In this document: positions 1 through 64,000 of the stretch, one piece after another
Layout of the letters: each line of letters begins with the position of its first letter
How positions within the stretch are numbered: the first letter of the stretch is position 1
Assembly (NCBI GenBank): GCA_950097015.1
Contig: CATNEN010000002.1
Coordinates: 310,001-374,000 of the forward strand
Origin: Macrostomum hystrix
Taxonomy: Eukaryota; Animalia; Platyhelminthes
Direction: 5' to 3'
DNA length: 64,000 bases
The notes under the pieces: generated by a model
The model's database searches: none
Seen by the model: the letters and a program-made list of their open reading frames with translations, nothing else
What the model was told of the DNA's origin: nothing
Translations under genes and position numbers: made by a program

Positions 1-7858
<7,858 letters not shown>

Positions 7859-8200
7859 TCAGCAGCTATGATACTTTTAACTGGAAACAAGGACGAATCT
7901 CCCGATTGCTTGTGTTTTTTCTCAGAACTTTTTGTAAATTTGCATTAAAAAAAACAATTTGTAGACTACTATTACTAGTAATAGTGTGAGTAGTAAGTGT
8001 CCATACACATTTTACACACATTTTAGCAGAATATGAAAGTAATGTTAACTATTAGCGTATTTCCAGCATTGAAAATTGCAGTCTGTTTAGCTTATTTGTT
8101 GTGTGTCCCACGCTGCTATTTGTGCGTGTGCTTTTGATTGTGTTTGCCAGTGTTCTGTATATACAGCATAATGTTCTTGCTTATACATGGCATCGTGTCT

Positions 8201-8206
8201 AATAAA
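8201..8206 (+). terminator. Probable polyadenylation signal of groucho
   Basis: AATAAA about 340 nt after the stop, followed by T/GT-rich sequence. Confidence 0.55.
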
Positions 8207-8809
8207 ATTATTAGCTATCTACTATTTTACAGTGCATTGTTGTAGATCTGTTGTTATAAATGAGTTAGTCACATTTTAACCTTTATTACTACAACAATTT
8301 TTTGTTTCTATGTGGTTTTTAACAATGGGTTTTCAAACCCGCCGCTATTATATTACTTTTCTGTGTTACTAGTAAAATATTTTTTTATCTAATTATTTCT
8401 AAAATTCAAATGCTTGCAATCAAACAGCTACTAAAAGTAGCACTATAAGGTGAGACATTTTTTACTTTTTCGTTTATTTAATTGTTATTGTCATAATTGT
8501 TCTCTATAGATCACTTTTCTCCTACTGCTTTATGTACATATGCCGCATAATCCTACTATCTCTTCTCTTGTGTCGAATTCTTTATCTATTCATTTTTTAT
8601 TCCCGGTTACTGTGTATTTTATGTTACTCCACAAAAAGCAATTTATGTTGTTTACGATTTTTGTTGCTGTTTGCTTTTGAGTGTGTTTTTTGCATTGACT
8701 TTTTCTAAAAAACGACTTTTTTCAGACGGAACAATGTTTAGAGAAGCTTTGAAGTGCTGAGCCCTGAATAATCATTTAGCAAACCTCGAGGATCATTTTG
8801 GAGCCTAAA

Positions 8810-9317
8810 GATTGATTTATTTGGTTTATTTTGGAACCCTGAGGTTTGTTTTTGGAGCCCTGAAGGTTTATTTTGGAACCCTGAGGTTTATTTTGGAGCC
8901 CTGAAGGTTTATTTTGGAACCCTGAGGTTTATTTTGGAGCCCTGAAGGTTTATTTTGGAACCCTGAAGGTTTATTTTGGAGCCATGAAGGTTTATTTTGG
9001 AGCCCTGAAGGTTTATTTTTGAGCCCTGAAGGTTTATTTTGGAACCCTGAGGTTTATTTTGGAGCCCTGAAGGTTAATTTTGGAACCCTGAGGTTTATTT
9101 TGGAGCCATGAAGGTTTATTTTGGAGCCCTGAAGGTTTATTTTGGAGCCATGAAGGTTTATTTTGGAACCCTGAGGTTTATTTTGGAGCCCTGAAGGTTT
9201 ATTTTGGAACCCTGAAGGTTAATTTTGGAACCCTGAGGTTTATTTTGGAGCCCTGAAGTTTTTTTTGGAACCCTGAGGTTTATTTAGAAACCCTGAGGTT
9301 TATTTAGAAACCCTGAA
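8810..9317. repeat. 20/21-bp minisatellite
   Basis: Units CCCTGAAGGTTTATTTTGGAG and CCCTGAGGTTTATTTTGGAA, largely alternating. Confidence 0.93.
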
Positions 9318-10099
9318 AGAACGTTTAGGAGACCTGTAAAAGCAGTGAAGAGGTCTCGAAAGCCCTGAAATAAAAAAGAATTTTTTATATTTACGTGCAT
9401 AATTATTCGGCTAATATAATATATATTATGTAACATATTCAAAAACGCACGTTGCAACCTAGTTTTTATCATACTATTTTAATTACACTTTCTTTTGCTC
9501 TGGTCGTAATGCATAGACAATTATCGTTCAAACTATTATTTATCTCGAAGTCCCAGATTCAAAACATTTTTTCGTTTTTGTTTATTTTACCATTTTTTAG
9601 TCAGTGTCAGTTGCATGGTTTATCCGTCACAATGCAATTCAGTTTATTTCTCTTTGTCGTCCTTTTTGTGGCTAACAAAGCTTACTTATTGTATAACTCT
9701 CAATGCCTGTTTGCACTGCAGTTTTTTGTGTCGATTTTAAAATCAGCCAGCACTGTGGTTGCATTGTGTTGTTGGTTTCTCAGCTTTTTGTCTATACAAA
9801 AATATGTGTCGTTCTTTTTTATTAGCAGCTCTGTTTTCTTGGCAATTTATTTTATTTTATCGATTTTAATTCAAGTTTCTTTTCCTTTGTCTGTCTGTAT
9901 TTATACGATTTTGAAATTAACAAATTAAATCTCCCGTGCACTCCTATAACTAATGTTTATGTGCTGGACAAGTAACCTTCGACTTAAAACTTTTTTTTTG
10001 TTTTCACTATTTAATATTTGTCCATTTGGCCTAGAACTATTTGTCCATTTGGCTTAAGTTATCTAGTCGATTGCCAGTTTATATTGTTAGGCTACGCTA

Positions 10100-10615
10100 A
10101 GGGTGTGGATAGCAAGTACATTCATAGTGTGGATAGTCCATGTACATTCAGAGTGTGCATGGTCTATGTACATTCAGGTTGTGCATAGTTTATGCATATT
10201 CAGGGTGTTGCGTGGATAGTCTATGTACATTCAGGGTATGGATAGTCCATGTACATTTAGAGTGTGGATAGTCTATGTACATTCAGAGTGTGCATGGTCT
10301 ATGTACATTCAGGTTGTGCATAGTTTATGCATATTCAGGGTGTTGCGTGGATAGTCTATGTACATTCAGGGTATGGATAGTCCATGTACATTTAGAGTGT
10401 GGATAGTCTATGTACTTCAGAGTGTGGATAGTCTATGTACATTCAGAGTGTGGATAGTCTATGTACATTCAGAGTGTGAATAGTCTATGTACATTCAGAG
10501 TGTGGATAGTCTATGTACATTCAGAGTGTGGATAGTCCATGTACATTCAGAGTGTGGATAGTCTATGTACATTCAGGGTATGGATAGTCTAAGTACATTC
10601 AGAGTGTGCATCGTC
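10100..10615. repeat. 26-bp minisatellite upstream of the USP gene
   Basis: Unit GTGTGGATAGTCTATGTACATTCAGA (ATTC at 10441 and 10467). Confidence 0.92.
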
Positions 10616-10810
10616 TATGCACATTCACATGGTGTTATATATAGTATTTTATTCGCAGTAATAAAGTCGATAGTCAATGTAGGCAAAAGCAAACACAAAA
10701 GACAAACCAAGAGTGTCTCAGATTTTTTTAAAGAAATTTCGACTCCTCAAACCCATTTGTCTGAATTTCAGTCTTGCTAAGCTAATAGCAGCTAAACACA
10801 TAACGAAAGC

Positions 10811-11919
10811 ATGGACAGCGGAGCGAGTAGTAGCGGCCAGCAACAAAATACCCAAAGCGCCCCAAGCACTGCTCAACAGTGCTCAGCCATCGATGACGAC
10901 ATCATTGTGAGAGATCCCGACAGCGATGAACAGCCTGATGATGCAGGACTGCTGCAGCAGCTGCCAGTGGTTGAGCTGAGTCGGACCGTCCTACTGGCTG
11001 TCGACCTGACCGAGCGTAGCGAGCGAATGATTCGGTGGTACGTGAATTTCGCGGCCTACTTCTCCGATCGCGTTGTTCTTGGCTACATTATTGAGCCGCC
11101 TTCAATGATTGTTGGCCATTTCACACCGTTGTCTACTAAGGAGCCAGACTATTATACTATTGAAGGTGGACAGGTGAGTTAATGACTAGATATTCACTTA
11201 ACCATGATCCTGTGTTCAATGACATCGAACTTCGAATTCGAAAGATATCCTGTAATACCTGACGTTTAGGGAGATGTAACAGACAATGACCTGAAGTTTG
11301 GGGTGGTAATAACATACAATGACCTGAAGTTTGGGGAGGTAATAACAGACAATGACCTGAAGTTTAGGGAGGTAATAACAGACAATGACCTGAAGTTTAG
11401 GGAGGTAATAACAGACAATCACCTGAAGTTTGGGGTGGTAATAACAGACAATGACCTGAAGTTTGGGTTGGTAATAACAGACAATGACCTGAAGTTTAGG
11501 GAGGTAATAACAGACAATTAAACTGAAATGCAGGTTTAGGATTCAGTTTTAACTGAAATGCATGTGACAGACAAAGCACTAAGTGCGCTTTAGATAATGA
11601 GCAGCTACCCGCATTACCTGTCGCAATTCGAACTCGAACCCAGGATCGGGCCAAACAGCTGGGCGAGAAGCTGAAGCGCTTCGCCGCCTCCATCGGACTG
11701 CGCGATGTGGAATTCCGCGGCGAATTCTACGGCTGCTCGGCTCCGGTTGGCTTGCTCCGCCTAGCGGAAGAGATCAAAGCCTCCGTCATTGTGATTAGCA
11801 GCCGCGGTTTGGGCAAGATGAAACGGGTTGTCCTGGGCAGCACAACCGATCACATTTTGAGGCACTCGCTTAGGCCCGTGCTGGTGGTACCGCCAGCCAG
11901 CCCCAGTCCGGTGGCCTAG
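10811..11919 (+). CDS. Universal stress protein (USP/UspA domain), 2 exons: 10811-11173 and about 11584/11605-11919 (acceptor ambiguous)
   Basis: N-terminal USP strand RTVLLAVDLTERSERMIRWY..DRVVLGYIIEP, then donor CAG|gtgagt at 11174. The second exon frame reads ..DRAKQLGEKLKRF..LLRLAEEIKASVIVISSRGLGKMKRVVLGSTTDHILRHSLRPVLVVPP, the canonical USP C-terminal signature. Confidence 0.9.
11270..11520. repeat. 33-bp minisatellite in the USP intron
   Basis: Unit GGAGGTAATAACAGACAATGACCTGAAGTTTAG, about 7.5 copies. Confidence 0.93.
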
Positions 11920-13874
11920 TTAAACTAAACTCTATTTTTTCACCCTTAAACTGACTTGTTGGTTTGGAAGCATTTGAAAGGTTTTGACGCTTGTTGCCGC
12001 TTTTGAAGCTCCTTTTGAAGACGTTTTATTGTATCGCCATTTCTATCTGTGAAGCTTAATGCTTATTATGCCTCAATTTAGGCAAACAAACGTAAAATAA
12101 CAGTTTTCAGAGTCTCTACTTACAGTAGAAATATATGAGTATGTGGCAGTAAATTTCGTATGTTGTCGTTAACGAAGAAAATATAAATTACTTCGATTGT
12201 ATTTATATAATTATGTATCTCACATATTTCATAGGGGCTCTATTATAGTCATCCTGATTCATTTTTAATACATAGTGACATTCCGTTTGTTTTTATGTCA
12301 GTGTACAAAAATAATTTAACTAATTAGTTTAAGATTTGAAATGCAATCGATATCTGATAAAGAATTTGCCAGTTTTATCCTAACTTTTGTACGTGTACTC
12401 GTACTTAAAGAACAATCTGTATGCTTTTCGCATATTATAACAAATTAAAACAAAGACTAGGATTTTGTAGATAGACGCGCTTTTTGGGGCACTACGTATC
12501 ATAATTATCGTTTCAATGTTTTCATTTTCAACACTAGCGTTGAATTCACACCAGTCTCCTGGCAGTTTCCAGTTGTCTTTCCAGGAAACTCGCTACCATT
12601 ACCTACTCCCTTTGTGAACCAGCTTATTATTTTGAAAATGACAACTTGTTGTATGTTGAAATAACAATAATATAATACCCAGTTTATCTGCTTACGAGTG
12701 GCGAAGCACTTGAAGAAAAGGTCGATATGATTTATTTTGCCTAGCACTGTGCATATCAACTGATTATTGAAGGGACATTTTCATTTGCTTTTGATTTCTA
12801 ACTTAATTTGCAAGTGTGGCGGCTGAATTGTACAAACCGGCTTTACGATAACTTGTACACTGCCTGAGGATTGGAAAGTCAATGCAGATCTACACACCTG
12901 TGCGAGCGCGTGTGCTCAGGAGTGCGGGTCTAGTGTCACCAAATTTGCCTAAAATTTCACTTCGTGACAATGGCCAGCCATTGCATAGAATTGACGATCC
13001 ATGGCAATGGGGTTGTTGGATATTGAATTGAAACCAATGACGCTCGTGAAGGGCAGGTGTCAAAGACTCAAATAAATGAGCATTTGGGACTGCTTAACGT
13101 AGATTACACTTAAATACTGTTCTTTGTCGTGTCTTACTCATATCACTTGTACTCGTACTTTCTGACCCATTTACAAGTAATCGTTTTGTTCTATTGATTC
13201 TGCACTGAGTAAAACATATTGAGTAAGCTTGAATCTGCCTACTTTGGTAGTTGAATAAAAACTGTCTCCGGTTAAAAAAAGAAATAACAAGAAAGAAGTA
13301 AGCTCTGACTATTTTAGCATTCTGTCTATACCTTCTTGGATAAATACAGGCCACGGCCGCAACAAATCGGAGGTGGCAACAAACAGGCCTAGCGAAGCTG
13401 CTCATCGCGAAAACTTTCTTAAACGAGATAATCTATTTCGAGAAAACAACTCGCGTTTGCAGTTTAATTCTCTACTTTCCAACGCCACTTTAAACTTTAA
13501 ACCAATGAAATACACATTATATTTTTTCGCTCGAATTTTTTAGCTGAATAAAGAATTTTCTTGAGTTCAAAAAAGCAACTTGACAAAGATAAAAGAAGGC
13601 TGTTTTGCTTTGCATGCGCATTTTTTCATCAATTACGAGAATGGGAGAGATAAATGAATGACAGATACAAGCATTTCTCTGACAAACAGAAACGCCCATG
13701 CGGTACACAACTAATTGGGCCCCAAGTACGTTTAAACACAGACAAAATACATAGGTTAATTTTCTTTTTTTCAATGCCTTAAATTACTTTGCAGATTCAG
13801 CGGGCCCCACTTCAATGTACAGTACTTTACATTGTTTAGGGTTCGAAGCTAGTCAATTGACTGGGTAAAATAAC

Positions 13875-14132
13875 GCTATATTTGGGGTTGACGGCTGAGG
13901 GGTTCAAAGCCAGCCAATAGGAGTTGACTATGTGAAACAAAGCTATATTTGGGGTTGACGGCTCAGGGGTTCAAAGCCAGCCAATAGAAGTTGACTATGT
14001 GAAACAAAGCTATATTTGGGGTTGACGGCTCAGGGGTTCAAAGCCAGCCAATAGGAGTTGACTATGTGAAACAAAGCTATATTTGGGGTTGACGGCTCAG
14101 GGGTTCAAAGCCAGCCAATAGGAGTTGACTGG
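13875..14132. repeat. 67-bp tandem repeat, about 4 copies, each with a CCAAT box
   Basis: GCTATATTTGGGG at 13875, 13942, 14009 and 14076; CAGCCAATAG in each copy. Confidence 0.93.
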
Positions 14133-14957
14133 GTGGTAAGTAGTGAGTGGAACGAAGTTTTTTTGTTTTAGGGTTCGAATTTTAAGGGCTAAGGCGACGT
14201 TTGCCTCGTTTGAAAACACTATACAAACTATTTGCAATTCATCCATGCTTGACCACTTTGCCAAGGTCACCCCTGGAGACCAGTCAGGACGTACTTAAAA
14301 AACATTTTAAAAGGACATAAAATACAATTTTCCAAACAAAGCCCAGTAAATAATAAAACAAAACTTTAAAGCCGGATTATCTAGTACATACACTACTATG
14401 TCAACAGCTAGCTATTCTATTGACATAATCAGCTAATAATTCCCATTATAGATCCGCGGCAGATTTATACTACAAACTTAGAACTCTATCAAAGTTGTCA
14501 AACACGCAAACAGAAAAAAACATTAAACAAAATTTAGAATGAGACTAATGTTATGCAGAGTTCACAGTTTTTCAAAATAGCAGATTAAAGCAGCCCGAAC
14601 AACAACAACATCAAAGTATAATATAAAACTTCCCAGCAATCCATTGTTAATGATGGGTAACTAATTGTAACTAAGTATAACTGTAGATAATTCCAAATTA
14701 GGTCGAACAAATCTGCATCTCACTAAAGCTCCCGAGGCCCTACTCATCTAGGGCGGAGCCGCGGAGAGAGAAAGCTTGGGGGGCTTGTTGTGCAATTTAG
14801 ACACTTGAGAACGGATGTAAAAATGGTGTGCATGTGTGCTCAGGAGCCTACAGGTGACGACAGCCCTCCTACTATAAACCAACCTCTACCTACATAACCA
14901 GCCCAGTTTCTAAGAGGGTTCAGGCCTTTACAGTCGATCAATCCAAGCCATACAGTG

Positions 14958-15250
14958 TTAAAAGCCGTGGACTTTGATTTTCTCCTTGTCAGCGATCTTG
15001 TTCCGAATTAGCCAATCGGCAATCCGCTCTCGCTGATCGCCCTGCATTTGGATGACTTCGCCGTATTCTTCGCGACTGACTACGGTGCCATTGCAGGCGA
15101 ACTCTTTTTTGCAGTATTTTAAAATCTTCCTCTTGTCATACTTCTCGTCTATGCCCTGCACTGTTGTGAGTGTCTTTTTGCCGTTCCGCTGTTGAATACG
15201 AATGTGTATGTCGCTTTCGTTGGAGGCGTTGCCTTCATCCGCGAATGGGT
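14958..15250 (-). CDS. eIF1: eIF1/SUI1 exon 2
   Basis: Acceptor ttcctag at 15251, phase 1. Translation DPFADEGNASNESDIHIRIQQRNGKKTLTTVQGI..KKEFACNGTV..YGEVIQMQGDQR..KVHGF* contains the SUI1 signature motifs. Confidence 0.97.
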
Positions 15251-17668
15251 CTAGGAATTAAAAAAGAGAGGGCAATGCCAGAGATATATTACTTAGAATA
15301 ACCTTCTAAAGTAGTATACAATGCAAAGCTTTGAATTATTATATCTAAAAATAACAAATGAGTTACTTAAAATGAAGTGTTCTAATAAAACAATGAGATC
15401 ATGTAGAGTAGATGTAGATTTCTCTGCTTCAGGGTGATTATATATAATGTGGAAACTTCATAAAACTAAAACATTTATCTATTTGCTTCCTGACTTGGTT
15501 TAAAATAAGAATTAAAAACATTCTATATGAAACTCAGAAAATATTTTTGTTGCTTTTTTTGTTGCTATTTGAGATTCAAATAATCCTTAGAGGAACATTT
15601 TAAGATGAACATCAACTTTTATGGACATATATCTTTAAAATTAGGTTCTTATTGAATTTAAATCGTAAAAAAATTCACTGCTTTATCCAGTTTGAAAATA
15701 TGTACATGAAGGCTTTAGGGATGCTGAATTAAAAAAGAAACATGTTTTGTTTCATCTACAAGTACAGGCTTTACCGCTTTCTATGGAATAGCTGCACCAA
15801 CACAGAATGACTAGACTAAGTGGGACATAGGAATTAGCAGTTTTAAGGGGGTATTTATTTGTGGGAGAATAATAAATAGAATCAAACAATAGGGACTCAT
15901 TAATAAAGACATGAGGACTTGTTTAAGATTAGTTGCTATTTATTTAGTAGGCCTAAGGCTTTGGTCAGTGCCTTAATATGTGAATCAGAAACAATGCAAA
16001 TGAAAAAATATAAAAGAAACCACTAAATTGTGTCTAATGAAGTTTTTTAGTTAATTTGGTTGGAAATAACATTTTTTCATAAAATAAAAAAACATTATTC
16101 ATAATTTCTGCATAAAATTTGCAAGCAAGATTGTAGCAACTACTTTAGGAATTGCTTTTTTCAGATAAAAACTACAATACTCTGTGGGTTGACAACCACT
16201 TGATTATTTGTTATAGATATTTCAAGTCAACAGTTTTTCAATTGATGATAAATTCTGCTATTTTAAAAATCAAAGCAGCACTGTTCTTAGTTTTAAACTA
16301 AAATAATTTACTTTTTACTTTTTCTACCAGTATTATCAATATGATCAAATTCTCAGTATTTAAATAAATAAGTTAGCAAATCACAGATCACAGCCATTGA
16401 TTGGGTTGCAATATTTTTAGTATAGTGTTGCTACAGAGTCAAAGAGCATCAATTTTTTGCTATATAGTGGTCAACAAGTGGTGGTACGGGAAGTGTGGCG
16501 TGTACAATACTACAAGAGTTAAGTTGTCATTTGCCAATTAAATTTAAGAAAAAAATGTGGTTTTTATAGGCACTCCTGCAGAAAGAAAATTGGTTTTTTA
16601 TTCTTACAAGCTGCAAATTGATGCAGATTAAGGTTAGCAATATAGGCACATATCTGTGTAGATTAAGTCTAGCCTATCTGCAAAATAAACAATGGTGTGG
16701 TAGCCTATTTCAGATAGCTGCCATGCAATGTAGATAAGATGGTCCTTATATGACAAAGGACCAAGCTGATAAGCCCTTTTCATATTGGTTGCTTGTTATA
16801 TTGTTTTTGGCCTTCCTTTGATATAAATTATACTTAGTGCCTACCTACACAATACACTGATTTCCAATGATGTCCTTGTAAAATTGTTTCTCTGCTAAAG
16901 GGAGACATTGATAAAATGCTGCAAATGGATATTGATTGACTACTGGAAGATATTCGTTTCTTACTGGGCTGAGTGAAATTGTTTCTCTGCTATATAGGGG
17001 CAATGGTTTCCTATCAAAGAAAGGGGGCAAATATTTCTTGCTAGGGGTTTGGTAGCCTAGTATTACAGAGGTTCTCTTCTGTTAAAGAGAAATTGGTTCT
17101 ACATTTCTGCTGTTTTGGTTCTGCTGAAGGGGACATTAGTTCTTGACTGCCCTTATTGAAAAAAGTTGACAATCTAGTGTGCTTTCCAGGTTTTTCTAAA
17201 GTGCAGACAGTATATTTTTTTTACTTGACTGCTACTTGAAAAGACTTGCACAGCCAGCAGAAAGAGGCATAGACTGGTCACAAAGACCATGGGGTGGCAC
17301 TAGGCTAAAGCACGTGTGTGTACCTTTCTCAATCCTTAATTCTAAAGCACACGTCCACAGGTTTTCAACAATTATTCCAATAGGGTCTATTCTAGGGGAC
17401 ATTGGTTGTCTGCTGTTGGGGAATAAGGGGGGCTTATGTGCTAGTACTGATACTATCAATAGACATGCTATTTTAGTATTTAGCCTGATAGAAAGTGGGT
17501 TAAATAGATGGAACATAGAATGTTTATATTTCATTTCAGCACCTTTGAAAACCTTGCAGACCAAGATTTAAAACTGATAAAATTGAAACTATTTAGAGTC
17601 TACAAAGACTAAGCTATAGTTTTGTTTTATGTAATTCTAGCAAAATCACAATTTTAATATATGGCAGA

Positions 17669-18330
17669 GCTTATTCCCATGGTCCTGTGCCGATAATTTC
17701 AATTTTATCCACACGGATCCGTGCCAATAATTTTCTGCTTATCCACATGGCAGCTTGTATGAATAGGTCTAAAACTCTTTATATAAATATGCCATGCCGT
17801 TAATTTCAATTTTATCCACACAGTTCTGTTCTTTGAAACGAGGCCCTTTCAGGTTTGAACGTTTTGTTGAACCCTCAAGCCAATAGATCAACAAAGTTGC
17901 CAGTGTGTTACAACAGTGTTCTACATTTCGACCTACACAATCATTAACCGACATTAATGTCATCCTTTTTAATTATTTTAATAACAACTCACAAAATATT
18001 TTGTCATTGTTACGTGTTTTCATTCGAATTGTATTGACTTAAAAAGTAAAAAGTCTATCAAAGAAAATCATACGAGTCAACCAGCAGAATTCTAGTCAGC
18101 ACCAAACTCCTCACACATATTATACATCATTGTTATTCTTTTACACTATGCATTGATAGTGTACACTATACATTATACTCTGAAGCAAAAGCCTAATGCT
18201 CAGAGAAGAATAGGTAGGGACTTGAAAGTAAACTATTCATACAAGCTGCTGTGTGGATAAGCAGAAAATTATCGGCATGGATCCATGTGGATAAAATTGA
18301 AATTATTAGCACGGGACTGTGGGAATAAGC
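17669..18330. mobile_element. MITE-like element with 98-bp imperfect terminal inverted repeats
   Basis: 17669-17766 (GCTTATTCCCATGG..GTATGAATAG) is the reverse complement, with a few mismatches, of 18233-18330. No coding capacity and no clear TSD. Confidence 0.8.
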
Positions 18331-18390
18331 ACTTCCTTATTATATAGGCCCTAGCAAGCCACTGCAAGGCAAAATAGGTTGTTCATTTCC

Positions 18391-18902
18391 CATAGTCCCG
18401 ATCATGTCGTTTACGCTGGAGATCTCCGGCGTAAATCTGGTTTGGCATCGGAGGCTGGCGTAAGTGCTTGGCGAAAGTACATGGCATAAATCAAGTGGCG
18501 TAAATGTTAGCACAAATGAGATCATTCACGATCAAATGTATCACTATAGAACATAACACATTTGCGTTAATTATGATGTTAAGGAGCAGCATTAAAACAA
18601 AGTTCATTAAAATATTGCAGTTCGTATAAATGAGATAGCAGAATATCTATTGTAGGATAGCAAAATTTTTTTAGCTTTAAGATGCTTACTTTGATACTTG
18701 ATTCAGAATTTGCAACTTGTGAGATTTTTAAACAGTTGCAACTTCTGAATTTAATTAATCACCAATTAACAAGAATTGTGAAGGACCTTTTTTGGGTGGC
18801 GTAAGTCAGAGGGACCTTTTTTTGGTTGGCGTAAGTCTGGCGTAAGTGCCAAAAAATGTTGGATTTTTCCTCCGGCATAAGTCCAGCATGATCCGGACTA
18901 TG
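18391..18902. mobile_element. MITE-like element with short TIRs and a 10-bp TSD (possibly Mutator/MULE class)
   Basis: Ends CATAGTCCCGATCATG..CATGATCCGGACTATG. Flanks GTTCATTTCC (18381-18390) and GCTCATTTCC (18903-18912) are 9/10 identical. Subterminal GGCGTAAGT/GGCGTAAAT repeats occur near both ends. Confidence 0.72.
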
Positions 18903-19326
18903 GCTCATTTCCTAAGGCAGTCTATGGGCCTATGTATGGATCTATAAAAGCAAGATGGTGGCAAGCTTGTATACTAGCTATGTGGGTTCTAGTTGACTAG
19001 GTGGCAACCTGTTAGTTAATCTTGTTGATTGAGAAGTTGAGAAAAGACTTAACTTACAATCAAAATTTTACCATGTGAAGATCTGTATAAAATAGTAAAG
19101 GACAATGCACCCTCATAGTTAAAGTGATTGTTTGATAAATGAAAATCCAGCCTAAGAATTTAAGTTTAGAAATTAATTAAACGAACATTTTTTGTTAAAG
19201 AAAATATTTACGAAACGAAAGCTGTGTTCTACATTTTTAAGTATAAATAGGTTATTAGTATATTACATGAGCCCTACTTACAGAAACAGATAATTCCATA
19301 TAACTGATTATATGCTAAAAACTTAC

Positions 19327-19354
19327 CGTAACGCTGTAGGTTTTGAATTGACAT
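19327..19354 (-). CDS. eIF1: eIF1/SUI1 exon 1 (MSIQNLQRY)
   Basis: ATG TCA ATT CAA AAC CTA CAG CGT TAC G|GTAAGT. The phase-1 donor matches exon 2 and the N-terminus resembles the conserved MS.IQNL..FDPFAD. Total 106 aa. Confidence 0.9.
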
Positions 19355-21766
19355 TATAGAGAATTAAGAATTGAGGATCGAACAGCCTTAATGCAGTTTT
19401 CTAGTCAAATATAGTAGTGCTGCGATAGGAGTTTTAGTTTCCTTTCAATGAAATTTTTTATTGCATCACTGTTTTATATAATATATTTTAAGCAAGAATT
19501 TTTACATTACTTTTTTAATTCAGTAAAATTGAATTAGATTTAAAACACCATTATAGTTTCTCGAAACAGAGCATTTGACGGGTTAGTTACTATTTGTTTA
19601 AGTGCTCAAAAGACAACTTAACATAAATTTCCGTCTGTTAAGTGAGTTTACACTTTCTTGATATGTATATCTAACGAACTGAATAAAGTATAGCTTGCAA
19701 TAATTATTGACTTACTTTATTCCAAGCCCTTCTGCGATAGCCGGACATTGGGATTTTGCAGCAACAAATACAAGTTGTTTCATATATTTAACAACAGTTC
19801 ATAAAAGCGCGTAAAAATAGCTGGAATTATTACAAAATACACCGAGCTCTGCACGATTGCTACTTTAATGAACTTGCAGAAAATTATCAACCGTATATTG
19901 TGTTGACTGGTTGAAGTCATTAGATTGCATTCATGGCTTACATTGCTGAAAGTCATGTGTTGCTGGAAGTCAATTTAAGTCGCAGCATGGCAGTTAAATT
20001 GCCTGGCAATCATGGCATGGCAGTGGCAGTCAAATGTATCAGTCAAATTGCATGGCATTCAAATGTCGAAAGTCTAATTTCGTGCTCCCTTAAACTTTCT
20101 TTGATGGACCACAAGGAGGATAATAATGGCCTAAACTATAATTTACGTCTATTAGAAAATGCCTATAGGTATACTTAAGCTAGGTAGCTACGCCGAAAAA
20201 GTCACTAACATTAGGATATAGAAAATTTTCGTTATTTTTACAAATAAATGGTGATCATTTTAGGATCTGTAGATCCAAATATCTTCTGTTGATTTATATT
20301 TTTCTGAAATTCTGAAATTAAATCCTGCAAGTTTTAAAAGTTTAACAATAAATTATAATATTTCATTGCATTTTTTTGCATTGCACTGCATTTCACCTGA
20401 CAGACATACGAGTGAGACAAACAGCTAGTGCAGTTGTCTTAATCCGTTAAACCTGTGTATTTTGTGTATTTAGTTGGACGCGTGAATTGATTAATGCGAT
20501 GGACTATAATTGGTTTGTGCATATAATTCGAACTATAATTGCATATATGGTCACTTAAACTGCGCGCATGTGTGGCAACAAAGTAAGTTTCCCTGGGCTT
20601 GAAATGCAGAATTCAAAAAAATTATCGGACTAAAGTTTCATGCGATGCTCAAATTTCAGTGTAGGACCATTAGGAAAATCGCCGATACTTCTTAGGGTAT
20701 CGGAATCAGAATGTCGCTCCATGTTTCTACCTTTTTATACATCGATGCCCACACTGCTATTATTGCACAGTTCGCTGCGTTGATAAAACCCAGGATTGCT
20801 TGACTTGGTGCTCCAAACTTAAAGTAGAAGGGCCCCAAACACCTTGAGGCATCCTCTGTGGTATAGTCGGGGAAAACTTAGATGACTTACAATGATGACT
20901 ACAGATATGACTTATGGGTTGGCTTTTCAGGGTAAATTTTGCTGGATTAATATAGCTGTCGATTGACCACGCATCACGCGCGTGAACAGTGCAAGCCAGA
21001 CACAGCTTACCCAGCGCCTTGACCCTGGGCGCGGATTTACAACCGAGCCCTGCCGCGCTCTGATTGGCATGACATCGTGCAGTGAGCTAGGCGGAGGTGG
21101 GGTGGGTACCAGTAAACAATACAATTCTATCAATATGTAATTAATATTTTGTAAGCATCCGCATCTTTTATTGCGTAGTCTAATGGAAAACAACATCTGC
21201 AGGTTCATTTTAACAGAGGAAATTTACCACGGAGAGTATTTTAAATACCCAAATCGTTATTTTTTCTGTATCTCCTAAAATATTCATCCGATCGCCATGT
21301 AAAACACAGAACACGCGCTAGAATTTTTGCTCTATACGATGAAATTGTTTCGAGAATCAAATACATCTGCATCGTCGAGGCATTCATCGATTATCGTCGT
21401 GGTGTCAAATGGCAAAACTCACCAATAAACATAATTTTCTACGCACAAAATATCTACATAAAGCCATCTCGGCGTCCCAGTCACCAGGATCCCTTTCATT
21501 ACCGTCTGGAGCAACGGCGGCAACCATCGCGACTATCAATAAATCGGCATCGATCGGCATCTCAAAGACGGCTGCTTTATCACCAGACGGTGATTAAGGG
21601 GATCATGGTGACTGGGATTCTAAGAAAGGGAGGCCCCTCTATCAGTTGGACTCAGATCGAGTTTTAATTAAGGCAGTGGGTATCTGAAATATCTCTGTGG
21701 TGTTTCCCCAGGGAGAAAAATAGCGTGTTGTTTCTACTGTTGATCGATGAATAATTAGTCAATCAA

Positions 21767-22308
21767 TCAATCAGTCGCTGCATCGACGCATCGCAGTCTT
21801 CGCCAAGTCCTGGCAGCGAGCTGGCGCAGTCGTCGTCGCCAATCGCGAGTCGACCATGCAGTCCCAGTAGGCCAATTGGCCATCTGAGTGATGCAATGCT
21901 CCATCATTGAATCCTCCGCAGTTGACGTGGATGTTGTAGTGTTAGTGGATCTGCGGCTGACCTCCTTGGCCGTGTCTGATAGGGCGGACATTGCGCGAAA
22001 GTCCAGCTGAACATAGTCCAGTGCCGGGGCTGGCAACGAGATTCGAGCTCTGTCATACTGCAGTTGGGCATAGTGCACAACAGCTGGGGCATTGTTTCTC
22101 GCGCACCGCTCGCTCTGCACTAATAGCGAGCTCAACGGTGAGCCGAGGTATGCATAGTTCAAGCTGGGGTCTGTCATCTCGTCTGGCGCCAGCAGGTTGG
22201 CGTAGGGTCTGTGCTCTTCTAGCCCGGCGGACCAACTCTGCATGGATACTGCTGGGATGTTGGCGTACTGCTGCCTCGCCACCGTACGCAGCTGGGGCTT
22301 GCAATTCG
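21767..22308 (-). CDS. Putative terminal exon of a phosphotyrosine-motif adaptor/receptor-tail protein
   Basis: Strong acceptor ccaacccttttccag (AG at 22310-22309), phase 1, GC-rich open frame to the stop at 21767. Motifs YANI, YANL, LNYAYL, VHYAQL, LDYVQLDF. Confidence 0.6.
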
Positions 22309-22389
22309 CTGGAAAAGGGTTGGTTCGCGATTAGTACTCGTACCATAGACTATTTCGAGTGTCAGGTAACTAGGTTTAGTCTGAGTTTG

Positions 22390-22730
22390 GTGTCAGAAAG
22401 CTGTAAGATTTAGGATAGGCAGTGGGGTGTCAGGAAGGCTGTGGGGTGTCAGGAAGGTTTTAAGTGTCAGGAAGGTTTTAAGTGTCAGGAAGGTTTTAGG
22501 TGTCAGGAAGGCTGTGGGGTGTCAGGAAGGTTTTAGGTGTCAGGAAGGCTGTGGGGTGTCAGGAAGGTTTGAGGTGTCAGGAAGGTTTGAGGTGTCAGGA
22601 AGGCTGTGGGGTGTCAGGAAGGTTTTAGGTGTCAGGAAGGTTTGAGATGTCAGGAAGGTTTTAGGTGTCAGGAAGGCTGTGGTGTGTCAGAAAGGCTGTG
22701 AGGTGTCATGAAGGCTGTGGGGTGTCAGAA
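22390..22730. repeat. 18-19-bp minisatellite
   Basis: Units GGTGTCAGGAAGGCTGTGG and GGTGTCAGGAAGGTTTTA. Confidence 0.9.
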
Positions 22731-23193
22731 ATGGAGTCTTTATGGCTTCTAGAATATTTCTCGGGAAAATGTGAGATGATGACTTGGCCAAAGTAAATTT
22801 AAGCTTTCGTCCTGTGTTTTCTTTCGGTTGAATGAAAGATGCTTAGATTATTGGAGAATTTTACACATATAAGGATTCTTTTATCGACGCAATGTTACTC
22901 TTTAAAATTTTATATTTACTCCAAGATAGGAAAATTTGCGTTCTGGTGTGCAAGAAGACTGTAAAAGGTCTAGTAGGCTAATGATTTCCCAGAACAAAAA
23001 TGAAAATCACATTATTGAGTGAACTGCAAAATGGTATCACGTGTTTGTGAAATCTGACGTTTGTTTGAGCTTTATGGGCTACGATATCAGGCAAGGTTGT
23101 GATGCATTAGTTAAGGTACTTCGTAATAAATGATTAAATTGCTGCATATAAGTCACCCTGTTGAAAAGTCTGAATTAACTGTAGCACTCTATG

Positions 23194-26100
23194 ATCACCT
23201 GTTTGACACTAGAATCACCTGTTTGACACTAGAATCACCTGTTAGACACTAGAAACACCTGTTTGACACTAGAAACACCTGTTTGACACTAGAATCACCT
23301 GTTTGACACTAGAATCACCTGTTAGACATTGGAATCACATGTTAGACACTGCATGGAATCACCTGTTTGACACTAGAAACACCTGTTTGACACTAGAATC
23401 ACCTGTTTGACACTAGAAACACCTGTTTGACACTAGAATCACCTGTTAGACACTAGAATCACCTGTTAGACACTAGAATCACCTGTTAGACACTAGAATC
23501 GCCTGTTAGACATTGGAATCACCTGTTTGACACTAGAAACACCTGTTAGACACTATAATCACCTGTTAGACACTAGAATCGCCTGTTAGACATTGGAATC
23601 ACCTGTTTGACACTAGAAACACCTGTTAGACACTAGAATCACATGTTAGACACTAGAATCGCCTGTTAGACATTGGAATCACCTGTTTGACACTAGAAAC
23701 ACCTGTTAGACACTAGAATCACCTGTTAGACACTAGAATCGCCTGTTAGACATTGGAATCACATGTTAGACACTAGAATCAGTTGTTCGACATTGGATTC
23801 AGTTGTTAGACATTGGATTCAGTTGTTAGACATTGGAATCAGTTGTTAGACATTGGATTCAGTTGTTAGACACTAGAATCACATGTTAGACACTGCATGG
23901 AATCACCTGTTTGACACTAGAATCAGTTGTTAGACATTGGAATCAGTTGTTAGACATTGGATTCAGTTGTTAGACATTGGAATCAGTTGTTAGACATTGG
24001 ATTCAGTTGTTAGACATTAGAATCAGTTGTTAGACATTGGATTCAGTTGTTAGACATTGGAATCAGTTGTTAGACATTGGAATCAGTTGTTAGACATTGG
24101 ATTCAGTTGTTAGACATTGGATTCAGTTGTTAGACATTGGATTCAGTTGTTAGACATTGGAATCAGTTGTTAGACATTGGAATCAGTTGTTAGACATTGG
24201 ATTCAGTTGTTAGACACTAGAATCACATGTTAGACACTGCATGGAATCACCTGTTTGACACTAGAATCAGTTGTTCGACATTGGATTCAGTTGTTAGACA
24301 TTGGATTCAGTTGTTAGACATTGGATTCAGTTGTTAGACATTGGATTCAGTTGTTAGACATTGGATTCAGTTGTTAGACATTGGATTCAGTTGCTCGACA
24401 TTGGATTCAGTTGTTAGACATTGGATTCAGTTGTTAGACATTGGAATCAGTTGTTAGACATTGGAATCAGTTGTTAGACATTGGAATCAGTTGTTAGACA
24501 TTAGAATCAGTTGTTAGACATTGGATTCAGTTGTTAGACATTAGAATCAGTTGTTAGACATTGGATTCAGTTGTTAGACATTGGAATCAGTTGTTAGACA
24601 TTTGATTCAGTTGTTAGACATTGGAATCAGTTGTTAGACATTGGAATCAGTTGTTAGACATTGGAATCAGTTGTTAGACATTGGAATCAGTTGTTAGACA
24701 TTGGGTTCAGTTGTTAGACATTGGATTCAGTTGTTAGACATTGGAATCAGTTGTTAGACATTGGAATCAGTTGTTAGACATTGGAATCAGTTGTTAGACA
24801 TTGGAATCAGTTGTTAGACATTGGATTCAGTTGTTAGACACTAGAATCACATGTTAGACACTGCATGGAATCACCTGTTTGACACTAGAATCAGTTGTTC
24901 GACATTGGATTCAGTTGTTAGACATTGGATTCAGTTGTTAGACATTGGAATCAGTTGTTAGACATTGGAATCAGTTGTTAGACATTGGAATCAGTTGTTA
25001 GACATTAGAATCAGTTGTTAGACATTGGATTCAGTTGTTAGACATTAGAATCAGTTGTTAGACATTGGATTCAGTTGTTAGACATTGGATTCAGTTGTTA
25101 GACATTGGATTCAGTTGTTAGACATTGGAATCAGTTGTTAGACATTGGAATCAGTTGTTAGACATTGGAATCAGTTGTTAGACATTGGAATCAGTTGTTA
25201 GACATTGGATTCAGTTGTTAGACATTGGATTCAGTTGTTAGACATTGGAATCAGTTGTTAGACATTGGAATCAGTTGTTAGACATTGGAATCAGTTGTTA
25301 GACATTGGAATCAGTTGTTAGACATTGGATTCAGTTGTTAGACACTAGAATCACATGTTAGACATTGGATTCAGTTGTTAGACATTGGAATCAGTTGTTA
25401 GACATTGGAATCAGTTGTTAGACATTGGAATCAGTTGTTAGACATTAGAATCAGTTGTTAGACATTGGATTCAGTTGTTAGACATTAGAATCAGTTGTTA
25501 GACATTGGATTCAGTTGTTAGACATTGGAATCAGTTGTTAGACATTGGATTCAGTTGTTAGACATTGGAATCAGTTGTTAGACATTGGAATCAGTTGTTA
25601 GACATTGGAATCAGTTGTTAGACATTGGAATCAGTTGTTAGACATTGGATTCAGTTGTTAGACATTGGATTCAGTTGTTAGACATTGGAATCAGTTGTTA
25701 GACATTGGAATCAGTTGTTAGACATTGGAATCAGTTGTTAGACATTGGAATCAGTTGTTAGACATTGGATTCAGTTGTTAGACACTAGAATCACATGTTA
25801 GACACTGCATGGAATCACCTGTTTGACACTAGAATCAGTTGTTCGACATTGGATTCAGTTGTTAGACATTGGAATCACCTGTTTGACACTAGAATCAGTT
25901 GTTCGACATTGGATTCAGTTGTTAGACATTGGATTCAGTTGTTAGACATTGGATTCAGTTGTTAGACATTGGATTCAGTTGTTAGACATTGGATTCAGTT
26001 GTTAGACATTGGATTCAGTTGTTCGACATTGGATTCAGTTGTTAGACATTGGATTCAGTTGTTAGACATTGGAATCAGTTGTTAGACATTGGAATCAGTT

Positions 26101-29100
26101 GTTAGACATTGGAATCAGTTGTTAGACATTAGAATCAGTTGTTAGACATTGGATTCAGTTGTTAGACATTAGAATCAGTTGTTAGACATTGGATTCAGTT
26201 GTTAGACATTGGAATCAGTTGTTAGACATTGGATTCAGTTGTTAGACATTGGAATCAGTTGTTAGACATTGGAATCAGTTGTTAGACATTGGAATCAGTT
26301 GTTAGACATTGGAATCAGTTGTTAGACATTGGGTTCAGTTGTTAGACATTGGATTCAGTTGTTAGACATTGGAATCAGTTGTTAGACATTGGAATCAGTT
26401 GTTAGACATTGGAATCAGTTGTTAGACATTGGAATCAGTTGTTAGACATTGGATTCAGTTGTTAGACACTAGAATCACATGTTAGACACTGCATGGAATC
26501 ACCTGTTTGACACTAGAATCAGTTGTTAGACATTGGAATCAGTTGTTAGACATTGGATTCAGTTGTTAGACATTGGAATCAGTTGTTAGACATTGGATTC
26601 AGTTGTTAGACATTAGAATCAGTTGTTAGACATTGGATTCAGTTGTTAGACATTGGAATCAGTTGTTAGACATTGGAATCAGTTGTTAGACATTGGATTC
26701 AGTTGTTAGACATTGGATTCAGTTGTTAGACATTGGATTCAGTTGTTAGACATTGGAATCAGTTGTTAGACATTGGAATCAGTTGTTAGACATTGGATTC
26801 AGTTGTTAGACACTAGAATCACATGTTAGACACTGCATGGAATCACCTGTTTGACACTAGAATCAGTTGTTCTACATTGGATTCAGTTGTTAGACATTGG
26901 ATTCAGTTGTTAGACATTGGATTCAGTTGTTAGACATTGGATTCAGTTGTTAGACATTGGATTCAGTTGTTAGACATTGGATTCAGTTGTTCGACATTGG
27001 ATTCAGTTGTTAGACATTGGATTCAGTTGTTAGACATTGGAATCAGTTGTTAGACATTGGAATCAGTTGTTAGACATTCGAATCAGTTGTTAGACATTAG
27101 AATCAGTTGTTAGACATTGGATTCAGTTGTTAGACATTAGAATCAGTTGTTAGACATTGGATTCAGTTGTTAGACATTGGAATCAGTTGTTAGACATTTG
27201 ATTCAGTTGTTAGACATTGGAATCAGTTGTTAGACATTGGAATCAGTTGTTAGACATTGGAATCAGTTGTTAGACATTGGAATCAGTTGTTAGACATTGG
27301 GTTCAGTTGTTAGACATTGGATTCAGTTGTTAGACATTGGAATCAGTTGTTAGACATTGGAATCAGTTGTTAGACATTGGAATCAGTTGTTAGACATTGG
27401 AATCAGTTGTTAGACATTGGATTCAGTTGTTAGACACTAGAATCACATGTTAGACACTGCATGGAATCACCTGTTTGACACTAGAATCAGTTGTTCGACA
27501 TTGGATTCAGTTGTTAGACATTGGATTCAGTTGTTAGACATTGGAATCAGTTGTTAGACATTGGAATCAGTTGTTAGACATTGGAATCAGTTGTTAGACA
27601 TTAGAATCAGTTGTTAGACATTGGATTCAGTTGTTAGACATTAGAATCAGTTGTTAGACATTGGATTCAGTTGTTAGACATTGGAATCAGTTGTTAGACA
27701 TTGGATTCAGTTGTTAGACATTGGAATCAGTTGTTAGACATTGGAATCAGTTGTTAGACATTGGAATCAGTTGTTAGACATTGGAATCAGTTGTTAGACA
27801 TTGGATTCAGTTGTTAGACATTGGATTCAGTTGTTAGACATTGGAATCAGTTGTTAGACATTGGAATCAGTTGTTAGACATTGGAATCAGTTGTTAGACA
27901 TTGGAATCAGTTGTTAGACATTGGATTCAGTTGTTAGACACTAGAATCACATGTTAGACATTGGATTCAGTTGTTAGACATTGGAATCAGTTGTTAGACA
28001 TTGGAATCAGTTGTTAGACATTGGAATCAGTTGTTAGACATTAGAATCAGTTGTTAGACATTGGATTCAGTTGTTAGACATTAGAATCAGTTGTTAGACA
28101 TTGGATTCAGTTGTTAGACATTGGAATCAGTTGTTAGACATTGGATTCAGTTGTTAGACATTGGAATCAGTTGTTAGACATTGGAATCAGTTGTTAGACA
28201 TTGGAATCAGTTGTTAGACATTGGAATCAGTTGTTAGACATTGGATTCAGTTGTTAGACATTGGATTCAGTTGTTAGACATTGGAATCAGTTGTTAGACA
28301 TTGGAATCAGTTGTTAGACATTGGAATCAGTTGTTAGACATTGGAATCAGTTGTTAGACATTGGATTCAGTTGTTAGACACTAGAATCACATGTTAGACA
28401 CTGCATGGAATCACCTGTTTGACACTAGAATCAGTTGTTCGACATTGGATTCAGTTGTTAGACATTGGAATCACCTGTTTGACACTAGAATCAGTTGTTC
28501 GACATTGGATTCAGTTGTTAGACATTGGATTCAGTTGTTAGACATTGGATTCAGTTGTTAGACATTGGATTCAGTTGTTAGACATTGGATTCAGTTGTTA
28601 GACATTGGATTCAGTTGTTCGACATTGGATTCAGTTGTTAGACATTGGATTCAGTTGTTAGACATTGGAATCAGTTGTTAGACATTGGAATCAGTTGTTA
28701 GACATTGGAATCAGTTGTTAGACATTGGAATCAGTTGTTAGACATTGGATTCAGTTGTTAGACATTAGAATCAGTTGTTAGACATTGGATTCAGTTGTTA
28801 GACATTGGAATCAGTTGTTAGACATTGGATTCAGTTGTTAGACATTGGAATCAGTTGTTAGACATTGGAATCAGTTGTTAGACATTGGAATCAGTTGTTA
28901 GACATTGGAATCAGTTGTTAGACATTGGGTTCAGTTGTTAGACATTGGATTCAGTTGTTAGACATTGGAATCAGTTGTTAGACATTGGAATCAGTTGTTA
29001 GACATTGGAATCAGTTGTTAGACATTGGAATCAGTTGTTAGACATTGGATTCAGTTGTTAGACACTAGAATCACATGTTAGACACTGCATGGAATCACCT

Positions 29101-32100
29101 GTTTGACACTAGAATCAGTTGTTCGACATTGGATTCAGTTGTTAGACATTGGATTCAGTTGTTAGACATTGGAATCAGTTGTTAGACATTGGAATCAGTT
29201 GTTAGACATTGGAATCAGTTGTTAGACATTAGAATCAGTTGTTAGACATTGGATTCAGTTGTTAGACATTAGAATCAGTTGTTAGACATTGGATTCAGTT
29301 GTTAGACATTGGAATCAGTTGTTAGACATTGGATTCAGTTGTTAGACATTGGAATCAGTTGTTAGACATTGGAATCAGTTGTTAGACATTGGAATCAGTT
29401 GTTAGACATTGGAATCAGTTGTTAGACATTGGATTCAGTTGTTAGACATTGGATTCAGTTGTTAGACATTGGAATCAGTTGTTAGACATTGGAATCAGTT
29501 GTTAGACATTGGAATCAGTTGTTAGACATTGGAATCAGTTGTTAGACATTGGATTCAGTTGTTAGACACTAGAATCACATGTTAGACATTGGATTCAGTT
29601 GTTAGACATTGGAATCAGTTGTTAGACATTGGAATCAGTTGTTAGACATTGTAATCAGTTGTTAGACATTAGAATCAGTTGTTAGACATTGGATTCAGTT
29701 GTTAGACATTAGAATCAGTTGTTAGACATTGGATTCAGTTGTTAGACATTGGAATCAGTTGTTAGACATTGGATTCAGTTGTTAGACTTTGGAATCAGTT
29801 GTTAGACATTGGAATCAGTTGTTAGACATTGGAATCAGTTGTTAGACATTGGAATCAGTTGTTAGACATTGGATTCAGTTGTTAGACATTGGATTCAGTT
29901 GTTAGACATTGGAATCAGTTGTTAGACATTGGAATCAGTTGTTAGACATTGGAATCAGTTGTTAGACATTGGAATCAGTTGTTAGACATTGGATTCAGTT
30001 GTTAGACATTGGAATCAGTTGTTAGACATTGGAATCAGTTGTTAGACATTGGAATCAGTTGTTAGACATTAGAATCAGTTGTTAGACATTGGATTCAGTT
30101 GTTAGACATTGGAATCAGTTGTTAGACATTGGATTCAGTTGTTAGACATTGGAATCAGTTGTTAGACATTGGAATCAGTTGTTAGACATTGGAATCAGTT
30201 GTTAGACATTGGAATCAGTTGTTAGACATTGGATTCAGTTGTTAGACATTGGATTCAGTTGTTAGACATTGGAATCAGTTGTTAGACATTGGAATCAGTT
30301 GTTAGACATTGGAATCAGTTGTTAGACATTGGAATCAGTTGTTAGACATTGGATTCAGTTGTTAGACACTAGAATCACATGTTAGACATTGGATTCAGTT
30401 GTTAGACATTGGAATCAGTTGTTAGACATTGGATTCAGTTGTTAGACATTGGAATCAGTTGTTAGACATTAGAATCAGTTGTTAGACATTGGATTCAGTT
30501 GTTAGACATTAGAATCAGTTGTTAGACATTGGATTCAGTTGTTAGACATTGGAATCAGTTGTTAGACATTGGATTCAGTTGTTAGACATTGGAATCAGTT
30601 GTTAGACATTGGAATCAGTTGTTAGACATTGGAATCAGTTGTTAGACATTGGAATCAGTTGTTAGACATTGGATTCAGTTGTTAGACATTGGATTCAGTT
30701 GTTAGACATTGGAATCAGTTGTTAGACATTGGAATCAGTTGTTAGACATTGGAATCAGTTGTTAGACATTGGAATCAGTTGTTAGACATTGGATTCAGTT
30801 GTTAGACACTAGAATCACATGTTAGACACTGCATGGAATCACCTGTTTGACACTAGAATCAGTTGTTCGACATTGGATTCAGTTGTTAGACATTGGAATC
30901 AGTTGTTAGACATTGGAATCAGTTGTTAGACATTGGAATCAGTTGTTAGACATTGGAATCAGTTGTTAGACATTAGAATCAGTTGTTAGACATTGGATTC
31001 AGTTGTTAGACATTAGAATCAGTTGTTAGACATTGGATTCAGTTGTTAGACATTAGAATCAGTTGTTAGACATTGGATTCAGTTGTTAGACATTGGAATC
31101 AGTTGTTAGACATTGGAATCAGTTGTTAGACATTGGAATCAGTTGTTAGACATTGGATTCAGTTGTTAGACATTGGATTCAGTTGTTAGACATTGGAATC
31201 AGTTGTTAGACATTGGAATCAGTTGTTAGACATTGGAATCAGTTGTTAGACATTGGAATCAGTTGTTAGACATTGGATTCAGTTGTTAGACACTAGAATC
31301 ACATGTTAGACACTGCATGGAATCACCTGTTTGACACTAGAATCAGTTGTTCGACATTGGATTCAGTTGTTAGACATTGGATTCAGTTGTTAGACATTGG
31401 AATCAGTTGTTAGACATTGGAATCAGTTGTTAGACATTGGAATCAGTTGTTAGACATTAGAATCAGTTGTTAGACATTGGATTCAGTTGTTAGACATTAG
31501 AATCAGTTGTTAGACATTGGATTCAGTTGTTAGACATTGGAATCAGTTGTTAGACATTGGAATCAGTTGTTAGACATTGGAATCAGTTGTTAGACATTGG
31601 ATTCAGTTGTTAGACATTGGATTCAGTTGTTAGACATTGGATTCAGTTGTTAGACATTGGAATCAGTTGTTAGACATTGGAATCAGTTGTTAGACATTGG
31701 AATCAGTTGTTAGACATTGGAATCAGTTGTTAGACATTGGATTCAGTTGTTAGACATTGGATTCAGTTGTTAGACATTGGAATCAGTTGTTAGACATTGG
31801 AATCAGTTGTTAGACATTAGAATCAGTTGTTAGACATTGGATTCAGTTGTTAGACATTGGAATCAGTTGTTAGACATTGGAATCAGTTGTTAGACATTGG
31901 AATCAGTTGTTAGACATTGGAATCAGTTGTTAGACATTGGATTCAGTTGTTAGACATTGGATTCAGTTGTTAGACATTGGATTCAGTTGTTAGACATTGG
32001 ATTCAGTTGTTAGACATTGGATTCAGTTGTTAGACATTGGAATCAGTTGTTAGACATTGGAATCAGTTGTTAGACATTGGATTCAGTTGTTAGACATTGG

Positions 32101-35100
32101 ATTCAGTTGTTAGACATTGGAATCAGTTGTTAGACATTGGATTCAGTTGTTAGACATTAGAATCAGTTGTTAGACATTGGATTCAGTTGTTAGACATTGG
32201 AATCAGTTGTTAGACATTGGAATCAGTTGTTAGACATTGGAATCAGTTGTTAGACATTAGAATCAGTTGTTAGACATTGGATTCAGTTGTTAGACATTGG
32301 ATTCAGTTGTTAGACATTGGAATCAGTTGTTAGACATTGGATTCAGTTGTTAGACACTAGAATCACATGTTAGACACTGCATGGAATCACCTGTTTGACA
32401 CTAGAATCAGTTGTTCGACATTGGATTCAGTTGTTAGACATTGGATTCAGTTGTTAGACATTGGAATCAGTTGTTAGACATTGGATTCAGTTGTTAGACA
32501 TTAGAATCAGTTGTTAGACATTGGATTCAGTTGTTAGACATTGGAATCAGTTGTTAGACATTGGAATCAGTTGTTAGACATTGGAATCAGTTGTTAGACA
32601 TTGGAATCAGTTGTTAGACATTGGATTCAGTTGTTAGACATTGGATTCAGTTGTTAGACATTGGAATCAGTTGTTAGACATTGGAATCAGTTGTTAGACA
32701 TTGGAATCAGTTGTTAGACATTGGAATCAGTTGTTAGACGCGAGAATCAGTTGTTAGACGCGAGAATCAGTTGTTAGACATTGGAATCAGTTGTTAGACA
32801 TTGGAATAAGTTGTTAGACACGGGAATCAGTTGTTAGACACTGGAATCACCTGTTTGACACTAGAATCAGTTGTTAGACATTGGAATCAGTTGTTAGACA
32901 TTGGAATCAGTTGTTAGACATTGGATTCAGTTGTTAGACATTGGATTCAGTTGTTAGACATTGGATTCAGTTGTTAGACATTGGAATCAGTTGTTAGACG
33001 CGAGAATCAGTTGTTAGACATTGGAATCAGTTGTTAGACATTGGAATCAGTTGTTAGACATTGGAATCAGTTGTTAGACATTGGATTCAGTTGTTAGACA
33101 TTGGAATCACCTGTTTGACACTAGAATCAGTTGTTCGACATTGGATTCAGTTGTTAGACATTGGATTCAGTTGTTAGACATTGGATTCAGTTGTTAGACA
33201 TTGGATTCAGTTGTTAGACATTGGAATCAGTTGTTAGACATTAGAATCAGTTGTTAGACATTGGATTCAGTTGTTAGACATTAGAATCAGTTGTTAGACA
33301 TTGGATTCAGTTGTTAGACATTGGAATCAGTTGTTAGACATTGGATTCAGTTGTTAGACATTGGAATCAGTTGTTAGACATTGGAATCAGTTGTTAGACA
33401 TTGGAATCAGTTGTTAGACATTGGAATCAGTTGTTAGACATTGGGTTCAGTTGTTAGACATTGGATTCAGTTGTTAGACATTGGAATCAGTTGTTAGACA
33501 TTGGAATCAGTTGTTAGACATTGGAATCAGTTGTTAGACATTGGAATCAGTTGTTAGACATTGGATTCAGTTGTTAGACACTAGAATCACATGTTAGACA
33601 CTGCATGGAATCACCTGTTTGACACTAGAATCAGTTGTTAGACATTGGAATCAGTTGTTAGACATTGGATTCAGTTGTTAGACATTGGAATCAGTTGTTA
33701 GACATTGGATTCAGTTGTTAGACATTAGAATCAGTTGTTAGACATTGGATTCAGTTGTTAGACATTGGAATCAGTTGTTAGACATTGGAATCAGTTGTTA
33801 GACATTGGATTCAGTTGTTAGACATTGGATTCAGTTGTTAGACATTGGATTCAGTTGTTAGACATTGGAATCAGTTGTTAGACATTGGAATCAGTTGTTA
33901 GACATTGGATTCAGTTGTTAGACACTAGAATCACATGTTAGACACTGCATGGAATCACCTGTTTGACACTAGAATCAGTTGTTCTACATTGGATTCAGTT
34001 GTTAGACATTGGATTCAGTTGTTAGACATTGGATTCAGTTGTTAGACATTGGATTCAGTTGTTAGACATTGGATTCAGTTGTTAGACATTGGATTCAGTT
34101 GTTCGACATTGGATTCAGTTGTTAGACATTGGATTCAGTTGTTAGACATTGGAATCAGTTGTTAGACATTGGAATCAGTTGTTAGACATTCGAATCAGTT
34201 GTTAGACATTAGAATCAGTTGTTAGACATTGGATTCAGTTGTTAGACATTAGAATCAGTTGTTAGACATTGGATTCAGTTGTTAGACATTGGAATCAGTT
34301 GTTAGACATTTGATTCAGTTGTTAGACATTGGAATCAGTTGTTAGACATTGGAATCAGTTGTTAGACATTGGAATCAGTTGTTAGACATTGGAATCAGTT
34401 GTTAGACATTGGGTTCAGTTGTTAGACATTGGATTCAGTTGTTAGACATTGGAATCAGTTGTTAGACATTGGAATCAGTTGTTAGACATTGGAATCAGTT
34501 GTTAGACATTGGAATCAGTTGTTAGACATTGGATTCAGTTGTTAGACACTAGAATCACATGTTAGACACTGCATGGAATCACCTGTTTGACACTAGAATC
34601 AGTTGTTCGACATTGGATTCAGTTGTTAGACATTGGATTCAGTTGTTAGACATTGGAATCAGTTGTTAGACATTGGAATCAGTTGTTAGACATTGGAATC
34701 AGTTGTTAGACATTAGAATCAGTTGTTAGACATTGGATTCAGTTGTTAGACATTAGAATCAGTTGTTAGACATTGGATTCAGTTGTTAGACATTGGAATC
34801 AGTTGTTAGACATTGGATTCAGTTGTTAGACATTGGAATCAGTTGTTAGACATTGGAATCAGTTGTTAGACATTGGAATCAGTTGTTAGACATTGGAATC
34901 AGTTGTTAGACATTGGATTCAGTTGTTAGACATTGGATTCAGTTGTTAGACATTGGAATCAGTTGTTAGACATTGGAATCAGTTGTTAGACATTGGAATC
35001 AGTTGTTAGACATTGGAATCAGTTGTTAGACATTGGATTCAGTTGTTAGACACTAGAATCACATGTTAGACATTGGATTCAGTTGTTAGACATTGGAATC

Positions 35101-38100
35101 AGTTGTTAGACATTGGAATCAGTTGTTAGACATTGGAATCAGTTGTTAGACATTAGAATCAGTTGTTAGACATTGGATTCAGTTGTTAGACATTAGAATC
35201 AGTTGTTAGACATTGGATTCAGTTGTTAGACATTGGAATCAGTTGTTAGACATTGGATTCAGTTGTTAGACATTGGAATCAGTTGTTAGACATTGGAATC
35301 AGTTGTTAGACATTGGAATCAGTTGTTAGACATTGGAATCAGTTGTTAGACATTGGATTCAGTTGTTAGACATTGGATTCAGTTGTTAGACATTGGAATC
35401 AGTTGTTAGACATTGGAATCAGTTGTTAGACATTGGAATCAGTTGTTAGACATTGGAATCAGTTGTTAGACATTGGATTCAGTTGTTAGACACTAGAATC
35501 ACATGTTAGACACTGCATGGAATCACCTGTTTGACACTAGAATCAGTTGTTCGACATTGGATTCAGTTGTTAGACATTGGAATCACCTGTTTGACACTAG
35601 AATCAGTTGTTCGACATTGGATTCAGTTGTTAGACATTGGATTCAGTTGTTAGACATTGGATTCAGTTGTTAGACATTGGATTCAGTTGTTAGACATTGG
35701 ATTCAGTTGTTAGACATTGGATTCAGTTGTTCGACATTGGATTCAGTTGTTAGACATTGGATTCAGTTGTTAGACATTGGAATCAGTTGTTAGACATTGG
35801 AATCAGTTGTTAGACATTGGAATCAGTTGTTAGACATTGGAATCAGTTGTTAGACATTGGATTCAGTTGTTAGACATTAGAATCAGTTGTTAGACATTGG
35901 ATTCAGTTGTTAGACATTGGAATCAGTTGTTAGACATTGGATTCAGTTGTTAGACATTGGAATCAGTTGTTAGACATTGGAATCAGTTGTTAGACATTGG
36001 AATCAGTTGTTAGACATTGGAATCAGTTGTTAGACATTGGGTTCAGTTGTTAGACATTGGATTCAGTTGTTAGACATTGGAATCAGTTGTTAGACATTGG
36101 AATCAGTTGTTAGACATTGGAATCAGTTGTTAGACATTGGAATCAGTTGTTAGACATTGGATTCAGTTGTTAGACACTAGAATCACATGTTAGACACTGC
36201 ATGGAATCACCTGTTTGACACTAGAATCAGTTGTTCGACATTGGATTCAGTTGTTAGACATTGGATTCAGTTGTTAGACATTGGAATCAGTTGTTAGACA
36301 TTGGAATCAGTTGTTAGACATTGGAATCAGTTGTTAGACATTAGAATCAGTTGTTAGACATTGGATTCAGTTGTTAGACATTAGAATCAGTTGTTAGACA
36401 TTGGATTCAGTTGTTAGACATTGGAATCAGTTGTTAGACATTGGATTCAGTTGTTAGACATTGGAATCAGTTGTTAGACATTGGAATCAGTTGTTAGACA
36501 TTGGAATCAGTTGTTAGACATTGGAATCAGTTGTTAGACATTGGATTCAGTTGTTAGACATTGGATTCAGTTGTTAGACATTGGAATCAGTTGTTAGACA
36601 TTGGAATCAGTTGTTAGACATTGGAATCAGTTGTTAGACATTGGAATCAGTTGTTAGACATTGGATTCAGTTGTTAGACACTAGAATCACATGTTAGACA
36701 TTGGATTCAGTTGTTAGACATTGGAATCAGTTGTTAGACATTGGAATCAGTTGTTAGACATTGGAATCAGTTGTTAGACATTAGAATCAGTTGTTAGACA
36801 TTGGATTCAGTTGTTAGACATTAGAATCAGTTGTTAGACATTGGATTCAGTTGTTAGACATTGGAATCAGTTGTTAGACATTGGATTCAGTTGTTAGACT
36901 TTGGAATCAGTTGTTAGACATTGGAATCAGTTGTTAGACATTGGAATCAGTTGTTAGACATTGGAATCAGTTGTTAGACATTGGATTCAGTTGTTAGACA
37001 TTGGATTCAGTTGTTAGACATTGGAATCAGTTGTTAGACATTGGAATCAGTTGTTAGACATTGGAATCAGTTGTTAGACATTGGAATCAGTTGTTAGACA
37101 TTGGATTCAGTTGTTAGACATTGGAATCAGTTGTTAGACATTGGAATCAGTTGTTAGACATTGGAATCAGTTGTTAGACATTAGAATCAGTTGTTAGACA
37201 TTGGATTCAGTTGTTAGACATTGGAATCAGTTGTTAGACATTGGATTCAGTTGTTAGACATTGGAATCAGTTGTTAGACATTGGAATCAGTTGTTAGACA
37301 TTGGAATCAGTTGTTAGACATTGGAATCAGTTGTTAGACATTGGATTCAGTTGTTAGACATTGGATTCAGTTGTTAGACATTGGAATCAGTTGTTAGACA
37401 TTGGAATCAGTTGTTAGACATTGGAATCAGTTGTTAGACATTGGAATCAGTTGTTAGACATTGGATTCAGTTGTTAGACACTAGAATCACATGTTAGACA
37501 TTGGATTCAGTTGTTAGACATTGGAATCAGTTGTTAGACATTGGATTCAGTTGTTAGACATTGGAATCAGTTGTTAGACATTAGAATCAGTTGTTAGACA
37601 TTGGATTCAGTTGTTAGACATTAGAATCAGTTGTTAGACATTGGATTCAGTTGTTAGACATTGGAATCAGTTGTTAGACATTGGATTCAGTTGTTAGACA
37701 TTGGAATCAGTTGTTAGACATTGGAATCAGTTGTTAGACATTGGAATCAGTTGTTAGACATTGGAATCAGTTGTTAGACATTGGATTCAGTTGTTAGACA
37801 TTGGATTCAGTTGTTAGACATTGGAATCAGTTGTTAGACATTGGAATCAGTTGTTAGACATTGGAATCAGTTGTTAGACATTGGAATCAGTTGTTAGACA
37901 TTGGATTCAGTTGTTAGACACTAGAATCACATGTTAGACACTGCATGGAATCACCTGTTTGACACTAGAATCAGTTGTTCGACATTGGATTCAGTTGTTA
38001 GACATTGGAATCAGTTGTTAGACATTGGAATCAGTTGTTAGACATTGGAATCAGTTGTTAGACATTGGAATCAGTTGTTAGACATTAGAATCAGTTGTTA

Positions 38101-41100
38101 GACATTGGATTCAGTTGTTAGACATTAGAATCAGTTGTTAGACATTGGATTCAGTTGTTAGACATTAGAATCAGTTGTTAGACATTGGATTCAGTTGTTA
38201 GACATTGGAATCAGTTGTTAGACATTGGAATCAGTTGTTAGACATTGGAATCAGTTGTTAGACATTGGATTCAGTTGTTAGACATTGGATTCAGTTGTTA
38301 GACATTGGAATCAGTTGTTAGACATTGGAATCAGTTGTTAGACATTGGAATCAGTTGTTAGACATTGGAATCAGTTGTTAGACATTGGATTCAGTTGTTA
38401 GACACTAGAATCACATGTTAGACACTGCATGGAATCACCTGTTTGACACTAGAATCAGTTGTTCGACATTGGATTCAGTTGTTAGACATTGGATTCAGTT
38501 GTTAGACATTGGAATCAGTTGTTAGACATTGGAATCAGTTGTTAGACATTGGAATCAGTTGTTAGACATTAGAATCAGTTGTTAGACATTGGATTCAGTT
38601 GTTAGACATTAGAATCAGTTGTTAGACATTGGATTCAGTTGTTAGACATTGGAATCAGTTGTTAGACATTGGAATCAGTTGTTAGACATTGGAATCAGTT
38701 GTTAGACATTGGATTCAGTTGTTAGACATTGGATTCAGTTGTTAGACATTGGATTCAGTTGTTAGACATTGGAATCAGTTGTTAGACATTGGAATCAGTT
38801 GTTAGACATTGGAATCAGTTGTTAGACATTGGAATCAGTTGTTAGACATTGGATTCAGTTGTTAGACATTGGATTCAGTTGTTAGACATTGGAATCAGTT
38901 GTTAGACATTGGAATCAGTTGTTAGACATTAGAATCAGTTGTTAGACATTGGATTCAGTTGTTAGACATTGGAATCAGTTGTTAGACATTGGAATCAGTT
39001 GTTAGACATTGGAATCAGTTGTTAGACATTGGAATCAGTTGTTAGACATTGGATTCAGTTGTTAGACATTGGATTCAGTTGTTAGACATTGGATTCAGTT
39101 GTTAGACATTGGATTCAGTTGTTAGACATTGGATTCAGTTGTTAGACATTGGAATCAGTTGTTAGACATTGGAATCAGTTGTTAGACATTGGATTCAGTT
39201 GTTAGACATTGGATTCAGTTGTTAGACATTGGAATCAGTTGTTAGACATTGGATTCAGTTGTTAGACATTAGAATCAGTTGTTAGACATTGGATTCAGTT
39301 GTTAGACATTGGAATCAGTTGTTAGACATTGGAATCAGTTGTTAGACATTGGAATCAGTTGTTAGACATTAGAATCAGTTGTTAGACATTGGATTCAGTT
39401 GTTAGACATTGGATTCAGTTGTTAGACATTGGAATCAGTTGTTAGACATTGGATTCAGTTGTTAGACACTAGAATCACATGTTAGACACTGCATGGAATC
39501 ACCTGTTTGACACTAGAATCAGTTGTTCGACATTGGATTCAGTTGTTAGACATTGGATTCAGTTGTTAGACATTGGAATCAGTTGTTAGACATTGGATTC
39601 AGTTGTTAGACATTAGAATCAGTTGTTAGACATTGGATTCAGTTGTTAGACATTGGAATCAGTTGTTAGACATTGGAATCAGTTGTTAGACATTGGAATC
39701 AGTTGTTAGACATTGGAATCAGTTGTTAGACATTGGATTCAGTTGTTAGACATTGGATTCAGTTGTTAGACATTGGAATCAGTTGTTAGACATTGGAATC
39801 AGTTGTTAGACATTGGAATCAGTTGTTAGACATTGGAATCAGTTGTTAGACGCGAGAATCAGTTGTTAGACGCGAGAATCAGTTGTTAGACATTGGAATC
39901 AGTTGTTAGACATTGGAATAAGTTGTTAGACACGGGAATCAGTTGTTAGACACTGGAATCACCTGTTTGACACTAGAATCAGTTGTTAGACATTGGAATC
40001 AGTTGTTAGACATTGGAATCAGTTGTTAGACATTGGATTCAGTTGTTAGACATTGGATTCAGTTGTTAGACATTGGATTCAGTTGTTAGACATTGGAATC
40101 AGTTGTTAGACGCGAGAATCAGTTGTTAGACATTGGAATCAGTTGTTAGACATTGGAATCAGTTGTTAGACATTGGAATCAGTTGTTAGACATTGGAATC
40201 AGTTGTTAGACATTGGAATCAGTTGTTAGACATTGGAATCAGTTGTTAGACATTGGAATCAGTTGTTAGACATTGGATTCAGTTGTTAGACATTGGAATC
40301 AGTTGTTAGACATTGGATTCAGTTGTTAGACATTGGATTCAGTTGTTAGACATTGGAATCAGTTGTTAGACATTGGAATCAGTTGTTAGACATTGGAATC
40401 AGTTGTTAGACACGGGAATCAGTTGTTACACATTGGAATCAGTTGTTAGACATTGGAATCAGTTGTTAGACATTGGATTCAGTTGTTAGACATTGGATTC
40501 AGTTGTTAGACATTGGAATCAGTTGTTAGACATTGGATTCAGTTGTTAGACACTAGAATCACATGTTAGACACTGCATGGAATCACCTGTTTGACACTAG
40601 AATCAGTTGTTCGACATTGGATTCAGTTGTTAGACATTGGAATCAGTTGTTAGACATTGGAATCAGTTGTTAGACGCGAGAATCAGTTGTTAGACGCGAG
40701 AATCAGTTGTTAGACATTGGAATCAGTTGTTAGACATTGGAATAAGTTGTTAGACACGGGAATCAGTTGTTAGACACTGGAATCACCTGTTTGACACTAG
40801 AATCAGTTGTTAGACATTGGATTCAGTTGTTAGACATTGGATTCAGTTGTTAGACATTGGAATCAGTTGTTAGACATTGGATTCAGTTGTTAGACATTAG
40901 AATCAGTTGTTAGACATTGGAATCAGTTGTTAGACATTAGAATCAGTTGTTAGACATTGGATTCAGTTGTTAGACATTGGAATCAGTTGTTAGACATTGG
41001 AATCAGTTGTTAGACATTGGAATCAGTTGTTAGACATTGGAATCAGTTGTTAGACATTGGATTCAGTTGTTAGACATTGGATTCAGTTGTTAGACATTGG

Positions 41101-42136
41101 AATCAGTTGTTAGACATTGGAATCAGTTGTTAGACATTGGAATCAGTTGTTAGACATTGGAATCAGTTGTTAGACGCGAGAATCAGTTGTTAGACGCGAG
41201 AATCAGTTGTTAGACATTGGAATCAGTTGTTAGACATTGGAATAAGTTGTTAGACACGGGAATCAGTTGTTAGACACTGGAATCACCTGTTTGACACTAG
41301 AATCAGTTGTTAGACATTGGAATCAGTTGTTAGACATTGGAATCAGTTGTTAGACATTGGATTCAGTTGTTAGACATTGGATTCAGTTGTTAGACATTGG
41401 ATTCAGTTGTTAGACATTGGAATCAGTTGTTAGACGCGAGAATCAGTTGTTAGACATTGGAATCAGTTGTTAGACATTGGAATCAGTTGTTAGACATTGG
41501 AATCAGTTGTTAGACATTGGAATCAGTTGTTAGACATTGGAATCAGTTGTTAGACATTGGAATCAGTTGTTAGACATTGGAATCAGTTGTTAGACATTGG
41601 ATTCAGTTGTTAGACATTGGAATCAGTTGTTAGACATTGGATTCAGTTGTTAGACATTGGATTCAGTTGTTAGACATTGGAATCAGTTGTTAGACATTGG
41701 AATCAGTTGTTAGACATTGGAATCAGTTGTTAGACACGGGAATCAGTTGTTAGACATTGGAATCAGTTGTTAGACATTGGAATCAGTTGTTAGACATTGG
41801 AATCAGTTGTTAGACACTGGAATCAGTTGTTAGACATTGGAATAAGTTGTTAGACACGGGAATCAGTTGTTAGACATTGGAATCAGTTGTTAGACACGGG
41901 AATCAGTTGTTAGACACGGGAATCAGTTGTTAGACACGGGAATCAGTTGTTAGACACGGGAATCAGTTTTTAGACATTGGAATCAGTTGTTAGACATTGG
42001 AATCAGTTGTTAGACATTGGATTCAGTTGTTAGACATTGGATTCAGTTGTTAGACATTGGAATCAGTTGTTAGACACGGGAATCAGTTGTTAGACACGGG
42101 AATCAGTTGTTAGACGCGGGAATCATTTTTTAGACA
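23194..42136. repeat. About 19-kb satellite of 20-bp monomers (about 945 units) with higher-order structure
   Basis: Consensus TGTTAGACATTGGA(A/T)TCAGT. Variants include CACTAGAATCACA, a 24-bp CACTGCATGGAATC unit, and CGCGAG and CACGGG toward the right end. Confidence 0.99.
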
Positions 42137-43074
42137 CAATTTTTTTAGATACTATACTAGAATCAATATTATCCACTATATGATCAGTAATATAGATTCG
42201 CTTTTTTACTTTTACAGTTACATCGAGTTAATTAAAAATCATTCAACAATTGTTTAGCCGTAGTTCGCACCACGTGTAGGATCTTCCTTTATTCATTATT
42301 TTTAGTTTTGCCAGTAGCCTGATGGTTTTTGAGAGAAATAAGTTAATAAACGGAGATGCTGACCAAAAAGGGACGAAATGGCCACAATGTCACGCAGGAG
42401 TCATGAAAATAAAACTAATATATCAGTTCCCAGACTAAAGCAGAGCTGCAGTGGATAGCTGTGACACACGATACAAGCCACCTAGCTTGGTCTTTCACAC
42501 CGAACTTTCAGCAAAAAATTGTAAAGCATGTGAAAACTTCAACGCGTCGATATAGGGACTGAAAATTTTCAACTTTGCGCTTTTTTGTCAACCGATGAAA
42601 GCATCACAATGTCTGGCATTGTGGAAAAAAAATTAATCTTTTTCTGAAGTGCGCAATGTAGTTCTGTTTGCGTGCATGAAGTTAATCTCCAGGGGTCACG
42701 ACATTGCCGAAATGGCTCCTCAGTTAAACATAACATTGTCGGTAATGAATATTTAAAAAGGAATAGTTTTTTGTTTAAACTAGTGAAAAATACTGCCTTC
42801 CACCATGACTAGCATTTGAGAGAAGGGCAAACAGAATAAAATTATTGATAAATGATATCAACAGGCAACTGTTGCTGTAAATTATATCAATGGGAACAAT
42901 TAAATGCGCTTGACCCCTTGAGCAGTGCTCTGTTAGACGTTTAGAAACAGAAAGAAATTCTATAATAAGCCTAAAATTGTCATTATCAACAAAAACATTG
43001 CAAACAAATTTTAATATGCTTAGAACCACAATGGGATAGGATTTAAATTTTGTGTCTTGTGTTCCAATTCCTGT

Positions 43075-44780
43075 TTTCTAACAGAAACCCTTTCTGTCTA
43101 ACAGAAATCCTTTCTGTCTAACAGGAATCCTTTCTGTCTAACAAGAATCCTTTCAGTCTTACAGAAATCCTTTCTGTCTAACAGGAATCCTTTCTGTCTA
43201 ACAAGAATCCTTTCAGTCTTACAGAAATCCTTTCTGTCTAACAGGAATCCTTTCTGTCTAACAGGAATCCTTTCTGTCTAACAGGAATCCTTTCTGTCTA
43301 ACAAGAATCCTTTCTGTCTAACAAGAATCCTTTCTGTCTAACAAGAATCCTTTCTGTCTAACAGGAATCCTTTCTGTCTAACAGGAATCCCTTCTGTCTA
43401 ACAAGAATCCTTTCTGTCTAACAAGAATCCCTTCTGTCTAACAAGAATCCTTTCTGTCTAACAAGAATCCTTTCTGTCTAACAAGAATCCCTTCTGTCTA
43501 ACAAGAATCCTTTCTGTCTAACAGGAATCCTTTCTGTCTAACAAGAATCCCTTCTGTCTAACAAGAATCCCTTCTGTCTAACAAGAATCCTTTCTGTCTA
43601 ACAAGAATCCCTTCTGTCTAACAAGAATCCCTTCTGTCTAACAAGAATCCTTTCTGTCTAACAAGAATCCCTTCTGTCTAACAAGAATCCTTTCTGTCTA
43701 ACAAGAATCCTTTCTGTCTAACAAGAATCCTTTCTGTCTAACAAGAATCCCTTCTGTCTAACAAGAATCCTTTCTGTCTAACAAGAATCCTTTCTGTCTA
43801 ACAAGAATCCCTTCTGTCTAACAAGAATCCTTTCTGTCTAACAGGAATCCTTTCTGTCTAACAAGAATCCCTTCTGTCTAACAAGAATCCTTTCTGTCTA
43901 ACAAGAATCCTTTCTGTCTAACAAGAATCCCTTCTGTCTAACAAGAATCCTTTCTGTCTAACAAGAATCCTTTCTGTCTAACAAGAATCCTTTCTGTCTA
44001 ACAAGAATCCCTTCTGTCTAACAAGAATCCTTTCTGTCTAACAAGAATCCCTTCTGTCTAACAAGAATCCTTTCTGTCTAACAAGAATCCTTTCTGTCTA
44101 ACAAGAATCCTTTCTGTCTAACAAGAATCCTTTCTGTCTAACAAGAATCCTTTCTGTCTAACAAGAATCCCTTCTGTCTAACAAGAATCCTTTCTGTCTA
44201 ACAAGAATCCCTTCTGTCTAACAAGAATCCTTTCTGTCTAACAAGAATCCCTTCTGTCTAACAAGAATCCTTTCTGTCTAACAAGAATCCTTTCTGTCTA
44301 ACAAGAATCCTTTCTGTCTAACAAGAATCCTTTCTGTCTAACAAGAATCCTTTCTGTCTAACAAGAATCCCTTCTGTCTAACAAGAATCCTTTCTGTCTA
44401 ACAGGAATCCTTTCTGTCTAACAAGAATCCCTTCTGTCTAACAAGAATCCTTTCTGTCTAACAAGAATCCTTTCTGTCTAACAAGAATCCCTTCTGTCTA
44501 ACAAGAATCCTTTCTGTCTAACAAGAATCCTTTCTGTCTAACAAGAATCCTTTCTGTCTAACAAGAATCCCTTCTGTCTAACAAGAATCCTTTCTGTCTA
44601 ACAAGAATCCCTTCTGTCTAACAAGAATCCTTTCTGTCTAACAAGAATCCTTTCTGTCTAACAAGAATCCTTTCTGTCTAACAAGAATCCTTTCTGTCTA
44701 ACAAGAATCCTTTCTGTCTAACAAGAATCCTTTCTGTCTAACAAGAATCCTTTCAGTCTAACAAGAATCCTTTCTGTCCA
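43075..44780. repeat. 20-bp satellite (about 85 units), related to and inverted against the 23-42 kb array
   Basis: Unit ACAAGAATCC(T/C)TTCTGTCTA; reverse complement TGTTAGACAGAAAGGATTCT. Confidence 0.97.
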
Positions 44781-44854
44781 AGACGATTCTGAAGTTTAAA
44801 AGCTAAAACTGTCTATGAAAATAAGAGATAAACCGAATTTGCAGATGCACTCAC

Positions 44855-44965
44855 CATCATCATGTGGACTGTAATTGTACAACTGCTCATCTAAGAACTC
44901 ATTGCGGCCACTGTGCATTATCTTGGCAGCTCTATCATCAATAGATTGCAGATTGTATTTTGTAG
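44855..44965 (-). CDS. Putative internal exon (phase 1-1, 111 nt): TKYNLQSIDDRAAKIMHSGRNEFLDEQLYNYSPHDD
   Basis: Acceptor cttcttcgctttgtatactcag, donor G|gtgagt and an open frame. Phase is compatible with the exon at 22308. Confidence 0.6.
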
Positions 44966-45177
44966 CTGAGTATACAAAGCGAAGAAGTTATTTAAAATAA
45001 ATAAATTAACATTAAACTCTGGTCTTGTCTGCGATAAAACGGACCAATCGGAAGCGGCCTTTCGCTCCACCTACCCACCTCCCGTTTCAGTCATCCTGCA
45101 GCGGTCCTGAACAGTGCATGAGCTAATTAATTATTGGCAGTCTGTTGATGACAGCGCAAACTAATGAAGAAACTAAC

Positions 45178-45252
45178 CCGGTGGGCCTTGTCGCGCTAAT
45201 GACGTTCGCACTGAAACATTCCTCAGCACTAACTGCACGGGCTGGCGTGGCC
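45178..45252 (-). CDS. Putative internal exon (phase 1-1, 75 nt): PRQPVQLVLRNVSVRTSLARQGPP
   Basis: Acceptor attaattttcag, donor G|gttagt, open and in frame with the 44965 exon. It could be non-coding if this is a 5' exon. Confidence 0.4.
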
Positions 45253-45405
45253 CTGAAAATTAATCTCGAAGTTTTTCTCGAAGCACTGTCACAGCTTACA
45301 GTAAGAAAAACTAATGGATTTACAGTTTTACAAGGGTTCCTAAATTTTATATTCAATACCTTTGTGCCCCACCGTGCGTGTTACTTGCGGTCTGCTTTTA
45401 ACTGC

Positions 45406-45413
45406 CTTTTATA
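45406..45413 (-). promoter_or_regulatory. TATA-box candidate TATAAAAG
   Basis: Exact consensus on the minus strand, followed about 45 nt later by a donor-like AAG|gtattg. Confidence 0.35.
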
Positions 45414-45429
45414 TCCCGGACTATATTCA

Positions 45430-48400
45430 CTCTATCTCAGCCCGTTCCATCCTCTCACCCTATCCCATCCTCTCAGCCCATTCCATCCTCTCATCCCATT
45501 CCATCCTCTCACCCCATTCCATCCTCTCACCCTATCCCATCCTCTCACCCCATTCCATCCTCTCACCCCATTCCATCCTCTCACCCCATTCCATCCTCTC
45601 ACCCCATTCCATCCTCTCACCCCATTCCATCCTCTCGCCCTATCCCATCCTCTCACCCCATTCCATCCTCTCACCCCATTCCATCCTCTCACCCCATTCC
45701 ATCCTCTCACCCCATTCCATCCTCTCACCCTATCCCATCCTCTCACCCCATTCCATCCTCTCACCCCATTCCATCCTCTCAGCCCATTCCATCCTCTCAC
45801 CCTATCCCATCCTCTCGCCCTATCCCATCCTCTCACCCCATTCCATCCTCTCACCCCATTCCATCCTCTCACCCCATTCCATCCTCTCACCCCATTCCAT
45901 CCTCTCACCCTATCCCATCCTCTCACCTATTCCATCCTCTCACCCCATTCCATCCTCTCAGCCCATTCCATCCTCTCACCCTATCCCATCCTCTCACCCT
46001 ATCCCATCCTCTCACCCCATTCCATCCTCTCACCCCATTCCATCCTCTCATCCCATTCCATCCTCTCACCCTATCCCATCCTCTCACCCCATTCCATCCT
46101 CTCACCCCATTCCATCCTCTCACCCCATTCCATCCTCTCACCCCATTCCATCCTCTCATCCCATTCCATCCTCTCACCCCATTCCATCCTCTCACCCCAT
46201 TCCATCCTCTCACCCCATTCCATCCTCTCACCCCATTCCATCCTCTCACCCCATTCCATCCTCTCACCCCATTCCATCCTCTGACCCCATTCCATCCTCT
46301 CACCCCATTCCATCCTCTCACCCCATTCCATCATCTCATCCCATTCCATCCTCTCACCCCATTCCATCCTCTCACCCCATTCCATCCTCTCACCCCATTC
46401 CATCCTCTCACCCTATCCCATCCTCTTACCCTATCCCATCCTCTCACCCAATCCCATCCTCTCATCCCATTCCATCCTCTCACCCCATTCCATCCTCTCA
46501 CCCCATTCCATCCTCTCACCCCATTCCATCCTCTCACCCCATTCCATCCTCTCACCCCATTCCATCCTCTCACCCCATTCCATCCTCTCACCCCATTCCA
46601 TCCTCTCACCCTATCCCATCCTCTCATCCCATTCCATCCTCTCACCCCATTCCATCCTCTGACCCCATTCCATCCTCTCACCCCATTCCATCCTCTCACC
46701 CCATTCCATCATCTCATCCCATTCCATCCTCTCACCCCATTCCATCCTCTGACCCCATTCCATCCTCTCACCCCATTCCATCCTCTCACCCTATCCCATC
46801 CTCTCACCCTATCCCATCCTCTCACCCAATCCCATCCTCTCATCCCATTCCATCCTCTCACCCCATTCCATCCTCTCACCCCATTCCATCCTCTCACCCC
46901 ATTCCATCCTCTCATCCCATTCCATCCTCTCACCCCATTCCATCCTCTCACCCCATTCCATCCTCTCACCCCATTCCATCCTCTCACCCCATTCCATCCT
47001 CTCACCCCATTCCATCCTCTCACCCTATCCCATCCTCTCACCCCATTCCATCCTCTCACCCTATCCCATCCTCTCATCCCATTCCATCCTCTCACCCCAT
47101 TCCATCCTCTCACCCCATTCCATCCTCTCACCCCATTCCATCCTCTCATCCCATTCCATCCTCTCACCCCATTCCATCCTCTCACCCCAATCCATCCTCT
47201 CAGCCCATTCCATCCTCTCACCCCATTCCATCCTCTCATCCCATTCCATCCTCTCACCCTATCCCATCCTCTCATCCCATTCCATCCTCTCATCCCATTC
47301 CATCCTCTCACCCTATCCCATCCTCTCATCCCATTCCATCCTCTCACCCCATTCCATCCTCTCAGCCCATTCCATCCTCTCATCCCATTCCATCCTCTCA
47401 CCCCATTCCATCCTCTCACCCCATTCCATCCTCTCAGCCCATTCCATCCTCTCACCCCATTCCATCCTCTCACCCTATCCCATCCTCTCACCCCATTCCA
47501 TCCTCTCACCCCATTCCATCCTCTCACCCCATTCCATCCTCTCACCCCATTCCATCCTCTCATCCCATTCCATCCTCTCACCCCATTCCATCCTCTCACC
47601 CCATTCCATCCTCTCACCCCATTCCATCCTCTCATCCCATTCCATCCTCTCACCCCATTCCATCCTCTCACCCCATTCCATCCTCTCACCCCATTCCATC
47701 CTCTCACCCCATTCCATCCTCTCACCCCATTCCATCCTCTCACCCCATTCCATCCTCTCACCCCATTCCATCCTCTCACCCCATTCCATCCTCTCACCCC
47801 ATTCCATCCTCTCACCCCATTCCATCCTCTCACCCCATTCCATCCTCTCACCCTATCCCATCCTCTCACCCTATCCCATCCTCTCACCCCATTCCATCCT
47901 CTCACCCCATTCCATCCTCTCACCCTATCCCATCCTCTCATCCCATTCCATCCTCTCAGCCCATTCCATCCTCTCATCCCATTCCATCCTCTCATCCCAT
48001 TCCATCCTCTCACCCCATTCCATCCTCTCACCCCATTCCATCCTCTCACCCCATTCCATCCTCTCACCCCATTCCATCATCTCATCCCATTCCATCCTCT
48101 CACCCCATTCCATCCTCTCACCCCATTCCATCCTCTCACCCCATTCCATCCTCTCACCCTATCCCATCCTCTCATCCCATTCCATCCTCTCAGCCCATTC
48201 CATCCTCTCATCCCATTCCATCCTCTCATCCCATTCCATCCTCTCATCCCATTCCATCCTCTCATCCCATTCCATCCTCTCACCCCATTCCATCCTCTCA
48301 CCCTATCCCATCCTCTTATCCCATTCCATCCTCTCATCCCATTCCATCCTCTCACCCTATCCCATCCTCTCATCCCATTCCATCCTCTCACCCCATTCCA

Positions 48401-49028
48401 TCCTCTCAGCCCATTCCATCCTCTCACCCCATTCCATCCTCTCAGCCCATTCCATCCTCTCATCCCATTCCATCCTCTCAGCCCATTCCATCCTCTCATC
48501 CCATTCCATCCTCTCATCCCATTCCATCCTCTCACCCCATTCCATCCTCTCATCCCATTCCATCCTCTCACCCCATTCCATCCTCTCACCCCATTCCATC
48601 CTCTCACCCCATTCCATCCTCTCACCCCATTCCATCCTCTCACCCCATTCCATCCTCTCACCCCATTCCATCCTCTCACCCCATTCCATCCTCTCACCCC
48701 ATTCCATCCTCTCACCCCATTCCATCCTCTCATCCCATTCCATCCTCTCACCCCATTCCATCCTCTCACTCCATTCCATCCTCTCACCCCATTCCATCCT
48801 CTCACCCCATTCCATCCTCTCAGCCCATTCCATCCTCTCATCCCATTCCATCCTCTCAGCCCATTCCATCCTCTCATCACATTCCATCCTCTCATCCCAT
48901 TCCATCCTCTCAGCCCATTCCATCCTCTCATCCCATTCCATCCTCTCACCCCATTCCATCCTCTCAGCCCATTCCATCCTCTCATCCCATTCCATCCTCT
49001 CATCCCATTCCATCCTCTCACCCCATTC
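45430..49028. repeat. 18-bp C-rich minisatellite (about 200 units)
   Basis: Unit CCCATTCCATCCTCTCAC, with CCTATCCC, AGCCC and ATCCC variants. Confidence 0.98.
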
Positions 49029-49547
49029 TATTATCGCATCCCACTGTATCCTTTCACTCATTCTACGCTCACCCAATATATTATCCCATTTGTTTCTCTC
49101 CCTCGCTAAAATCCCACCTTTCACCTCGCATCTTTTTAATTTATTGTAAATTTATTTTTCTTTATTTATTCCTCAGTCTTAAATAATTTTTTCACAGTTA
49201 AATTTTCATTGTAGACAAACAATTCCTGCAAAGCTAATAAATTCCTTCTAAACTCATGGCTTCCCCATGACTGCTCATAAATCTTAAGCCCCACAACTCA
49301 TGAGGCCTGGTGTTTTGCTTTAGCTGCCGTTTCTCATTATGTGCCAGTTTCTCATTGTATGCCAGTTTGTTGGTCGAGTAGATCTTTGTAGACATCCGGG
49401 TTAGTTGGCCAGCCAACCCTGATACTCATGGCTATTGAGAAGTGCGGGAAATGCTTGAGAAAATTGTACTTTTAGGTCACTACAATTGTGCATTTCATAA
49501 TGTACTTAATGTGCATCGCATGTACAATCTATCAATCGCAAAAATAC

Positions 49548-49876
49548 TTTCACTCTCACTCTCACTCTCACTAACACTCTCACCCTCACTCTCACTCTCA
49601 CCCTCACTCTCACTCTCACCCTCACTCTCACCCTCACACTCACTCTCACTCTCACTCTCATCCTCACTATCACTCTCATCCTCACTATCACTCTCATCCT
49701 CACTATCACTCTCATCCTCACTATCACTCTCATCCTCACTATCACTCTCATCCTCACTATCACTCTCATCCTCACTACCACTCCCACCATCACTCTCACC
49801 CTCACTCACACCCTCACCCTCACTCTCACCCTCACTCACACTCTCACCCTCACTCTCACTCTCACTCACACTCTCA

Positions 49877-49907
<31 letters not shown>

Positions 49908-50284
49908 CCTCACTCTCACTCACATTGTCACCCTCACTTTCACCCCCACTTTCACCCTCACTCACACTCTCACCCTCACTCTCACTCTCACTCTCACCCT
50001 CACTCTCACCCTCACTCTCACCCTCACCCTCACCCTTACTTTCACTCTCACTCTCACCCTCACTCTCACCCTTACTCTCACTCTCACTCTCACCCTCACC
50101 CTCACTCTCACCCTCACTCACACTCTCACCCTCACTCTCACCCTCACTCACACTCTCACCCTCACTCTCACTCTCACCCTCACTCACACCCTCACCCTCA
50201 CTCTCACCCTCACTCACACTCTCACCCTCACTCTCACCCTCACTCACACTCTCACCCTCACTCTCACTCTCACTCACACTCTCA

Positions 50285-50315
<31 letters not shown>

Positions 50316-50598
50316 CCTCACTCTCACTCACATTGTCACCCTCACTTTCACCCCCACTTTCACCCTCACTCACACTCTCACCCTCACTCTCACTCTCACT
50401 CTCACCCTCACTCTCACCCTCACTCTCACCCTCACCCTCACCCTTACTCTCACTCTCACTCTCACCCTCACTCTCACCCTTACTCTCACTCTCACCCTCA
50501 CCCTCACCCTCACTCTCACCCTCACTCTCACCCTCACCCTCACCCTCACTCTCACCCTCACCCTCACCCTCACCCTCACCCTTACTCTCACTCTCACT

Positions 50599-50629
<31 letters not shown>

Positions 50630-50630
50630 T

Positions 50631-50671
<41 letters not shown>

Positions 50672-50714
50672 TCACCCTCACCCTCACCCTCACTCTCACC
50701 CTCACCCTCACCCT
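49548..50714. repeat. Hexamer mosaic (CCCTCA/CTCTCA)n, resembling a telomere variant repeat
   Basis: The minus strand reads TGAGGG/TGAGAG with occasional TAAGGG. An internal block is duplicated (cacattgtcaccc at about 49921 and 50329). Confidence 0.95.
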
Positions 50715-51073
50715 GGGCAGGATATTCGAAGACTATTTTTAAACTATTGAACGCTATTAAAAGCGCAAATTAAATTTGAAGTACCAGGTGTTACAATTTT
50801 GGCAGAAGTGAAAACCGGGGACAATAAATACGAGCTTAAAATAAAATTTAAGCTCGTATATGGGATGGGATGGGATAAAATTGCATTGTGATTACAAGAA
50901 AACAGAAAGTAAAATAATATAAATTCCAAAAGATATAAAATTTAATCAAGAAAATACTACTTGTAACTTGACCCGAATTCAAATAATGCTGTCAATAAGA
51001 AATCGTTATTTCTAGTGCTACAATACTACTAGAGTCATAGATGAGTAGTATGAATACCAAATTGAGTAATTTT

Positions 51074-51424
51074 CTATAGCATGGTCTCGTAGCATCGGTG
51101 TTCAACTCCGGCTGCAGTCTCCAGGACTCGATCCTGCCATGAATCCAGCCTCATCAACAACGCTGGCGACACCGCGGTTGCGATCTGAGGAGCTCCAGCT
51201 GTCACGGCTCCATTCAGCAGTCGCTCTTCGGGATCTTCTTCTTCAGCTGCAGCGGCCTTCAACGAGTCAACGCGCTCGCCCTTCTCGCAGTCGGTCTCGA
51301 TGTCCTCGGAGACGAAGCGCTGCCGAAGAGCACTCTTGGAAGCGCAAGCCAGACAGACAGCAGCCAGGCAGAGAGCGAGCAGCAGCAGACAGAAGGCGGC
51401 GAACGAGACCGAGACTGCCGACAT
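51074..51424 (-). CDS. Small protein (116 aa) with an N-terminal hydrophobic anchor or signal, an acidic region and C-terminal CYETML
   Basis: GC-rich coding-like ORF MSAVSVSFAAFCLLLLALCLAAVCLACASKSALRQR... A phase-1 acceptor (ccccgcag, exon start 51432) precedes it. An in-frame TGA at 51445-51443 limits read-in from upstream. Confidence 0.6.
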   Translation of the reverse strand: MSAVSVSFAAFCLLLLALCLAAVCLACASKSALRQRFVSEDIETDCEKGERVDSLKAAAAEEEDPEERLLNGAVTAGAPQIATAVSPALLMRLDSWQDRVLETAAGVEHRCYETML

Positions 51425-51454
51425 GGCCGACGCTGCGGGGTTTCACGAGCGGCG

Positions 51455-51806
51455 GGATCTGAATTGGATGGGATCTGGATGGGATGGGATCTGGATGGGA
51501 TGGGATCTGGATAGGCTGGGATCTGAATGGGATGGGATCTGGATGGGATGGGATCTGGATGGGATGGGATGGGATCTGGGTGGAATAGGATCTGGATGGG
51601 ATGGGATCTGGGTGGAATAGGATCTGGATGGGATGGGATCTGGGTGGAATAGGATCTGGATGAGATGGGATCTAGATGAAATGGGATCTGGATGAAATGG
51701 GATCTGGATGGGATGGGATGGGATCTGGATGAAATGAGATCTGGATGGGATGGGATCTGGATGAAATGGGATCTGGATGGGATGGGATCTGGATAGGATG
51801 GGATCC
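51455..51806. repeat. G-rich degenerate minisatellite (GGGATGGGATCTGGAT-type)
   Basis: Visible tandem units of about 16-21 bp. Confidence 0.9.
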
Positions 51807-52571
51807 AGTCAGGTATTTGAATTTGTGAGTGAGGAGAATCATTAAATGAAATCTTATGACACAAAAACTTAATGTTTTTCTATCCATATCGGCTTACCGG
51901 TATTGGAGGCAACAATCGCTGGGTCGAGGCTCTGATGCTGAGCAATCTTAGATGCCACAATTGCGCTGACCTGTTGAAACTGCTGGCCGGTGAAATTTCC
52001 TGCAATCTGAACTGTCATTATGCAGTAACTCAGGTTGGGATCTGAGGTTGTCTGGCCTGGAGACTAAAACTGTCCACCCCCTACTGGGAATAGCTCTCAT
52101 TTATAGTCTGAGCTGAGCATGGGCATGGTGTGGGAAGAAATCCCTTTGTTTGGGCGTGGCCGCTATGGCAACATGTATTTTTAGCAACACGCTCTGGCCA
52201 CATATTCCATGATGCACAAGTTCCCTCCCACATCATATATGTTAAGCTTCATGTTAGGCCATCCTAAGCTGGGGAGTTTGCTGAGTGACTCACTCGGGAG
52301 ATCCCCATTTGGCGGCCAATTGGGAGTTTCAGTTTGCAGCCGGCTTGATGGCCACACCTTGCAATAAATCTCCAAGAGCTGTGTCTATCAAGGTCGTAGA
52401 GAGTTACCGAAGATGGTAACTTTTAACCGTGTTCTGGAATTGAATTTATCTAAATATTGCTGAGTTTTAGTTACATTTTTAAACAATTAAATTTTACAGT
52501 ATTTACATTTTCCTTTTGTATAAGTCATTTAGAAGTTTAGAGCATTGAGAAAATTTCGCATTTTTATCTAA

Positions 52572-52936
52572 ACTTTGACAGTTCACTCATTTCAAAAAGT
52601 TCACTCATTTCAAAAAGTTCACTCATTTCAAAAAGTTCACTCATTTCAAAAAGTTCACTCATTTCAAAAAGTTCACTCATTTCAAAAAGTTCACTCATTT
52701 CAAAAAGTTCACTCATTTCAAAAAGTTCACTCATTTCAAAAAGTTCACTCATTTCAAAAAGTTCACTCATTTCAAAAAGTTCACTCATTTCAAAAAGTTC
52801 ACTCATTTCAAAAAGTTCACTCATTTCAAAAAGTTCACTCATTTCAAAAAGTTCACTCATTTCAAAAAGTTCACTCATTTCAAAAAGTTCACTCATTTCA
52901 AAAAGTTCACTCATTTCAAAAAGTTCACTCATTTCA
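52572..52936. repeat. Perfect 18-bp tandem repeat, about 20 copies
   Basis: AAAAGTTCACTCATTTCA with no visible variants; degenerate copies resume at about 53470-53590. Confidence 0.97.
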
Positions 52937-52939
52937 CTT

Positions 52940-53280
52940 GTAGTGCCAGTGTTTCTCAGGTCGACTACTCGCCAAGGCTACTGGGCTTGAAGCCGGTTTG
53001 TTGGGCTCGGCCTTGGCCTCGCCCTCTCTCACCCTTCTCCCCCGTACCTGCTCAGGCTTGCCCTGTGCCGCCATCTGATTGGCTGGGCGCGGGCATTGTC
53101 TGTCAACCCTTACCCCAGCCCTGCGTGGCTTTGCCCCTCCCACCAATCAGCTCCGCGTAGCTTTGCCCGTCCACCCGGCCAGCGCGTACAACCCTACCCC
53201 TCCCTGCGCGCTGGTGGCTTGACCCTGTTTGTGCACCGCCTCCCCTGTCTGCCCCCTTGCTGCCCTATTTTTTGTCGTTG
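52940..53280. promoter_or_regulatory. GC-rich promoter-like island with two CCAAT boxes
   Basis: ATTGG at 53078-53082, CCAAT at 53143-53147, high CpG content, and a donor-like CAG|gtacgg on the minus strand at 53047. Confidence 0.4.
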
Positions 53281-54173
53281 TCTTCCAGTATTAAGGATTC
53301 GATCTGTAAATACGGTCTCTTACTGCAAAGTCTCAAGTTATTTCATACAAATAAACGAAATCGAAGTCATTCTGTGTTCCAACCGCGGTAAGCGCTGCAT
53401 TCGTGTCTTTACTTTCGGAGTGCGTGCCTGTACGGAGTACTGTATCTTACTTATAAGTACTGTTCACTAATCTCAGAAAGTTCACTCATTTCAGAAACTT
53501 CACTTATCTTCGAAAGTATACTTATTTTTGAAAGTTCAGTCATTTAGCTCATTTCTGAAAGTTCATAAAGTTACTAAATTTCAGAAATTTCAGAATTGCT
53601 ACTACGTACTGAAAATTCAGTAAGGTTCCTGAAATCTCTTCGATTTCCCATGTTTCAGGCCGTAAGAAAATTTCAGTTGGTTGTCAAATTTGTGCTATGC
53701 ACTTTCTGCTATTGCAACCGGCATGCATTTTCTATCTTAGATGCAAGCCAGATTTCCGTTCAAACTAGCGCCAAATTATTTCCGCGGTGTAACAAATTTC
53801 AGCTATGGAATTTGCGAGTCAGTTCAGGTGCAGCTGAGTCTACTATAACTAATATGCTAGCAATTATACTTATTTAGGATAATATGATCATGAACAGAAA
53901 TTTAGTATTATCTCGCCCCAACGAGTTTAATTAACTGCTTGAGTGAAAAACAGAACCAACCTTCAGCTTTTATAGTTTTGTATTTTAGTCCCTGTTACGA
54001 GGATGCTGATCAAATTTTTCATGTCTTGCGATCGTTTTTTCATGTCTTGACGCGAAAATGTTCATCAATAATTTATTTTCTTCTTTGGCAAAAATATTTT
54101 ATGCCAAATCGGCACTCCTGTTAGCCAATGATAGAACAGTAAAATTTGTTAAACATTGACTTCCAACCGTTTC

Positions 54174-57100
54174 TTAGAATAACAGTAAACGATCATCACG
54201 CTTATTGGCTGAAAACTGATCAATAGGCATTCGATTTTTCCTTTTTCCGCGCAACGGTTCGAAGACGTTTGTTAGAGGTCTGGGATCTGGATAGACCAGC
54301 TCCTCGGAGCTCCAGGATAACCGATTGCCAAACTCGCTTAACTCTGCGGATTGCCGGGTTGGTGTTGCCTGTCTGTCTAACAGCTTATACAACTGGTCTA
54401 ACATGTAGTCTAACATGTAGTCTAACATGTAGTCTAACATGTGGTCTAACATGTAGTCTAACATGTAGTCTAACATGTACTCTAACATGTGGTCTAACAT
54501 GTGGTCTAACATGTGGTCTAACTGTAGTCTAACATGTAGTCTAACATGTGGTCTAACATGTAGTCTAACATGTAGTCTAACATGTACTCTAACATGTGGT
54601 CTAACATGTGGTCTAACATGTAGTCTAACATGTAGTCGAACATGTAGTCTAACATGTGGTCTAACATGTAGTCTAACATGTAGTCTAACATGTGGTCTAA
54701 CATGTGGTCTAACATGTAGTCTAACATGTAGTCTAACATGTAGTCTAACATGTGGTCTAACATGTAGTCTAACATGTAGTCTAACATGTAGTCTAACATG
54801 TAGTCTAACATGTAGTCTAACATGTAGTCTAGCATGTAGTCTAACATGTAGTCTAACATGTAGTCTAACAAGTCGTCTAACATGTAGTCTAACATGTAGT
54901 CTAACATGTAGTCTAACATGTAGTCTAACATGTAGTCTAACATGTAGTCTAACATGTAGTCTAACATGTAGTCTAACATGTAGTCTAACATGTAGTCTAA
55001 CATGTAGTCTAACGTGTTGTTCTACAAGGGAACAAATTTAGCATACCTTATCCTTCAAAACTCACCATTATTTCGGAGAGGATCCACTCGCTTTAGGAAG
55101 TTCTCAGTCTTGTCAGATGTCACAGCGTTTGAATTTACAACGGCCCGTAATGGCATCGATTCACCAGCTGAAAACAAGAATTATATTACGAGTATTTAAA
55201 GTTTATCAAAGCACTTTAATAAAATAAAAAGTGAGGTTCGCCCCAGCTGTAGTGTCTAGACTAAATCTTTTTACCGATTGATTGACAAGCAAATCAGCAC
55301 AAAATTTTCTGTTTCATTGGATTAAAAATGTTTCGCATAGATACTTCGAAAGCTAGAAAAACTAAACGATTTTGTAAATCATACAGTTCAAGTGTTTTAA
55401 GTCTCGTCCGTTTTTAATTTTACTCAATTCAAAATTGCAGTTTTGTAAGTCATTTAGATTCATTCATTTAGTCATTTTGACCCGCGACACACAAGTGTTT
55501 GTCAGTCACTCGGCAATTGTTAAGTTCCCATTTTTTCTCTCTCTTTTTCAAAAGAAATTTCCAGGAAAACTTTCACCTGTTCAAACAGATGTTCGCATCT
55601 CATTCAAGCAGTTAAACGATGTCTGCAATGTTCCTGACGAATTCAACAGTTCAAATTTACAAGAGAGCCTTTTCATATGCATGCAATCTATGCTTGAATG
55701 AGGTTGGGCAGTTTTATAAAACCGTTTGCGAAACTCAAAATCTCTATACCAATTCATGACAGATATTAACTGGGTTGCGTTGCCCTGCACGAACTTGACA
55801 GACAAAATGACACAATGAGAGACATAAAGAGTGACAGAATGAGTGACACGGAGAGTGTGAGAATGGGTGACACAGAGAGTGTGAGAATGAGTGACACAGA
55901 GTGTGACAGAATGAGTGACACAGAGAGAGTGACAGAATGAGTGACACAGAGTGTGACAGAATGAGTGACACAGAGAGTGACAGAATGAGTGACACAGAGT
56001 GTGACAGAATGAGTGACACAGAGAGAGTGACAGAACGAGTGACACAGAGGTGTGAGAATGAGTGACACAGAGTGTGACAGAATGAGTGACACAGAGAGTG
56101 ACAGAATGAGTGACACAGAGAGTGACAGAATGAGTGACACAGAGTGTGACAGAATGAGTGACACAGAGAGAGTGACAGAATGAGTGACACAGAGTGTGAC
56201 AGAATGAGTGACACAGAGAGTGACAGAATGAGTGACACAGAGTGTGACAGAATGAGTGACACAGAGAGAGTGACAGAACGAGTGACACAGAGGTGTGAGA
56301 ATGAGTGACACAGAGAGTGACAGAATGAGTGACACAGAGAGTGACAGAATGAGTGACACAGAGAGTGACAGAATGAGTGACACAGAGAGAGTGACAGAAT
56401 GAGTGACACAGAGAGTGACAGAATGAGTGACACAGAGAGTGACAGAATGAGTGACACAGAGTGTGACAGAATGAGTGACACAGAGTGTGACAGAATGAGT
56501 GACACAGAGTGTGACAGAATGAGTGACACAGAGAGTGACAGAATGAGTGACATAGAGAGTGACAGAATGAGTGACACAGAGAGTGACAGAATGAGTGACA
56601 CAGAGAGTGACAGAATGAGTGACACAGAGAGTGACAGAATGAGTGACACAGAGAGTGACAGAATGAGTGACACAGAGAGTGACAGAATGAGTGACACAGA
56701 GAGTGACAGAATGAGTGACACAGAGAGTGTGAGAATGAGTGACACAGAGAGTGACAGAATGAGTGACACAGAGAGTGACAGAATGAGTGACACAGAGAGT
56801 GACAGAATGAGTGACACAGAGAGAGTGACAGAATGAGTGACACAGAGAGTGACAGAATGAGTGACACAGAGAGTGACAGAATGAGTGACACAGAGTGTGA
56901 CAGAATGAGTGACACAGAGTGTGACAGAATGAGTGACACAGAGTGTGACAGAATGAGTGACACAGAGAGTGACAGAATGAGTGACATAGAGAGTGACAGA
57001 ATGAGTGACACAGAGAGTGACAGAATGAGTGACACAGAGAGTGACAGAATGAGTGACACAGAGAGTGACAGAATGAGTGACACAGAGAGTGACAGAATGA

Positions 57101-57720
57101 GTGACACAGAGAGTGACAGAATGAGTGACACAGAGAGTGACAGAATGAGTGACACAGAGAGTGACAGAATGAGTGACATAGAGAGTGACAGAATGAGTGA
57201 CACAGAGAGTGACAGAATGAGTGACATAGAGAGTGACAGAATGAGTGACACAGAGAGTGACAGAATGAGTGACACAGAGAGTGACAGAATGAGTGAAACA
57301 GAGAGTGACAGAATGAGTGACACAGAGAGTGACAGAATGAGTGACACAGAGAGTGACAGAATGAGTGACACAGAGAGTGACAGAATGAGTGACACAGAGG
57401 TGTGAGAATGAGTGACACAGAGAGTGACAGAATGAGTGACACAGAGAGTGACAGAATGAGTGACACAGAGAGTGACAGAATGAGTGACACAGAGAGTGAC
57501 AGAATGAGTGACACAGAGAGTGACAGAATGAGTGACACAGAGAGTGACAGAAAAAGAGACGAAGTGGCCGAGAAGGGGTCTCTGAGAGAGGAGCAAAGAA
57601 TAAAAGAAATATTTTACCGTCTCCATCGTCCCCTGGCAGGACTACAAAGGCCTCGGCGTTTTGACAGACCAGCAGCAGAACTATCAGAGACAATAAAAAA
57701 ATGGCGAAAGCTCTAATCAT
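54174..57720 (-). CDS. Putative secreted prohormone/neuropeptide precursor, 3 exons: 57720-57618, 55167-55066, about 54376-54174 (135 aa)
   Basis: Exon 1 encodes a signal peptide ([24 protein letters not shown]) and ends at donor G|gtaaaa. Exon 2 is phase 1-1 (ttcttgttttcag / G|gtgagt) and open. The exon 3 frame contains FEPLR-G-KR and a further KR. AATAAA lies on the minus strand at 54077-54072. The exon 3 acceptor is ambiguous. Confidence 0.6.
54395..55013. repeat. 12-bp minisatellite in intron 2 of the putative prohormone gene
   Basis: Unit GTCTAACATGT(A/G), about 50 copies. Confidence 0.97.
55820..57550. repeat. 24-bp (2x12) minisatellite in intron 1 of the putative prohormone gene
   Basis: Unit GAGTGACACAGAGAGTGACAGAAT, with occasional +2 GA slips. 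Confidence 0.97.
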
Positions 57721-57795
57721 TGCGTCGCAAACTTTTAATTTGTTTTAACCCGATGCAGTCAGTGAGAGTGTTGCTCAAAGCACACCTGTCTTCTA

Positions 57796-57885
57796 CTTTA
57801 TAGTCAAAGATTCACTGCTTGTCTTGGATTTGCTAATGCAGCCAGCCAATTATCGGTGGAAGGGTCCCGATGGAGTCCTACGTCA
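57796..57885 (-). promoter_or_regulatory. Candidate promoter of the signal-peptide gene: CRE-like site, CCAAT, TATA
   Basis: TATAAAG on the minus strand at 57802-57796 (about 76 nt before the ATG); CCAAT at 57846-57850; TGACGTAG on the minus strand at 57885-57878. Confidence 0.45.
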
Positions 57886-58009
57886 GTGCTTGGCCAGTTT
57901 CCAATTTCGTCCCTTGTGCTAATGCCTTATATAGAAACTATACTGCCAATGCGCTGAAGTCTCATGGCAACTTCTATCTATGGATATTTATGCTAGGCTT
58001 ATGCAGCTT

Positions 58010-58590
58010 AAGCTTCTAGCTTCGATTTCTGCTTCGATTCTAGCTTCGATTCTTGCTGCGATTCTAGCTTCGATTCTAGCTGCGATTCTAGATTTAATTC
58101 TTGCTGTGATTCTAGCTGCGATTCTAGCTGCGATTCTAGATTCGATTCTAGCTGCGATTCTAGATTTAATTCTTGCTGTGATTCTAGCTGCGATTCTAGC
58201 TGCGATTCTAGATTCGATTCTAGCTGCGATTCTAGATTCGATTCTAGCTGCGATTCTAGCTGCGATTCTAGCTGCGATTCTAGATTCGATTCTAGCTGCG
58301 ATTCTAGATTTAATTCTTGCTGTGATTCTAGCTGCGATTCTAGCTGCGATTCTAGATTCGATTCTAGCTGCGATTCTAGCTGCGATTCTAGCTGCGATTC
58401 TAGCTGCGATTCTAGCTGCGATTCTAGATTCGATTCTAGCTGCGATTCTAGATTCGATTCTAGCTGCGATTCTAGATTTAATTCTTGCTGTGATTCTAGC
58501 TGCGATTCTAGCTGCGATTCTAGATTCGATTCTAGCTGCGATTCTAGCTGCGATTCTAGCTGCGATTCTAGCTTCGATTCTAGCTTTGAT
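58010..58590. repeat. 12-bp minisatellite, inverted relative to the 59-64 kb arrays
   Basis: Unit TAGCTGCGATTC; reverse complement GAATCGCAGCTA. Confidence 0.95.
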
Positions 58591-58643
58591 TCATTCTAAA
58601 AATCGAATTTCTGATTACAGTTCTTGTTTCGATTCCAGCTTTG

Positions 58644-61600
58644 ATTCTTGTAGTGATTCTGGCTTCGCATTTTTAACTAGAAATATTTAATAATTCGCGA
58701 ATAGTATTAAAGACTTTTTTGTTAATTAACGGACTTACTAACACTTAACACTTAACATTATGAACTCGAACTTAGGTACCATGTCCGATATGTCCGAGCT
58801 GTAATTATAAATTGCAAATCGACGAGTTAACACCTGCATGACTACCTGTTCAGATATTCATATCATAACTCTTCTGTGCCTGTTCTTGAATCGCTTATCA
58901 AACAGGAATATTAGTCCGCGTTCTGTATTGGCACTCATTATATGATTGTTATAATCGAAGCGCAGCAGGAATCGCAGCAGGAATCGTAGCCAGTATCGCA
59001 GAAAGAATGAATATATTTAGGAATCGAAGTTCAAACTGCCGCAGGAATCGTAGCTAGAATCGCAGCAGGAAACCTAGCTAGAATCGCAGCAAGAATCGTA
59101 TTTAGAATCGCAGCAGGAATCCTAGCTAGAATCGCAGCAAGAATCGTATTTAGAATCGTAGCAGGAATCCTAGCTAGAATCGCAGCAGGAATCGTAGCTA
59201 GAATCGCAGCAGGAATCGTAGCTAGAATCGCAGCAGGAATCCTAGATAGAATTGCAGCAGGAATTCTTGATATAATAGCGAAGTAATGCTTTGAATAGAA
59301 TCAAAGCAGGAATCGTAGCTAAAATCGCAGCAGGAATCGTAGCTAGAATCGCAGCAGGAATCCTAGCTAGAATCGCAGCAGGAATCGTAGCTAGAATCGC
59401 AGCAGGAATCCTAGCTAGAATCGCAGCAGGAATCCTAGCTAGAATCGCAGCAGGAATCGTAGCTAGAATCAAAGCAGGAATCGTAGCTAAAATCGCAGCA
59501 GGAATCGTAGCTAGAATCACAGCAGGAATCGTAGCTAGAATCACAGCAGGAATCGTAGCTAGAATCACAGCAGGAATCGTAGCTAGAATCACAGCAGGAA
59601 TCGTAGCTAGAATCGCAGCAGGAATCCTAGCTAGAATCGCAGCAGGAATCCTAGCTAGAATCGCAGCAGGAATCGTAGCTAGAATCGCAGCAGGAATCCT
59701 AGCTAGAATCGCAGCAGGAATCCTAGCTAGAATCACAGCAGGAATCGTAGCTAGAATCACAGCAGGAATCGTAGCTAGAATCACAGCAGGAATCGTAGCT
59801 AGAATCACAGCAGGAATCGTAGCTAGAATCGCAGCAGGAATCCTAGCTAGAATCGCAGCAGGAATCCTAGCTAGAATCGCAGCAGGAATCGTAGCTAGAA
59901 TCGCAGCAGGAATCCTAGCTAGAATCGCAGCAGGAATCCTAGCTAGAATCGCAGCAGGAATCGTAGCTAGAATCGCAGCAGGAATCCTAGCTAGAATCGC
60001 AGCAGGAATCCTTGCTAGAATCGCAGCAGGAATCGTAGCTAGAATCGCAGCAGGTATCGTAGCTAGAATCGCAGCAGGAATCGTAGCTAGAATCGCAGCA
60101 GGAATCGTAGCTAGAATCGCAGCAGGAATCCTAGATAGAATTGCAGCAGGAATTCTTGATATAATAGCGAAGTAATGCTTTGAATAGAATCAAAGCAGGA
60201 ATCGTAGCTAAAATCGCAGCAGGAATCGTAGCTAGAATCACAGCAGGAATCGTAGCTAAAATCGCAGCAGGAATCGTAGCTAGAATCACAGCAGGAATCG
60301 TAGCTAGAATCACAGCAGGAATCGTAGCTAGAATCACAGCAGGAATCGTAGCTAGAATCACAGCAGGAATCGTAGCTAGAATCACAGCAGGAATCGTAGC
60401 TAGAATCACAGCAGGAATCGTAGCTAGAATCACAGCAGGAATCGTAGCTAGAATCACAGCAGGAATCGTAGCTAGAATCGCAGCAGGAATCCTAGATAGA
60501 ATCACAGCAGGAATCGTAGCTAGAATCGCAGCAGGAATCCTAGATAGAATCGCAGCAGGAATCCTAGATAGAATCGCAGCAGGAATCGTAGCTAGAATCG
60601 CAGCAGGAATCCTAGCTAGAATCGCAGCAGGAATCCTAGATAGAATCACAGCAGGAATCGTAGCTAGAATCGCAGCAGGAATCGTAGATAGAATCGCAGC
60701 AGGAATCCTAGATAGAATCGCAGCAGGAATCCTAGCTAGAATTGCAGCAGGAATCCTAGATAGAATTGCAGCAGGAATTCTTGATAGAATGGCGAAGTAA
60801 TGCCTTGAATAGAATCAAAGCAGGAATCGTAGCTAGAATCGCAGCAGGAATCGTAGCTAGAATCACAGCAGGAATCGTAGCTAGAATCGCAGCAGGAATC
60901 CTAGATAGAATCGCAGCAGGAATCCTAGCTAGAATCACAGCAGGAATCGTAGCTAGAATCGCAGCAGGAATCGTAGCTAGAATCGCAGCAGGAATCGTAG
61001 CTAGAATCGCAGCAGGAATCCTAGATAGAATTGCAGCAGGAATCCTAGATAGAATTGCAGCAGGAATCCTAGATAGAATTGCAGCAGGAATCCTAGATAG
61101 AATTGCAGCAGGAATTCTAGATAGAATGGCGAAGTAAAGCCTTGAATAGAATCAAAGCAGGAATCGTAGCTAGAATCGCAGCAGGAATCGTAGCTAGAAT
61201 CGCAGCAGGAATCGTAGCTAGAATCGCAGCAGGAAACCTAGATAGAATTGCAGCAGGAATCGTAGCTAGAATCGCAGCAGGAAACCTAGAAAGAATTGCA
61301 GCAGGAATCGTAGATAGAATCGCAGCAGGAAACCTAGATAGAATCGCAGCAGGAATCCTAGATAGAATTGCAGCAGGAATCCTAGATAGAATTGCAGCAG
61401 GAATTCTAGATAGAATGGCGAAGTAAAGCCTTGAATAGAATCAAAGCAGGAATCGTAGCTAGAATCGCAGCAGGAATCGTAGCTAGAATCGCAGCAGGAA
61501 TCGTAGCTAGAATCGCAGCAGGAAACCTAGATAGAATTGCAGCAGGAATCCTAGATAGAATTGCAGCAGGAATTCTAGATAGAATGGCGAAGTAAAGCCT

Positions 61601-64000
61601 TGAATAGAATCGCAGCAGGAATCGTAGCTAGAATCGCAGCAGGAATCGTAGCTAGAATCGCAGCAGGAATCCTAGATAGAATTGCAGCAGGAATCCTAGA
61701 TAGAATTGCAGCAGGAATTCTAGATAGAATGGCGAAGTAAAGCCTTGAATAGAATCAAAGCAGGAATCGTAGCTAGAATCGCAGCAGGAATCGTAGCTAG
61801 AATCGCAGCAGGAATCGTAGCTAGAATCGCAGCAGGAATCGTAGCTAGAATCGCAGCAGGAAACCTAGATAGAATCGCAGCAGGAAACCTAGATAGAATC
61901 GCAGCAGGAATCGTAGCTAGAATCGCAGCAGGAAACCTAGATAGAATCGCAGCAGGAAACCTAGATAGAATCGCAGCAGGAATCCTAGATAGAATTGCAG
62001 CAGGAATTCTAGATAGAATGGCGAAGTAAAGCCTTGAATAGAATCAAAGCAGGAATAAAAACTACAGGTTGTAGACTCGGATTGTGAAAATGGGTGCTCA
62101 AATTCGTCTATGGCCGCTCTTTGCTGCCAGCGAGGATTCACGTGAGAGGAAAGCAGATTTATGGGCTTTATGGGCTATATAAGCTAAGCAGGTTAATATA
62201 GTAATATAATTCTTGTAGTGATTCTGGCTTCGCATTTTTAACTAGAAATATTTAATAATTCGCGAATAGTATTAAAGACTTTTTTGTTAATTAACGGACT
62301 TACTAACACTTAACACTTAACATTATGAACTCGAACTTAGGTACCATGTCCGATATGTCCGAGCTGTAATTATAAATTGCAAATCGACGAGTTAACACCT
62401 GCATGACTACCTGTTCAGATATTCATATCATAACTCTTCTGTGCCTGTTCTTGAATCGCTTATCAAACAGGAATATTAGTCCGCGTTCTGTATTGGCACT
62501 CATTATATGATTGTTATAATCGAAGCGCAGCAGGAATCGCAGCAGGAATCGTAGCCAGTATCACAGAAAGAATGAATATATTTAGGAATCGAAGTTCAAA
62601 CTGCCGCAGGAATCGTAGCTAGAATCGCAGCAGGAAACCTAGCTAGAATCGCAGCAAGAACCGTATTTAGAATCGCAGCAGGAATCCTAGCTAGAATCGC
62701 AGCAAGAATCGTATTTAGAATCGTAGCAGGAATCCTAGCTAGAATCGCAGCAGGAATCGTAGCTAGAATCGCAGCAGGAATCGTAGCTAGAATCGCAGCA
62801 GGAATCCTAGATAGAATTGCAGCAGGAATTCTTGATATAATAGCGAAGTAATGCTTTGAATAGAATCAAAGCAGGAATCGTAGCTAAAATCGCAGCAGGA
62901 ATCGTAGCTAGAATCACAGCAGGAATCGTAGCTAGAATCACAGCAGGAATCGTAGCTAGAATCACAGCAGGAATCGTAGCTAGAATCGCAGCAGGAATCC
63001 TAGCTAGAATCGCAGCAGGAATCCTAGCTAGAATCGCAGCAGGAATCGTAGCTAGAATCAAAGCAGGAATCGAAGCTAAAATCGCAGCAGGAATCGTAGC
63101 TAGAATCACAGCAGGAATCGTAGCTAGAATCACAGCAGGAATCGTAGCTAGAATCACAGCAGGAATCGTAGCTAGAATCACAGCAGGAATCGTAGCTAGA
63201 ATCGCAGCAGGAATCCTAGCTAGAATCGCAGCAGGAATCCTAGCTAGAATCGCAGCAGGAATCGTAGCTAGAATCGCAGCAGGAATCCTAGCTAGAATCG
63301 CAGCAGGAATCCTAGCTAGAATCGCAGCAGGAATCGTAGCTAGAATCGCAGCAGGAATCCTAGCTAGAATCGCAGCAGGAATCCTTGCTAGAATCGCAGC
63401 AGGAATCGTAGCTAGAATCGCAGCAGGAATCGTAGCTAGAATCGCAGCAGGAATCCTAGCTAGAATCGCAGCAGGAATCGTAGCTAGAATCGCAGCAGGA
63501 ATCCTAGCTAGAATCGCAGCAGGAATCCTAGCTAGAATCGCAGCAGGAATCGTAGCTAGAATCGCAGCAGGAATCCTAGATAGAATCGCAGCAGGAATCG
63601 TAGCTAGAATCACAGCAGGAATCGTAGCTAGAATCACAGCAGGAATCGTAGCTAGAATCACAGCAGGAATCGTAGCTAGAATCACAGCAGGAATCGTAGC
63701 TAGAATCGCAGCAGGAATCCTAGCTAGAATCGCAGCAGGAATCCTAGCTAGAATCGCAGCAGGAATCGTAGCTAGAATCGCAGCAGGAATCCTAGCTAGA
63801 ATCGCAGCAGGAATCCTAGCTAGAATCGCAGCAGGAATCGTAGCTAGAATCGCAGCAGGAATCCTAGCTAGAATCGCAGCAGGAATCCTTGCTAGAATCG
63901 CAGCAGGAATCGTAGCTAGAATCGCAGCAGGAATCGTAGCTAGAATCGCAGCAGGAATCCTAGCTAGAATCGCAGCAGGAATCGTAGCTAGAATCGCAGC
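58644..64000. repeat. Composite 3,565-bp tandem unit (about 330-bp unique spacer plus a 24-bp minisatellite), about 1.5 copies, truncated by the window end
   Basis: ATTCTTGTAGTGATTCTGG at 58644 and 62209; AAGTAATGCTTTGAATAG at 59281 and 62846. Minisatellite AGCTAGAATCGCAGCAGGAATCGT, punctuated by GCGAAGTAA..TTGAATAGAATCAAAG linkers. Confidence 0.95.

What the first reader, a model, noticed from the sequence alone, without database searches (positions are those of the whole stretch)
54174..57720. Candidate novel neuropeptide/prohormone precursor hidden between minisatellite-filled introns
Seen: three small minus-strand exons splice in phase to [135 protein letters not shown]. The xPLR motif occurs three times (SMPLR, VDPLR, FEPLR). 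A TATA/CCAAT/CRE-like promoter lies upstream and AATAAA lies about 100 nt after the stop. Established: a signal peptide, dibasic convertase sites and G-KR amidation signals are hallmarks of peptide precursors. Inference: the product is an amidated ..FEPLRamide that I cannot assign to a named family. Caveats: a downstream acceptor (AG ending 54369) gives a different frame with an RRVKR furin-like site, and exon 2 could instead splice in phase to the membrane exon at 51432. The ORF track hides the gene inside repeat ORFs.
Basis: partly seen in the sequence, partly recalled or inferred. Interest (0 to 1): 0.75.

Follow-up and report, generated by a model that had tools for sequence, protein, structure and literature searches.

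The report
Flatworm PLR-amide neuropeptide precursor gene
This is a real small gene of a Macrostomum-type flatworm for a secreted precursor that should be cut and amidated into one long signalling peptide ending in Pro-Leu-Arg-amide. It belongs to a three-gene family that is in databases only as "hypothetical protein" and has no name.

Summary
Exon 1 and exon 3 both match, in order, one Macrostomum lignano protein recorded only as hypothetical. It was the only hit among 1.84 billion representatives (E 3e-4; pairwise 3e-14).

The same genome holds two paralogues, on contigs C25 and C39, and M. lignano holds a second gene. In all eight sequences the residues F-G, W and F-x-P-L-R-G-K-R are invariant, while spacer and tail are not conserved. 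That is the usual pattern of a neuropeptide precursor, so the predicted ...F-E-P-L-R-amide end is supported.

All genome copies share the three-exon, phase-1/phase-1 layout. The middle exon always carries a Lys-Arg near its 3' end. In M. lignano it is present in some records and absent in others, so exon 2 is probably a cassette exon. It would switch the peptide between about 50 and about 53 residues.

The three "xPLR" motifs are not a conserved feature. The 51432 exon belongs to a neighbouring gene.

No named family fits: NKY, tachykinin/natalisin and NPF all fail their defining features.

The scan met this family before on other DNA of this genome (s1-405138). I found no transcript data for this species.

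The parts
57879..57885 (-). CRE-like half site TGACGTA upstream of the gene
   Evidence: Read directly. Function not tested.
57846..57850 (-). Inverted CCAAT box (ATTGG)
   Evidence: ATTGG boxes also lie upstream of the C39 and C25 paralogues.
57796..57802 (-). TATA box (TATAAAG), about 80 nt before the ATG
57618..57720 (-). Exon 1: ATG, signal peptide (57720-57649, cleavage predicted after A-E-A) and 10 further residues. It is 103 nt and ends in phase 1.
   Evidence: It matches the M. lignano orthologue around the cleavage site (E 1e-4). Exon 1 of the C39 paralogue is also 103 nt and phase 1.
55808..57552 (.). 24-bp minisatellite (about 72 copies) filling intron 1
55066..55167 (-). Exon 2: probable cassette exon of 102 nt, phase 1 to phase 1, with a Lys-Arg cleavage site at 55093-55088, seven codons before its end
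   Evidence: Five phase-compatible open AG..GT candidates lie in the non-repeat part of the intron; this one has the best splice signals. Counterparts with a KR near the 3' end exist in both paralogues and both M. lignano genes. There is no sequence similarity to them.
54396..55017 (.). 12-bp minisatellite (about 52 copies) filling intron 2. Each unit has an acceptor-like ttag|AC that is in frame with exon 3.
54174..54376 (-). Exon 3: coding part with stop. It holds the conserved peptide core, the GKR amidation/cleavage signal and a non-conserved tail with a second KR.
   Evidence: HMMER hit to M. lignano PAA82416.1. Exon 3 starts with AC after a phase-1 junction (Asp codon) in all three genome copies.
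54240..54332 (-). Conserved core, from F-G to [11 protein letters not shown] lies at 54248-54240.
   Evidence: The invariant columns of alignment A2 are F15, G16, W21, F38, P40, L41, R42, G43, K44, R45.
54072..54077 (-). AATAAA polyadenylation signal, about 100 nt after the stop

Best explanation
This is a small three-exon gene for a secreted prohormone of a Macrostomum-restricted 'PLR-amide' family.

Proposed steps, all inferred from the sequence signals and from established prohormone processing:
1. The signal peptide is removed after A-E-A.
2. A prohormone convertase cuts after Lys-Arg.
3. A carboxypeptidase trims the basic residues.
4. Peptidylglycine amidating monooxygenase turns the exposed Gly into an amide.

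The product is one long peptide that contains the conserved F-G-x-x-[LI]-x-W-...acidic...-[YF] core and ends in V-F-E-P-L-R-NH2.

The middle exon is probably a cassette exon. When it is included, its KR site sets the N-terminus and the peptide is about 50 residues. When it is skipped, the peptide starts at the signal-peptide cut and is about 53 residues. The amidated C-terminus most likely addresses a G-protein-coupled receptor.

Shown here: the exons, frames, signals, orthologue, paralogues and conservation pattern. Inferred: splicing in this species, processing, amidation, and neuronal or endocrine use.
For: - Exons and signals were read directly.
- Exon 3 as query had one hit in 1.84e9 representatives: M. 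lignano PAA82416.1, E 3e-4. The pairwise comparison gave 56% identity and E 3e-14 and covers L-V-Y-P...V-F-E-P-L-R-G-K-R.
- Exon 1 matches the same protein at the signal-peptide cleavage site.
- There are two paralogues in the same genome. They were found with the M. lignano protein and with a back-translated F-K-P-L-R-G-K-R pattern, which gave 2 hits against 0 in the reversed-pattern control. A profile search found exactly three loci.
- A second M. lignano gene exists, Mlig008231.
- In alignment A2 only F, G, W and F-x-P-L-R-G-K-R are invariant; the spacer and tail are free to vary.
- The C39 paralogue has the same exon layout, including a 103-nt exon 1. The C25 paralogue has the same phases.
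- Both forms, with and without the cassette, are on record in M. lignano. The NCBI models include PAA82416.1 without it and PAA81780.1 with it.
- The genome has copper monooxygenase (PHM-type) domains.
Against:
- SignalP and NeuroPred were not available, so the signal peptide is judged by rule only.
- Exon 2 has no sequence similarity to the cassettes of relatives.
- The exact exon 3 acceptor is ambiguous, because every unit of the 12-bp repeat offers an in-frame ttag|AC.
- The tissue of expression is unknown.
- PF01082 also covers dopamine beta-hydroxylase-type enzymes, so one search does not prove that an amidating enzyme is present.
Confidence: 0.8

Rival explanations
1. The gene is the same, but the main mRNA has two exons, with exon 1 spliced directly to exon 3. 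Exon 2 would then be a minor cassette or not an exon at all. The product would start right after the signal peptide.
For: Both junctions are phase 1, so skipping keeps the frame. The NCBI models of the M. lignano orthologue PAA82416.1 and PAA89275.1 lack any middle exon. Their segment from the signal-peptide cut to the junction has the same length, 10 residues plus Asp, as in the window gene. Exon 2 matches nothing elsewhere.
Against: Exon 2 has a strong polypyrimidine-CAG acceptor and a GTGAGT donor, and it is the best of only five phase-compatible candidates. A middle exon with a KR near its 3' end is present at both paralogous loci and in M. lignano records PAA81780.1 and PAA50402.1.
Confidence: 0.4
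2. The family is a macrostomid offshoot of the lophotrochozoan NKY-1 peptide that has lost the terminal Tyr.
For: This rests on comparison by eye with NKY-1 precursors printed in the supplement of PMC8557429. Nemertean NKY-1 has L-S-S-F-G-S-Q-I followed 12 residues later by K-P-F-R-Y-G. The family here has L-S-S-Q-F-G-G, or Q-F-G-S-Q-I, followed 15-22 residues later by F-K-P-L-R-G. Both are long, single-copy, amidated peptides.
Against: The published defining features are not met (PMC6425005). There is no N-terminal Lys, no C-terminal Tyr-amide and no F-W-[RQ]-P-[LM]-G centre. There is also no long N-terminal propeptide. The invariant Trp of this family has no NKY-1 counterpart. The same by-eye method also finds P-L-P-V in M. 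lignano, but in the wrong order relative to F-G-S, which shows how cheap such matches are. No statistical alignment was run.
Confidence: 0.2
3. It is a secreted peptide of a non-neuronal gland, for example a prostate, seminal-fluid or adhesive secretion, rather than a neuropeptide or hormone.
For: The family appears restricted to one genus and its spacers evolve fast. The tissue is unknown.
Against: An invariant Gly-Lys-Arg directly after a conserved C-terminal motif, together with a conserved dibasic site upstream, is the signature of regulated-pathway processing and amidation.
Confidence: 0.1
4. There is no gene. The open pieces next to the repeats would be a chance arrangement.
For: Repeat arrays create many long ORFs in this window.
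Against: There is collinear homology of exons 1 and 3 to an M. lignano protein, two paralogues with the same exon phases, and invariant processing signals.
Confidence: 0.02

Closest known systems
Macrostomum lignano hypothetical proteins PAA82416.1, PAA89275.1 and PAA81780.1 (BOX15_Mlig033437 and Mlig020276) and UniProt A0A1I8GCJ1
   Same: This is the orthologue. It has the same signal-peptide cut (A-[DE]-A|F), the same core and F-[EK]-P-L-R-G-K-R, and the same position for an optional KR-bearing middle segment.
   Different: Identity is only about 50-56% in the core. The spacer and tail are unrelated. It carries no functional annotation; one source labels it 'Transmembrane protein'.
Paralogues in the same genome (G000:C39 near 18.80 Mb, G000:C25 near 6.55 Mb) and M. 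lignano Mlig008231 (PAA50402.1)
   Same: Same three-exon, phase-1/phase-1 layout, the same invariant residues, and a KR-bearing middle exon.
   Different: They end in F-K-P-L-R rather than F-E-P-L-R. The aromatic residue after the acidic run is Phe in C39 and in M. lignano Mlig008231, but Tyr in C25 as in the window gene. Identity to the window exon 3 is 34-43%.
Lophotrochozoan neuropeptide KY (NKY-1)
   Same: It is a long, single-copy amidated peptide with an F-G-S block in the middle and a K-P-x-R block near the end (by eye).
   Different: NKY-1 has Lys at the N-terminus, RY-amide at the end, an F-W-x-P-x-G centre and a long propeptide before the peptide. None of these is present here.
Protostome tachykinin-related peptides (F-x-G-x-R-amide) and arthropod natalisin (F-x-P-x-R-amide); motifs from my own knowledge
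   Same: The last five residues, F-[EK]-P-L-R-amide, fit F-x-x-x-R-amide and the natalisin form F-x-P-x-R-amide.
   Different: Those are short peptides in multi-copy precursors. Here there is one copy of a peptide of about 50 residues, with a second conserved block far upstream. No homology was detected.

Membership tests
Amidated neuropeptide / prohormone precursor (generic kind) | N-terminal signal peptide | tested here: met
   The start has Arg3, a 15-residue hydrophobic core and small residues at -1 and -3 (A-E-A|F). The cleavage motif is conserved in M. lignano. This was judged by rule; SignalP was not available.
Amidated neuropeptide / prohormone precursor (generic kind) | Gly followed by a dibasic site directly after the conserved peptide end | tested here: met
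   G-K-R is invariant in 8 of 8 sequences.
Amidated neuropeptide / prohormone precursor (generic kind) | Conservation confined to the peptide, with spacers and tail free to vary | tested here: met
   Alignments A1 and A2.
Amidated neuropeptide / prohormone precursor (generic kind) | Transcript in neurons or endocrine cells, and mature amidated peptide detected | not testable with these tools
NKY (neuropeptide KY) | Lys at the N-terminus of the mature peptide | tested here: not met
   The definition is in PMC6425005. Here the residue after KR is V, S, F or Y, and the residue after the signal peptide is F or L.
NKY (neuropeptide KY) | C-terminal Tyr-amide (R-Y-G-basic) | tested here: not met
   All members end in P-L-R-G-K-R.
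NKY (neuropeptide KY) | Central F-W-[RQ]-P-[LM]-G-[YG] (NKY-1) or G-[YF]-W-I-W-M-P-A-Q-G (NKY-2) | tested here: not met
   Both motifs are absent from all eight sequences.
NKY (neuropeptide KY) | Detectable sequence homology to NKY precursors | not tested
   NKY sequences were available only as printed text in a supplement. Typing them into a tool was left out, so the comparison was by eye only.
Protostome tachykinin / natalisin | F-x-G-x-R-amide (tachykinin) or F-x-P-x-R-amide (natalisin) C-terminus | tested here: inconclusive
   F-[EK]-P-L-R-amide fails the Gly of tachykinin but fits the natalisin pattern. A five-residue fit is weak evidence.
Protostome tachykinin / natalisin | Several short peptide copies per precursor | tested here: not met
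   Every member has a single G-K-R-terminated copy.
NPF / NPY | R-x-R-[FY]-amide C-terminus | tested here: not met
   The peptide ends in P-L-R-amide. Pfam gave no hit.

The most novel reading that the evidence does not exclude
The PLR-amide family is an undescribed neuropeptide system of macrostomid flatworms, and one gene makes two ligands. A conserved cassette exon carries a Lys-Arg site, and its inclusion or skipping switches the peptide's N-terminus between a convertase cut and the signal-peptidase cut. The family may also descend from NKY-1 by loss of the terminal Tyr, which would shift it towards a tachykinin/natalisin-like ending.
Probability: 0.2. Interest if true: 0.6.

Novelty: new member of a known kind. 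Interest (0 to 1): 0.42.

Why it matters
Flatworm neuropeptide catalogues are incomplete. Macrostomum is a laboratory model for regeneration and reproduction.

A conserved, orphan, single-copy amidated peptide family offers three things:
- a clean ligand for receptor deorphanisation;
- a conserved splice-controlled processing site;
- a test case for how peptide families drift, given the possible NKY-1 link.

The finding also shows that short genes in this genome are hidden inside minisatellite ORFs, so they would be missed by ORF-based annotation.

Tried and rejected
**Searches that found nothing**
- Word-index protein search with the natural 112-aa ORF window:54177-54512:-, scoring residues 47-112: no candidate.
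- Pfam on all exons and on the M. lignano proteins: nothing.
- ESM Atlas on P0003: only sub-threshold look-alikes.
- Literature search for PLR-amide, PLRGKR, FKPLRG and FEPLRG: no neuropeptide paper.
- M. lignano gene and UniProt identifiers: in no held paper.
- Planarian prohormone supplement of PMC2953531: no PLRG, KPLR or EPLR.
- Spiralian proneuropeptide supplement of PMC8557429: no PLRG[KR] precursor.
- The search of earlier findings by sequence: blank.

- The polyclad NKY1 sequence is not in the held supplement.
- Koziol et al. 2016 (flatworm neuropeptide discovery) and Bauknecht & Jekely 2015 are not held. A prior listing of this family in those papers cannot be excluded.

- The joined spliced protein was never built or searched. 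All searches were made exon by exon, by reference.

**Readings rejected**
- Acceptor ending at 54369: it shifts out of the conserved frame.
- Exon 2 spliced to 51432: that exon belongs to a neighbour gene with its own promoter and first exon.
- A repeated xPLR motif as a functional feature.
Full report
**What is in the sequence**

The window is a repeat-rich eukaryotic contig, G000:C2:310001-374000, from a 220-Mb genome.

- Exon 1 (57720-57618) is 103 nt: ATG plus 34 codons plus one base, followed by gtaaaa.
- Exon 2 (55167-55066) is 102 nt. It follows ttcttgttttcag and is followed by gtgagt.
- Exon 3 (54376-54174) follows ttag and ends in TAA.

Every junction is phase 1. The three exons therefore join in frame, and so does exon 1 joined directly to exon 3.

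The start has the usual build of a signal peptide: Arg3, a 15-residue hydrophobic core, and A-E-A before the predicted cut. KR lies at 55093-55088 and GKR at 54248-54240. The TATA, ATTGG and TGACGTA motifs and an AATAAA about 100 nt after the stop are all present.

Exon 1 heads a 658-aa ORF that runs through the 24-bp minisatellite. Exon 3 is the tail of a 112-aa ORF that runs out of the 12-bp minisatellite.

**Is it more than chance?**

Yes. I searched exon by exon and by reference only.

- Exon 3 searched against 1.84 billion representative proteins gave a single hit: Macrostomum lignano PAA82416.1, 'hypothetical protein BOX15_Mlig033437g2', at E 3e-4.
- The pairwise comparison gave 56% identity and E 3e-14. 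It runs through L-V-Y-P ... V-F-E-P-L-R-G-K-R.
- Exon 1 matches the same protein around the signal-peptide cut, C-x-x-A-[DE]-A-F-x-V-x-P-x-D-x-G, at E 1e-4.

Two separate exons therefore match one foreign protein in the right order.

**A small gene family**

- The M. lignano protein, searched against the window's own genome, finds exon 3 and two further loci on contigs C25 and C39.
- A back-translated F-K-P-L-R-G-K-R pattern finds exactly those two loci, against none for the reversed-pattern control.
- A profile of all members finds three loci and no more.
- A profile search of the protein collection adds a second M. lignano gene, Mlig008231.

In the eight-sequence alignment the invariant columns are F-G, a Trp five residues later, and F-x-P-L-R-G-K-R. 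The pre-core spacer and the post-GKR tail are not conserved. That is the standard conservation pattern of a neuropeptide precursor.

The x position is Glu or Lys even between M. lignano gene copies.

**Gene structure and the middle exon**

The C39 paralogue has a TATA-like and CCAAT-type promoter. Its exon 1 is exactly 103 nt and ends in phase 1. Its middle exon is also phase 1 and ends ...R-K-R-F-S. Its last exon begins with AC.

The C25 paralogue has a 60-nt middle exon ending ...Y-K-R-Y-N-A-M, a last exon beginning with AC, and a candidate 109-nt exon 1 in phase 1.

In M. lignano, both genes are on record with and without an in-frame middle segment. The segment is 28 or 19 residues and carries a KR near its end. 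The NCBI models include both forms: PAA82416.1 without it and PAA81780.1 with it.

The window's exon 2 has no sequence similarity to these segments. It does sit in the same place, has the same phase, carries a KR seven codons from its end, and has the best splice signals of only five phase-compatible candidates in the non-repeat part of the intron.

I therefore read exon 2 as a cassette exon, and I cannot say which isoform dominates. The exact exon 3 acceptor is also open. Each unit of the 12-bp repeat has an in-frame ttag|AC. The conserved frame rules out the acceptor ending at 54369.

The exon at 51432 belongs to a separate gene with its own TATA box and ATG exon at 52017.

**How it most likely works (inferred)**

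1. The signal peptide is cut after A-E-A.
2. A convertase cuts after KR.
3. The basic residues are trimmed.
4. The exposed Gly is converted into a C-terminal amide.

With exon 2 the peptide is 50 residues: seven from exon 2, the junction Asp, and 42 from exon 3. Without exon 2 it is 53 residues, starting at the signal-peptide cut.

The genome encodes copper monooxygenase domains of the PHM type. That family also includes other enzymes, so this is weak support only.

The tail after GKR has a second KR but is not conserved, so I take it for spacer.

**Comparison with known families**

- Pfam and the ESM Atlas gave nothing.
- No paper in the held library mentions a PLR-amide neuropeptide or these M. 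lignano genes.
- The planarian and spiralian precursor supplements hold no PLRG[KR] precursor.

I checked that reading against the published definition and against printed NKY sequences. The N-terminal Lys, the C-terminal Tyr-amide, the F-W-x-P-x-G centre and the long propeptide are all absent.

What remains is a by-eye resemblance: L-S-S-F-G-S-Q-I and K-P-F-R-Y-G in nemertean NKY-1, against L-S-S-Q-F-G-G or Q-F-G-S-Q-I and F-K-P-L-R-G here. The same method also finds P-L-P-V in the wrong order, so I give the NKY link about 0.2.

The last five residues fit F-x-P-x-R-amide, the natalisin motif as I know it. Natalisins and tachykinins, however, are short multi-copy peptides. NPF/NPY is excluded by the C-terminus.

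**Limits**

- There is no transcript or peptide evidence for this species.
- SignalP and NeuroPred were not available.
- NKY sequences existed only as printed text and were not typed into tools.
- Koziol et al. 2016 is not held, so a prior listing of this family there cannot be excluded.

**Verdict**

This is a real gene and a new, unnamed member of the well-known kind 'amidated neuropeptide precursor'. It is part of a three-gene family seen only in Macrostomum, and the scan has already met the family once on other DNA of this genome. The conserved KR-bearing cassette exon is the one feature that goes beyond the ordinary.

Noticed in passing
window 51085-52105, minus strand: This is a separate two-exon gene with a TATA box near 52105. 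Exon 1 runs from the ATG at 52017 to 51896 (phase 1). The intron is filled with a 16-bp repeat. Exon 2 starts at 51432 and encodes a small single-pass membrane protein.
   Followed up: partly
window 23200-42136, also 45435-49028 and 59041-64000: There are very large minisatellite arrays: 19 kb of a 20-bp unit, 3.6 kb of an 18-bp unit, and at least 5 kb of a 24-bp unit that runs off the window end. Most of the window is tandem repeat.
   Followed up: no
window 54396-55017: Every unit of the 12-bp intron repeat carries an acceptor-like ttag|AC that is in frame with exon 3. A shift in acceptor choice would add four-residue units without breaking the frame.
   Followed up: partly
M. lignano proteins P0001, P0002, P0003, P0007-P0009: Gene copies of the orthologue differ by a charge reversal (Glu versus Lys) at the x of F-x-P-L-R-G. 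That position of the predicted active end is therefore free to vary.
   Followed up: partly
L010:5207-5315 (G000:C25): This is a candidate signal-peptide exon of the C25 paralogue: 109 nt, phase 1, donor gtgagg. Two ATTGG boxes and a TATA-like box lie upstream, and a 2-kb intron filled with a minisatellite lies downstream.
   Followed up: partly
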